Translations under genes and position numbers: made by a program
Shown here: piece after piece, positions 1 to 64,000 of the stretch
How positions within the stretch are numbered: the first letter of the stretch is position 1
How the letters are laid out: every line of letters starts with the position of its first letter
Assembly (NCBI RefSeq): GCF_030028105.1
Contig: NC_092370.1
Coordinates: forward strand, 136,935,522-136,999,521
Direction of reading: 5' to 3'
Source of the DNA: Mobula birostris
Lineage: Eukaryota
Length of the DNA: 64,000 bases
Notes under the pieces: model-generated
Databases searched by the model: none
Told to the model about the DNA's origin: nothing
What the model saw: only the letters and a program-made list of their open reading frames with translations

Positions 1-670
1 AACCCCAAAGTACGCCCCAGCTCCCCTGACCCACGCACAAGCAGCATAAGGCTACGACCCCGCCCCTACCAGCGAAAAAGCATTGACACATAGACCAAGC
101 ACACAAGCATCAATAAAGACACAGACTTGCAGTACCCCAAAGACTACTTGTTCACTCAGTATTCAACATACCACAAGCTCTCTCTTTTCCTAATAAGGGA
201 AAAAGTGGTGTCCCCGTTTCACAGCGAGAGGGGAGACATAACTAACAACTCACTGATTTATGATGTTAAAAGTCTGTTGTGTCGCTTTTTCCGAGCTCTA
301 TGCCTCTGGGCACACAGCCAGCAGAAAGCCTGCTGCTTCTGGTCTTCCTTGTTCTCGCGCGACGCATCAGGCAGAGGCGGCTCTGGCCTTGAATCTGCTC
401 ACCAACAGAGTCACGAAAATCTGGCACCCTGAAGGCACACTAGTCTCCTAGGCCAGATCCTTGGCATATTGAAAAGCGGCCAGTCATGAGGCCCTAAGAG
501 CGGGTCCCATTCCCGCAAAGAACCAAAGTCAGAGTGTAACTCCAGGTCAGGGTCTTAAAAGAACCTTGAAAGGGGAAAAAAGAGAGATCAAAGATAGAAA
601 TAAAGCTTCTACCGAAGATGCAAGCACAGAAGTTGCTGTTCAGCGCCATCATCACTAAGCTCCACCCTCT
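1..670 (-). mobile_element. 5' part of a probable non-autonomous LINE-derived repeat (runs off the window start)
   Basis: GC/CpG-richer block that ends abruptly at ~670. On the minus strand it opens with a YY1-like GATGGCG motif (643-650), typical of LINE 5' UTRs. No coding similarity recognised. Confidence 0.4.
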
Positions 671-860
671 TCCTTGGACAAACTTTTTAAAAATCCACTT
701 GTTTGTTGCCTTAAGTAAGCCCTCCAACAGTAGCTTTTCTGCTGCCAAAACAGCATATTTAGAATAAAGAGCAACAATATATTTCTATTTCATATGAATA
801 CGGAGTTCATGCAGATAATCTGAAGAACATCGCGTCTGCACACCAGCATTTAGTTTTAAA

Positions 861-1699
861 TGTTACGTACCCCGTAACTGGGTTGCCAAACCAGCAGAAA
901 TGGACCACTTAGTTGGAGTCTGGTTTAACAGAAGCTAATAAAGTTTTATTAAAGAAATAAGTAACACAGTATTCTAATCGTAAATATATAAATGCAACAG
1001 GTTAGCAATGATAAAACACACATGTACACAGAACTAGGGTAATAGGAACCAACCAAGCTCTATTGTAGTCTAGGGGTAAAATGATCAGTCTCAAGTGACG
1101 CAGAGTTCAGTTCAGCTTTGTACGGTTTGCAGTAATCGCTGTTGTGCCGTTGGAGAGAGAGAGAGAGAGATAGAGATATGCAAATCTGATTCAGCAGACA
1201 TTTGATGTTCTTCGCAGTTGGCTTTCGGGCAGACCCTTATTTATTCTTCTGTGGTCACCAACTGTGACCCCTCCACTCCGGATACGACCGTTCTTCCACG
1301 GTGAACCCGGCACCCAAACAAGGGCGGACACACACACCAGGTTCCCACCAATCGTACCCTTTTCACCCTGTCAGTCTATGGTCAGTTCCCTCGAACCTGA
1401 CCTCCAGCTCTACCAACTTGTGGGGGCACACCGCTCTTCCAGGGTCTCATTATCTCGTGATCTCGTGGTGTGTCATGCCTTAGCGAACCTGTTCTTTTTA
1501 TCCCCCTGCTGGGGTATCGCCTGTCCATCAAACTTCAAACAGTTCAGGTTCAAAGCAACCAGTCTGTCAATATTCTGAAATGTGTTTCTTGGTCGTTATT
1601 CTCTCTCTTCTCTCTTATTAGCATTTTGAATGTTTCTCCATTGTCTCACTTATCTCTCTCATCAGCATCAATCTTCTGATAAGTTGGTTTGTCATCACA
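861..1699 (-). repeat. 3' LTR (839 bp)
   Basis: Direct repeat of 4949-5767; TGTTAC...ATCACA termini on the + strand; internal (GA)n tract. Confidence 0.95.
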
Positions 1700-1711
1700 C
1701 CCCTATCCTTC
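1700..1711 (-). other. Polypurine tract
   Basis: GAAGGATAGGGG on the minus strand, directly before the TG of the 3' LTR. Confidence 0.85.
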
Positions 1712-1817
1712 AAAGGATTTTTACCGGTATAAAAATTATAGGCATGAATACATTATTCGATACACACTACTATACAGGGTCACCAGCTATTCGGCTAATA
1801 CAGAGAACTTTAAGTTT

Positions 1818-2906
1818 TCAACACCTTGACAGACAGTCAGCAATCACATTTTCTGTTCCTTTTATATGTGTTATTTTAATATCCTCTAAGACCAGGCTCC
1901 AACTTAGCAACCTTTTGTTTTTATCCTTCATAGTGGCCAAAAACACTAATGGGTTGTGATCAGTGTAAATTCTCAGTGGTTTCTGTCCCGGACAAATATA
2001 ACAAAGATCGCCCCACACAAACTTAGCATTCTTTGGCAAGAGCTTAGTAAGAGGGAGGGTAATATCCGCAAAGGTTTTGCAAAACATCTGATAGTACCCC
2101 ACCATCCCCAAGAACCTTCTCAGGGCTCTCTTGTCTGTCGGGGTGGGGACTTCAGAGATAGCCCGCGCCTTAGCTTGCATCGGAGCCAGCTGCCCCTGTC
2201 CTACCACAAATCCCATATAAGTGACCTTCACGTGGCCAAATTCACTTTTTGCGAGGTTCACTGTCAGGCTGGCTTCAGCCAGCTTTGTAAACAGTTCCTC
2301 TACTGCCACAATGTGCTCCTCTCACGTGTCACTCCAGACCACTAAATCGTCAATATACACTTCTGTGTTCCATAGCCCTTTTGTCACTGAATTAATCATC
2401 TTATAGGGGTGTTGTTCACTAGACGGACCTGATGTGACAACAACATCAGGTACCGGCTCTTTGCATCGCCTCGGGACATCCAGACATACGTGTGTATGCC
2501 TGTTAATTAACTTTGTCAGCGGCTCGCTCTGTTCGGGGGTTAAGTGAGAGAACTCATCAGCAAAGTTGGCCAGAACAATAGAGTTCTCCCATCTGGTCGG
2601 CACCATACTTATCTTTTCAAAATGGGTTTTCCCCTTATCAGGTGGCACCCTAGCCTCATTAATTTTTGTGATAACACTGACTAGGTCTGCTCTCTTATCA
2701 TGGCAAGCTGTTAGCATATCAATAGCCTGTAACTGTGTTAGCTCACGTCTACACTTGTCAATAGCATCCTTCCTCCTGTGCGGCCAGTAAAACTCTTTCA
2801 TGATTCTATCGACTGTTTTCCTCACCCCAAAAACTCCACCGAGGAGTATCTTGTGGGCCAGGTTAAAAATCTCATCCCATAAATTTTCAGCACTATCACC
2901 CCCCAT
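1818..2906 (-). pseudogene. pol: Deleted pol remnant: integrase N-terminal zinc domain, partial RT, RNase H C-terminus
   Basis: LAHKILLGGVFGVRKTVDRIMKEFYWP (integrase H2C2 region), YIDDLVVWS (RT YxDD), LRRFLGMVGYY, and YTDHNPL...NVIADCLSR (RNase H). TGA at 2322-2324. Integrase core and large parts of RT and RNase H are absent. Confidence 0.9.
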
Positions 2907-4870
2907 TCCTCATCTGTGGGCACGGTACTTGGTCTCCATTTCCTCCTTAGTACTTCCTCCTTCACATAATAGCCCACTGGCTCCCTTTTTAATTCTACTT
3001 CGGAGAGAGCTGTCTCCGTCAAAACCATCAGCTCCTCGTCTCGTTCGTGTGCCTGTCTAAATTCCTTCCTTGCTAATGATAAGTCTACCTCAACTTCTGT
3101 TTCACTACACCCCTTCTCACTTTCTAACCCCTCCTGGTACAAGGCTGGTAAAAACGTCTCAGCTAAATCTATATTCACTTCGGCAGCCTTTCTGGACATG
3201 CACTGAGTCATTGCACAAACGGAATAAGCCTGTGAGTCCATGGGCGGGGCCTCAATGCTGGCAAGCTGGCTTGTCAATCTTACTGCTGGGTACACCTCTC
3301 CGCCGGCGAGGTCATTACCGAGTAAGACCTCCACGTCTTCCATCAGTAGTTCGGGCCTTACCCCGATCGTAACCGGTCCGGAGACCAAGTCACTTTTTAG
3401 GTGTATCTGGTGCAAAGGTACTGCTTCAGTCTCTTTCCCAATGTCTTTTATCACCCTGACCTCCCCAGTCTGGGTCTCTGAACTGAAGTCTAACACACTC
3501 TTTAATATCAATGACTGACAACCTCCAGTGTCTCTCCAGATTCGTACTGGAACCGGGTTTAACCTTTCCTTCACCGACACCAATCCAGCCGAAATAAACT
3601 TCTCGAACCCTTCCTGAACTCTATCAGACCTCTCCTCCCCTAACGGTTTGTTTGCCGACTCAATACAGCCAGTCGGGGTCATTTTTCCTTTTCCTGTCTC
3701 CTTCTTTGGGGCAAAGCACCTGGACGCAAAGTGACCGGCTTTCCCACAATTATAGCATACGACCCCAGGAGACTTCCTACCAAACTGCTTCCTGTCTTCC
3801 TTATCCTTCTCACTAGTCCCCGGTTTACTTTCTGACTTTCCCGGTAGACTCTCTCCGCCCTCTCGACTACCCTTGTGGTAGCTTTTACTCGGGGTAAACT
3901 TCGCCTTTTGTGTTAACGCGTACTCACCTGCTAACTTAGCAGTTGCGGCTAAGGTGTCTGCCTCTTTCTCTTCTAGGTAGGGTCTCATACCTTCAGGGAC
4001 ACAACCTTTAAACTGCCCAATCAGTATTAGCTGTAGCAGTCTGTTATAATCCCCTTTGACCCCCTTTGTGGCGCACCAACGCTCACAATACATCTGCATC
4101 TCACGGGCAAACTCTAAATATGTGCGGCCCCACTGCTTCCTCGCATTCCGGAACCTCTGCCGGTATGCCTCCGGGACCAACTCATAAATCCTGAGTATTG
4201 CCTCTTTCACCACATCATACCTCTGGGCATCTTCTGCGGACAATGCCGAGTAAGCTTCTTGAGCCTTCCCTTTAAGTACGCTCTGAAGCAAAACAGCCCA
4301 CTTATCCCTCGGCCAGTCCTGACTTGCAGCAACTTTTTCAAAATGTAGAAAGTACCGATCAACATCGGCCTCCTCAAATGGGGGAACCAGCCTAACCTCC
4401 TGGGTCGCCCTATACCTTCCACCTTGGTTCGGCATGGGGCCCTGCGCTAGCATCATCCTTAACTTCTCCAGATCAAATTCCCTGTCCTTCTGCTTCTCTC
4501 TCGCTTCTCGTTCTAACTGCCTGTCTCTCTCTTCTCACTCTAACTGCCTGTCCCTCTCTTCTTGTTCCAGCTGTTTTACCCGGAACTCGTGCTCGAGTCT
4601 CAATTTTTCAATCTGTAGCTGTACTGCTTCTCCACCAGGTTTGCCCATAGATACCACCTCCAGCTCCCCTTGGGGAAACACACCTTTAGATACATAATGC
4701 TCTATGATGGCTCTGTGCATCTCCGCTCTCCTCATTGTCAACTTCCCCTTAAAAAGATTGAACGGTTTGGCCACAGTTGCCAATTCTGATTTCCTGGCAT
4801 CCTCTAATGCCTCCAAGGTTGGCGCCTTTAGAAATTCCTCAATCTCCATTTCTGCTGTTTGCCCTTTCAT
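2822..4870 (-). pseudogene. gag: gag-protease ORF with SCAN-like capsid region, CCHC zinc knuckle and aspartic protease; one premature stop
   Basis: ORFs 4535-4870 and 2822-4456 share a frame, split by TGA at 4535-4537. Motifs: VPEAYRQRFR, CYNCGKAGHFASRC, RDTG, LLGNDL. Frameshift near 2880. Confidence 0.92.
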
Positions 4871-4918
4871 TCTTCCGGGAATTTTAACCCAATCAATTTA
4901 CCCAGTCCCAAATTTGGT

Positions 4919-4944
4919 GTTCAAAATCGCGGACGAGATCCCCA
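4919..4944 (-). other. Primer-binding site, tRNA-Pro type
   Basis: TGGGGATCTCGTCCGCGATTTTGAAC begins 4 nt after the 5' LTR and resembles the tRNA-Pro complement TGGGGGCTCGTCCGGGATTTGAAC. Confidence 0.8.
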
Positions 4945-4948
4945 TTTA

Positions 4949-5767
4949 TGTTACATACCCCGTAACTGGGTTGCCAAACCAGTAGAAATGGACCACTTAG
5001 TTGGAGTCTGGTTTAACAGAAGCTAATAAAGTTTTATTAAAGAAATAAGTAACACAGTACTCTAATCGTAAGGATATAAATGCAACAGCTTAGCAATGAT
5101 AAAACACACATATACACAGGACTAGGGTAGTAGGAATCAACCAAGCTTTATCGCAGTCTCGGGGTAAAATGATCAGTCTCACGTGACACAGAGTTCAGTT
5201 CAGCTTAGTACAGTTCGCAGTAATCGCTGTTGTGCCATTGGAGAGAGAGAGAGAGAGATAGAGATATGCAAATCTGATTCAGCAGACCTTTGATGTTCTT
5301 CGCAGTTGGCTTTCGGGCAGGCCCTTTTTTATGCCTTCTGTGGTCACCGACTGTGACCTCTCCGCTCCGCTCCACGGTGAACCCGGCACCCAGGCAAGGG
5401 CGGACACACACACCAGGTTCCCGCTGATCGTACCCTTTTCACCCTGTCAGTCTATAGTCGGTTCCCTCGAACTACACCTCCAACTTCCACCAACTTGTGG
5501 GGGCACACCGCTCTTCCAGGGTCTCATTATCTCATGATCTCGTGGTGTGTCATGCCTTAGCGAACCTGTTCTTTTTATCCCCCTGCTGGGGTATCGCCTG
5601 TCCATCAAACTTTAAACAGTTCAGGTTCAAAGCAACCGGTCTGTCAATATTCTGAAATGTGTTTCTTTCTCGTTAATCTCTCTTATTAGCATTTTGAATG
5701 TTTCTCCATTGTCTCACTTATTTCTCTCATCAGCATCAATCTTCTGATAATTTGGTTTGTTGTCACA
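4949..5767 (-). repeat. 5' LTR (819 bp)
   Basis: Direct repeat of 861-1699; TGTTAC...GTCACA termini. Confidence 0.95.
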
Positions 5768-7275
5768 TAAAGAACATGCAAATTCCACATAACCTCTAAT
5801 GTTGACTCGATACCTGTTCGATTAAGTCTTAATCCCAGCAAGAGATTGTAAAGATGGCTGCATCAACTGCAGCCTAGACTGCTCCGTTATCTCCATTACC
5901 TTGGTCTCAAATCAACAGAAACAATGGAATTATTATCATAAGAATAATGGTGTTGAAGGTTTTGCAAGGAGCGTTTTTCCTGAACAGTGTGTTATTAATG
6001 ACGTACAATCAGTAGGAGCTGAAAATTTTGCACAATGATTAAATTGCCTGAAGATCAACAGGATTAACTCCTGCAAAGAAGTTCTTTGCGTCTCTGCCAG
6101 AAAACAATTTCCCCCTCCGAGAACCAAGAATTGAGAAGATCTTGTCAGTGACAAAGAGGTACATAGTGCCGGTGGAAAAAACAAGTTGAAGATCTCTTCA
6201 ACAATAATTTGTCCTTGATTTGAGTTTCCTACACTCCTTCCACTGCGAGTCATGTAATCCAAACTTATCACATTGCAGGACGCTAAGAAGATGGAGAGGT
6301 CAATGGTGAAATACAATTCGTATGGTGAGAAATAGAGTTTAACTCTCTGCACTTTCCAGGAGTCTGTGTACAAAAAAAAGGGGATGAGGTGAATTATATT
6401 ACTGTAAATCCATTGCAAGGCGGCAGGTCAGAAAATTGGAATAATGTTGTTGAAACCCTTTAACATAACCTGCTCTGTTGGAAAACTCTGCCAGGGACAT
6501 AAAACTGTCACATCTCTCATTGATGCTGACTGCTGCATTGTACTTAAGCCACCTTTCATTTTTATTTCAGCTTTTCCCCTCTCACTAATTATTTGTTTAA
6601 TACATGTGTATGAGTTAGACCAGTCATGAGTTTTGGGTCCCATGTGTACAGATGTTTCTAAAAGACACCACTTACAGAATATTTTAACCAAGACCTAATA
6701 TTTATTCAATACATGTACTTTCATAGCCAGCAGCCTCTTACCTGGAGCCAAATGTAGCTGTCTGAGCAGAAGCATTAAATGTTAAATACTTTAAAGTATA
6801 TTTTTAGTGGTTCCAAAGTCTAATTCTGAAAGACTTCCAGTGCATATCTTTTAAACTGCTTTAATAAGTCTGCTATTTTTTTATATATGTTTCTGTCTTG
6901 ATTTATTTTTACTTTGAACTAATGTCATTCAACTTTGTAGAATTACTAAGTCATTCTATGGATTCTGCTGGATGTGAAAGTGATCCATTGCACCTTTTCT
7001 GTCCAGAGTATTCGCCACATGTTGAAGTGTGAAACAATAGACAGTGAAAGAGAAAGTGACCAAAGCTAACTGAACTGTTAAACACATTACACTCTGCACT
7101 CATAATTTGTACCTGGGAAGGTAAAGTTTATATAGATGAATTGTACCATAAACAAATGTGATAGGCAAGCAACCCAACCACTGTAAACAGTACTGATTGA
7201 CAAAGACTTAAAAAAAAAGTGGTTGCCACTGTGAAACAGATCTTCTTCCTTCTCCAGTGGCACTAGAATATGTTT

Positions 7276-7478
7276 GAACACTAGAGGTTCTGCAGATGCT
7301 GGAAACTCAGAGCACGCTGAAGGTACTCAATAGGTCAGACAGAATCTATGGAGAGTAATAAACAGTTGACGTTTTGGTTCGAGACTCTGCATCAGGCCTA
7401 ATGCAGGGTCTTGGTCCAAAAAGTCAGCTGTTTATTCTTCTCCTTAGATGCCATGCCACCTGATCTGATGAGTTCCTG
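7276..7478. mobile_element. Palindromic Penelope-derived short element
   Basis: Imperfect inverted repeat centred at 7396/7397 (tgcatcagg|cctaatgca), built from the hammerhead-bearing PLE terminal unit. 11-bp TSD AGAATATGTTT (7265-7275, 7479-7489). Confidence 0.8.
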
Positions 7479-7772
7479 AGAATATGTTTTAAATTGGAAT
7501 GACAATTTCATTCGTTTATTTGTCCGCATCTGCAGTTGTAAGTTGAATTTATTTTTTAATTAGTTGGAAATTTTAAATCAGATGTTGAGAAGAACTGGTC
7601 CCACTGGGTTAATTTAGCAGACTCTTGGAGTTATGAATGTTCAAATGTGAGAGGAATTTAAAACAGAAGTAGGAATTCTGAATAAAACACATATTACATG
7701 ATTAGTTGTGATCTTAAAAAAAAAAGACCAAAAACATTCATGGGATCTGCAATGAACAAAACTGAATATTTC

Positions 7773-8435
7773 AAGTTGAAGTTCAAGTTCAAGTTTAATT
7801 GTAATTCAACTACACTTGTGTATACAGCTAAACGAAACATAATTTCTCTGGGGACAAGGTGCAACATACAGTCCATATATTCGCACAGTTACAATCCAGC
7901 ACATACAGTCACAGAATAATACTAGCACAAGTCCCGGAGTGACACGGCCTGAAGATTGATGGTGCATTGAATGTTTTCATGGAGCCATGTTTCTGTAAGA
8001 ACAAGTACGCAGCAGTTCCTCATATTGTGCTGGGTCAGCTGCAGATGAATGCAATCCAGTTTGTCTTCAACAGGGTGATCACTGGAGAGCAGCACTGATG
8101 GGAGAACTGGCCTGCAGGGGAGCCTCCCCCAGCCCAGCATGCCTGACGTGTCTCTATTTTCTCCCATACTGCCTCTGGAGCATCCTCTGTAGTAGGCAAC
8201 ATCATGACGTATGCGCCTGAATGGCACCACACCTGTGGACACGCAGCTCCCTGAAAAAGCTTTCATCAATGAACTGATGAACCGGGCTTGGATTATTTCG
8301 TATCATCATGTCCAATAGGGTCTTGCAGTTACAAAAAACAATTGTTAAGACGAAGTTTTCCACCATTTGTTGAACCCAGAAAGTGCGCATCACCAACTTA
8401 CTGATGTAAGAGAACAATGATTTACATAAGTTCAA
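7773..8435 (-). mobile_element. Rex1/Babar-type LINE deletion derivative (endonuclease N-terminus joined to 3' tail)
   Basis: EDKLDCIHLQL...CCVLVLTETWL (APE endonuclease motif), with a (CTTGAA)n tail at ~7773-7795. Confidence 0.65.
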
Positions 8436-8449
8436 ATCATCTTGAAACT

Positions 8450-8620
8450 TAGAACATCTAACAGAACAGGTCAGGACTGGCCAATCACCCTATGATGTTG
8501 TGTTGATCTCGATACCAAGTACCCACATCTGTGTATCATCCGTATCCCTCGTTTCCCTTCATATTCAAATGTCTATCTAAATTCCCCTTAAGTTCCATCA
8601 CCCTGCTTGGTTCTACTCGC
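8450..8620 (-). mobile_element. Old CR1 3' end fragment
   Basis: Degenerate LDRHLNMKG.EGYG coding end and 3' UTR. Confidence 0.55.
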
Positions 8621-8649
8621 CGATCTTGCTGATTAAAACGTTGAGGAAG

Positions 8650-9213
8650 ATTGAAATTATTGTGGTAAGAGCAGAAGGCAAGCTGGTGATTAGCACCATC
8701 TACCAGCCTCTTGCTCGCTGCTCCTGAAAGGAGGAGTCTGTATGTGACCATCTCTTTCTCTCTTTCTCTCCCTCCAGCTTACTGCTCCCAGAGGAAAGGC
8801 CCTGTATTCGAATGGTCTCCCTCTCCTTCTCATCTGGTTTAACTGACACGGTTTGTGGGCTGGACTCTGTAGTTCATGTTATGATCTGTTTCAGATCGCT
8901 CCTTTTTTGTGATGCTAACTTGGGCAATTTTGATCGGGGCAGCCTGCAGATAACAAACAACACAGGACTAGATTAAACTGAACTGAGCTGAACTGAACAT
9001 GTCTGGACTTTTGATTTTGTGTTTATATTCTGTGTTTTGCTCTTTTTTTTCTGTTTGCAATTTTTTTTTGTGTGTAGAGGGTGTTGGATGCTTTCCTTTG
9101 AACAGTTTCCTTGGTTTTCTTTGTTTTGTGGCTGTCGATGGGAAGGTGATTCTTAGGGTTGTATACTGCATACATACATTGATAACAAATGTACTTTGAA
9201 CGTTTGAACTTTG
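8650..9213 (+). mobile_element. Non-autonomous element with Rex1-type 3' tail
   Basis: Ends gataacaaatgtactttgaacgtttgaactttga, the tail shared with the Rex1-type copies in this window. Confidence 0.55.
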
Positions 9214-9889
9214 AATAACTTTAAAAAGCTTGTGAGAATGCTGAATATGTCTGAAGTAAAGGAAATTATAAAGCTCTTTCCCTTCGGTGTTGAGAAGTTA
9301 ATGCACAAAGCATGAAATTAATGCACAAATGCAGAGTGAGATAAACCAAGGTAAATAAAATTCAGTTCAGACTAATCTGAGTTATATTATACTTCTGAAT
9401 TTCACTCTCTTGCTGGGAAATTGTTAATAATCAGTTTTAAGACCTTGTGTAACATTAAGTTCATTAGGTTGCAGTATGGTTATCAAAATGCCGTTTGTAG
9501 CACTTGCACAGATTTATAATGGAAGGATCAATAAGATCACCAACAGTCTGTTGGACTGATGTGCAGAACTGTTATTTTCTTTGTGTTTTTTTCTATCAGT
9601 TTAGCCTTCCTATGCTTGTTGGTATTTTTATGTGATCACCTATATGCATGTAATTGTTCAGTGAATTTTCCAGTATAGATAATTGCGTATCAGTTGCTTT
9701 TGTAGTTTCTAGAAGTTTCTTAGTTTTCCGTAGCAGATGTCATGCCACTTAATTCTGGCTATATTAAGGGGCTAAATACTATCACCAGAATTTTGTTACT
9801 TCTTAACCAAATGTGAGATGACTATGACAGCTTTTATTCCTTTTCTTCTTTCTCTCAGCTCATCTTTTGTGCTTGTTTGCTGCTGACTT

Positions 9890-9990
9890 TCAGAAGAGTT
9901 GCCTCTGCTTCTCTTTCTTCGAGTGCTGCATGCCCTGTTGAGTTTTCTGCTTCAATATCACATTTCCAGCATCTGCACTTCTTTTGTTTT
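9890..9990 (+). mobile_element. Old Penelope terminal-unit fragment
   Basis: gctgc...ctgttgagtt...atttccagcatctgca motif. Confidence 0.5.
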
Positions 9991-10563
9991 TTAGGCACAA
10001 TGTTGATGAATACGTTGGCAGATTTGTACCTTACACGATGCAGTGAGGTCATGAAGTAAATTGTTCTGTAGCACCAACAATATTACTTTCAACTTCTTTT
10101 GCCTCAGTGCTGACCCAGCATGGATTTTACATCTGAAAGTATTCCCCATTAATACTGTTTTAAGGGTTTGCTCTCAATTTGCAGTAGTTACACTTCAGGG
10201 CTTATTTTAGAATTTGTGTGTCTGGCACCTGGTGTAATGTTGTGAGAGGTGCTGAAGGATTGTTTTCTCTGCTTTTCACCAGCCAGGTGTCCTCACATCT
10301 GGATGAATTAGTTGAAGGGCAACACAGCAAGGAGACTGAGCAGATGACATGAAGATTATGACAAGCTGAAAACAGAGGGAAAGAAGGAAGAAAACAGAGA
10401 ATAGACACTTTGTGTGATATAATATCCTGTTCTGGGCTTTGTTTCTTCTATGACTTCAAGGATTTTTAACAATAGAAAACACACAAACTAGAGAGAGACC
10501 AATCAGCTCATCACATCGCTACCCTTCACAAAAAGAAGTCTAGCAGCATCATTGTGTTTCTCT

Positions 10564-10645
10564 GCGTGGCAGCATAGAGGTAAGGCACAATCACTGTACA
10601 GCACCAGGAATCACCGATCCGGGTTCAATTCTCATCGCTGTCTAG
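10564..10645 (+). mobile_element. tRNA-derived SINE head
   Basis: Degenerate A box; B box GGGTTCAATTC at 10621. Confidence 0.55.
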
Positions 10646-11535
10646 TACCTTATTGGTTCAGTTCACAAGCATGTGGGTTTGTACAACTAATACCTGTGTG
10701 CACACCTATTAGGTTTCCCTAACCTTCCATGAACTGTCAAAGGAGAGAAAAGATACCACACGGGAAAAAAGCATCCAGTCTGGTCAAATGTTCCTCATTG
10801 CCCTGATGTGATCTCCTCGTGCCTGACATGGGCTCATCTGCTTACATGATGGTTGGTCTCTGAAGAGTAGTTGTTGCTTTGCATTCAAAACCTCTCACTT
10901 TTATACACTCCCTGCCAATTCAAATGTTGTGCTTCAATCTTATTGTCTCTGGCCTATCTAGATTATGTGTGTCAACTTGCCTTGGCCCCTGTTCCAAGCC
11001 AGCATTATTTTATTACCCTTCTCTCAAGTGACAACTTGCAATTAATGTCTCTTTGTTTTGAATCAGAGAAGACCAGCCAATCATTAGTCTTGAGTTACTC
11101 AGGTCAGACACAGACTCCCCTTTTCATAAATTCCCCCATTCATAAACCAGGTGTTCTATCATACCAAAGAACATTTAGTCACAAATAGCTTCTTATTTAA
11201 AAATGATTTCTAGTTCAACAGATTATCAGGAGCATCATTGTGTCCACTTTAAAGCACTTTGATACAGTTATTCCAGAGCAAAACCAGTTCACAAGACAGT
11301 CACAGAATGGAGGTTGCAGAACAGCTTCACAAAATGATAGCCTCCATTCCTTCAACCACATGGCTAGAACAAAGACAATTTGTTTGTCCACTTACAATGT
11401 TTTTAACTTATTCAGGTTCACTGATTTGTAGATTGTAGTTCTTTCTGGTAATCAGCATGAAGAAATAAAGACTGTTTTTGTTTGAATTAGTATCTAATAT
11501 ACAATATTCGCATAATTCCAGAATACACCCTAACA

Positions 11536-12307
11536 GATTATTATCTGAATGGTGGCCGATTAGGAAAAGGGGAGGTGCAACGAGACCTAGGTGTCATTAT
11601 ACACCAGTCATTGAAAGTGGGCATGCAGGTACAGCAGGCGGTGAAAAAGGCGAATGGTATGCTGGCATTTATAGCGAGAGGATTTGAGTACAGGAGCAGG
11701 GAGGTACTACTGCAGTTGTACAAGGCCTTGGTGAGACCACACCTGGAGTATTGTGTGCAGTTTTGGTCGCCTAATCTGAGGAAAGACATCCTTGCCATCG
11801 AGGGAGTACAAAGAAGGTTCACCAGATTGATTCCTGGGATGGCAGGACTTTCATATGATGAAAGACGGGATGAACTAGGCTTATACTCGATGGAATTTAG
11901 AAGATTGAGGGGGGATCTGATTGAAACGTATACAATCCTAAAGGGATTGGACGGGCTAGATACAGGAAGATTGTTCCTGATGTTGGGGAAGTCCAGAACG
12001 AGGGGTCACAGTTTGAGGATAAAGGGGAAACCTTTTGGGACTGAGATTAGGAAAAACTTCTTCACACAGAGAGTGGTGAATCTGTGGAATTCTCTGCCAC
12101 AGGAAACAGTTGAGGCCAGTACATTGGCTATATTTAAGAGAGAGTTAGATATGGCCCATGTGGCTAAAGGGATCAGGGGGTATGGAGGGAAGGCTGGTAG
12201 AGGGTTCTGAGTTGGATGATCAGCCATGATCATACTGAATGGCGGTGCAGGCTCGAAGGGCCGAATGGCCTACTCCTGCACCTATTTTCTATGTTTCTAT
12301 GTTTCTA
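11536..12307 (+). mobile_element. CR1 LINE, 5'-truncated (RT C-terminus plus 3' UTR), subfamily A
   Basis: ORF 11575-12210 QRDLGV...LVRPHLEYCVQFWSP...RTRGHSL; (TTTCTATG)n tail; possible TSD CTAACA (11530-11535, 12305-12310). Confidence 0.95.
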
Positions 12308-12475
12308 ACATAGGGGATGGTAGGGGTTTAGGATTCATAGTTTGAGAGGGTGGGAGAGGCTCTTCACATTTAAAGAGTTGCTGGATGTGACCTGCAAGGA
12401 GGTGGGATTAGCCTAAAATGCAAAGCTAATAGTAACCAGAAAATAAAACAGTTTAAATTAAATTTCTGAATTTCC

Positions 12476-13710
12476 ATATAGAAACCATAGAAACCATAGA
12501 AACTACAGCAGAGAAACAGGCCTTTTGGCCCTTCTTGGCTGTGCCGAACCATTTTCTGCCTAGCCCCACTGACCTGCACACGAACCATATCCCTCCATAC
12601 ACCTCCCATCCATGTATCTGTCCGATTTATTTTTAAATGTTAAAAAAGAACCCGCATTTACCACCTCGTCTGGCAGCTCATTCCACACTCCCACCACTCT
12701 CTGTGTGAAGAAGCCCCCTCTAATGTTCCCTTTAAACTTTCCCCCCTCACCCTTGACCCATGTCCTCTGGTTATTTTCTCCCATTGCCTCAGTGGAAAAA
12801 GCTTGCTTGCATTCACTCTATCTATACCCATCATAATTTTATATACCTCTATCAAATCTCCCCTCATTCTTCCACGCTCCAGGGAATAAAGTCCTAACCT
12901 ATTCAAGCTTGCTCTGTGACTGAGTTTCTCAAGTCCCGGCAACATCCTTGTAAACCTTCTCTGCACTCTTTCAACCTTACTTATATCCTTCCTGTAATTT
13001 GGTGACCAAAACTGAACACAATACTCCAGATTCGGCCTCACCAATGCCTTATACAAGCTCATCATAACATTCCAGCTCTTATACTCAATACTTTGATTAA
13101 TAAAGGCCAATGTACCAAAAGCTCTCTTTACGACTCTATCTACCTGTGACGCCACTTTTAGGGAATTTTGTATCTGTATTCCCAGATCCCTCTGTTCTAC
13201 TGCACTCCTCAGTGCCTTACCATTAACCCTGTATGTTCTACGTTGGTTTGTCCTTCCAACGTGTAACACATCACACTTGTCAGTATTAAACTCCATCTGC
13301 CATTTTTCAACCCATTTTTCCAGCTGGTCCAAGTCCGTCTGCAGGCTCTGAAAACCCTCCTCACTGTCTACTACACCTCCAATCTTTGTATCATCAGCAA
13401 ATTTGCTGATCCAATTTACCACATTATCATCCAGATCATTGATATAGATGACAAATAACAATGGACCCAGCACTGATCCCTGTGGCACACCACTAGTCAC
13501 AGGCCTCCACTCAGAGAAGCAATTCTCTACCACCACTCTCTGGCTTCTTCCATCGAGCCAATGTCTAATCCAATTTACCACCTCTCCATGTATACCTAGC
13601 AACTGAATTTTCCTAACTAACCTCCCATGCGGGACCTTGTCAAAGGGCTTACTGAAGTCTATGTAGACAATATTCACTGCCTTCCCTTCATCCGCTTTCC
13701 TGGTAATCAC
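12476..13710 (-). mobile_element. CR1 LINE, 5'-truncated, subfamily B
   Basis: [13 protein letters not shown] and KFADDTK RT motifs; (TTTCTATGG)n tail at 12476-12503; frameshift near 12780. Confidence 0.95.
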
Positions 13711-13890
13711 CATCCATCTACGTGCCATGTATTTGTACCTGCTTTCAGTGAGCCTCTGTCTCATGTCTTACTCCTACCAGGTGATCTAGTGGAGTGACTG
13801 AATGGCTGTTGGTAATCTCGTGGCATTCCATGAAAAAGGCCATAGATGACCTTGCAGAATCACCACAAACTGCTCTGGTTCAGGACACCT

Positions 13891-13990
13891 CAGTCTTTAT
13901 GAAAGATCCCGACCTGAAACGTCGACTCTTTATTCCGCTGCACTGATGCTGCCTAACCTGCTGAGTTCCAGCAGAATTTTATGTGTATTA
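13891..13990 (+). mobile_element. Penelope terminal unit with degenerate hammerhead
   Basis: cagtc-TTTATGA-aagatcccgacct-GAAACGTC-gact, followed by the conserved downstream unit. Confidence 0.7.
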
Positions 13991-14871
13991 ATCTGGTTCT
14001 AAAGGACCTGGATTCAGCTTTCTCCTATCTTGGAGGGCTGACAGAAATAGTGAAATCTTATGCCGCCATCCTGAGAGTAGTTATCAGACCGGTGCTTCGT
14101 ATATCTAGAAATCCAAGAAACTGTTTGGCTGATAGATTGGAGGATGTATAGGAAACTCTGAAAATACCACCAGCATCATCACTGGGGAGTCAGAACCACC
14201 AATGCAGCATTCTAAGGCATTTAGTTCTGCTAGAACAGAAATTCAGACACCGGAAAATGTCTCATTGTTATGTGACAAAGTGGATTTCTGACTTGGCTGC
14301 TACTTCCATCACTAGAAGTAGTAATTCTAGAAGCAATTGGGATTGATTTTGTTATCCTTAAAGCTTTCTTTGAATATCCAACAATTATTAGATATTAAAA
14401 CCCAACACATTTTGCTGCATCACCCTAAAATATCCTGAGAACAGCTTCCATTCCACTGGCATAATTTGTGACAATGTGGCAGAAATTCTTTAGCTTATTT
14501 GCTACTGCCTGACAGGAACATTACAGGTGGCAGATCAAGAATGCCTCCAGAGAAATAGATAATATGCTGAATACAAAATTGTCAAAAAATGACACAAAAG
14601 AAAGCAAAGATTAAAGATGAATTGGAATGACGAAATGATTTTCTTCCTGTATCTGTTGAAATGCTTGGCTGCCCAAGAACAGATTAAGGAACTGAATAAT
14701 CACAATTACATGCCATCATTTGGGAATTAATATCCCCTGTGATCCTCATGCCAGATTCACAGACAAGTGAAAAAAAATTAAACTCCAGTGACAGTATAGG
14801 AATTTTAAGTACATCATGGACTATTGAGCAACCATAATCCAAGACTCTCCACAATAAAAAAAAACTCAGTA

Positions 14872-14920
14872 TGCACTCAAGTGGCTACCTTATTAAGTAC
14901 CTCCTGTCCCTAATAAAGCC
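14872..14920. mobile_element. Tc1-MITE terminal TIR-TIR hairpin fragment
   Basis: cactcaagtggctaccttattaagtac-ctcct-gtccctaataaag, matching the hairpin end of the other Tc1 copies. Confidence 0.65.
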
Positions 14921-15382
14921 AAAACTTTTGAATAGGGCCCAAGTACAGAGAGAGAGGCACACTGAAGCAGGTTGACAGTTCACTAATTTTAGTGAGAATT
15001 GTTGCAGTATTTAAAGAAAAAGGAAAACAGTAAACACTAACCAACAGTGCTGTTAATTAAAACTCTCAAACTGAAAGTTAAATTCCAACACTGTGGCTGA
15101 AAGCAATGCCTAAATACTAAAGGAATACTGCTCCTTTACAGCGTCTGTCGAAGTGGTAGTCCCCTTTTCCAGACTAGGACAAGGGTAAGCAGGGAACGTA
15201 AAAGTTGCTGTGTTTTTGGTCACATCTTGACAAGACTAGAATGAAAAGAAGGGAGTTAAATACCGCCATAATGAAACAGTAATTTGCTGTAACGTGCTTC
15301 TCATGAGCACAATTGGCAAACCTGTTGCACAGCTCGCAATCAGGGGCACTTAGAGCCTGCATCGGGATCCGTGGCTGTGACA
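14921..15382 (-). mobile_element. Solo-LTR-like fragment
   Basis: Minus strand starts TGTCACAGCCACGGAT; homologous to 16750-16949 (TGTCACAACCACGGAT ... GTATTTAACTCC). Confidence 0.55.
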
Positions 15383-15519
15383 AATAAACCACACCATTTC
15401 AGAAATTCATCTAGGACCTTTCACTGGGATTTGTACTAACACTAACAACTCCAGCATTTGGAAACATTGAATGGAGTGTGATATTGTGTTACAAAACTGG
15501 AATTTGATATTCAAGCTCA

Positions 15520-16052
15520 TGTACCTTGTAAGGTGGCCAATGAGTCTACATTCATGGTCTTCTGCTGTTGTAGCTCATCCACTTCATGGTCTGAGGTGTT
15601 GTGTTCAGAGATGCTCTTCTGCACCTCAGTGTTGTATCACGTGATTATTTGAGTGAGTTTCGCCTTCCTGTCAGTTTGAACCACTCTCTTCTGACCTCTC
15701 TCATTAACAAGGCCCCTTTGCCCACAGAACTGCCACTTATTGGATGTTTTTTTTTCTTTTTCGCAAATGCTCTGTGAAGTCTAGAGACTGTTGTGTGTGA
15801 AAATCCCGGGGGAACATCAGTTTCTGAGATAATCAAACCACCCTGTCTGACACCAACAATCATTCCATGGTCAAAAGCACTTAGATCACATTTCTTCCCC
15901 ATTCTGATGTTTGGCTTGAACAACAACTGAGCCTGTTGACCAGGACTGCATGCTTTTATGCAATGTGTTGCTGCAAAATGATTGGCTGATTAGATATTTT
16001 TATTAGCGAACAGGTGTACAGATGTACCTAATGAAGTGGTCACTGGTGTTTA
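15520..16052 (-). mobile_element. Tc1-derived MITE carrying the transposase N-terminal HTH remnant
   Basis: MGKKCDLSAFDHGMIVGVRQGGLIISET; TIR-like ends. Confidence 0.85.
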
Positions 16053-16749
16053 TTCCAAACCACAAAATATTTCTTGTCGTTTCTATCAATTACAGATAAA
16101 AGGCTATTTCATGCAATCATAGATCAAAAAGGAAGCTTTACATGATGCTGTGCCTGTGCTGATTTTTAATAGAGTTAATCTTTTATTTCCACGCATGCGC
16201 ACTTTTTCCATAGCATTGCATTTTCTCAAATCTCCTCGATATCCAGGCAGTTAATGATACAACAATATTGGTCAATCTTTTGATTGCCTCGAACTTCGAT
16301 TTCAAAATTAGTTATCAATAAATGAAAGTCTATTTTTCATATTGGGTTAAAAAGCAGCTCCTTTAAAATTGAAAATACTCATGGAAGATAGAACATTTGA
16401 TCAGATAGCAAAAAAATTGAGCTGATTTTAAAAAAGTCAAAACCGGAAGTGAATGCAGTGGATGTGGACTAACATTATGGTGCTGAACGTGGTTGTGGAG
16501 AAATACTAAAACGCATATGGCAAGGGTAAAAGAGCATTGATTACAGAGTCTGATAGCTGAGTGCATGTGGTTGTTTCCAATCTTCAGTTTTTGTTGCCTC
16601 TGCTATGCCTTCAGGGAATTATTCCATGTCTTTAGATCATTCTGTATTGGATTAGGTTTTACAAAAGAACAGAATACTGCTGAGTTGCTAGAGTACTAAT
16701 GACAGAACACCACCATACAACAAAGGAACAGACTCCGTCCAAGACTTTG

Positions 16750-16949
16750 TGTCACAACCACGGATTCAGCAGCACAGTAAATACGGCAATTGCACTTGTG
16801 ACTATGCATGTGTCAGCTAATTATTATTTAATTGTGATAGTATTTAACTCCATACTTGTTGTCATAGTGCGTGCCGAGACTTGGACACAGCAAATGCTTT
16901 ACTGCTTGCATTCCATCTTGCCTGAGAAATTGGACTGTCGAGTCAACTG
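16750..16949 (+). mobile_element. Truncated LTR-like fragment, same family as 14921-15382
   Basis: TGTCACA start and shared internal motifs. Confidence 0.5.
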
Positions 16950-17558
16950 ACAAACCATAAACACAAGAGATTCCGCAGATGCTGGAAATCTCCATTCGTG
17001 GTGAAGGGTCCCTGGCTGAAATATTGACTGTTTATTCCCTCCATAGCTGCTGCCAGACATACTGAGTTCCTCCAGCATTTTGTGTGTGTTGCTCAAAATT
17101 TGAATTATTTGCAGGGCAAAACCAGCAGTATACCTTTTATTCTTAATTGTTCTTTTCAGCTGCAGTGTAGGCTTCATTTACCATTTGAGAGTTTTAATTA
17201 ATGGCTCTGTTTGGCCTAGCGTTTAATGTTTTCTTTTCCCTTTAACACTATTCTCATTAAAGTCTGTGAACTATCGACCTGCTTCTGTGCCTCACACACC
17301 GCACTTGGGCCATATCCGAACTGTGGGGGGGGGGGGGTGACACTTTCGTTCTGACACCAGCAGATATCATGTCCCGTAATCTCAGGATTTGCCCTGCAAA
17401 TAGTTCGAATTTTGAGCAACACACACAAAATGTTGGAGGAACTCAGCATGTCTGGCAGCAGCTATGGAAGGAATAAAGAGTCAACATTTCAGGCAGAGAC
17501 CCTCCACCACGAATCGAGATTTCCAGCATCTGCAGAATCTCGTGTGTTTATGGTTTGT
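16950..17558. repeat. Long inverted repeat: 171-bp arms (16950-17120, 17388-17558) with a 267-bp spacer
   Basis: Arms are reverse complements with roughly 90% identity by eye. Each contains a rearranged Penelope terminal unit plus some non-Penelope flank. Confidence 0.92.
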
Positions 17559-17749
17559 ATTTTGAGTTTGGATTGTTGTTAAGTAGAGTGAAAAGATTTA
17601 TCAAATAATATCAGCAGGAGTAGATACCATCATTTCTATGCAGATCTCTTTAAGAACAATCTGGTTAGTTTTATCAGTTGTCTATCCTTATCGAATTCTT
17701 ACAATGTCATTGAAGGATTTCAACTCACATTTTTTTTATATTGCCTTAT

Positions 17750-18220
17750 GACCCTCTACCGATGTACCATGGAGGATATTCTCTCTGGCTGCATCAACTT
17801 CTGGTATGGAGAAGCTGTAGAAAGTTGTAAACTCAGCCAGCTCCATTGTGGTCACTAGCCTCCCAAATAGCCAAAACACCTTCATAAGGCGATGACTCAA
17901 AAAGTGGCATCCATCATTAAGGACCCCATTACCAGGACATGCCCTTTCCTCATTGCTACCACCAGGCAGGAGGTACAGGAGCCTGAAGACAGACACTCAA
18001 CATTTGAGGAACAGCTTCTTCTCCTCTGCTATCAGATTTCTGAATGGACAATGAACCCATATCACTACTTCAGAATTGATTTCTCTCTTTTTGCACTATT
18101 TATTTTAATTAATTATTTTATATATACTTGTCATTGAAATATATAGTTTTTGTAATGTAGTGCTGCCATACAACAACAAATGTCACAACATATGTCAGTG
18201 ATATTAAAGCTGATTCTGAC
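17750..18220 (+). mobile_element. Rex1/Babar LINE 3' fragment
   Basis: GCI..WYG and KVASIIKDP remnants, plus 3' UTR. Confidence 0.75.
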
Positions 18221-18469
18221 AATGAAAGAGGTCATTTGTCCCATTCAATCATTGCCCTCTCTCAGAGTAATCCCACCAATCACATTTCCCCACTTGCCTC
18301 CTGGTCATCTAATCTCTCCTGCCCATTCAAACACGGTCACAGGAAGAAGCTGCAAAGCCTACAAAGAAAATAGCAGGTTTGGATCAAGTATGCCAATACT
18401 GCAGCTTGGTGTCTTCAGCATTCTCTTTTGCACCACCGTGTAACAGATGCACACCACCATTGTAAAATG

Positions 18470-18880
18470 TCATTATTTGAGTTACTATCCCCTTCTGTCA
18501 GCTTGAACCAGTCTGGCCATTCTCTTCTGACCTCTCTCATGAACAATGCATTTTTGCCCACAGGACTGCTGTTCACTGATTTTTTTGTAGTTCACACCAT
18601 TTTCTGTGAATTCTAGAGACTTATGTGTGAAAATCCCAGAAGACCAGCAATTTCTGAGATAATCTAACCATCTCATCTGGCACCAACAATCATTCCATGA
18701 TCAGTCAGTTAGATCATATTTCTTCCCTGTTCTGATGTTTGATCTGAACAACAACAGAACCTCTTGACCATGTGAGCATGCTTTTTTTACTTTGAATTGC
18801 TGTCATGTGGTTGCCTTATTAAATATTTACGTTAACAAGCAGATGTACAGGTCTACCTAATAAAATGGCTACTGAGTGTA
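18470..18880 (-). mobile_element. Tc1-derived MITE, partial
   Basis: ERGQKRMARLVQADR; TIR ends at ...ctactgagtgTA (18880). Confidence 0.85.
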
Positions 18881-20221
18881 TTCAAAGAAAGAATTACATG
18901 AAAGTGATCATTCCTGTATTTTATTAATTAATACACACATGAAAGGGGAAAAGAACATCAGCAGGCACAGACAACTTGAGCTAAAGTCACCTCAGGCAAT
19001 TTAATTGTCAGATATTTTAAGGAAAATTGCTGGTGCTCCATGATCAACTCACTGTATAAAAATCAGCTCATTGAAAGAATTACATCTTTCTCCAAGCAAA
19101 GCAAAATCCTTCAGCTATCACCCAAGAATAATCAAATAAAGGTATATATTATTGGAAATATTTCTCAAGACTGAGATTCTGGCCATAAAAGCATTATGTT
19201 TGTCAGTAAAAGAGTAGTTATGGTCATGTCAATAATCCATGACATCATGTATTCCCTGCAGAAGCCATTTATAAAGGTTTAGATAAAAGGCAGCTAGAAC
19301 TGCATCATCTGATCCACTGGGAATTGAAGTTTATAAATGGCTTTCAACATAAATCTTTTACAAAAAACATAATAATTACAACCAACCAGTGTTGAAGAAT
19401 TAACAGAAAATGCAGTGGTTACCAGGGACAATTGAGGAAAAAGCTGACTGACTAAATGATTGGCACTGACAATCATGTGAAACCTTGTTACACAGCCTCA
19501 CAGTCCACCTTCTATTATTTCTGAGTCTAACTAAAGACCTAAGAATTGGTGCCTTGGTAGTTTACTCTGTATTTTGTGTTCTACAGTTCCTGTTGTGCTG
19601 TGAAAATGAAAGGGACTGTTAAGTACATGTGTTTTGTCTGAAGGGAAAAAATACCTGGAGTTGCTTAGCACTTTAGCACACGTTTGTTTATTAGGTGTGT
19701 CAAAAATCAAACTTACAAGAATATTAACTAGAGGGTATCTACCAGAAAACATAATAATGACTTCATACTATTTTGTCCCATATGAACTCCTGGTCTCTCT
19801 CTCCCACTGGAGAAATGAGCCCCATTTGTTACGCACCAGCATATGCCAGCTTTAGTTGCCCACAAAATTAACTTAATTGATTAGAATATGACACACCCCA
19901 CAATGTAGTTACACTCATATTACAAAATAAACAGAAGGATCTACCTTAAATACAGTATACAAACAACATATACACATTACTAAAGAAATGAAATATTTCA
20001 CCAAGCTAGCATGCACTGGTGTACTAGTGCCTAACCTGAGTGCATCAACTCAGTTTAGGACTCATTATGAGAATATACTGGGGAAGACAATAAAGTGAAC
20101 ACACTCAGTGTAAGGGTGGCAGAATTTCAAGGCGATGTTTCTTTGTGCGTGTGTAAAGAGAGCATTTACCGAGTGCTGTCCATCACAGGGACTTAAGGAT
20201 ATCTTTTTCTTAAGTAACTCT

Positions 20222-20640
20222 GGGCCTGTACTCACTGGAGTTTGGAAGAATAAGGGGGATTTCACTGAAACCTATCGAATACTGAAAGGCTTAGATGGAG
20301 TGGACATGGAGCAGATGATTCCAATAGTGGGAGAGCCTAAGACCAGGGAACACAGCCTCAGAATAGAAGGACGTCCCTTCAGAACAAAGTTGAAGAAAAG
20401 TTTCTTTCACCAGAGGTTGGTGAATCTGAAATTCATTGCCATGGATAGTGGTGCAGGCCATATCATTGGGCATATTAAAAGCAGGGGTTGGTTGGTTCTT
20501 AATTGGTAAGGGTCAAAATTTAAGGGCAGGAGAGAGGAAAATTGGTTTGAGAAGGATGATGGATCAGCCATGATGAATTAGCAGAGCAGACGCAATGGGC
20601 TGAACTGCTTAATTATGCTCCTCTGTCTCATGATCTAAAT
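20222..20640 (+). mobile_element. Old CR1 3' fragment
   Basis: GDFTETYRILKGLDGVD...KTREHSL, plus 3' UTR. Confidence 0.85.
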
Positions 20641-21412
20641 GACTAGTAAGTGCAAGGAGTCTTGGCTGTGATTGGATCATTGAACAGAAAATAAAACTTT
20701 GAAAATTTGATATGGATCAGTCATTTAAAATTTAATGTTTTTAAAATAATTTTATGGACATTTTCTGGAGTGTCAATACATCTTTTCACTTAAGATGGAA
20801 AAAAATCAATTATTAATCTTTTCCTGATTCAATGAATCCATAGCTAAGGAACATGTGCAAGGTCATTAGAAGCAGATAGGACCACATAAGCTGTGATTTT
20901 CTAGCTGCTGATGAGACCCTGAACACCAGGCTCAAACTCTGGGCTTGTCAACTCACCAGCACTTTTGCCTCCTGTTTTCATGAACATCTGATCCTGGGAT
21001 CTACTGACATGGGACAGCCTGACAATCACGCATGTCCTTTCTCACCCACCCACATCGCTCAAATTCAAGCCTGGTGAAGAGGCCTCGACTCCAGGTGTCC
21101 TTCATTCTGTGTCTATGTTGTTGGCCTTTGAACATAGAGTGGAAACCTCAACTTCATCCTTCATCATCAGCCCATGTCGCTGGCCTTTGAATGCTGAGCA
21201 TGGATCAGAGAACTGGATTCCAGTCTTACATCTAACTCTCGCACATCCCTGTCTGTCTCTAAACCCAACTGGACTCCTAACTCTGACCAAGACCTTGCAC
21301 ATTATGAATGCTTTGTTGAACTTCAAATGGATCTGCAGCAAAGTACTTAGGAACACAGAGCTAACAGGGAAATATAAAAGGTTGTAGAGAATGATGGTGA
21401 GATAAGAACATA

Positions 21413-21550
21413 GAACATAGAATAGTACAGCACAGTACAGGCCTTTCGGCCCACAATGTTATGCCCACCCTTAAACCCTGCCTCCCATATAACCCCCCAC
21501 TTAAATTCCTCCATATACCTGTCTAGCAGGCTCTTAAATTTCACTAGTGT
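21413..21550 (-). mobile_element. Short CR1 3' end, subfamily C
   Basis: Near-identical to 25920-26065; TSD AGAACATA (21405-21412, 21551-21558). Confidence 0.9.
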
Positions 21551-21649
21551 AGAACATAAGTCATGGAAAAGGACGGTGCTAATCAAATCTTCTCCATTCA
21601 GCAGTTGTTCCTACTGTCATCATCCTGGGAAATATCATATTATTCAGTT

Positions 21650-22228
21650 GAAAGCTGGTTGCATCACACCCTGGTATGAAAACACCAATGCCCATGAATG
21701 GAAAATCCTACAAAAAAATTGTGGAAACAGCCCAGGCTATCACAGGAAAATACTTACCCACCACTGAGCTCATCTGCAAAGAATGTTGCCAGAAGAAAGT
21801 GCATCAATCATCAAGACCCCCCAGCATCCGGGGCATGCTCTCTGCTGACTGCTGCCATTGGGAAGGACATACTGGATCCTTTGGTCCCTCACCACCAGTT
21901 TAAGGAACAGTTATTACTCTTCAACAACTGAACCAGTGTGGATAACTTCACTCACCTCAACACTTAACTGATTCTACAACCTTTGGACTCACTTTCAACG
22001 ACTCAACAACTCGTGTTCCCATTATTATTTCTTAACTTTTTTTTTTGTTTTTGTTTATATTTGCACAGATTGTCTTCTTCTGCATATTTATTGTTTGTCA
22101 GTCTTTGTGTGTAGCTTTTCATTGATTCTGTTGTACTTATTTGTTCTACTGCAAATGACTTCAAGAAAGTGAATCTCAGGGTAATATATGGTGATGCATA
22201 TGTACTTTGATAATAAATATACTTTGAG
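21650..22228 (+). mobile_element. Rex1/Babar LINE 3' fragment
   Basis: GCITPWYENTNAHEWKILQK; tail tactttgataataaatatactttga. Confidence 0.8.
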
Positions 22229-22393
22229 TTAGTGGTAAGTGAAGTGGAATACAATAGTGACCATTGCGGCACAATGCCACACCACTTCTGAAGTTCATTG
22301 GGATGTGAACTGATCGTACAGTTCCAGCAACTGGTGACATTGATAGGAGCGTGACACTGTGTTACGGAGATGAAATTTGATATTCAGTCAATA

Positions 22394-22640
22394 TAGCATA
22401 GTGATTAGCACAATGATTTACAGTACTAGCGACCCGGGTCCAATTCCCGCCACCGTTTGTACATCCTTATCGTGACCTCGTCGATTTCCTCCAGATGCAA
22501 CGGTCTCCTCGCACATTCTAAGCACGTACGGTTTGGTAGGTTTATTGGTCATTGTAAATTGTCCCCTGGTTATTCTAAGTTTAAACTGGGGGATTGATGG
22601 GTAGACTGGTTTGAAGGGCCAGAAGGGCCCACTGTATCTC
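22394..22640 (+). mobile_element. HE1/V-type tRNA SINE with CR1-derived tail
   Basis: A/B boxes, V-domain-like core, gaagggccagaagggcc tail. Confidence 0.7.
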
Positions 22641-23860
22641 ATCTTTTATAAACCTACTGATTCCTATGTTTATCTTGCCTAAACTTCTTTCCACACTGTC
22701 TACTGTAAAAATGCTATTCCTTTTTCTCAGTTCCTTTGTCTCCATTGCATTTGCTCCCAGGATGAGGCTTTCCTTTCCAGGACATCAGAGATGTCTCCCT
22801 TGAAAAAATGTGGCTTCCCTTCTTCCATCATTGATGCTGCTCTCAGCCGTATCTCCTCCAATCCTGAATGCCCACACTCACTCTATCTTCCCGCCAGATA
22901 AACAGTGAAAGAGTTCCTCTTGTCCTTACCTACCACCCCGTGAGCCTCCACATCCAACACACCATTCTCTGCAAAGTTTGCCATCTCCAAACAGTTTCTA
23001 CCACCAAACATATGTTTACCTTCCCTCCACCTCCACCCCGTCCCTGCTCTCTGCAGTGATTACTCCCTCCATAATTCCCTTGTCTATTCCTCCCTCTGCA
23101 CTAATCTTCCTCCCGGCACCTATCGCTGCAAGGGGCTAAAGTGGTACGCCTGCCAATTCACCTCCTCCATTATCTCCATTCATTGCACCAAAAGTCCTTC
23201 CAAGAGAGGCAACACTTCACATGTGAATCTGCTCTGGTCACTTATTGTGTCCAGTGCTCCTAATGCAGCCTCTTTTAATTGGTGAGATCTGTCGTAAATT
23301 CAGGTATCACTTCGTTGAGCATCTTCATCCCATCTGCCAAAAGTGGAACTTCCCGGTAGCCAAACATTTTAATTCTGATTCTTCTCGCTGTTCCAACATC
23401 TTGGTCCATGGCCTCCTCCACTGACTTGATGAACCACCTCATGGTGGAGGAGCAGCACCTTATATTCCATCTGGGTAGCCTCCAACATGACGGCATGAAG
23501 ATTGATTTCTCCTTCCGGCAAAAAAACATTCACTCCTCCTCTCCTCTTCTTCTGTACCCCACTCTAGCCCCTTACCACTTCTCAACTGCCTATCACCTCC
23601 TCCTTACCTTTCTCATATGGTCCACTCTCCTCTCCTATCAGATTGCTTCCTCTCCAGCCCTTTACCTTTCCTACCCACCTGGCTTCACCTATCATCTTCT
23701 AGCTTTCCTCCTTCCCCTTGCCCCACCTTTTCATTCTGGCATCTTCCCCCTTCCTCTTCTGTCCTAAAGTAAGGTCTCAGCCCAAAGTGTCGACTGTTTA
23801 CTCATTTCAATAGATGTTGCCTGACCTGCTGAGTTCCTTCAGAATTTTGTGTGCATTGAT
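22641..23860 (+). mobile_element. Penelope-like element, 5'-truncated (RT thumb, GIY-YIG endonuclease remnant, terminal unit)
   Basis: IFYKPTDS...CKNAIPFSQFL...ICSQDEAF, VPLVLTYHP, FTCES..VTYCVQC, EEQHLIFHLGSLQ; degenerate hammerhead at ~23760-23800. Confidence 0.88.
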
Positions 23861-25082
23861 TCCTGAGAGTTAAGTTTGCTGATTCCTTCAGGAGTCTGTA
23901 AAATCACTAGCTTGTGTCGACAGTTCAAAAGTGCATTTCTAAAAGGAAAATTACAGGCTGCAGATTACGTTTACCATTGTAGATCATAGTTGGTATTGGT
24001 ATTGGTATTGTATGATGTGGTTATAACAAGAGGCAAAACGAGCTGACAGGTTTCAATCTCATGGGCAAAAACTATAACCGAAATAGAAATGGTCACAAGC
24101 ACATTCAAATCGGTGTAGTTAATTAAACAGGTACTCAGAAAGCAATTTTATTTACATGGCGATTCTTCATACCCCCAGTATCTCACATTCAACATGCTCT
24201 GATGCTTTGCTACTGAAAAGCATGACAGTCAATGCCAACAGAGCAAGATCTCACCAACAATAAATAGGATAAATATGCTGTTAAAAAGGTTAAATTAAAC
24301 ACCATGGAATTCAGAAGGAAAACCTCCTCAAGAAAAGAAAACTAAAGTGGATTAAAGTTCAAATATAACTTATTATTCATACAGTTGGTTCCCTTTAGTA
24401 TATCCAGATAAACAGTTTAAATCAAAATACTGAAATAGTTTTGCTTCAGGGGAAAAAAAAAATATGAGGAGAAAAACAATCAAAGAATTTCTGTCACAAC
24501 CAACAAATCACATATCTGGGATCGAATTACGCGCCTTGCAGCTTAGCTGGCGATTATTCAATGAAAAAACCTAAAGGAAGAAATTTCCACATCATGTCAT
24601 AATGGGTCTCTTGGACAGTGCAAAGATTAGGTTAAGTATGTGATCGGGGAATCAGTCAAAGACATTTCCTTTTAATGTTTCCACATTTCCGGATAATTGC
24701 CTTTGAAAACTTGCCTCTACCCTGAAGATGAGGTGTGTAAAAAAGGAGAAAAAAGGCTAAGAATTCTGTTGTATCTATGAACATTTTTGTACTGTACATG
24801 ATTTCCTCCTTTCCTCCACACAAGTACAGCTAAACACAACATTTAACAATCTTGCCAGTGCTGCGCTGGGCTAGCTGACATGCATAGGATGTAGAACAGG
24901 CAACACCACTCCACCTGCCCCATCCTTCTTTTGAAGTTGCCTGTCAAATTGTATCACGCCTGTTTAAGAAGCATCACAGGTGACTCATATTGAAACTTCC
25001 AACGATCTCCCTGTTAATGGTGCTTGGATTATTGATACAGGCGATCACTCACTGCTGTGGTGGTGTCAGCTGCATTTCAGTT

Positions 25083-25525
25083 ATAGAGACATAGAATGGA
25101 CAGAACCTGGGAGTGGGTCCTTTAGCCAAACTAGTTCAAGTTTCCCATCTAAGCAAGTCCTATTTGCCCATATTTGGCCTATACTCCTCAAAACGTTCCT
25201 ATGAAGTACCAGTATAAATGTCTTTTAAATGTTTACATTGCACCTGCCTCAGCTCATTCCGAATAGCTACCACCTTCAGCATGAGGCATTTGTCCCTTGG
25301 GTCTCCATTTAACCTTTCTCCTCTCACCATGAATCTATTCTCTCGAGGTTTTGATTCCCTTTCCTTTGGAAAAGAATTGTGTGCATTCACTGTATCTATG
25401 CCCCTCATGACTTTGTACACCTCTCTTTGGTCACCTTTCAATTTCCTATGCTCCAGTGACCGAAGGACTAGCCTGCCCAAGGTCTCCTTATAATTTTTGG
25501 CTCATGAATCCTGGCAACATTCTTG
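25083..25525 (-). mobile_element. Old CR1 3' fragment
   Basis: SLEHRKLKGDQREVYKVMRGID. Confidence 0.8.
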
Positions 25526-25869
25526 CAAGTTCAGAGAGTACAAAAGGTGGAAGTTCAGCCATTTCACTGGTGCTTTCATTAGTTCTACAGGGTGCAGCAT
25601 GGACAGTACCTGTAGCAGAGTGGTCATTGGTTTGGGATGTTTAAAGGTTTTGGACACAAGAAGACTCAACCCTGTCAGCTTCATCCCCAACTTGCACACA
25701 AAACCACACATCGTCCTCCAGATCTTCATGGAGCAATATATCTAGTTATGAAATTTTCCAGGTTCTTACTGTAGATCGATGGATGGTGGTTGCTATGAAC
25801 TTGGTGAGCCACAGGGCCTGTTTCTGTGTTCTACCTCTCAATAACTCCATGAGCACTGGAACAGGCCCA

Positions 25870-28810
25870 ATAAAGATAAAGAAAGATTGACATTATTTGT
25901 CACATTAACAATGAAACATAGAACATAGAACATAGAATAGTACAGCACAGTACAGGCCCTTGGGCCCACAATGTTGTGCCAACCCTCAAACCCTGCCTCC
26001 CATATAAGCCCCCACCTTAAATTCCTCCATATATCTGTCTAGTAGTCTCTTAAACTTCACGAGTGTATCTGCCTCCACCACTGACTCAGGCAGTGCATTC
26101 CACGCACCAATCACTCTCTGAGTAAAAAACCTTCCTCTAATATCCCCTTTGAACTTCCCACCCCTTACCTTAAAGCCATGTCCTCTTGTATTGAGCAGTG
26201 GTGCCCTGGGGAAGAGACGCTGGCTATCCACTCTATCTATTCCTCTTATTATCTTGTACACCTCTATCATGTCTCCTCTCATCCTCCTTCTCTCTAAAGA
26301 GTAAAGCCCTAGCTCCCTTAATCTCTAATCATAATGCACACCTTCTAAACCAGGCAGCATCCTGGCAAATCTCCTCTGTACCCTTTCCAATGCTTCCACA
26401 TCCTTCCTATAGTGAGGTGACCAGAACTGGACACAGTACTCCAAGTGTGGCCTAACCAGACTTTTATAGAGCGGCATCATTACATCGTGACTCTTAAACT
26501 CTATCCCTCGACTTATGAAAGCTAACACCCCATAAGCTTTCTTAACTACCTTATCCACCTGTGAGGCAACTTTCAGGGATCTGTGGACATGTACCCCCAG
26601 ATCCCTCTGCTCCTCCACACTACCAAGTATCCTGCCATTTACTTTGTACTCTGCCTTGGAGTTTGTCCTTCCAAAGTGTACCACCTCACACTTCTCCAGG
26701 TTGAACTCCACCTGCCACTTCTCAGCCCACTTCTGTATCCTATCAATGTCTCTCTGCAATCTTTGACAATCCTCTACACTATCTACAACACCACCAACCT
26801 TTGTGTCATCTGCAAACTTGCCAACTCACCCTTCTACCCCCACATCCAGGTCATTAATAAAAATCACAGAAAGTAGAGGTCCCAGAACAGATCCTTGTGG
26901 GACATCACTAGTCACAATTCTCCAATCTGAATGTACTCCCTCCACCATGACCCTCTGTCTTCTGCAGGCAAGCCATTTCTGAATCCACCTGGCCAAACTT
27001 CCCTGCATCCCATGCCTTCTGACTTTCTGAATAAGCCTACCGTGTGGAACCTTGTCAAATACCTTACTAAAATCCATATAGATCACATCCACTGCACTAC
27101 CCTCATCTGTATGCCTGGTCACCTCCTCAAAGAACTCTATCAGTCTTGTTAGACACAATCTGTCCTTCACAAAGCCATGCTGACTGTCCCTGATCAGACC
27201 ATGATTCTCTAAATGCCCAGAGATCCTATCTCTAAGAATCTTTTCCAACAGCTTTCCCACCATAGACGTAAGACTCACTGGTCTATAATTACCCAGACTA
27301 TCCCTACTACCTTTTTTGAACAAGGGGACAACATTCGCCTCCCTCCAATCCTCCGGTACCATTCCCATGGACAACGAGGACATAAAGATCCTAGCCAGAG
27401 GCTCAGCAATCTCTTCCCTCACCTCATGGAGCAGCCTGGGGAATATTCCATCAGGCCCCGGGGACTTATCCGTCCTAATGTATTTTAACAACTCCAACAC
27501 CTTCTCTCCCTTAATATCAACATGCTCCAGAACATCAACCTCACTCATATTGTCCTCACCATCATCAAGTTCCCTCTCATTGGTGAATACCGAAGAGAAG
27601 TATTCATTGAGGACCTCGCTCACTTCCACAGCCTCCAGGCACATCTTCCCACCTTTATCTCTAATCGGTCCTACCTTCACTCCTGTCATCCTTTTTTTCT
27701 TCACATAATTGAAGAATGCCTTGGGGTTTTCCTTTACCCTGCTCACCAAGGCCTTCTCATGCCCCCTTCTTGCTCTTCTCAGCCCCTTCTTAAGCTCCTT
27801 TCTTGCTTCCCTATATTCCTCAATAGACCCATCTGATCCTTGCTTCCTAAACCTCATGTCTGCTGCCTTCTTCCACTGGACTAGATATTCCACTTCTCTT
27901 GTCACCCATGGTTCCTTCACCCTACCATTCCTTATCTTCCTCATCGGGACAAATTTATCCCTAATATCCCGCAAGAGATCTCTAAACATCGACCACATGT
28001 CCATAGTACATTTCCCTGCAAAAACATCATCCCAATTCACACCCACAAGTTCTAGCTTTATAGCCTCATAGTTTGCCCTTCCCCAATTAAAAATTTTCCT
28101 GTCCTCTCTGATTCTATCCTTTTCCATGATAATGCTAAAGGCCAGGGAGCGATGGTCACTGTCACCCAGATGCTCACTCACTGAGAGGTCTGTGACCTGA
28201 CCCAGTTCATTACCTAGTACTAGATCTAGTATGGCATTCCCCCTAGTCGGCCTGTCCACATACTGTGACAGGAATCCGTCCTGGACACACTTAACAAACT
28301 CTGCCCCAACTAAACCCTTGGAACTAATTAGGTGCCAATCAATATTAGGGAAGTTAAAGTCCCCCATGGTAACAACCCCGTTATTTTCGCACCTTTCCAT
28401 AATCTGCCTCCCAGTATCTCTGCTGCTACCAGGGGGCCTATAGAATACCTCCAATAGAGTAACTGCTCCCTTCCTGTTCCTGACTTCCACCCATACTGAC
28501 TCAAAAGAGGATCCTGAAACATCGAAATATATGGTGAAATGTGTCAATTTGTGTCTGTGACCCACACAGACTGAGGATTATGTTGGGGCAGCTCACAAAT
28601 GTTATCACATTTACGGTGCCAATATTGCATGCTCACAACTTGCTAACCCTAACTGTAGGTCCTTGGAGGTAAACTGGAGCCTGGCGAAAACCCACACAGT
28701 CATGAGCAGAACACGCAAACTCCTTACAGGCAGCAGTGGAATCAGACCCTAGTCAGTGATCACTGGCACTGTAAAACGATTGTGCTAACCACTATTCTAC
28801 CATGTCGCCC
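25870..28810 (-). mobile_element. V-type tRNA SINE split by the CR1 insertion
   Basis: Tail at 25870-25919 and body/head at 28515-28810 rejoin at the TSD TGAAACAT. Confidence 0.7.
25920..28514 (-). mobile_element. CR1 LINE ORF2 (partial endonuclease, RT, 3' UTR), subfamily C
   Basis: One frame from 25986 to ~28510 with two stops (26826-26828, 26325-26327). Motifs [33 protein letters not shown]. (TTCTATG)n tail; TSD TGAAACAT (25912-25919, 28515-28522). Confidence 0.96.
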
Positions 28811-28934
28811 AGCTACAAACTGCACACTGTGGCTATGCCAACCAGAAAACACTTATTGACCGCATAATCCCATATTATTCTGACCACATTCCATCAAATT
28901 TCCTATGTTCTACATGTTGTCTGATGGCAATTTA

Positions 28935-29120
28935 TAATGCCAAATTAATCCACCAACCTACTTGTCCTTGTGGAATGAGAAGAAACCAGAGAACTTGAAG
29001 GAAACTGATGCAGCTGCAGAGAGAATCTGCAAACTCTGCATTTGCGTCACTCGAAGCCAGAATAGAACGTGGGTCACTGAAATTCCGAGGCAGTAGCTTT
29101 ATCAGCTGTACCTGCTGGCA
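28935..29120 (-). mobile_element. Old tRNA SINE fragment
   Basis: Degenerate V-SINE head and core. Confidence 0.55.
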
Positions 29121-29679
29121 GTGATGGAGATCATTCACCCATTCAAGGCAGACCTGTAGATTGTGGAACTAAAGATCAAGGTCAATGTGACTTTGAATCC
29201 TCTTTGTATCGTGACCATTTCACATGATGGCAACATATCAATGTTAGCTTGTAAACATATTAGGCATTGATTCTTGCTCCAGGAGAGGGAATTTCTTCCG
29301 TTTGTCTTTTAGCCAAGACATGGGCTTCTGGGTGCTTTGAAGACTGGACTTCCCCAGATGTTTGAAGGACAGACAGACAACATTTCATGGTGATTGAGCA
29401 CCACATTTCAATTGGCAGCTGTGTTCACATCCCAGTGGTTGTCATTGTGGAACATTCAACTAAAATGCAGCAATATTTCACAGTTGCCACAACTTGCATG
29501 GCCAACTACCATTTCCCTGAGGTTGCAATGCACCTCTTCCTCTCAAACCATACTTCAGTTAAAGTTTAGAGCTGAGATCCTTCATCCGGTCTTGAAGGGA
29601 AAGATGAAGAAGCCAGAATAGGAAGCAGGAGGAGAGAGAAAGGAGGACAAGTGGCCGAGTGATAACTAAAACCAAGGTG

Positions 29680-31650
29680 GTTTCCAAGCGGTGCTGGCAA
29701 TATACTGAACAGCACCTTTTGCTGGCAGCTCACAAAACTTCTAGATATACATCTCCAGACATAGTACTACAGCCTGATGTGTTCTCCATCCAACAGATGG
29801 ACCGGTGGCACTAGGAAGTGTTGAAGAATGGCGTCTGCTTTATGACAAACTCAACATGGTGCTCGGACGTAGGTGCCTGCTGCACCCTTGTTCTCCCAAC
29901 CCGAAACATCTAATGATTAAGTGTTGAACATTTCACTTACCGAAAGAGTTCTGCTCCACAATCCTGACCACTGTTTACATCATGCCAAAGGCAGATGTAA
30001 ACCAAGCACTCAACGTATTTAGTGCCATGATTAATGAACAAGAAACATTCTATCCGATTCACATAATAACATGAATGTCATTATCTGCTACAATGCAAAA
30101 TTAAACAGCATAAATGACAACAAAGTTTCACTCCCAGATGAGCTTAATGCCTTTTATGCTCACTTTGACCAAACAGAACATGGGGGTACCTTCACAAACT
30201 CCCACAGACCTCAGTGCCCTTGTGATCTCTGTCTCTGAGGCGAATGTGAGAGCATCCTTCAGGAGGATGAACCCAGCTGGTCCAGAGAGTGTACCTTGTC
30301 AAGTACTAAAACCCTATGCTGATCAATTGGCTGGAATGTTTACTGACATCTTCAGTTTCTCACTTTGTCAGGCTGATATACCTACCTGCTTCAAGCAGGC
30401 TTCAATCATACATGTCCAAGAGCTTGTTACCCTACCTGATTGAGAATCGTCCAGTCAAGTTTATGTCCACTATGATAAAGTGCTTTGAAAGGTTGTCACA
30501 AAGCATATCAACTCCCGCTTGAGGAGTGAGTTGGATCAGCTCCAATTTGGCTAGTGTCACAACAGGACCACAGCAGTTGGCATTTCATTGGCTTTTTGCT
30601 CAGTTCTGGAACATCAGGACAATGAAGATGCATACATGAGGATGCATTTCATTGACTACAACTCAGCATTTAACACTAGCATCCCCTAAAAAGTAATCAA
30701 TAAGCTCCTAGACCTGGACCTTGATACATCCCTGTGCAACTGGAAACTTGATAGACTCCAAGTTGGAATCCACTCTTAACTCCACTTGAAGACTCCAACC
30801 AGTACAAGCTGGCAACAACATTGCCTCCACAATCATCATTAGCCCAGATGCACCACAAGCCTGAGTGTTTAGCCCCCGTGCTCTACCCACATTATACAAA
30901 TGATTGTGTGACTAAGTATAACTCAAATGCTACATTTAAGTAGCTGACAATGGTGAACTAGTGTTGTTGGCCGAATCAAACATGGTGACAAATCAGAACA
31001 TAGAAGAGAGATTGAAAATCTAATTGAATGGGGTCATATTAAAAACCTCTCACTCAACATCAGCAAAACCAAAGTGCTGATTATTGATTACAGGAGAAAG
31101 AGGCCAGAGGTCCATGAGGTAGTCCTCATTAGAATATCGGATGTGGGGAGGATCAGTAACTTCAAATTCTTTGGTGTTACCATATCAAAGGATTTTCCTG
31201 GGACCAGCACATAGGTGCCATCACAAAGAAGATATGACAATGTCTGTACTTTCTTAGACGTTTAGTGTATGATCTGAAACTTTGACAAAATTCTATAGAT
31301 GCACAGAAGAAAGTATCCTGATTGGCTGCATCATGGCATGTCAACAAAAAATGGTGGATAAGCCCCAGTCCATCACAGGCAAAGCCTTTCCCATAATTAA
31401 GCACAGTTAGAAGGAGCACTGCAACAAGAAAGCAGTATCGATCATCAATGACACCCACTATCCAGGCCAAGATCTTTTCTTGTTACTGCCATTGGCAGGA
31501 GATTCAGGAGCCACCACCAGTTTCAGGAGCAATAATTACATGACAACCATCAGGCTCCTGAACCAGTGTGCATAACTTCACTCAGCTCAATGCCGAACTA
31601 ACTCCACAAACTATAGAGTCACTTTCAAGGACTTTACAAATGAGTTGTTA
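29680..31650 (+). mobile_element. Degenerate Rex1/Babar LINE (endonuclease and RT remnants)
   Basis: Frameshifted motifs GVCFM, PDELNAFYA, PAGPE, NRPV..MSTMIKCFERL, FIDYNSAFNT, APQ...LSP, FKFFGV. Confidence 0.85.
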
Positions 31651-31904
31651 GATTACTCTGTATTAGATTAATCTAACTCAGCACTATGCAGCCCATGACA
31701 GGGTAGACGGTGACATCAAGCATCCATCACATCATAGAAGAGATCTGCTGAATAACTCCAGGATAGAAGTTGTTCCTGATCCAGTATCCCAGCATCTTGC
31801 TGCTGTTGGAGAAGGGTGTCTGCATGTGGTGGTTTCTTTCTCTCTCTCTCTCTACATACTTCGATAATAAATTCCTTTGAATCCTTTGACTAATAGTCTG
31901 AGGT

Positions 31905-32092
31905 TTGTGCTGAGGGCTTCTGGCATCAACATAAGATTCCCACAATTCACTAACCCTAACTAGTACGTCGTTAAAATGTGGAGGCAAAGTGGAGCATGAA
32001 GAGGAAACCCACACATCATAGGGAGAACGTACAGACTTCATGCTTTAACTTCTTAAAGCAAAGCGCTAAGCACTCTGCTAGCATGCTGTCCC
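31905..32092 (-). mobile_element. V-type tRNA SINE fragment
   Basis: gaggaaacccacac...gggagaacgtacagact core. Confidence 0.6.
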
Positions 32093-32279
32093 ATGTTGTC
32101 TGCTATACAAGGGCAGAGCGTAGACAGAGTACATGGAGAGGAGGTTAGTTTCATGATATGCTAAACTATGCCCATAGTCCTTTGTAGTTTCCTGCAGATG
32201 TACTGAAAAACCAGCTATTTTCTTGATTATCCTACACAATTACCTTCTCATATGGGCCGTAAAGCAACGAATGGGACCT

Positions 32280-32570
32280 TTTTTTATTATTGATTGATTG
32301 GGATACAGAGTGGAATACGCCCTTCCGGCTCTACGAGCCACACCAGACAGCAATTCCCCAGTTTAATCCTAGCCTAATCCCAGGACAATTTGCAATCACC
32401 AATTAACCTACCAACCGGTTCGTCTTTGGACTGAGGGAGGAAACTGGAGCACCCAGAGGAAACTCACGCAATCACGGGGAGAACCATACCAACTCCTTAC
32501 AGACAGCAGCTGGAATTGAACCCAGGTACTGTAAAGCATCGTGCTAACCACAATACTGCTATGCTGCCCC
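32280..32570 (-). mobile_element. HE1/V-type tRNA SINE with CR1-derived tail
   Basis: B box (GGGTTCAATTCC on the minus strand, ~32512-32523), V core and tail. Confidence 0.8.
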
Positions 32571-33348
32571 TTACCTTGACATCACATTAGCTCTCTGCAG
32601 CTTCTAGCTGGTAATGACCCTGCAGTTTATGCACAAAGGAGAGCTGGGCATTGGTATTGTCACCAAGAATAAGCAGGAGCCCAGCTCTCCTCTATGCATA
32701 AACCACAGGATCATTACCATCAAGGGTTCCTCTCCAGAAGCTAGACACTTCCTCTACCTCATAGGGGATGGCACCTCTGCAGTGCAGATGGCATCATATT
32801 CGAAACGTGTCAATCCTTCCTTCCATCAAACAGGGACCTGTCACCATGAAACACACCTTAACAGTAATCAAGGAAGCAGACCCAATCTACATGAATTTAA
32901 AAAAGAATTCCAGCAATACACTTGGTCTTCTGAATGCCCCTCATAACTAGAAATTCTGCCACATTGAGATCGATGGTAACAAGCTGATTGGCTGGTTATT
33001 TACTCCGTGTGTGTAACCTCACATAGTCCTGAAAATCAAGGTGCTCAGCATAACAGAGTACAAATAGCAATTAAAGACCAGCGTCATTAAAGCACCAGTA
33101 ATCCATCAGTCAGGTACCTGAGGCAATACACGAACAACTGTCACACCACAGAGATACTCCTCGTTGTCTGATAACCCGCGTGTCTGCTCTGATGGAAGAC
33201 CCATCCCAGTGGATGTGACCTAAGCACAACTGGAAATGTAGGAGGTGATTCATCAATAACTTAAAGTTAATTTAGCTACTGCAAGCTCACCTGCTCGGCA
33301 GGGCCATGGACAAACGGAACCGGTGAATAAAGACGTAATTATTTCCAT

Positions 33349-33510
33349 AAGTACAAGAGAATCTACAGATGCTGCAAATCCAGAGTAACACATACAAAAT
33401 GCTGGAAGAACTCAGATATTCCTGATGAAGGGCTTCAGCCCAATTCATTGATAGTTTATTCCTTTCCATTGATGCTGCCTGACCTCCTGAGTTCCTCCAG
33501 CATTTTATTA
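33349..33510. mobile_element. Partly palindromic Penelope-derived short element
   Basis: Inverted aaaatgctggaagaactcag / ctgagttcctccagcatttt flanking CTGATGAAGGG. Confidence 0.7.
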
Positions 33511-34032
33511 GTTCTATCTTCTGATTTTCCCTGGTCCTACTCACCAAACCATTCAGCCGGGAGATCTGAAAGAGAGAGCCTATTTGACACCTTGCATGTT
33601 GTGTGTGTTAGGATATTAGTGCCACCTCTTTGGTGACTTTTGTCAACAGGATCAAAGATCAACTTCATTTGACCATCAGGTATAAGAGCAGAATTAGGCC
33701 ATTTGGCTCATCGAGTCTGCTCCACAATTTCATCATGGTTGATCCATTTCCTTCTCTGCACCAATCTCCTATAGGACTATCTGCTACAGGACAAATTTTC
33801 AAATATTTACAACATATTAGGCAGTTTCTATGATGTGTTTGTCAAGGCACAACATGCAACAAAAAAATAACATTCAACAATTATGAAGATTCATGTAAAA
33901 ATAAAGTTAGTCTATTTATTTAAATGTACATAAATATGTAAATATCAGCATGTAATTACAATGTAAACAGCATTATAAAAAGTACTTTAAAATGTTTATA
34001 GTGCAGTACAGTTACTGAGGTAATAGATAGAG

Positions 34033-34967
34033 TGTCATGGTCTGGTCCGTGAGGTCTGTATTCCGGCTCACGGTCAGGTCCAGCGACTCTTGCTCCAGGT
34101 TTTCATATCTACCCTGTTTCTGTTCTTGTTGAACTTTAATTGAGGCAGCTGATGCTCGTTGGGGCTGGCTGCATAAATACCTTCAGAAACCAGGGCATGG
34201 GCGCTGGATTGTTCTTGTCCTACTCCTTGTATCGCTTCATCTGCCTCCTGTTTCCTCGCCTGAAGCCCTGCCTTGTCTTGCTGGTAACTCTCGCCTCGTC
34301 TCGCCTGCAGTCTTGTCCTGGATCCACCCTGTACCTAGCTCCCTTCCTGTCCCTTGCCTACGCCCAGGTAGGCCAGGCCATCTTGCTGTTACCTGCGGTT
34401 GGTTCTGTCCCTTCCTGTCCCTTGCCTCCGCCGGGTAAGCTGGGTCATCTTGCCGTTACCTGCGGTTGGTTCTGTCCCTTCCTGTTCCATGCCTCCGTCA
34501 GGTGGTGATCCGCGCCCTGCCCAGGAGTACCGCGCCCTGCCCAGGAGGAGCCTGCCTAGCCTCAAGCCTGAAGACTCCAGCCTTCTGCCTAGCCTCAAGC
34601 CCGAAGGCTCCAGCCTCCTGCCTAGCCTCAAGCCCGAAGACTCCAGCCTCCTGCCTAGCCTCTAGCCTGAAGACTTCAGCCTCCTGCCAAGCATCGCCTC
34701 TAGCTTCTAGCCTGAAGACTCCAGCCTTGTCCTGTCTGCCTGCCAAGCCCTCGTCCTTGCCTAGCTCTGGGGTCTGAGCCAGAGGCAACACCCAATTACT
34801 GGGTCCTTGTCCAGTCTCTGGCTCGGATTCCAAGCCCGGGCTCCTGTTCCGGATTCCCGGTTTTCGTGTCCATGTCCTTGCTCTCACCCTGTATCCTCGT
34901 CCTGTCCCTAGTCCTTCAGTGTCTGTGTCTTGCACTTGGGTTCATTCCTAGCCACCTCCTTATGACA
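34033..34967. mobile_element. Solo LTR (935 bp)
   Basis: TGTCAT...ATGACA termini; imperfect 5-bp TSD TAGAG/TAGGG; GC-rich against the flanks; inserted in an older LINE 3' fragment. Confidence 0.8.
34552..34745. repeat. 33-bp minisatellite inside the solo LTR
   Basis: Unit ctgcctagcctcaagcccgaagactccagcctc, about 5-6 copies, degrading toward the 3' side. Confidence 0.9.
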
Positions 34968-35420
34968 TAGGGGGGATGGGGGTGTGTAACTAGAATGGTT
35001 GATCAGATTCACTGCCTGGGGTGAAGAAACTTTTAAGATGGTTTGAAGTTTTTGAAGCTTTTTTTGTTGTTTTTATAGCCCTATAGCACTCTCCAAAGAA
35101 GAATCTCTGACTCAGTGAATCAAGATTGGGCAGTGTCTGCAATGTCCAAACAGTTACTGTAACAATAATTTACTCTTTATTGAGTCCAAGAATAAGTATT
35201 ATTAGTCCAAACGTTTGATTATAAATTAGAAAGTTAATTTCTTAAGCTGATAGGCAAGAACGGTTAGAAACAAGCAGTTTACTCCTTTATCTGCTTGTTT
35301 TACTTCATTTTTAACATAAAATATAACATTAGGAATGATGAATTGCTAAATCAGAGGTTCATGGAGTTATAGAAATAAACTGTATAGCACTGAACCAGGC
35401 TCTCTAACTCAATGAGTCAA

Positions 35421-35458
35421 CAGTCCTGACGAAGGGTCTCGGCCTGAAACGTCGACTG
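35421..35458 (+). ncRNA. Minimal type I hammerhead ribozyme (Penelope type)
   Basis: CAGTC-CTGACGA-AGGGTCTCGGCCT-GAAAC-GTC-GACTG: stem I CAGTC/GACTG, intact CUGANGA and GAAA core, loop-less palindromic ACGT stem III, GUC cleavage triplet at 35451-35453. Confidence 0.85.
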
Positions 35459-35554
35459 CACCTCTTCCTACAGATGCTGCCTGGCCTGCTGCGTTCACCA
35501 GCAACTTTGATGTGTGTTGCTTGAATTTCCAGCATCTGCAGAATTCCTGTTGTT
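35422..35554 (+). mobile_element. Young 133-bp Penelope terminal-unit insertion
   Basis: Flanked by the direct repeat TGAGTCAAC (35413-35421, 35555-35563); CpGs retained. Confidence 0.85.
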
Positions 35555-35604
35555 TGAGTCAACTCTTGGTTTGTCTCTCTGCAGACGCTGCCTGACCTGC
35601 CATC

Positions 35605-36172
35605 TACACTCAATAGCCACTTTATTAGGTACACTTGTGCACCTGCTCATTAAAGCAAATATCTAATCAGCCAATCACATGGCAGCAACTCAGTACATAA
35701 AAGCGTGAAGACATGATCAAGAGGTTCAATTGTTGTTCAGACCAAGCATCAGATTAGGGTAGAAGTGTGAATTAACTGCCTTTGACCATGGAATGATTTT
35801 TGGTGCCAGATGGGGTGGTTTGAGTATCTCAGAAAATGCTGATCTCCTGGGATTTTCATGCAAAACAGTCTCTGGAGTGTACAGAGAATAGTAGAAGGAA
35901 CAAAAAAAATACAGTGTGCGACAATTCTGTGGACAAAAACACCTTGCTAATGAGAGAGGTCACAGGAAAATTGCCGGACTGGTTCACGTTGACAGGAAAG
36001 CAACAGTAACTCAAATCACTGCAAGTTACAACAGTGGTGTGCAGAAAAGCATCTCGAAGTGCACATGTCAAACCTTGAAGTGGATGGGCTTCAGCAGTGG
36101 AAGATCACAATCATACACTCAGAAACTACTTTATTGGTATAGGACGGACCTAACAAAGTGGCTACTGATCAT
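35605..36172 (+). mobile_element. Tc1-derived MITE, full length
   Basis: TAcactcaatagccactttattaggtac start, transposase HTH remnant, terminal TIR hairpin. Confidence 0.88.
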
Positions 36173-36199
36173 ATATCACTTCCAATTTTATTCATCCTA

Positions 36200-36445
36200 C
36201 ATTCCCATTAACTCTCCCCAGATACCTACCTGCTCACCCACACACCAGGGGCAAGGCATGGTGGCAAATTAACATACTAATCAGTACATCTTTGGGTTCT
36301 AGGAAGATACAGATATACCTGGAGGAAGCCCACGTGGTCACAGGGGTAACATGTAAACGCCAGTCTGACAACACTGGAGGTTAAGGCTGAACGTGGGTCA
36401 CTGTCAGGCAGTAACTCTACTAGGTAAGGCACTGTGCAGCCCTAA
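36200..36445 (-). mobile_element. Old tRNA SINE
   Basis: ctggaggaagcccacgtggtcacagggg core. Confidence 0.6.
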
Positions 36446-38099
36446 ATCTGTAAGGATATAAAACAAAGAAGCAGAAATCTGTGACTCTTGCGCTTAGTTA
36501 TCTACAAGGCTGTGTCAGAACTTCTACAGGCATAATATCTCATTTGGAGTTGCAAGTAAACCAACATGTAGAAGTACTCTCTCTTATTAGAACTCTGCCT
36601 TTATGCCATTGAGATTGGAAGGAAGTTGAAAGGCAGCTATCAGAAAGACTTCAATGTGGGTCCCTCAAAAGGTAGTCTCCAACCACAATGATCCATAGAT
36701 TTACCTCAAGCCAGAAGTTTATTAGCAAATGCATTGATCAATACTTTTGAATTAAATCTCATCAAGTTCTCTTGCACTTATTGATTTTATTGACTAGCCA
36801 GACAGAAAGGCAAATAAATAAGACTAGCACAAGAACAGATAAAGCGTAACCTCTCATCACAGACAATCTCTGTGCTTTTTAGCCATTCTGTGTAGTCAGC
36901 AGTTGCAATGAGATGCACTTCAGGAGTGAGATTTTCTGCAATACTTTGACGTCAATATTATTATTTTCAGTAGCTGAGAGGGAGTTGGATGGATGCTTGC
37001 AATGTGGTGTTTGGGTAATGTGATCTCATTCCTACTGGTCAAATTTAACAAAGTCAATTTAAAATATATCAAGAGAAAAATTGTCTATCGATGAATTTCC
37101 ACAAATGGCCGACATTGCTGATTTTATATTGATAAAGTGGTGCCTTGGTTGATAAAGTATTGCCTTAATAATCTTAGTGATAAGTGACGGCTGAAGCATG
37201 TTATGAGATTTCCTGCTCAGACCTAAAACAGGACAGACAATTAGCTGAAGTCAGCTTACCTTAGCACTCTTTTGGACCAGGGAGATTTCAACTTCACCTG
37301 ATTGCATTTTAACTCATACTGAGAGTATGAGTATTGCTTTTACTCATACTCTCATTAAACAAGACCAAGATGAAATAGTGAGAATTTCTATTACAGCATA
37401 TTGTGAAGACTATAAGAAACTTTAAAGCAAATTTCACCACAGGTATTCATACGCAAGCATGACTAACCCAAGGGCATATTTTCTAGCATGTTCTACTCGC
37501 ATATCTTTTCTGCTATGCCTGCACACTGACCGTTCAAGTCAAAACCTAAGAGCTCACTAGAGGTAAATATTTTCAATTTGTTGTTGAATTTTATGTTCCT
37601 ACCCCATCAAAATAGCCTTTCTGTGAAAGATGATGATAAGGACTAACCAAATCAAGCGATTACGGGCTTGTAATAAAAGAGATTGGATGGTAATGGAACA
37701 ATCAAAAGGGAGGGATTTGCACCTATCAATTGTCACAGGTAAGATTTTTGTGTTATAATATGGGTATTCACAACAAGCTAAAGGAACCTGAAAGAGACTC
37801 CAGTGGGAATTAATCACCATTATAGTTAGGAATAGTAATCAATTCCAGTCAAGATGGTACCAGTATACAACACTCCCTCAGTTGACATCTTCCAAATACC
37901 CCATGATGATAGCTCATAGTGATATTTTATTTTGTTCATGTCTGTTTTTCATCTTAAATACATTTCTGCCACTGTTAAGCCCTACGATTAGGAGATGGAA
38001 TGATCCAAAGCTTTGCTGTGTCCGAAAAGATTCCCGGAAGTGGGTGCATACTTGGATAGCCGTGTTGCGAAGAAACTTAGAGCTGATGTTCGACCCCAT

Positions 38100-38745
38100 T
38101 CCACTGAGTAAAGTGTCCATCGAATTGACTGAAGCATCAAAGAAGATTGAAACATCGAAGTGAACGCGGAAGGCGAACGAGACTTCAGCGCTGACTGCCT
38201 GCCTTGTCTGTGAGCAGCCTATTGCTATGTGGCTCACTGTGGCAGATGGGTAAGCCTCAGTGCTCATGTGGTGTCCCTCTTTGTCAATCAATGTTGGTGA
38301 TATTCGAGGATATTTCATGGTTCAGTGTTTATGGATTGGACTATTGCCTTTATGGACTGTAGACTTTTGCAGACTTATGGTTTATATTCAGCATTTTTTC
38401 ACCCGTTCCTTTTCTATTTTGACATGTGAGGGGAGGGGTTTCGTTGCTAATGCTCTTGTTGCTTTCTGCTAGTTTTTTTGATTGAAGGAGAGGGTTTGAG
38501 TATTGGTGTTCTTGTTGCTTTTTTGTGGGGGAAGGGGGTTTGGGGTTAATGTCCTTGCTCTGTTTTGTTCGAGGGGATGGGGCTTTGGGATTGATGATTG
38601 GGATGCTGTTCTGTTTTGTGCTTGGGGGTTTGATGTTTCTCTCTGAACAACTTTCACACTCTTTCCTTGTTTCATGGCTATCTGAAGAAGATGAATCTCA
38701 GTTGTATATAGAAAAAATACCTTAATAACAAGTGAACATTTGAAT
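38100..38745 (+). mobile_element. Non-autonomous element with Rex1-type tail
   Basis: G/T-rich body ending gatgaatctcagttgtata...aataacaagtgaacatttga. Confidence 0.55.
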
Positions 38746-38956
38746 TGGGTGTGTAACAATTTGAATCAGAGTTAAAGAGAAAGTGAGTATAGTTGGATTG
38801 TTATGTGATATCAGGGGATTATACTTCATAGCAGTTTGTAGTATCTCATAATTCATTCTAATTTCATGTAATCTTTTATGTTATATTAATAGCATTGATT
38901 TATATTATATTAATTGCAGCACTTAGTTTTAAAAAAACTTTTAAAAGACTTCTGAG

Positions 38957-40266
38957 ACACCCAGCATCCGAGCCATGCCGATTTTTTACTGCTGCCAAGG
39001 AGGTGGTACAGGATTCTTAGGTCTCATGCAGTTCTTAGCCTACAACCATCATCGATAACTTCACTCACCTCAACAGTGAACTAATTCCACAACATATGGA
39101 CTCACTTTCACAGACTCTACAACTCATGTTCTCGGTAATTTATTACTTACTTATTTCTTATTATATTCTGTTGCTTTTTTTTCCTTTATTTTATTTTTTC
39201 TTTATTGTACTCTGAGTCTTGCCACTTGATGACTCTGCGGTGAGTGGGTGTATCAGAGATGGACAGGAGTCAGAGTACAGAGGACAGTGGACAAGTTTGT
39301 AGAGTGGTGCAGGAGGAATCACCTACTCCTGCTTGTTGCTAAAACCAGGTAGATGGTGTTTGATTTTAGGAGGAAGAGGACTGTAATGAGTTCTTTATAT
39401 ATTATGGGTGAAGAAGCTGTGTTGGTGGAGGAGTACAAACACTTGGGTGTTGACCTCAACAACAGACTTGACTGGAAAACCAACACCAGGGCTGTTTATA
39501 AGAAGGGGATGAGTAGACTCTATTTTCTAAGGAAGATGAGATCCTTCAATGTGTGCAGCAGGATGTTAGAGATCTTTTACCAGTCTGTTGTAATGAATGC
39601 AGTCTTCTTTGCTGTTTTATGTTGGGGGAGCAGCATCAGTGCTGGTGATGCAAAAAGACTAAATAAACTCATCAAAAAGGCCAGATTTGTCCCTGACTAC
39701 AACCTGGACTCTTTTGAGTTAGTGGTGGAGAGAAGGTCACTGAGCAAACTGTTACCCATTATAGACAACCTGGCACATCCTCTCCATGATCTATTGAATA
39801 AGCAGTGAAGCACCCTTTCGAACAGACTCACTCAGCTCTGCTGTCACAAGGATTACTACAGAAAATCTTTCCTACCAAATGCAATAAGCATATACAACAG
39901 TTCATCTCTGTGCGACAGGAGAACACACATTGTAGTGCAATAGTCTCTGTTTTTAATATTTTGTATATTATTATCGCACAATTTTTATTTTATTATTTTT
40001 ACACTTATTATTCTGTATTTATTATTAGTTAAGTACACTGCTAAGTGTGATTTTAAATGTTACTGCTGTAATGAAAGAATTTCCCACTCAGGATCAATAC
40101 AGTATTATTATTATTATTACAGTTTATTGTCCTGCGCACATTGGTTATTTGTCTGTTCTTGTTGTGTGCAGTTTTCATTGACTCTGTTGTGTTTCTTTAT
40201 AAGAAAATGAATATCAAAATAGTTTATAGTGACAAAGTACTTGGATAATAAATTTGCTTTGAACTT
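38957..40266 (+). mobile_element. Rex1-type 3' fragment that hosts the 39208-40120 insertion
   Basis: C-terminal remnant and 3' UTR; probable TSD TGAG (38953-38956, 40267-40270), consistent with the empty site at ~42665-42675. Confidence 0.7.
39208..40120 (+). mobile_element. Rex1/Babar LINE of a second family, 5'-truncated
   Basis: DDSAVSGCI, VEEYKHLGV..NNRLDW, SRLYFLRKMRSFNVC, HPLHDLL; (TAT)n tail at 40103-40119. Confidence 0.9.
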
Positions 40267-40334
40267 TGAGTTGTGCTATTCTGTGAGCCTTAACAAAATT
40301 TCCCCAGTCAGATGTGGCAAAATGAACTTAGAAA

Positions 40335-41615
40335 ATCTGAATCAGGCATATCATCACTGATATATGTCACAAATCTTGTTGTCTAGGCCAGCAGTACAGT
40401 GCAAAAAGAGAGCAAAATTAGTAAGGTAGTGTTCATGGGTTCACTGTCTGTTTACAAACCTGATGGTGGAGGGGAAGAAGCTGTTCCTAAATTGTTGAGT
40501 GTGTGTCTTCAGGCTCCTGTCAAACCTCTGTGATGGTAGTAATAAGGAGTGGGCTTATTCTGGGCGATGGGGGTCCTTCATGATGGATGAGTCATCCCCC
40601 TTTTGAAGATTCATTGATGCAGGGAGGCCAGTGGTAGATGCATGGAGAGTGCCCATTGAAGAGCTGGCTGAGTTTACAACCCATTGCAGCTTTTTCTGAT
40701 CCTGGGCAACAACCCCTCTATACCAAATGGTGTTGTAGCCAGTTGGAGTGGTCTCCCTAGTGAGTGAGTGAGACCTCCATTGGTCAGGAGTCAGCCTTGA
40801 ATTTTGCATCCTAACTGTCTAGATACACAGCCCTGAACAGCACAATATGGAGAAGCTTCCCCTCTCTATGCATCTGATGAACCCAAAGAAACAACAGAGA
40901 CCAGTGCAGTTTGGTACCAGCAGTGTCACAAGAGTTGCCAGTCAGCATTGAACTCAAAGTAGGACTGCCTTATGGACTCCAGCTCTGGATTTTTCCATCG
41001 GGTTTACTCCCAGAGTCTTCACCATGAGAGGGTATAGCTGCAAGGCAGCAGAGGTTTGAGATCAGAGTTTTCCTTCTCCTTGATGAGCTGTCAACCACGG
41101 CTGACAAGTCCATCTGCTTGAAGTGACTAGTTTTAAAGCACCAGTAACCTTCTTTTGTACCTTCTCCTGTCAGTACAACCAGTTCTGCTGGTTTTAGTAT
41201 CTAAGCTACATGTGAATACCAGGAGCTGGACTTGGTTGTTAGAGGCTATTTGAGGTGCGCGACATTGACAGCATTTTATAATAGAGGGAACTTGTCCCCA
41301 TTACCACCCCTGGCTATAATAACCTTAAGGAACCAATTATAAGATACCTGTAGAAATTTCCCAGAGTCTTTGATGATATACCAAAACTCCTATTGAAACA
41401 TAGCTACTGGGGTGCCTTCTTCATTATTGCATTAAGGTGTTAAGTTCAGGATACAGTAAATGCTCAGAGATTTTGACACACAGGAACTTGAAACTGCTCA
41501 TCCTTTCCATTGCTGATCCATAATGAGGATTGGTCTGTGTTCTCTAAAATTCCCCTTCTTGAAGTCCTCAGTCAATCCCTTCGTCTTACTGACATTAAGT
41601 GCAAGGTCGTTGTTC
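40335..41615 (-). mobile_element. Rex1/Babar LINE fragment interrupted by an RTE-derived element
   Basis: IWY...QDQKKLQWVVNSA and SIMKDPHRP; RT remnant resumes at 41345-41615. Confidence 0.75.
40757..41335 (-). mobile_element. RTE-clade non-autonomous element (5' UTR plus (TCAC)n tail)
   Basis: Minus strand reads gttgacagctcatcaaggagaaggaaaactctgatctcaaacctc, characteristic of RTE 5' UTRs. Confidence 0.65.
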
Positions 41616-41711
41616 ACAGTTGAAGTTGTAGTTACAGGATTGTAATGTGATATAGGGACATGGTACTCCATAGTAATTCATTTTCTGATTTCATGTAATC
41701 ATTTATGAAAT

Positions 41712-42594
41712 GTGCAGTGGTCACTTTATTAGATACATCTGCTCGTTAATGTTAATATCAAATCAGTCTATTATGTAGCAGCAACTCATCGCACAAAAGC
41801 ATGTAGGCACGGTCAAGAGTTTCAGTTGTTGCTCAGACCAAACATCACAATGGGGAAGAAATGTAATCTATATGATTTTGGCCATGGAATGATTGTTGGT
41901 GCCAGATGGAGTGATTTGAGTATCTCAGAAACTGATGATCTGCTGGGATTTTCACGCATAGATTTTACAGAGAATGGAGCAAAAACAAGAACACAAACAT
42001 CCAGTGACAGGGAGTTAAGGGGGGAGAATGTCCTGTTAGTGAGCGAGGTCAGAGGAGAATAGCCAGACCGGTTCATGCTGACAGGAAGGTGACAGTAACT
42101 CGAATAACCAAATGCTAATACAGCAGCACGCAGGAAGTTCAAGTTCAATGTAAATTTATTATAAAGGTACATATATGTCCCCATATACAACCCTGAGACT
42201 CATTTCTTGTGGGCATTCACAGTACATACAAGAAACGTAATTGAATATATGAAAGACAAGACTGACCCAATCGGACAGACAACAACAAATGCGCAAAAGG
42301 CAACTATCTCCAAATACAACATGAAGAAAAAAAGCCTTAAATACTTAGAAAATGAGTGGTAGAGTCCTTGAAAGTAGGGTAATCAGTTGTATGAACACTT
42401 CATTGATGGGGTGAGTGAAGTTGAGTAAAATAATCCCTTTTGATTCAAAAGCTTGATGGCACAGAGCGCCTCTAAATTCACAACCTGTCAAACCTTGAAG
42501 TGGACAGGTTACAGCAGCAGAAAGCCCATGAACATAACCCAGTGACCACTTTATTACATATAGCTGGTACCTAATAATGTAGCCATTGAGTGTA
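41712..42594 (+). mobile_element. Tc1-derived MITE interrupted at 42135-42460
   Basis: MGKKCNLYDFGHGMIVGARW; terminal hairpin at 42536-42594 ending TA. Confidence 0.88.
42135..42460 (-). mobile_element. Rex1-type 3' UTR fragment nested in the Tc1 MITE
   Basis: aagttcaagttcaatgtaaatttattataaag tail (reverse strand). Confidence 0.7.
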
Positions 42595-42982
42595 CATCAA
42601 TATTGATGATTTATATTATATGAATTGCAGTATTTATTTAGTTTAAGTAAGCTATTAAAAAACTTCTGAGTTGTGCTGTTCTGTGAATCTTAACCAATTT
42701 TATTTCACCCAGGTATGACAAGGATGAGCTCAAGAATATATACTATAGAAGGGATAACTGCCATAGAAAAGAGAAGCTTCAGGATGCCTCCAGGGGACCA
42801 GAAAGCTCTTCAGGTCTATAGGCCAGGTATCCCTCTGAGGAGGTAACTACAAAGAAGAAGGCCCTAATGATATGGACACAAAGAATGAAGAATTTAATAA
42901 TCTCATGTCAAGACTAGAATGACCATCATCAGTGCTATTTCTAAACAATTCCACTTCTGGACACACACTCTATCGGCTGGAA

Positions 42983-43290
42983 CTAATCTGGCCATACTCC
43001 TGTGATCTCTCTCATTAATAAGGTGTTTTTGTCTACAGAATGGATTTTTATTCTGGAATTTTCTCTGCCGGCTCTATTGACTGTTGTGCATAGAGACATC
43101 AAGAGGTCAGCAGTTTGTGAGATACGAAAGCTACTCCGTCTGGCACCAACAATCATTCCACAGTCAAGGTCACTTAGATCATATTTCTTCCCCATTCTGA
43201 CGTTTGATCTGAACAACATGCTTGCATGTTTTTATGCATTGAGTTGCTGCCACGTGATTGGCTGATAATACATTTGCATTAATGGACAAT
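42983..43290 (-). mobile_element. Tc1-derived MITE, partial
   Basis: MGKKYDLSDLDCGMIVGARR. Confidence 0.85.
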
Positions 43291-43529
43291 TTAACAGCTG
43301 TCACAGACTGTCAATTACTTATCGAGGCATATTAAAACTAACATACTTTCCTCTTTTCCAGGAGTTGGTGATCACAATCTGACACAAGTGAGAGTGGAAC
43401 AGCAGGGGGTCAAACCCTTACTTGTCTATTGGTTCAGTGGTGGAGGAAAGGATGCTCACCAATTTCAGAAATACCATCCGAGAACTGATGCAGAGATCAC
43501 TGCAGACAACGCGCAACAACCTTAAAGAA

Positions 43530-43745
43530 CAGTAGATACAAAGAAATACAGTAGAATCAATGAAAAACCACACACAAAGACTGACAAGCTGCCAATGTGC
43601 AATTCAAACTGTGCAAATACAAAAATAACCCAAATATTAATAAATAAATAAATAAATAATATTGAGAACATTAGTCGTCGAGTTCTTGAATGTGAGTGTA
43701 TAGGTTCTGCTCAGTGATGAGGTCAGTGTCGAGGTGAATGAATGC
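43530..43745 (-). mobile_element. Rex1-type 3' UTR fragment
   Basis: Reverse-strand match to 21950-22150. Confidence 0.65.
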
Positions 43746-44239
43746 TCTCCGTCAATCAAACAACACCCTGTCAATCAATCGGACACTCATAGACACTAGA
43801 ACCAAGAAGTGTGGAGGGGAACTCGGGTGTGCAAATTAGTATTGGGCTAGTGATATGAAGTCAGGGCAAGTGATAGGAAAGGGTTGCTTCAGCAAGCTCT
43901 GGTGAGGACCTTGCTGGAACAGTTTGCAGACAAAAGCTGATGACAGACAATATTAAAAAAAAGTATCTCTATCTTACATAGAACTTTGTGTAGAGCAAAT
44001 CGATAACTCTGGGACAGTAATGACCCCTCCCCACTGAACGGTGAATTCTGGGATCATAAGCCTATGTGACTCTGGAGCTCAAGGTCAAATTATGATTGGT
44101 GAGTTCTGGGGTTGATACAGAGGGTTCAAGACCAAAGTTGGTGATTACAGAAGATGAGGCCTAATTATTGAGCCCACTGGGATGGGGAGGGGGGTGGTTT
44201 TAGGGAGTCAGAGGGCTAATGTCTGTGGTTGGGCCAGAT

Positions 44240-44510
44240 ACTGGAGGTTGGAGGCCCAGAGGTCTCCTGTCCTTGGGTTAGAGACCTGTCTGTGTTTGTC
44301 AGTGTGTGGGAGGGAGAAAAGAGACTCGTTTTGCTGTTGTTGTTGTGTTGTTCTGCTGAATATTGTGGGCATACTATCCCCTGCCAGAATGTGTGGCAAC
44401 CCTTGTGGGCTGCCCCTAATGCATCCATATGTTGTGTTGGTTTTTAACACAAATGAAACAGTCATTATTTGTTTCTAAGTACATGTGATAAATAATAAAT
44501 CTGAATTTGA
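44240..44510 (+). mobile_element. SINE/LINE 3' fragment
   Basis: Shares the gggctgcccc...tacatgtgataaataataaa tail with the V-SINE at 25870-28810. Confidence 0.55.
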
Positions 44511-45029
44511 GCCTACTTAAACACAATTAAGCTCCAACAAATCACATGCAGGCTATTTTGTAATTAATCCGTATTTGTCCAAATGACTGCATAATCAGTC
44601 CCTGATCATTCTTTTCTGTACTTTCCGTATCACCAATGTAAAACAGACTGGTCTCTGATCACTGAATTCATCCTGACCCCTTTTCTTTTCTGCCATTTCC
44701 AGTTATTAGACATGGGCCCACAACCTGTGACTGGTTAGTAGATTGTGGCAAAGGCCTCTAATTCCCTCCTTAATTCACCTTAGAAAGCCTGAATGCATCT
44801 CATCTACTGTCGATCGGGAGGTTTATTCACGTGAAGAGCGGATAGTTATTCTAGTATTTCCTCATCATCAATTCTTTGCCTAATTTCTGGCATGTAAACT
44901 CAGACTTCAACAATGCTTTGAGGATGTAACAACACTTCTAGAAGATTATTAGGATTTCTGTTGAAAAACAAATCTCTGTGAAGTAAGAATGAAATCTCTT
45001 CTTAGTATCACCTTCAACCTAAGGGCAAG

Positions 45030-45440
45030 AACTTTGATTTCTCTAACTGCTGGTAATTTCCACCCCCCACCTCCTCCCCTTCCACCTTCTCTCTTATCCA
45101 TTCCCCATTCTGGCTCCCCCTTAACCTTTCTCTTCTCTGCACATGCCTATCACCTCCCTCTGGTGTACCTCCTCTTTCCCTTTCTCCTGTGGTCCAGTAT
45201 CCTCCCCAATCAGATCCCGTCTTCTCCAACCCTTTACCTCTTCCAAATCCCAGCTTCTCACTTCATTCCCCATCCCCCACCCAGCTCATACTCCTTCCCC
45301 TCTCCCCATTTTCTTATTATGGTTTCTTCCTACTTCTTTTCCAGTCCTCATGAAATGTCTCACCTGAAACATTGGCTGTTTATTCCTCTCCATACGTGCT
45401 GCCTGACCTTCTGAGTTCCTCCAGCACTTTGTGTATGTTC
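45030..45440 (+). mobile_element. Penelope 3' region
   Basis: Pyrimidine-rich UTR homologous to 23500-23860; degenerate hammerhead at ~45342-45380. Confidence 0.75.
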
Positions 45441-45621
45441 CTCTCTTCTTGAATGGGACAATTTGTGGTTGCAGCACTGTTACTCCACCAGTGCGTTTAC
45501 TGTTGGCTACCATCTAAAACTGCCTGCTGCCAAGTTGTAATGTGTCTTCACTATAGAATAAGATCAAACATTAAAATAAATGGTCAGTTGATCTAGTCAT
45601 ACTTCATTTACATGCTGGAAA

Positions 45622-46149
45622 TACAGTGGCCACTCTATTAGCTACATCTGTGCACCTGCTCATCAATGCAAATATCTGATAAGCCAATCATGTGACAGCA
45701 ATCCGGCACATAAAAGCACACAGACGTAGTCAAGAGATTCAGTTGTTTTTCAAGCCAGCGTCAGGATGGGGAAGAAATGTGATCTTAGTGACTTTGACCA
45801 TGGAATGATCATTGGTGCCAGACAGGGTGGTTTGAGTATCTCAGAAGCTGCTGATCCACAACAGCCTTTGGAGTTTACAGAGAATGATGTGAAAAAGAAA
45901 AAATAAATCAAATGAGTGGCAGTTCTACGGCCTTGTTAATGAGAGAGGTCTGAGGAGAATGGTTGGATTGTTTCAAGCTGACAGAAAGGCAACAGTAACT
46001 TGAATAAACATTTTGTTGCAAAAGTGGTGTGCAGAAAAGCATCTCTGAATGCACAACATGTTGAACCTTGAAGTGGATGGGTTACAGCAGCAGAAGACCA
46101 CAAGCATACACTCAGTGGCCAGTTTATTAGCCACGGGCTATTAAGTGTA
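45622..46149 (+). mobile_element. Tc1-derived MITE
   Basis: TAcagtggccactctattag start; internal second TIR at ~46107. Confidence 0.88.
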
Positions 46150-47439
46150 TAAAATGATCGTGCTATATCACCAGAATGTATTTTTAAGATAAAAATCTGT
46201 TCTTGATTTTTAAATATTAGAGAGCTCCAATATTTTAAGTGTTGTCTGATTTAGAAGTGACAGGTTTGCTGACTATTCAGAAGTAAGCAAACCTACCTGA
46301 AATTGTTTCTAAAACTGTAATTAAGTGTCCTCAGAGTTTTAATTTCTCATAAAAGATTGTGGCAAAGTTACTGACAGAACAACCGAAGGGCAAATCAGAT
46401 CTTATTTATGTATTTAATGCTAACTGAAAAGAGAGATTGGTGATCTATTCAATTGTACTTTTCAAAAGAAATCTGGTTTTAACTATTAAATGGTAACATC
46501 GCAGGTTTTCTTCAGTTCAGGGAGTGGAATTAATTGAATGACATTTTCAGTGAATGGAGCATCCATTGTTGTAAATAGGTGAATGACAACGTTTCCTCTC
46601 CTGGAAGGTTCTATAATTCACATTTTCCAAGTGTTCTGTCTTGCCAACCACCTATCTTCTTCTATGATCAACTTAGAGGAGATTTGATGGGAACCTCTTT
46701 TCCATCGGAATTCAGCCAAATCAACGATGATGGAGCTGAGAATCTCTGGATTAATGCATAGTTTTTTTTTAAATTGAGAGTGACAAATTGATTTGATATT
46801 GTTACTCCTAACCAGGTTACAGTATGACAAACTTATTTTTGTTTTTCAGACCTTCCTATGTTTTAAGTTATTTTTCAACGCCTGGAATTGTGATGCTGAA
46901 TTGGAAAATACTTGCATGTTCCAAAACTGTGGTGTAGATAGCTTGCTAATGACTGCTTGTAGGAGATGAAAAACCTTTTAAGGATTTTCATCTTCTAATC
47001 AGTTAAGAACTTAAAAGTCAAAAGAGCTAACTGAGATGAAATTAGGTTTGAAATCCAGATTTTCACATCAGCTGTACTCTTTGACATTTATCAGGCGATT
47101 ACCAGAATATATGGATTGGTTAAGGATTTGAAGAGATAAATCTTTGACATTATCTGGAGAAAACGAGAAGCTGAAATGAATGAGCTATTTTAGGGTCATA
47201 AAGTAATACAGCACAGAAACAGGCCTTTCTGTCCATCTTACTGCTGCTAACCAAAACACTCACCTAAGCTTCTCCCACTTGCCAGTGTTTGACCGATATT
47301 TCTCTAATCCTTTCCTCACCATGTACCTGACTAAATGTCTTTTAAATGTTGTTATTGGACCTGCCTGAATCACTTATGTTGGCACCTCATTCCATATACA
47401 CACCACCCGCTGTGTGAAGAAATTGCCTCTCAGGTTTCT

Positions 47440-48338
47440 GTCTGACTGGCTGCATCACGGCCTGGTATGGAAATAACAATGCCTTTGAATGGAAAATCTT
47501 ACAAAAAGTAGTGGATTTAGCCCAGTATATCAAGGGTAAAGCATTGCCAACATTAAGTACATCTACATGAAACAGTGTTGGGAGAAAACAGCATCCATCA
47601 TCAGAGATCATTACCACCCAGGTCATGCTTGGTTCTCACTGCTGCCATCAGATCGAAGGTACAAGTGCCTCAGGACTCACACCACCAGGTTCAAGAACAG
47701 TTGCTACCTCTCAACCAATAAGCTCTTCAATAAAAGGGGATAACTACACTTACTTGCCCCATCATTGAAATGTTCCTACAATTGGGCCGGCTGGTGGTGC
47801 AATGACATCAGCGTTGGACCCAGGAGCGGAGGTTCCCGGGTTTGAAACTAGTCAAGTCCGCTCCCGGGTTGATTGTCGAGATCACAACTCGACCTTGTAA
47901 AATAAAGGCAAAATACCGCGAAAATGTCTGTGTGAGGAGTGGCGCGACACACGGTATCTCTCTCTCGCTCCACGCCTTGTAAAAACCCATGAAAAAGACA
48001 TCATCACGGATGCACGCACGGACACGCAGACGCACACGTACAGACTTGCATGCACGCAGGCACACGCAAAAAAAAAGAAAAGACGTGTTCCTACAACCAA
48101 TGATCTCACTTTAAGGACCCTTTATCTCATTATTTCATGTTCTCATTATTTATTACAATTTATTTACTGTTTATTTGCATTTGCATAGTTTGTTGTCTTC
48201 TGCACTCTGGTTGATATTTCATTGATCCAGTTATAGTTACCATTCTAGAGGTTTGCTGAATATGCCCGCAAGGAAATGAATCTCATTGTTGCATATGGTG
48301 ACATATATGTACTTTCATAATAAAGTTACTTTGAACTT
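47440..48338 (+). mobile_element. Rex1/Babar 3' fragment
   Basis: LTGCITAWYGNNNAFEWKILQKVVD; close paralog of 53720-54360. Confidence 0.85.
47782..48085 (+). mobile_element. Young tRNA-derived SINE with A-rich tail
   Basis: A box TGGTGCAATGA, B box GGTTTGAAAC, (CACG)-like repeats, poly(A); 11-bp TSD TGTTCCTACAA (47771-47781, 48086-48096). Confidence 0.88.
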
Positions 48339-48777
48339 TTAACCTTACCCTTTCACCTTAAGCCTACAGTATGTCTTTAACTTTCAATACCCTTTCCCTG
48401 GGAAAAAATAGACTCTGTACATTCGCCCTGTCTCTGCCCCTCATGATTTTACATAACCTTTGTAAGAGCATCTCTTGGTCTTCTAAGCTTCAAGAAACAA
48501 AGTCTTAGCCTGCCCAACCTTTCTGCTTTGTTCCACAGCTTTAGCAATAAATAATGAGGCATTATTGATCTGAATTATTGACTGCTGCATTCTTCATGGA
48601 TTTGCTTTGATTTCCAGCAACTCCTGTTTACTTGTTCCCTTAGAAATGTTCTTAACTATTACAAGGGCAATAAATAAGAGATGTTTTATGATACAAGGAG
48701 AGTGAGAATGGGAGGAAAGAATATATTAAAAATTCAGATGCAGATTCGGACTTATTTCTCTAATATACATCAAAACA

Positions 48778-49045
48778 TGGCAGCACTACAGTGTAGTGGT
48801 TAGCACAATTCTCTACAATGCTAGCGACCTGGGCTCAACTCCTGCCGCTGCCTGTAAGGAGTCCGTATGTTCTCCCTGTGACCGTGTGTGTTTCCTCCCA
48901 AAGTCTAAAAGCGTATTAGTAGGCAGGGTAATTGGTCATTGTAAATTGCCCTGTGATTAGGCTAGGAATAAATCGACAGATTGCCGGGTGGCATGGCTCA
49001 AAGGGCCAGCAAGGTCTATTCTGTGATGTATGTCAATAAATATAA
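48778..49045 (+). mobile_element. HE1/V-type tRNA SINE
   Basis: gtgtagtggttagcac A box, V core, CR1-type tail. Confidence 0.75.
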
Positions 49046-49115
49046 ATGAAAAATACAGTTAAACATGATGTTTGTGTTAATAACCAGCTCAGCCAAGCAA
49101 GTGTTGCTACAGACT

Positions 49116-52100
49116 CCATATAACCATATAACTATTACAGCACGGAAACAGGCCATCTCGGCCCTTCTAGTCCATGCCGAACTCTTACTCTCACCTAGTC
49201 CCACCGACCTGCACTCAACCCATAACCCTCCATTCCTTTCCTGTCCATATAGCTGTCCAATTTAACTTTAAGTGACAACATCGAATCTACCTCAACCACT
49301 TCTGCTGGAAGCTCATTCCACACAGCTGCCACTCTCTGAGTACAGAAGTTCCCCATCATATTACCTCTAAACTTTTGCCCTTTAACTCTCAACTCATGTC
49401 CTCTTGTTTGAATCTCCCCCACTCTCAATGGAAAAAGACTATCCACGCTAACTCTATCTATCCCCCTCATAATTTTAAACACCTCTATTAAGTTCCCCCT
49501 CAACATTCTATGTTCCAAAGAATAAAGACCCAACTTGTTCAACCTTTCTCTGTAACTTAGGTGATGGAACCCAGGTGACATTCTAGTAAATCTTCTCTGT
49601 ACTCTCTCTATTTTGTTGACATCTTTCCTATAATTTGGTGACCAAAACTGAACACAATACTCCAAATTTGGCCTCACCAATCCCTTGTACAATTTCAACA
49701 TTACATCCCAACTCCTATACTCAATGCTCTGATTTATAAAGGCCAGCATACCAAAAGCTGTCTTCACCACCCTATCCACATGAGATTCCACCTTCAGGGA
49801 ACTATGCACCATTATTCCTAGATCCCTCTGTTCTACTGCATTCTTCAATGCCCTACCACTTACCATGTATGTCCTATTTCGATTAGTCCTACCAAAATGT
49901 AGCACCTCACATTTATCAGCATTAAGCTCCATCTGCCATCTGTCAGCCCACTCTTCTAACTGGCCTAAATCTCTCTGCAAGCTTTGAAAACCTACTTCAT
50001 TATCAACAACTTCACCTATCTTAGTATCATCTGCATACTTACTCATCCAATTTACCACCCCATCATCCAGGTCATTAATGTATATGACAAACAACATTGG
50101 ACCCAGTACAGATCCCTGAGGCACACCACTAGTCACCGGCCTCCAATCTGACAAACAATTATCCACCACCACTCTCTGACGTCTCCCATCCAGCCACTGC
50201 TGAATCCATTTTACTACTTCAATATTAATACCTAACGATTGACCCTTCCTAACTAACCTTCCGTGTGGAACCTTGTCAAAGGCCTTACTGGTCCATATAG
50301 ACAACATCCACCGCTTAAACGTCATCTTTCCCTGTAACCTCTTCAAAAAATTCAATAAGATTTGTCAAACATGACCTTCCATGCACAAATCCATGTTGAC
50401 TGTTCCTACTCAGACCCTGTCTATCGAGATAATTATATATACCATCTCTAAGAATACTTTCCATCAATTTACCCACCACTGACGTCAAACTCACAGGCTG
50501 ATAATTGCTAGGTTTACTCTTAGAACCCTTTTTAAACAATGGAACAACATGAGCAATACGCCAATCCTCCGGCACCATCCCCGTTTCTAATGACATTTGA
50601 AATATTTCTGTCAGAGCCCCTGCTGTTTCCATACTAACTTCCCTCAACGTCCTAGGGAATATCCTCTCAGGACCCGGAGACTTAGCCACTTTTATATTCC
50701 TTAAAAGTGCCAGTACTTCATCTTCATTAATCATCATAGTCTCCCTACCTGTTTCCCTTATCTCACACAATTCAATATCCTTCTCCTTCATGAATACCGA
50801 AGAAAAAAAATTATTCAGAATTTCCTCAATCTCTTTTGGCTCCACACATAGTTGTCCACTCTGTTTCTCTAAGGGACCAATTTTATCCATAGAAACCATA
50901 GAAACTACAGCACAGAAACAGGCCTTTTGGCCCTTCTTGGCTGTGCCGAACCATTTTCTACCTAGCCCCACTGACGTGCACACGGACCATATCCCTCCAT
51001 ACACCTCCCATCCATGTATCTGTCCAACTTATTCTTAAATGTTAAAAAAGAACCCGCATTTACCACCTCATCTGGCAGATCATTCCATACTCCCACCACT
51101 CTCTGTGTGAAGAAGCCCCCTCTAATGTTCCCTTTAAACCTTTCCCCCCTCACCCTTAACCCATGTCTTCTGGTTTTTTTCTCCCCTTGCCTCAGTGGAA
51201 AAAGCCTGCTTGCATTCACTCTATCTATACCCATCATAATTTTATATACCTCTATCAAATCTCCCCTCATTCTTCCACGCTCCAGGGAATAAAGTCCTAA
51301 CCTATTCAAGCTTTCTCTGTAACTGAGTTTCTCAAGTCCTGGCAACGTCCTTGTAAACCATCTCTGCACTCTTTCAACCTTATTTATATCCTTCCTGTAA
51401 TTTGGTGACCAAAACTGAACACAATACTCCAGATTCGGCCTCACCAATGCCTTATACAACCTCATCATAACACTCCAGCTCTTATACTCGATACTTTGAT
51501 TAATAAAGGCCAATGTACCAAAAGCTCTCTTTACGACCCTATCTATTTGAGACGCCACTTTTAGGGAATGTTGTATCTGTATTCCCAGATCCCTCTGTTC
51601 TACTGCACTCCTCAGTGCCTTACCATTAACCCTGTATGTTCTACCTTGGTTTGTCCTTCCAACGTGTAATACCTCACACTTGTCTGTATTAAACTCCATC
51701 TGCCATTTTTCAGCCCATTTTTCCAGCTGGTCCAAGTCCCTCTGCAGGCTCTGAAAACCTTCCTCACTGTCTACTACACCTCCAATCTTTGTATCATCAG
51801 CAAATTTGCTGATCCTCACTATCCTTTTCTATTAATATAACTGTAGAAACCCTTGGGATTTATTTTCACCTTACTTGCCAAAGCAACCTCATATCTTCTT
51901 TTAGCTTGTCTAATTTCTTTCTTAAGATTCTTTTTACATTCTCTATTTTCCTCGAGCACTTCATTTACTCCATGCTGCTTATATTTATTGTAGAGATCTC
52001 TCTTTTTTTGAACCAAGTTTCCAATGTCCCTAGAAAACCATGGCTCTCTCAAACTTTTAACTTTTCCTTTCAACCTAACAGGAACATAAAGATTCTGCAC

Positions 52101-52729
52101 CCTCAAAATTTCAACTTTAAATAACCTCCATTTCTCTATTACATTCTTCCCATGAATCAAATTGTCCCAATCCATTCCTTCTAAATCCTTTCGCATCTCC
52201 TTAAAGTTAGCCTTTCTCAAATCAAAAATCTCAATCCTGGGTCCAGACCTATCCTTCTCCATAATTATATTGAAACTTATAGCATTGTGATCACTGAACC
52301 AGAAGTGCTCCCCAACACAAACCTCTGTCACCTGACCTTCTCATTCCCTAACAGGAGATCCAATACTGCCTCTTCTCTAGTTGTATCTCTATGTACTGCT
52401 GCAAAAGTCTATCCTGCACACATTTTGCAAACTCCAAACCATCCAGCCCTTTTGGTGATCTATAATACACCCTCATAAATATTACTACAATTTTCCCATT
52501 CCTGAGTTCCACCCAAATAGCCTCCCTAGATGAGCCCTCTAATCTATCCTGCCAGAGCACCGCTGTAATATTTTCTCTGACAAGCAATGCAACAGCTCCC
52601 CCTCTTGTCCCTCTGATTCTATCACGCCTGAAGCAATTAAATCCAGGAATATTTAATTGCCAATCAAACCCCTCCTGTAACCATGTTTCACTAATAGCTA
52701 CCTCGTCATACTTCCAGGTATCAATCCAT
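49116..52729 (-). mobile_element. CR1 LINE ORF2 (endonuclease plus RT), subfamily D, with frameshifts and a nested CR1
   Basis: [41 protein letters not shown]; (GTTATATG)n tail. Confidence 0.95.
50889..51815 (-). mobile_element. CR1 subfamily B copy nested in the subfamily D element
   Basis: Near-identical to 12486-13412; own (TTTCTATGG)n tail; open frame 50962-51819. Confidence 0.95.
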
Positions 52730-53199
52730 GACCACCATAGCAATCCCATAATGTTCCACAGAACAGCATGAGCAGTAACAACAACAAAACAAGATCTCTC
52801 ACACCTATCCACCATTCACATATTTCAGACAGATCTTCAACCCTTTCTATAGATAGAAATCAAACAGGGTACAAAACTAATAACTTTTTTTGTGGCTTTT
52901 GTTTTCCAGGTAGATTAAAATTAGTTCAAACAATAAAATGCACCACTTATAGAAATGATGATGGTAAAGCAAAAAGAATTGTCATAGAATAAGTATGGAA
53001 ATAAAAGATTGGTCCAGAAAAGACAAAAATCAGAATATCAAAATCACAAGTGAATCATTAGAATTGTGTGGAAGCTTTAGACAGAGAGATCAGAGTGGCA
53101 GAAAGGTGGAGTATTGAAGTAATAGATGATAGGAAGCTCAGTGTCGTACTTGCAGTGAAACAAAGACTTTCTGGAAAGATAGCTCTGAGTGATGCATGT

Positions 53200-53370
53200 T
53201 GAGGGCTTCATATTTGCTAGGATGCCATGGCAACTACTCCACTCTTTCTCAACTGGTGCCATGGAATATGTCAAATCTACCTGGGAGACAAGATGCAACT
53301 TCAGTTTAAATGTTGAATCCTAAAGATCTCATTTCTAACAGCGGAGCTGTCTCTCAGCACTGTCATAATG
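53200..53370 (-). mobile_element. Deu-domain SINE remnant (SacSINE1/AmnSINE1-like)
   Basis: gtgccatggaatatgtcaaatctacctgggag...cagtttaaatgttgaatcctaaaga...ctctcagcactg resembles the reverse of the Deu domain as recalled. Confidence 0.6.
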
Positions 53371-53719
53371 AAAATATTTTAAAACTTGTTCCTTGTGCTT
53401 TTCTGATTCTGCAGCCAGAGGCATTCACAAACAAAGGAGATGCAGAACGCATGTCGAAGGTTATAAAGACACCTTTTTATTAGGATGATGTGAAAACTGC
53501 TCATTAACCACTGTGAAAACTACCCAATGAATGAATACAAAGCATACTTATTAACCACAGAGTGAACTGATGTACACACTGTTGGAGGAAATCCCAGCAG
53601 TCCAACAGCCATTTCCATTTCTCTGACTATCTATCTACCTATCTATCTATCAGTGACCTGTAAGTGCAGGTAAACGCAATTGTGAAGAAAGCTCGGCAGC
53701 ACCTCTACTTCCAAAGGAG

Positions 53720-54360
53720 TCTGTGGAGACTCGGCATGGCATCTAAACTTTGACAAACTTCTATAAATGTGAGTGGAGAGTGAAGCCACTGGCTGCATCA
53801 CAGCCTGATGTGGAAATGTAATTACTTTGAATGGAAAATCTTCTAAAAGGTAATGATTTGGCCCAGTACATCATGGGTAAAGCCCTCCCAACCAGTAAGC
53901 ACATCTACATAAAACACTGTTATACAAAAGAGGCATCCATCATCAGAGATCCCCGCCACCCAGGTCATGTTCTCTTCTCACTGCTGCCATCAGGTAGAAA
54001 GTGCAAGAGCACAGGATTTACACCACCATGTTCAAGAACAGTTACTACCCTTCAACCATCAGGCTCCTGAATAAAAGAGGATAGCTACATTCATTTGCCT
54101 CATTATTGAAATGTTCCCACAGCCAATGATCTCACTTTAGGGACTCTTTATCTCATTACCTCATGTTCTCATTATTTATTGCTATTTATTTATATTTGCA
54201 TTTGCATAGTTTGTTATCTTCTGCACTCTGGTTGATCTTTCATTGATTCTGTTACAGTTATTACTCTATAGATCTGCTGAGAATGCCCACAGGAAAATGA
54301 ATCTCAGGGTTATAAATGGTGACATATAATAATTTGATAATAAAATTTATTTTGAACTTT
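53720..54360 (+). mobile_element. Rex1/Babar 3' fragment
   Basis: ASIIRDPRHPGHVLFSLLPSGR plus 3' UTR. Confidence 0.85.
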
Positions 54361-54366
54361 TATATA

Positions 54367-54578
54367 GCTATCTGCCTACTTCCTCTCTTTCCCTCCTTCT
54401 GTGATCTCTGCTGCCCTTTGACCCTTCGCATCTTTTTTCTCCATCGTGATGAAGGGTCTTGGCTGGAAGCGTTGGCTGTACTCTCTTTTCCATAGAAGCT
54501 GCCTGGCCTGCTGAGTTCCTCCAGCATTTTGTGTGTGTTGCTTGGATTTCCAGCAACTGCAGATTTTCTCTTGTTTGA
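54367..54578 (+). mobile_element. Penelope terminal unit with degenerate hammerhead
   Basis: GTGATGAAGGGTCTTGGCTGGAAGCGTT plus the downstream unit. Confidence 0.75.
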
Positions 54579-54759
54579 ATTTATCAGCCTAAATTCAAAT
54601 TTGATATTTCAAGAGTTGATATCTCTGTCTCCATTATTAATGGGCTGTCATTGCAATTGCATTATGCTAGACATCGCCCTCTTCCTAAAAGATAAAGGAA
54701 AGAGGAAATTGATAAGGAAAATTCCATGGAACGAGGAGAAACAAGTGTAAAATAGAAAT

Positions 54760-54950
54760 AAGATGTGCTGGAAATGCTGGAAATGCTGATCAGGTGAGGC
54801 AGCACCTGCGGAAAATGATTCAGAATAAATATTTCAGATCAATAAAGCTGCATCAAAACCTTAAACCTGAAATGGTAACTCTTGTTTATCTTTCAACCTC
54901 TGCAGCATCTTCTGCTCTGTTTAACATTTCCAGAATCTGCTTTTGTTTCA
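54760..54950. mobile_element. Very old palindromic Penelope-derived element
   Basis: ctggaaatg...catttccag inverted ends. Confidence 0.45.
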
Positions 54951-55719
54951 TTGAGTAAGAAATATGATTTGATGAGGAAGACCGAAGAGAAGGCAGTAGA
55001 AGCAAAAGTGTAATAGAGGTGACAGCAAGTATTTAAAGGATACAGGAGTGAGGAAGAGAGGAGCAGCAGACGGCATTGGGGGCTCGAGGAATGGGGGAAA
55101 ACACAATCACGAGAGGATTAAGGAAAAGTAACAAGATGGACATGCTAAAGCACTCATCACAAGATTGTAGGTCATGAAAGCCTTAGGGAGAGTTGCAATG
55201 ATCAGTAGTTGAGATGGTTGTGTGAGAATTGCCAGGAGCTACAAATGATAGCAGGCAGAAAGGACGAAGCAGGAAATTAGGAAGAAGGAAGGTAATGGAA
55301 ATGTTGCTGGACAGCAAAGAATGGATAATACATATTGGTATTGAAATTCCAAATAAGCATTGCATGTAGGATGATAGTGTATTATACACCCTCTTTGAAA
55401 GCTAGTTTCAAGTATTATAGCTGCTGAATTTCTGAAGTGGGGTAGAATGGGCTAATGTTGTCACGTCACGCATTTATTGCTACAAAATATGGGCTGAATT
55501 TCTCAGCAGATGTTCTTCACAAGGAAGGGTGAGTGATAATACATTCAGAGTGGCTATTAAATTTTGAGTTTCTTCCACCAGGACAGTAGCACTATAACAT
55601 TTATTTTTTGACTTGTGTCGCGAATACGCCTTGTGCTAAATGTCAATCTTCTGGAAGACACTTTATTAGGTAAGATAACTTTATGTGTTATGTGTCATTT
55701 ATATGTACTGTTTAGGATG

Positions 55720-56345
55720 GTGGCAAATATTGGTAGCTTGGGTTGAGGTGCTCAATGCTGCGGTGGTTGTCGAGCTTGGCAACTAGCTTGCAGACTTTTC
55801 ATTACCAGTCGAGGTGACATCCTCAGTGCACTGTTGTTGGTGCTTCTCTCTGGGAGTGCTTGCATTTCTCTAGACTCCTGTTCACTTGCCTCGGTCCTCA
55901 ATTGACCTTTGAATTCTATTGACGCACATTTCTTTGGCTCTTGGAGGTTCGTAGATAGTGTCAATTTCGATAAGTACTGTGTTTTGCACCTTGGTCCAGA
56001 GGAATGTTGCTTCATTTGACAATGTACATGGAAATGGTTGAACGGCAATAAAACTGAACTTGAAGTTGAAAAGTGGATATTTTGCCTGATGACAGGGTGC
56101 AGTGGAAAGACATTGTTGTCAAGGGTTGCTGATATGATTGAAATATCAAATCTGTACCTGATTTCACAATTGTAAGGTGCTGGTGATAGATGCTTCAATT
56201 TTACCACTATTGCTGCCTAGTTTTGTTAAAGTGATGGCTGTCGGTGTTTTGGTTCAGCTTGGCACTGTCAGAAGAGAGGGTATGATATCAGCAAGATCTC
56301 CGCATGAGTGGCCATGGTTATTACTGTCTCTTCTTCAGGCCATGA
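55720..56345 (-). mobile_element. Second Penelope lineage remnant with its own hammerhead motif
   Basis: Minus strand 55790-55829 reads GCA-CTGAGGA-TGTCACCtcgactGGTAAT-GAAAA-GTC-TGC. Confidence 0.6.
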
Positions 56346-56919
56346 GTATGGGAGATTGAAAGCTTAACTACCCAGAAAAAAGTTTCAAGAACATTTCTAG
56401 TTTATTTTCACTAGCCACACATCAATGGCAAGTGAACAGATTAAATTATAAGCTTTATGGTTTGGCAGACCCACAGGTGAAAGGGAAAGACTGCTGGTTA
56501 ATATTAACATTCAATGGGTTATTTAAATGATGGCTGAAACAAACAGTATGCTTGGCCTAGTATTATGCAGGAAACCCAGAAGTAAGTTCAGAGTTTTTTT
56601 TACTATCTTATAATAGAACCATAACATTATTACTTTCTTTCAGGGATTTCATTCAAAGCAATGGTGACAGGAATCATAAAGTCATAGGATAAGGATTTTT
56701 TGTGATTTACCAATATTTAAAGGACAATCAGAAGAAACAGGTTGAAGGACCCACTGTTGAGAGGAGAAATAAGATATGCTTCAGCCTGGACTCCAATTAT
56801 GCAGCAGGGAATTGTTAAAAGTAGGAGAGAGATTCAGCTGTAGCAGCAGGAGAAGCTGAAATGTCGATACAGGGTTTGGAGATTTTCATTTATTTGTGCC
56901 ACCAATGGTCAAGTATGGA

Positions 56920-57425
56920 AGAGCCCACAAAAAGTAATGGATACAGCCCAGTCACAGGAAAAGGTCAACTCTACAAGGAGAGCTGCCACAAGAAAGCAGC
57001 ATCCATCATCAAAGACCCCACCATCCAGGCCATGCTCACTTCTCACTACTGCCATTGGGAAGAATTTACAATAGCCTTAGGACCGACACCACCAGGTTTA
57101 GGGACAGGTTGATTACCCTTCAACCGTCAAGCTCTTGAACCAACACGGATAGTTTCATTCACCTCAACTCTGAACTGATTACACGACCTATGGATTCACT
57201 TTCAAGGACTCTACAACTCCTGTTCTCTGTATTATTTATTTATTGTCTTTGCACAGATTGACTTCTTTTGTGCATTGGTTGTTTGTCAGTCTTTGTGTGT
57301 AGGTTTTCATTCATTCTATTGTATTTCTTTGTTCTACTGTGAACGTCTGCAAGAAAATGAATCTCAGGGTAGTTCGGTATATGGTGATATATATGTACTT
57401 TGATAATAAATTTACTTTGAACTCT
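56920..57425 (+). mobile_element. Rex1/Babar 3' fragment
   Basis: CHKKAASIIKDP plus 3' UTR tail. Confidence 0.82.
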
Positions 57426-58401
57426 GATCTAATATCACTAGTATGTTAAGTGTTGATTATCATCTCTCATCTCCCAAATTGAATGGCTCTTTATGCCATT
57501 TGAGAGCAGCTATAAAAGTCAGCCATGTGTCATATTGGAGTCCACATTGGGAAGAATGGTAGTGGTGTCTCCCCTGAGGCTTTTACTCAACTAATATTTT
57601 AGTCACATAAATCTAGTTGGCTCTGGCACCTGTTTTTATTCTAATGTTGTTTCATTTACTGAATTTGGATTTCTCGGTGGAATATAAAATTATGTCATTG
57701 GAGGGGTAGTCCAGTGAACATGCTATTTCCTTTACCATGTGAAAGCAGATATGTACGCATGTATTCCACAGATATCACACACCTGACTACTCAGTTTTGC
57801 ACCATTAAACTATTCCTACTTAACCTGGATTTGCGAGTCCAGTCATCATCCTCCTTCGTCAATAAACTTCCTCCGGTTTGCATCTGTCAATGCATCATGT
57901 CCACTCAGCCTCAAGAAATATTATGCTCCAACTCACAGAGTCCCCAATTAATGTTCTGCTGTCACTGAATGGACACAAGATGCAATTGCATTTGCTCCTG
58001 GGTCTGTAGTTTGGCCAATTATTAAGTTTACTAGTACGGAATCTGCATTCCTCCGTAGGAGTAAGGCTCCAATTATGCAATCTTTAAATAAAAGCCTCTT
58101 CTCTCTTATATGGTTTTCAACAGTAAATGCAAAATAGTCATCCTCATTCTGATAAACATCCGACATTCCAATTTCAAAAGAAGCAATGTGTTGCTGGTTC
58201 ATGAGAAGAGTAATCACAGGTAGAACAGCCTTTGTCAACCCTAAATAAAATTTAGCTTACTGCATGCTACTCTGAAATTTAACTTATTACAGGCCAGGAT
58301 ACCTCAATATTCAAAGCAGAAACCTGGGGAACTTGCTTTTACCTTCTTGTGAAAGCTAAAAGACATTCATCACATCGCGGTATTGAGAAGAGGGACAGTA
58401 A

Positions 58402-58946
58402 AGGCTGATTTATACTTGTTTGTAAATCGATGCCGTAGGTATGGCATAGCCGTGAACCCTATGCAGTGCTTATGCGGATCCCTACGCCGTAGCCTGACGC
58501 GCACCTCTCCCAAAATGTAACTACGCATCGCGACAACTCAGACCGCAAAAACTGTGATTGATCCGCTTGGTAGCATCGCATTTCCTCCTACGCTGCAATG
58601 GGTTGCCATTGGGCGACTGAAGGGCAGGGAAGGAACTCTGGCTGCAATGCTTTCAATAAAGCTTTATAGACCTCCGAAATTATGGAGGACACATTTCACT
58701 TTTACGAAAAAAGACACTCATTTTATACTTGTTTACCCCGAGAAGGACTACCATGACCATGAAGCCTTGTACGGGCAGGTGTGTGCATATGTGTGACGTG
58801 CGAATACGTGACATGCACATGTGTGTACGTGCCTGAATTGCGGAGAGACGCAGACACACTAAGGCACAAGTATAAATGCTCACAATGGCGTAGCCCACTT
58901 GCGTAGGCTATGGCGTAAGCTGGTACGCACAAGGATAAATCAGCCT
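58402..58946. mobile_element. PIF/Harbinger (Tourist-like) MITE, complete, 545 bp
   Basis: 18-bp TIR AGGCTGATTTATACTTGT (1 mismatch); 3-bp TSD TAA (58399-58401, 58947-58949). Confidence 0.9.
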
Positions 58947-59294
58947 TAAGGTTCTGTAGCTGAACACCTGTGTGCCATCACTAGTGAGAAACCAGAGCAT
59001 GTCAGAGAGCTGAGAATATCAGTTGCTGATAATACATTTTCTGTTTATATTAACCTCAATCTAAGGTCCAACTTGTACCTCCATAAGGTAGAAAATATGC
59101 TTCAAATGATAGAAAGTAAACTCTCTCCAATTATTCTATCAAATGCATTGTTTCATCATATTTAATTTGCAAGGATTACGCCCATTATATCATCCATTGG
59201 TCTCCTGCTACTTTAAATGATTTACAAAATTTCGTATTAACTGGAAACATTGAAATTATATTGAAGGACTGTCACCTTGTCATGTTGGAGAGGC

Positions 59295-59650
59295 TTGTGA
59301 GTTTCTGAGAGCGATGTCAGCTGGTGCTTAGCTCCTGGTAGGGTCACCCATGGCGGCAAGGTAAAGGAGGATGTTGCAGGCACGGAGCAAACCAAACAGG
59401 GCCTCAACAGCGGAGCTGGTGGAAGATAACCAATGTTCACAGTGGCAGCAAAGGCAGAGGAAGGCTTCAGCAATGAGGGGTCCCCTGTCCCCATCTTGCA
59501 CTCCATGCCTCTGACCCCAATCTGAAAAGGACCATGGGTTGGCTGCCTGTGCATCAACCTCTCCACTTTAAACAAAGTCACACACAGTTCTTCTCCATTA
59601 AGGGAATAACCCTTTAGGAGAACATCATAATTGACTCGAGTGATCGCACT
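59295..59650 (+). mobile_element. RTE/Rex3 (Expander)-like 5' UTR-derived fragment
   Basis: gctcctggtagggtcacccatggcggcaaggt motif. Confidence 0.55.
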
Positions 59651-60336
59651 ATTACACCTTATCTCCTCAAGTTCTGTTTAATTAGTAACTAACAAAGGAG
59701 TAATCGTGTTGATGCCATCCCGTAAGGAACATTACTGTAAACTAACTAGTCTTTGAAACAATAGTTCACCAAGTCACTACTCTCCATCTCAAAGCCAATG
59801 TTGTCCTTAATGCTCTGCCATAAATTAATGATCCAGGAAACTAATTAATTAAGATTCTTTGTCAATGATGAATCATTAGCGAAGAGAAAGTAATCCCCAC
59901 TATTTAAGAGGTAGTCTGATGGAAAGAACTGCCCATCTTTAACAGAACCTGCTCAGCTTGCAGTCAATTAATAGAATTGAAAGTAACATGGCCCTGTGTT
60001 GATGCAAACTATCAAAGTACCACTCAAGCAGAAAAACATATCTCTGAGGAAAAAAGCTTCTGAAAATTAATTCTTACAAAAATAGACCTCTTTGCCATTA
60101 CTAGTTCAAAACTGCAGTACTTATTTATTGCTGAAGGAATGACTGACAAAATTCAGCCATTAATTTATAAAACATGTAATGAAATATTTGCCTTGAGTCA
60201 AGTATGCTTTTTATGCCTTAGATTCTCACTTCATGAAGTGTTTTAGATGATACTCAATAAATACTGTAAGCAATTACACCATTCATAGGAACACATGTAT
60301 TCCATAAAATACTTTTCTTTTTACAAAGTTGACACT

Positions 60337-61197
60337 TACACTCAGTGTTCAACTTAATAGGCACACCTGTACATCTGCTCATTATTGCAGATATCTAATC
60401 AGCCAACTGTTAGGCAGGAATTCAATGCCCAAAATCATGCAGACATGGTCAAAGAGGTTTAGTTGTTGTTCAGACTGAACATCAGAATGGGGAAGAAATG
60501 TGATCTAAGTGATTTGACCATAGAATGATTGTTGGTGCCAGATGGTGTGGTTTGAATGTTTCAAAAAATGCTGATTTCTTGGTGTTTTCATGCAGAACAG
60601 TCTCTGCAGTTTACAGAGTATATTGTGAAAAACAAAAAAAAATAGTGAGTGGTAGTTCTGAGTGCAAAAATGCCGTGTTAATAAGAAACATCAGAGGAAA
60701 TTAGCCAGACTAGTCAAATAACCACAAACAACAGTGATGTGCAGAAGAGCATCTCTGAACACACAACATTTGAAACTTGAAGTTGATGAGTGGTAGTAAC
60801 AGAAGACCATAAATGTACACTACATATCCACTTAATTAGGTACAGGAGATACCTAATAAAGACCATAAGATGTAGGAGTATAATCAGGCCAGTCAGCCCA
60901 TCGAGTCTGATCCCTGGATCCTACTCAACCTCATACATCTGCCTTCTCACCATATCCTTTGATGTCCTGCCCGATCAGGAAACGATCAACTTCTGCCTTA
61001 AATATACTCATGGACTTGGCCTTGACCGCAGTCTCTGGCAGAGCACTCCACAGATTCACTCTTCTCTGGCTAAAAAAATGAGATTCCGCTGCATGCTTCT
61101 AGATTCCAGAGAGTACAGACCCAAAGCTGCCAAATGCTCCTTGTATGTTAACCCCTTCATTCCCGGGATCATCCTTGTAAAATGACCATTGGGTGTA
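60337..61197 (+). mobile_element. Tc1-derived MITE with a CR1 fragment inserted in its right TIR
   Basis: TAcactcagtg start; TIR ...tacctaataaa | aatgaccattgggtgTA is split by 60861-61178. Confidence 0.85.
60861..61178 (-). mobile_element. Old CR1 3' fragment
   Basis: gaccataagatgtaggag tail, and ccacagattcac. Confidence 0.75.
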
Positions 61198-61257
61198 TAT
61201 TTTCTATGCAAATAATGTTACCTCTAATCACATAGTTTTAATGTAAAGTCAATATTG

Positions 61258-61460
61258 TTATTGTTGTTCCTTTTCACTCCTTGTGGTGCAATGGGTGGTA
61301 TTCTTGCTGTTCCCATAGCGTTTGCCCGTTTTTTGCTAGCCGGAGTTTCTAGCTTGACACTCAACCCAGCATGGATGGAAAGTGAGCAAGGAGCTAAACT
61401 GTTCTGAATTTGGGACTGTTCGCCTTGAAGTCTGGTGCTGATGCCACTACATTGGCCGGT
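61258..61460 (-). mobile_element. tRNA-derived SINE with (AAC)n tail
   Basis: 14-bp TSD TAAAGTCAATATTG (61244-61257, 61461-61474); head resembles the SINE at 47782. Confidence 0.8.
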
Positions 61461-63059
61461 TAAAGTCAATATTGAGGAAGTGTAATCAAAGTAGGTATTT
61501 TGTTGAAAAAGATAAATTCAACAATTTAGAAATAGCTACCAAGAACAAGATGATTTATTAACATAAAGCATTATTAAAATTTATTGGTGCTAATCCATTT
61601 TGTTCTGTAATCCCCTTTGTCTCCTATATCCTCTAGCAGTTTCCAGTTGAGTGCAGAAAACTTTGGGAATATTCCGAGAAAAGGGAGCTTAAAGATTAAT
61701 TCCAGAATTCTCTTGACAAATTGTGTTTTCATAGCCTATTTCAGTTAGATTTCAGTCTTTAGAAAATAATCAATTACTACCACAAAATTCTATCAGTCTT
61801 ATTTTGCTTTTGCAAGCTTTTACAACAAATGCTTTCAGTAGATGTACGTTTTTGACTGTGTCAAATCTGGCTAACAATGAGTACATTTGTAGTCTCTGTA
61901 AAAAAACAAATTTTTCAATCTCTGCTATATTCTGTGCACTCTGAAATAGAAGTGTTGCTGTGTGACTGAAGAACAATTGGCAGAACACATGCACCATGAT
62001 CATGTATTTGACTGTAGACATCTTTCAGAGAATTGACAGGTTTCATGGAAATGACTCTTTTGTTAAAAAGTGCACAGATAGAGCTACATGAGCTCTTTCA
62101 TGCCCACAACAATTGTTGATGCTTTTTACTTGTCCAGATAGGTAAGTGGATATAAAATCCCAGGACTGTCATGATGTGGTGAATAGAGGAAAAATTAGCT
62201 GGGAGGAAAATAGACTTTATTGGAGCCTGCTTAATCTGCCATCCATTAATTTACTGAATGCTAAGCCAGAGAACCTTCCTCATGGGTGTATATATCACCT
62301 CACATGATATTAAGGTATACATTCAATGTCCAGCCAGTCCAATCCCACTAGAAACAAAAACAGAAAAATCCAATTTGTGTTTTAAACATAATGCTGTGTT
62401 TCCAGTTGTTACAGGATTGGGTATAGTAATATTCTTTGATAACTACAATATCTTAGATGGCTGAAGGCCATCACATTTAGCTTCATGGATAATACAACAC
62501 TGAGCAAAATCCAAAACTGAGAAAAATTTAACCCTCACTGCTAGTATTTCAGCGTTTCAACTGCACAGTTTTACAAGACCACATTTAAAGCTTCTGATCA
62601 AGGACAAGTATGGTATTACACTAAAGTACGCTGCCTCTTGCAATTAATGATGTTAATAAAGTTGTTGACCTTTCAACTGCAAAGGACAACGATGCTTCCT
62701 GAAACAGTATGATGAATACAAGATATGACTTTATAGGACAGCACAATTAATGAACATTCAACCGTAGGCCAAAAAGCCTGTCCCTGTGTTGTACTGTTCA
62801 GTGTTGATTAATGTGATTTGACTATCATTTAGCTACTGAGGGAATAATTCAGAGTGAGGTATGAAATGAGATTGAGAATATTAAGAAAAGGCTGCATTTT
62901 ACATTAATAAGAAAATTGGATTGAATACTGACATCCTGACAGCTGCCATCACTGATATTGTAAGAGATTCATGGTGTCAGAGTCAAAGGTCTGGAAGTTA
63001 TCTTTCTGTCTCTTTAGGGCACTTTTTATGGCAGAGTGTGTTACATGCCAAATGGAAGA

Positions 63060-63365
63060 ACCTTCTCTAGCTGATTAGTTCCAATTCCCATTCCTGTTCC
63101 GATATGTTGTTTCATGGCCTCTTCTTGTGCGAAGACGAGGCTACCCACAAGGTGGAAAAGCAACACCTCATATTCCATCTGGGTAGCCTCCAACGTAATG
63201 ACACGAGTATTGATTTCTCCTTCTGATAATTTTCCCCTTCCCCCTCCCCCTCCCCTGTTCTTCTATTCCCCACTCTGACCTTTTGCCTCTTCTCACCAGC
63301 CTATCAGTGCCCCGGATCCCCTTCTTCCCCTGTTCCTATGGCCCACTCTCCTCTCCCATCAGATT
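63060..63365 (+). mobile_element. Penelope GIY-YIG C-terminus and 3' UTR, cut by a CR1
   Basis: KVEKQHLIFHLGSLQ; homologous to 23350-23645. Confidence 0.8.
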
Positions 63366-64000
63366 CATAGAAAATAGGTGCAGGAGTAGGCCATTCGGCC
63401 CTTCGAGCCTGCACCGCCATTTATTATGATCATGGCTGATCATCCGACTCAGAACCCTGCACCAGCCTTCCCTCCATACCCTCTGATCCCCCTAGCCACA
63501 AGGGCCATATCTAACTCCCTCTTAAATATAGCCAATGAACTGGCCTCAACTGTTTCCTGTGGCAGAGAATTCCACAGATTCACCACTCTCTGTGTGAAGA
63601 AGTTTTTCCTAATCTCAGTCCTAAAAGGCTTCGCCTTTATCGTCAAACTGTGACCCCTCATTCTGGACTTCCCCAACATTGGGAACAATCTTCCTGCATC
63701 TAGCCTGTCCAATCCCTTTAGGATTTTATACGTTTCAGTCATATCCCCCCTCAATCTTCTAAATTCCAACGAGTACAAGCCCTGTTCATCCAGCCTTTCT
63801 TCATAGGAAAGTCCTGCCATCCCAGGAATCAATCTGGTGAACCTTCTTTGTACTCCCTCTATGGCAAAGATGCCTTTCCTCAGATTAGGGGACCAAAACT
63901 GCACACAATACTCCAGGTGTTGTCTCACCAAGGCCTTGTACAACTGCAGTAGTACCTCCCTGCTCCTGTACTCAAATCCTCTTGCTATGAATGCCAGCAT
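63366..64000 (-). mobile_element. CR1 LINE subfamily A, 3' part (runs off the window end)
   Basis: ORF 63449-64000 is near-identical to 11659-12210. Confidence 0.95.

What the first reader, a model, noticed from the sequence alone, without database searches (positions are those of the whole stretch)
35413..35563. Intact minimal hammerhead ribozyme moving as a 133-bp unit with its own TSD
Seen: CAGTC CTGACGA AGGGTCTCGGCCT GAAAC GTC GACTG keeps every core nucleotide. Stem III is the loop-less palindrome ACGT. The element starts at the ribozyme and is flanked by TGAGTCAAC repeats. Degenerate copies lie at ~7400, 13891, 17000, 17490, 23760, 29580, 33421, 45342 and 54445. Established: Penelope-like elements carry minimal type I hammerheads thought to cleave as dimers. 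Inference: a very abundant retrozyme-like family, about one copy per 6-7 kb here, whose intact members could cleave host transcripts in trans-dimers or yield small circular RNAs. This is the best candidate for an under-described system in the window.
Basis: partly seen in the sequence, partly recalled or inferred. Interest (0 to 1): 0.7.

Follow-up and report, generated by a model that had tools for sequence, protein, structure and literature searches.

The report
Penelope leader fragment with hammerhead ribozyme
This 133-base insert is a short end piece of a very common Penelope-type jumping gene, not a mobile family of its own; it carries a known kind of predicted self-cutting RNA motif, about a third of sampled sister copies begin at the motif's first bases, and rare stutter joints fall on its predicted cut site, a possible fossil trace of cutting in living cells.

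Summary
The motif, the predicted cut (C35453) and the target-site duplication are real. The retrozyme reading is not supported. The 133 bp are the hammerhead-plus-tail end of an autonomous, endonuclease-bearing Penelope-like element (Neptune/Nematis type) with over 50,000 young copies. In a near-complete copy the same bases also form the leader before the ATG. Minimal hammerheads in such elements are published (PMC4209133). 51 of 100 sampled copies carry upstream element sequence, 29 are inverted pairs and 20 are solo; whole-unit tandems number about 6 genome-wide. Two extras were not found in my literature searches. First, 31 of 100 copies begin within 10 bases of A35422, likely the RNA's 5' end. 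Second, in 82 loci with a head-to-tail stutter of the core, 29 join the predicted cut base to that 5' end. The next sites have 11 loci and about 10-12 matches. This suggests, without proving, cleavage in vivo. Similar joints occur at lower rates at non-ribozyme positions, a hairpin route exists, and 5' ends are not enriched at the cut. This scan had already noted both extras on other DNA of this genome. No RNA or bench evidence was obtained.

The parts
35413..35421 (+). Left copy of the target-site duplication (TGAGTCAAC); its last C supplies the chance fifth stem-I pair
   Evidence: upstream of A0 in long copies is TT
35422..35554 (+). Inserted unit: hammerhead plus tail of the PLE pseudo-LTR, identical in kind to the element's 5' leader
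   Evidence: 97.8% identity to the end of the ORF-bearing copy L081; same bases precede the ATG at +170 in L228/L385
35422..35457 (+). Minimal type I hammerhead: stem I AGTC/GACT, core CTGACGA and GAAA, weak stem II (35434-35445, G-U at the base), loop-less stem III ACGT
   Evidence: sequence; folds; descriptor in PMC4209133
35453..35453 (+). C17, predicted cleavage after this base; top donor position of stutter junctions genome-wide
   Evidence: hammerhead numbering
35517..35556 (+). Two family-wide 3' end zones (about +95 to +109 and +130 to +134), the PLE 'tail'; this copy ends at the second
   Evidence: 43 and 47 of 100 copies (reference ends at +133); two RT start sites in PMC11167929
35555..35563 (+). 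Right copy of the target-site duplication; first 2 letters shared with the element's tail
35380..35600 (+). Target: an older, decayed hammerhead-plus-tail copy of a related PLE, split by the insertion at its own GTC region
   Evidence: flanks joined in the script align to the 23760 copy, score 62 vs shuffle maximum 54 of 300
22647..23860 (+). Older 5'-truncated PLE copy: ORF end (GIY-YIG region, broken), pyrimidine-rich 3'UTR, decayed hammerhead at 23761
   Evidence: 70% identity over 896 columns to L081; translations
16959..17115 (+). Older copy with inverted tail arm
17394..17549 (-). Older copy with inverted tail arm
7288..7400 (-). Older decayed copy, head-to-head pair
13891..13989 (+). 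Older short copy starting at the hammerhead edge, ending at the first tail site
33362..33502 (+). Older copy with inverted arm, core broken
45011..45442 (+). Older copy with PLE 3'UTR upstream
54444..54583 (+). Older copy with short pyrimidine tract upstream, core broken

Best explanation
The insert is the hammerhead-plus-tail end of an abundant endonuclease-bearing Penelope-like retrotransposon, likely made when the element's reverse transcriptase started inside the tail of an RNA that begins at the first bases of the hammerhead (A35422, or 4 bases upstream) and ran off that RNA's 5' end after 133 bases. Shown: membership of the PLE, two 3' end zones, pile-up of 5' ends at the ribozyme edge, TSDs. 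Inferred: that the edge is a capped transcription start in the pseudo-LTR; that mostly uncut RNA is copied; that after run-off the enzyme sometimes re-engages and copies a second short piece. The excess of such pieces ending at C17 would record a minority of RNAs cut by the ribozyme in the germ line (about even odds).
For: L081 holds an RT + Cx4CxxC linker + GIY-YIG ORF, a 3'UTR and then the same 133 bp. L228/L385 show the unit at both ends of one 3,465-bp period, the first running into an ATG at +170. Unselected sample of 100 of 52,707 copies: 5' ends 31 at -10..+10, 21 spread over -300..-11, 37 further up, 7 at +11..+27, 4 at +28..+36; 3' ends 43 at +95..109 and 47 at +130..134. Genome-wide raw junction share per 10-base zone: 2,691/35,747 (7.5%) at the edge, 644/28,107 (2.3%) 25 bases upstream, 840/76,932 (1.1%) at the cut. 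Starts peak at 0/+1 (45 of the first 100, by eye) with a sharp upstream edge and a small second peak at -4/-3; both A's sit in initiator-like words (recalled consensus). An unexplained G before A0 or A-4 recurs in stutter joints (7 of 82 loci; more) and next to TSDs (L087, L105, L159), as expected from copying a cap. Stutters: 90 matches, 82 loci; period 32 in 31 and period 36 in 19; C31|A0 20 loci, C31|A-4 5, C31|-5/-3 4, T30-G-A 7. C31|A0 occurs in three young haplotypes and one other family, in unique flanks. The donor stays at C31/T30 when the acceptor shifts by 4 bases. No donor extends more than 10 bases upstream along the young reference (0 of 90) against 51 of 100 ordinary copies. Internal RT start at two sites, a 30-40 bp tail and uncut RNA as main template are shown in vitro for an anole PLE (PMC11167929). 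PLE promoters lie in the pLTR (PMC2377424). Template jumping with a 1-2 nt overhang is shown for R2 RT (PMC8857657).
Against: No RNA 5'-end data and no cleavage assay. 20 of the 31 edge copies are inverted pairs, and many such joints use 2-4 nt microhomologies from the ribozyme's own near-palindrome, which could inflate the peak. The raw zone shares are uncorrected for flank composition (8 of 20 edge copies pass the filter). For cleavage: 5' ends are rarest, not commonest, at the cut zone, and only 221 of about 55,000 copies break at +28..+32, mostly single-base indels. Stutter joints without homology also occur at C34 (11 loci), C67 (10 matches, 8 loci; 6 checked and real) and T73-G (7 matches). 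Hairpin snap-backs at C31 exist (7 of 10 hits) and add AG, the first two letters of the acceptor, so a two-step route without cleavage is possible. C31|A-4 has a 2-nt homology. One old-family donor (L358) does carry its pyrimidine tract. The anole study found no RNA-seq reads starting or ending at the cut.
Confidence: 0.7

Rival explanations
1. It is an ordinary 5'-truncated PLE 3' end; the pile-up at the ribozyme edge comes from an RT stop or from microhomology-guided joining in the near-palindromic hammerhead, with no RNA end there, and the C31 stutters come from hairpin snap-back during second-strand synthesis or repair.
For: Inverted joints often use AG, GTC, CGTC or AGTC/GACT homologies; predicted hairpin pairs +6..9 with +28..31; snap-backs seen at C31; stutters occur all along the leader; donor and acceptor share 5' ends and, in L267/L268, a private mutation, as re-copying of one cDNA would give.
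Against: Solo copies with the TSD abutting the start also cluster at the edge. The window copy starts at A0 with no homology. The extra G before A0/A-4 and the second start at -4 are unexplained by it. One-step snap-backs (7) are fewer than the two-step product (20 loci). Eleven C31/T30 loci (T30-G-A, C31|-5/-3) lack the AG route.
Confidence: 0.2
2. The edge is a splice acceptor (pyrimidine tract + AG at +1 or -3), as in Drosophila virilis Penelope where the intron ends at helix I; short units derive from spliced or mis-spliced RNA.
For: Pyrimidine tract and AG lie directly before TCCTGA in young and old subfamilies; intron end at helix I in PMC4209133 and PMC2377424.
Against: No shared upstream exon; TSDs abut the start; starts peak at 0/+1, upstream of the +2 exon start.
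Confidence: 0.06
3. One reading: a self-standing retrozyme-like family whose solo units propagate themselves, form circles and may cut host RNA in trans.
For: Solo units with TSDs exist in large numbers (20 of 100 sampled); a few loci hold arrays of 5-7 complete hammerheads with 59-79 bp periods; animal retrozymes are proposed to derive from PLE pLTRs (bioRxiv 10.64898/2026.07.22.740005).
Against: Solo units share sequence and subfamily variants with ORF-bearing copies and have variable 3' ends. They are not cut-to-cut monomers. Whole-unit tandems are about 6. A single hammerhead gives one cut and cannot release a circle. Monomer motifs were inactive in vitro (PMC4209133).
Confidence: 0.04

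Closest known systems
Minimal hammerheads (min-HHR) in pseudo-LTRs of metazoan PLEs (Cervera and De la Pena 2014, PMC4209133; read parts 1-2 of 4: abstract, results, discussion)
   Same: Type I, no loop 3, palindromic 15.2-16.2, short helix I, extra base after A9, in pLTRs, mostly as single motifs of truncated PLEs, some as inverted pairs; reported in fish Neptune, Poseidon and Xena.
   Different: U in place of C11.1 in most young copies; short helix II; over 50,000 near-identical copies against 4,000-9,000 motifs reported for coelacanth and Xenopus; a fixed 5' end and cut-site joints are not in the parts read.
Canonical EN+ PLEs of the Neptune/Nematis type (Craig et al. 2021, PMC8557442; passages)
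   Same: RT then CX2-5CxxC linker then GIY-YIG; partial tandems forming pLTRs; inverted 5'-truncated arms; 30-40 bp tail.
   Different: Clade not placed on a tree here; insertion into microsatellites not seen in the flanks read; about a third of copies start at one edge.
Poseidon PAc of the green anole (Frangieh et al. 2024, PMC11167929; read parts 1-2 of 4)
   Same: Two internal RT start sites downstream of the hammerhead matching genomic 3' ends; both strands primed; uncut RNA is the main template.
   Different: PAc's ORF starts inside stem II, here at +170; no reads at the cut were found there, while here rare genomic joints fall on it.
Non-LTR retrozymes (Cervera and De la Pena 2020, PMC7229834, passages; Li et al. 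2026 bioRxiv 10.64898/2026.07.22.740005, parts 1-3 of 5)
   Same: Type I hammerhead, non-coding, TSD longer than 4 bp, related to PLE pLTRs.
   Different: Those are 150-450 bp tandem arrays, mostly with canonical hammerheads, expressed as circles; this is a solo piece of an autonomous PLE.

Membership tests
Minimal type I hammerhead (min-HHR) | Core C3-U4-G5-A6-N7-G8-A9, G12-A13-A14-A15.1, U16.1-H17 | tested here: met
Minimal type I hammerhead (min-HHR) | Helix I closed by the 5' and 3' ends; palindromic, loop-less helix III | tested here: met
   AGTC/GACT and ACGT
Minimal type I hammerhead (min-HHR) | Conserved G10.1-C11.1 pair with an extra base after A9 | tested here: inconclusive
   Extra A present; 11.1 is U in this copy (G-U wobble), C in L081 and in 15 of 100 copies
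Minimal type I hammerhead (min-HHR) | Self-cleavage as dimer or with protein help | not testable with these tools
   Only indirect genomic joints; inactive hairpin is the predicted best fold
EN+ Penelope-like element | Single ORF with RT and C-terminal GIY-YIG, joined to this unit | tested here: met
   L081: RVT_1 E 7.3e-7 (29.5 bits, cut-off 29.6), GIY-YIG E 0.0075 (under cut-off); copies read are broken by stops or frameshifts
EN+ Penelope-like element | Pseudo-LTR from partial tandem, inverted 5' arms, 30-40 bp tail | tested here: met
Neptune/Nematis clades | CX2-5CxxC linker between RT and EN | tested here: met
   C-x4-C-xx-C before the GIY-YIG region in the L081 ORF; definition
Neptune/Nematis clades | Placement in the RT phylogeny | not tested
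   no reference set fetched
Non-LTR retrozyme | Tandem array of two or more complete units | tested here: not met
   This copy is solo; whole-unit tandems about 6 of 34 hits; short stutter arrays at a few other loci
Non-LTR retrozyme | Non-autonomous family distinct from the PLE body | tested here: not met
   51 of 100 copies run on into PLE 3'UTR/ORF; 97.8% identity to an ORF-bearing copy
Non-LTR retrozyme | Expressed as cut-to-cut linear and circular monomers | not testable with these tools
   Only assembled contigs of runs not on record as RNA; genomic ends do not match the cut

The most novel reading that the evidence does not exclude
The genome keeps a fossil record of the PLE replication cycle. 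Transcription starts, capped, at the first base of hammerhead helix I. The ribozyme does cut a share of germ-line RNAs at C17. The reverse transcriptase jumps from the RNA 5' end onto the freed 32/36-nt fragment or back into the leader. These 5' stutters seed arrays of complete hammerheads, a birth route for animal retrozymes. This would be in-vivo evidence for cleavage by a minimal PLE hammerhead, for which I found none in the papers searched.
Probability: 0.45. Interest if true: 0.72.

Novelty: new member of a known kind. Interest (0 to 1): 0.45.

Why it matters
The locus itself is one of tens of thousands of ordinary PLE ends with a published kind of motif. The value lies in the family's junction statistics. 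Whether minimal PLE hammerheads cut in vivo is open: they are inactive as monomers, weak as dimers, and dispensable in vitro in the one reconstituted PLE. Where PLE transcripts start and how retrozyme arrays arise are also open. This family gives exact, testable predictions: capped starts at A0/A-4, a 32/36-nt fragment with a cyclic-phosphate end, and specific loci with newborn hammerhead arrays.

Tried and rejected
Rfam scan: no hammerhead family hit. The first 30 loci were biased by requiring C before A0 and were left out of the distributions. One search had a one-base offset and only counted normal copies (54,960); it was redone. Cut-derived 5' ends: no pile-up. Cut-derived 3' ends: none apparent. 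Single-base deletions at the cut: by eye C28 8, G29 18, T30 6, C31 14, G32 27, 3 unclear of 76; cut-site CpG vs neighbouring CpG 41:26, p 0.086, inconclusive. An apparent stronger stutter site at +51 (about 55 of the first 100 of 204 hits) was rejected: 6 of 6 and 5 of 5 loci checked were normal upstream sequence with one substitution or of another subfamily. Positions +110 to +123 and the unlisted 104 hits were not examined. One master element as source of the C31 joints: rejected by haplotypes and flanks. RNA: no RNA holder listed; contigs of seven coded runs showed no joint from 35453 back to 35422 and cannot show starts, which is no evidence either way. Lunse et al. (dimer cleavage) was not held; seen only as cited in PMC6765202 (passages). 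PMC6155905 and PMC8857657: passages only. Searches for prior reports of fixed 5' ends or cut-site joints: 0 papers; 1 review; 2 unrelated; listings. No supplements were read; those of the 2026 preprint (closed) include one cartilaginous fish and might list this family. Strand bias in introns was not tested (no annotation).

Full report
Coordinates: positions are given relative to A35422 = 0, so the predicted cut follows C31 (35453). The window lies in a 4.01-Gb animal genome among LINE and LTR fragments.

Observation. The motif, the palindromic stem III and the flanking 9-mer are there. It is the only full core with a 4-pair stem I in the window. The fifth stem-I pair comes from the TSD. Position 11.1 is U, not C. 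The monomer is predicted to fold into an inactive hairpin, 4 kcal/mol below the hammerhead-like fold. The right repeat shares 2 letters with the element's tail. The insert landed inside an older decayed copy of a related element. The nine listed copies are real but decayed, and most show Penelope anatomy.

What it belongs to. Exact anchors within the unit occur 631, 20,986, 52,707 and 76,932 times, with 0 in reversed controls. L081 shows an inverted arm, an ORF with RT, a C-x4-C-xx-C linker and GIY-YIG, a pyrimidine-rich 3'UTR and the same 133 bp, all inside one TSD. L228/L385 has the unit at both ends of a 3,465-bp period, the first copy running into an ATG at +170. So the unit is both the 3' end and the 5' leader of a Neptune/Nematis-type PLE (definition). 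Minimal hammerheads in pLTRs, mostly as single motifs of truncated copies, are published.

Architecture of copies. I took the first 100 of 52,707 matches to an anchor downstream of the cut. 51 carry more than 60 bases of upstream PLE; of the 49 short ones 29 are inverted pairs and 20 solo. 3' ends fall in two zones, 43 at +95..109 and 47 at +130..134, like the two internal RT starts and the tail of the anole PLE. Solo copies starting at -10..+10, pooled from both anchored samples, have TSDs in 20 of 30 cases against 3 of 290 shuffled pairings (the script missed the window's own repeat, and about 5 of the 30 are not truly solo).

Fixed 5' edge. 31 of the 100 start at -10..+10 (2 of these calls are inflated by palindromic joints), against 21 over the 290 bases upstream and 4 at +28..+36. 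A second sample with another anchor looked the same. Genome-wide, the raw share of copies with foreign letters just beyond a 10-base zone is 7.5% at the edge, 2.3% upstream and 1.1% at the cut; these are uncorrected for flank composition. By eye, the first 100 edge junctions start at -5:1, -4:5, -3:4, -2:2, -1:10, 0:21, +1:24, +2:12, +3:9, +4:12. I infer an RNA 5' end at A0, with a minor one at A-4; both lie in initiator-like words (recalled consensus), and PLE promoters lie in the pLTR. An extra G before these A's in several joints fits a copied cap. Microhomology in inverted joints may inflate the peak.

Retrozyme test. The unit is not cut-to-cut. 5' ends are rare at the cut, and only 221 of about 55,000 copies break at +28..+32, mostly by one-base indels. 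Whole-unit tandems are about 6 of 34 hits. It fails the defining array test.

Stutter joints. A search for head-to-tail repeats of the core gave 90 matches at 82 loci. Period 32 has 31 matches and period 36 has 19; the other 11 possible lengths share 40, one of them having none (binomial p 4e-13 for period 32 under a uniform null). C31 joined to A0 without direct homology: 20 loci; to A-4: 5; to -5/-3: 4; T30-G-A: 7; C34: 11; other: 36 (one locus is in two classes). C31|A0 spans three young haplotypes and another family, in unique flanks. All sit at the 5' end of short insertions. Controls along the leader: 14 matches for about +38..+50, 81, 36, 37 and 34 for later windows. The best real sites there are C67 (8 loci), T73-G (7 matches) and a GT homology near +92 (10-12 matches). 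A larger peak at +51 was a false positive in 11 of 11 loci checked. So C31 leads the next sites by about 2.5- to 3.5-fold, and it stays fixed when the acceptor moves by 4 bases, which argues for a position rather than a distance.

Mechanism. Likely the RT runs off the RNA 5' end and re-engages, as R2 RT can with a 1-2 nt overhang (not shown for a PLE). A free 3' end at C17 would be the best landing site. Against this: joints without homology occur at other C's; hairpin snap-backs at C31 exist (7 of 10 hits) and could reach the same joint in two steps; deletions at the cut are not significantly enriched; the anole study saw no reads at the cut. I put cleavage at about even odds. A few stutters have grown to 5-7 complete hammerheads with 59-79 bp periods; these meet the array definition of a retrozyme and suggest how such arrays are born.

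RNA data gave nothing usable.

Novelty. The element and motif are new members of known kinds. I found no paper on the fixed edge or the cut-site joints, with the limits of the library and unread supplements. This scan had noted both on other DNA of this genome; those notes are not independent support. One of them claims a second site hit as often; my scan found none that large, apart from the false positive at +51, though +110..+123 was not covered.

Verdict: observation confirmed; interpretation partly supported; interest 0.45.

Noticed in passing
L427 (C4:27,795,119-453), L428 (C6:200,494,005-209), L429 (C6:45,303,165-433): Arrays of 5-7 complete hammerheads with 61, 59 and 79 bp periods at the 5' end of short insertions; alternating variants in L429 point to later DNA-level doubling. 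Candidate newborn retrozymes.
   Followed up: partly
G000 stutter joints, (e.g. L265, L284, L336, L338-L340): A second donor cluster at C34 (11 of 82 loci), at the end of the GTCGAC palindrome; unexplained.
   Followed up: partly
L267/L268 (C3:126,150,848-931): Head-to-head insertion in which both arms carry the C31|A0 stutter and all four units share one private substitution, so all came from one source.
   Followed up: partly
L293, L297-L299: Quasi-palindrome corrections: after C31 the sequence folds back for 5-6 bases and rejoins downstream, in copies with intact upstream sequence.
   Followed up: partly
window 35600-36170; related pieces at about 15956-16039, 18793-18880, 41722, 42567, 43232-43284, 45629-45713, 46107, 60337, 60813: Another dispersed repeat with matching ends in inverted orientation (35605-35630 and 36148-36168), DNA-transposon/MITE-like.
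   Followed up: no
window 1818-4897 (-): Broken gag/pol-like reading frames of an LTR retrotransposon (570 aa with a zinc knuckle); observed only.
   Followed up: no
window 11491-13767, 26325-28577, 49195-52815: Several CR1/L2-type LINE ORF2 fragments (label recalled from the motifs).
   Followed up: no
window 34500-34940: Short tandem repeat of about 30-33 bp that reads as a repetitive frame on the minus strand.
   Followed up: no
window 32621-32707: Long hairpin with weak Rfam microRNA-type scores (36.5 bits, gathering 70); probably an inverted repeat.
   Followed up: no
   Followed up: no
L264, L266, L277, L286, L422-L426: A second, distinct hammerhead-bearing PLE family with another stem II, tail and 3'UTR; it also shows edge starts and a C31|A0 joint.
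   Followed up: partly
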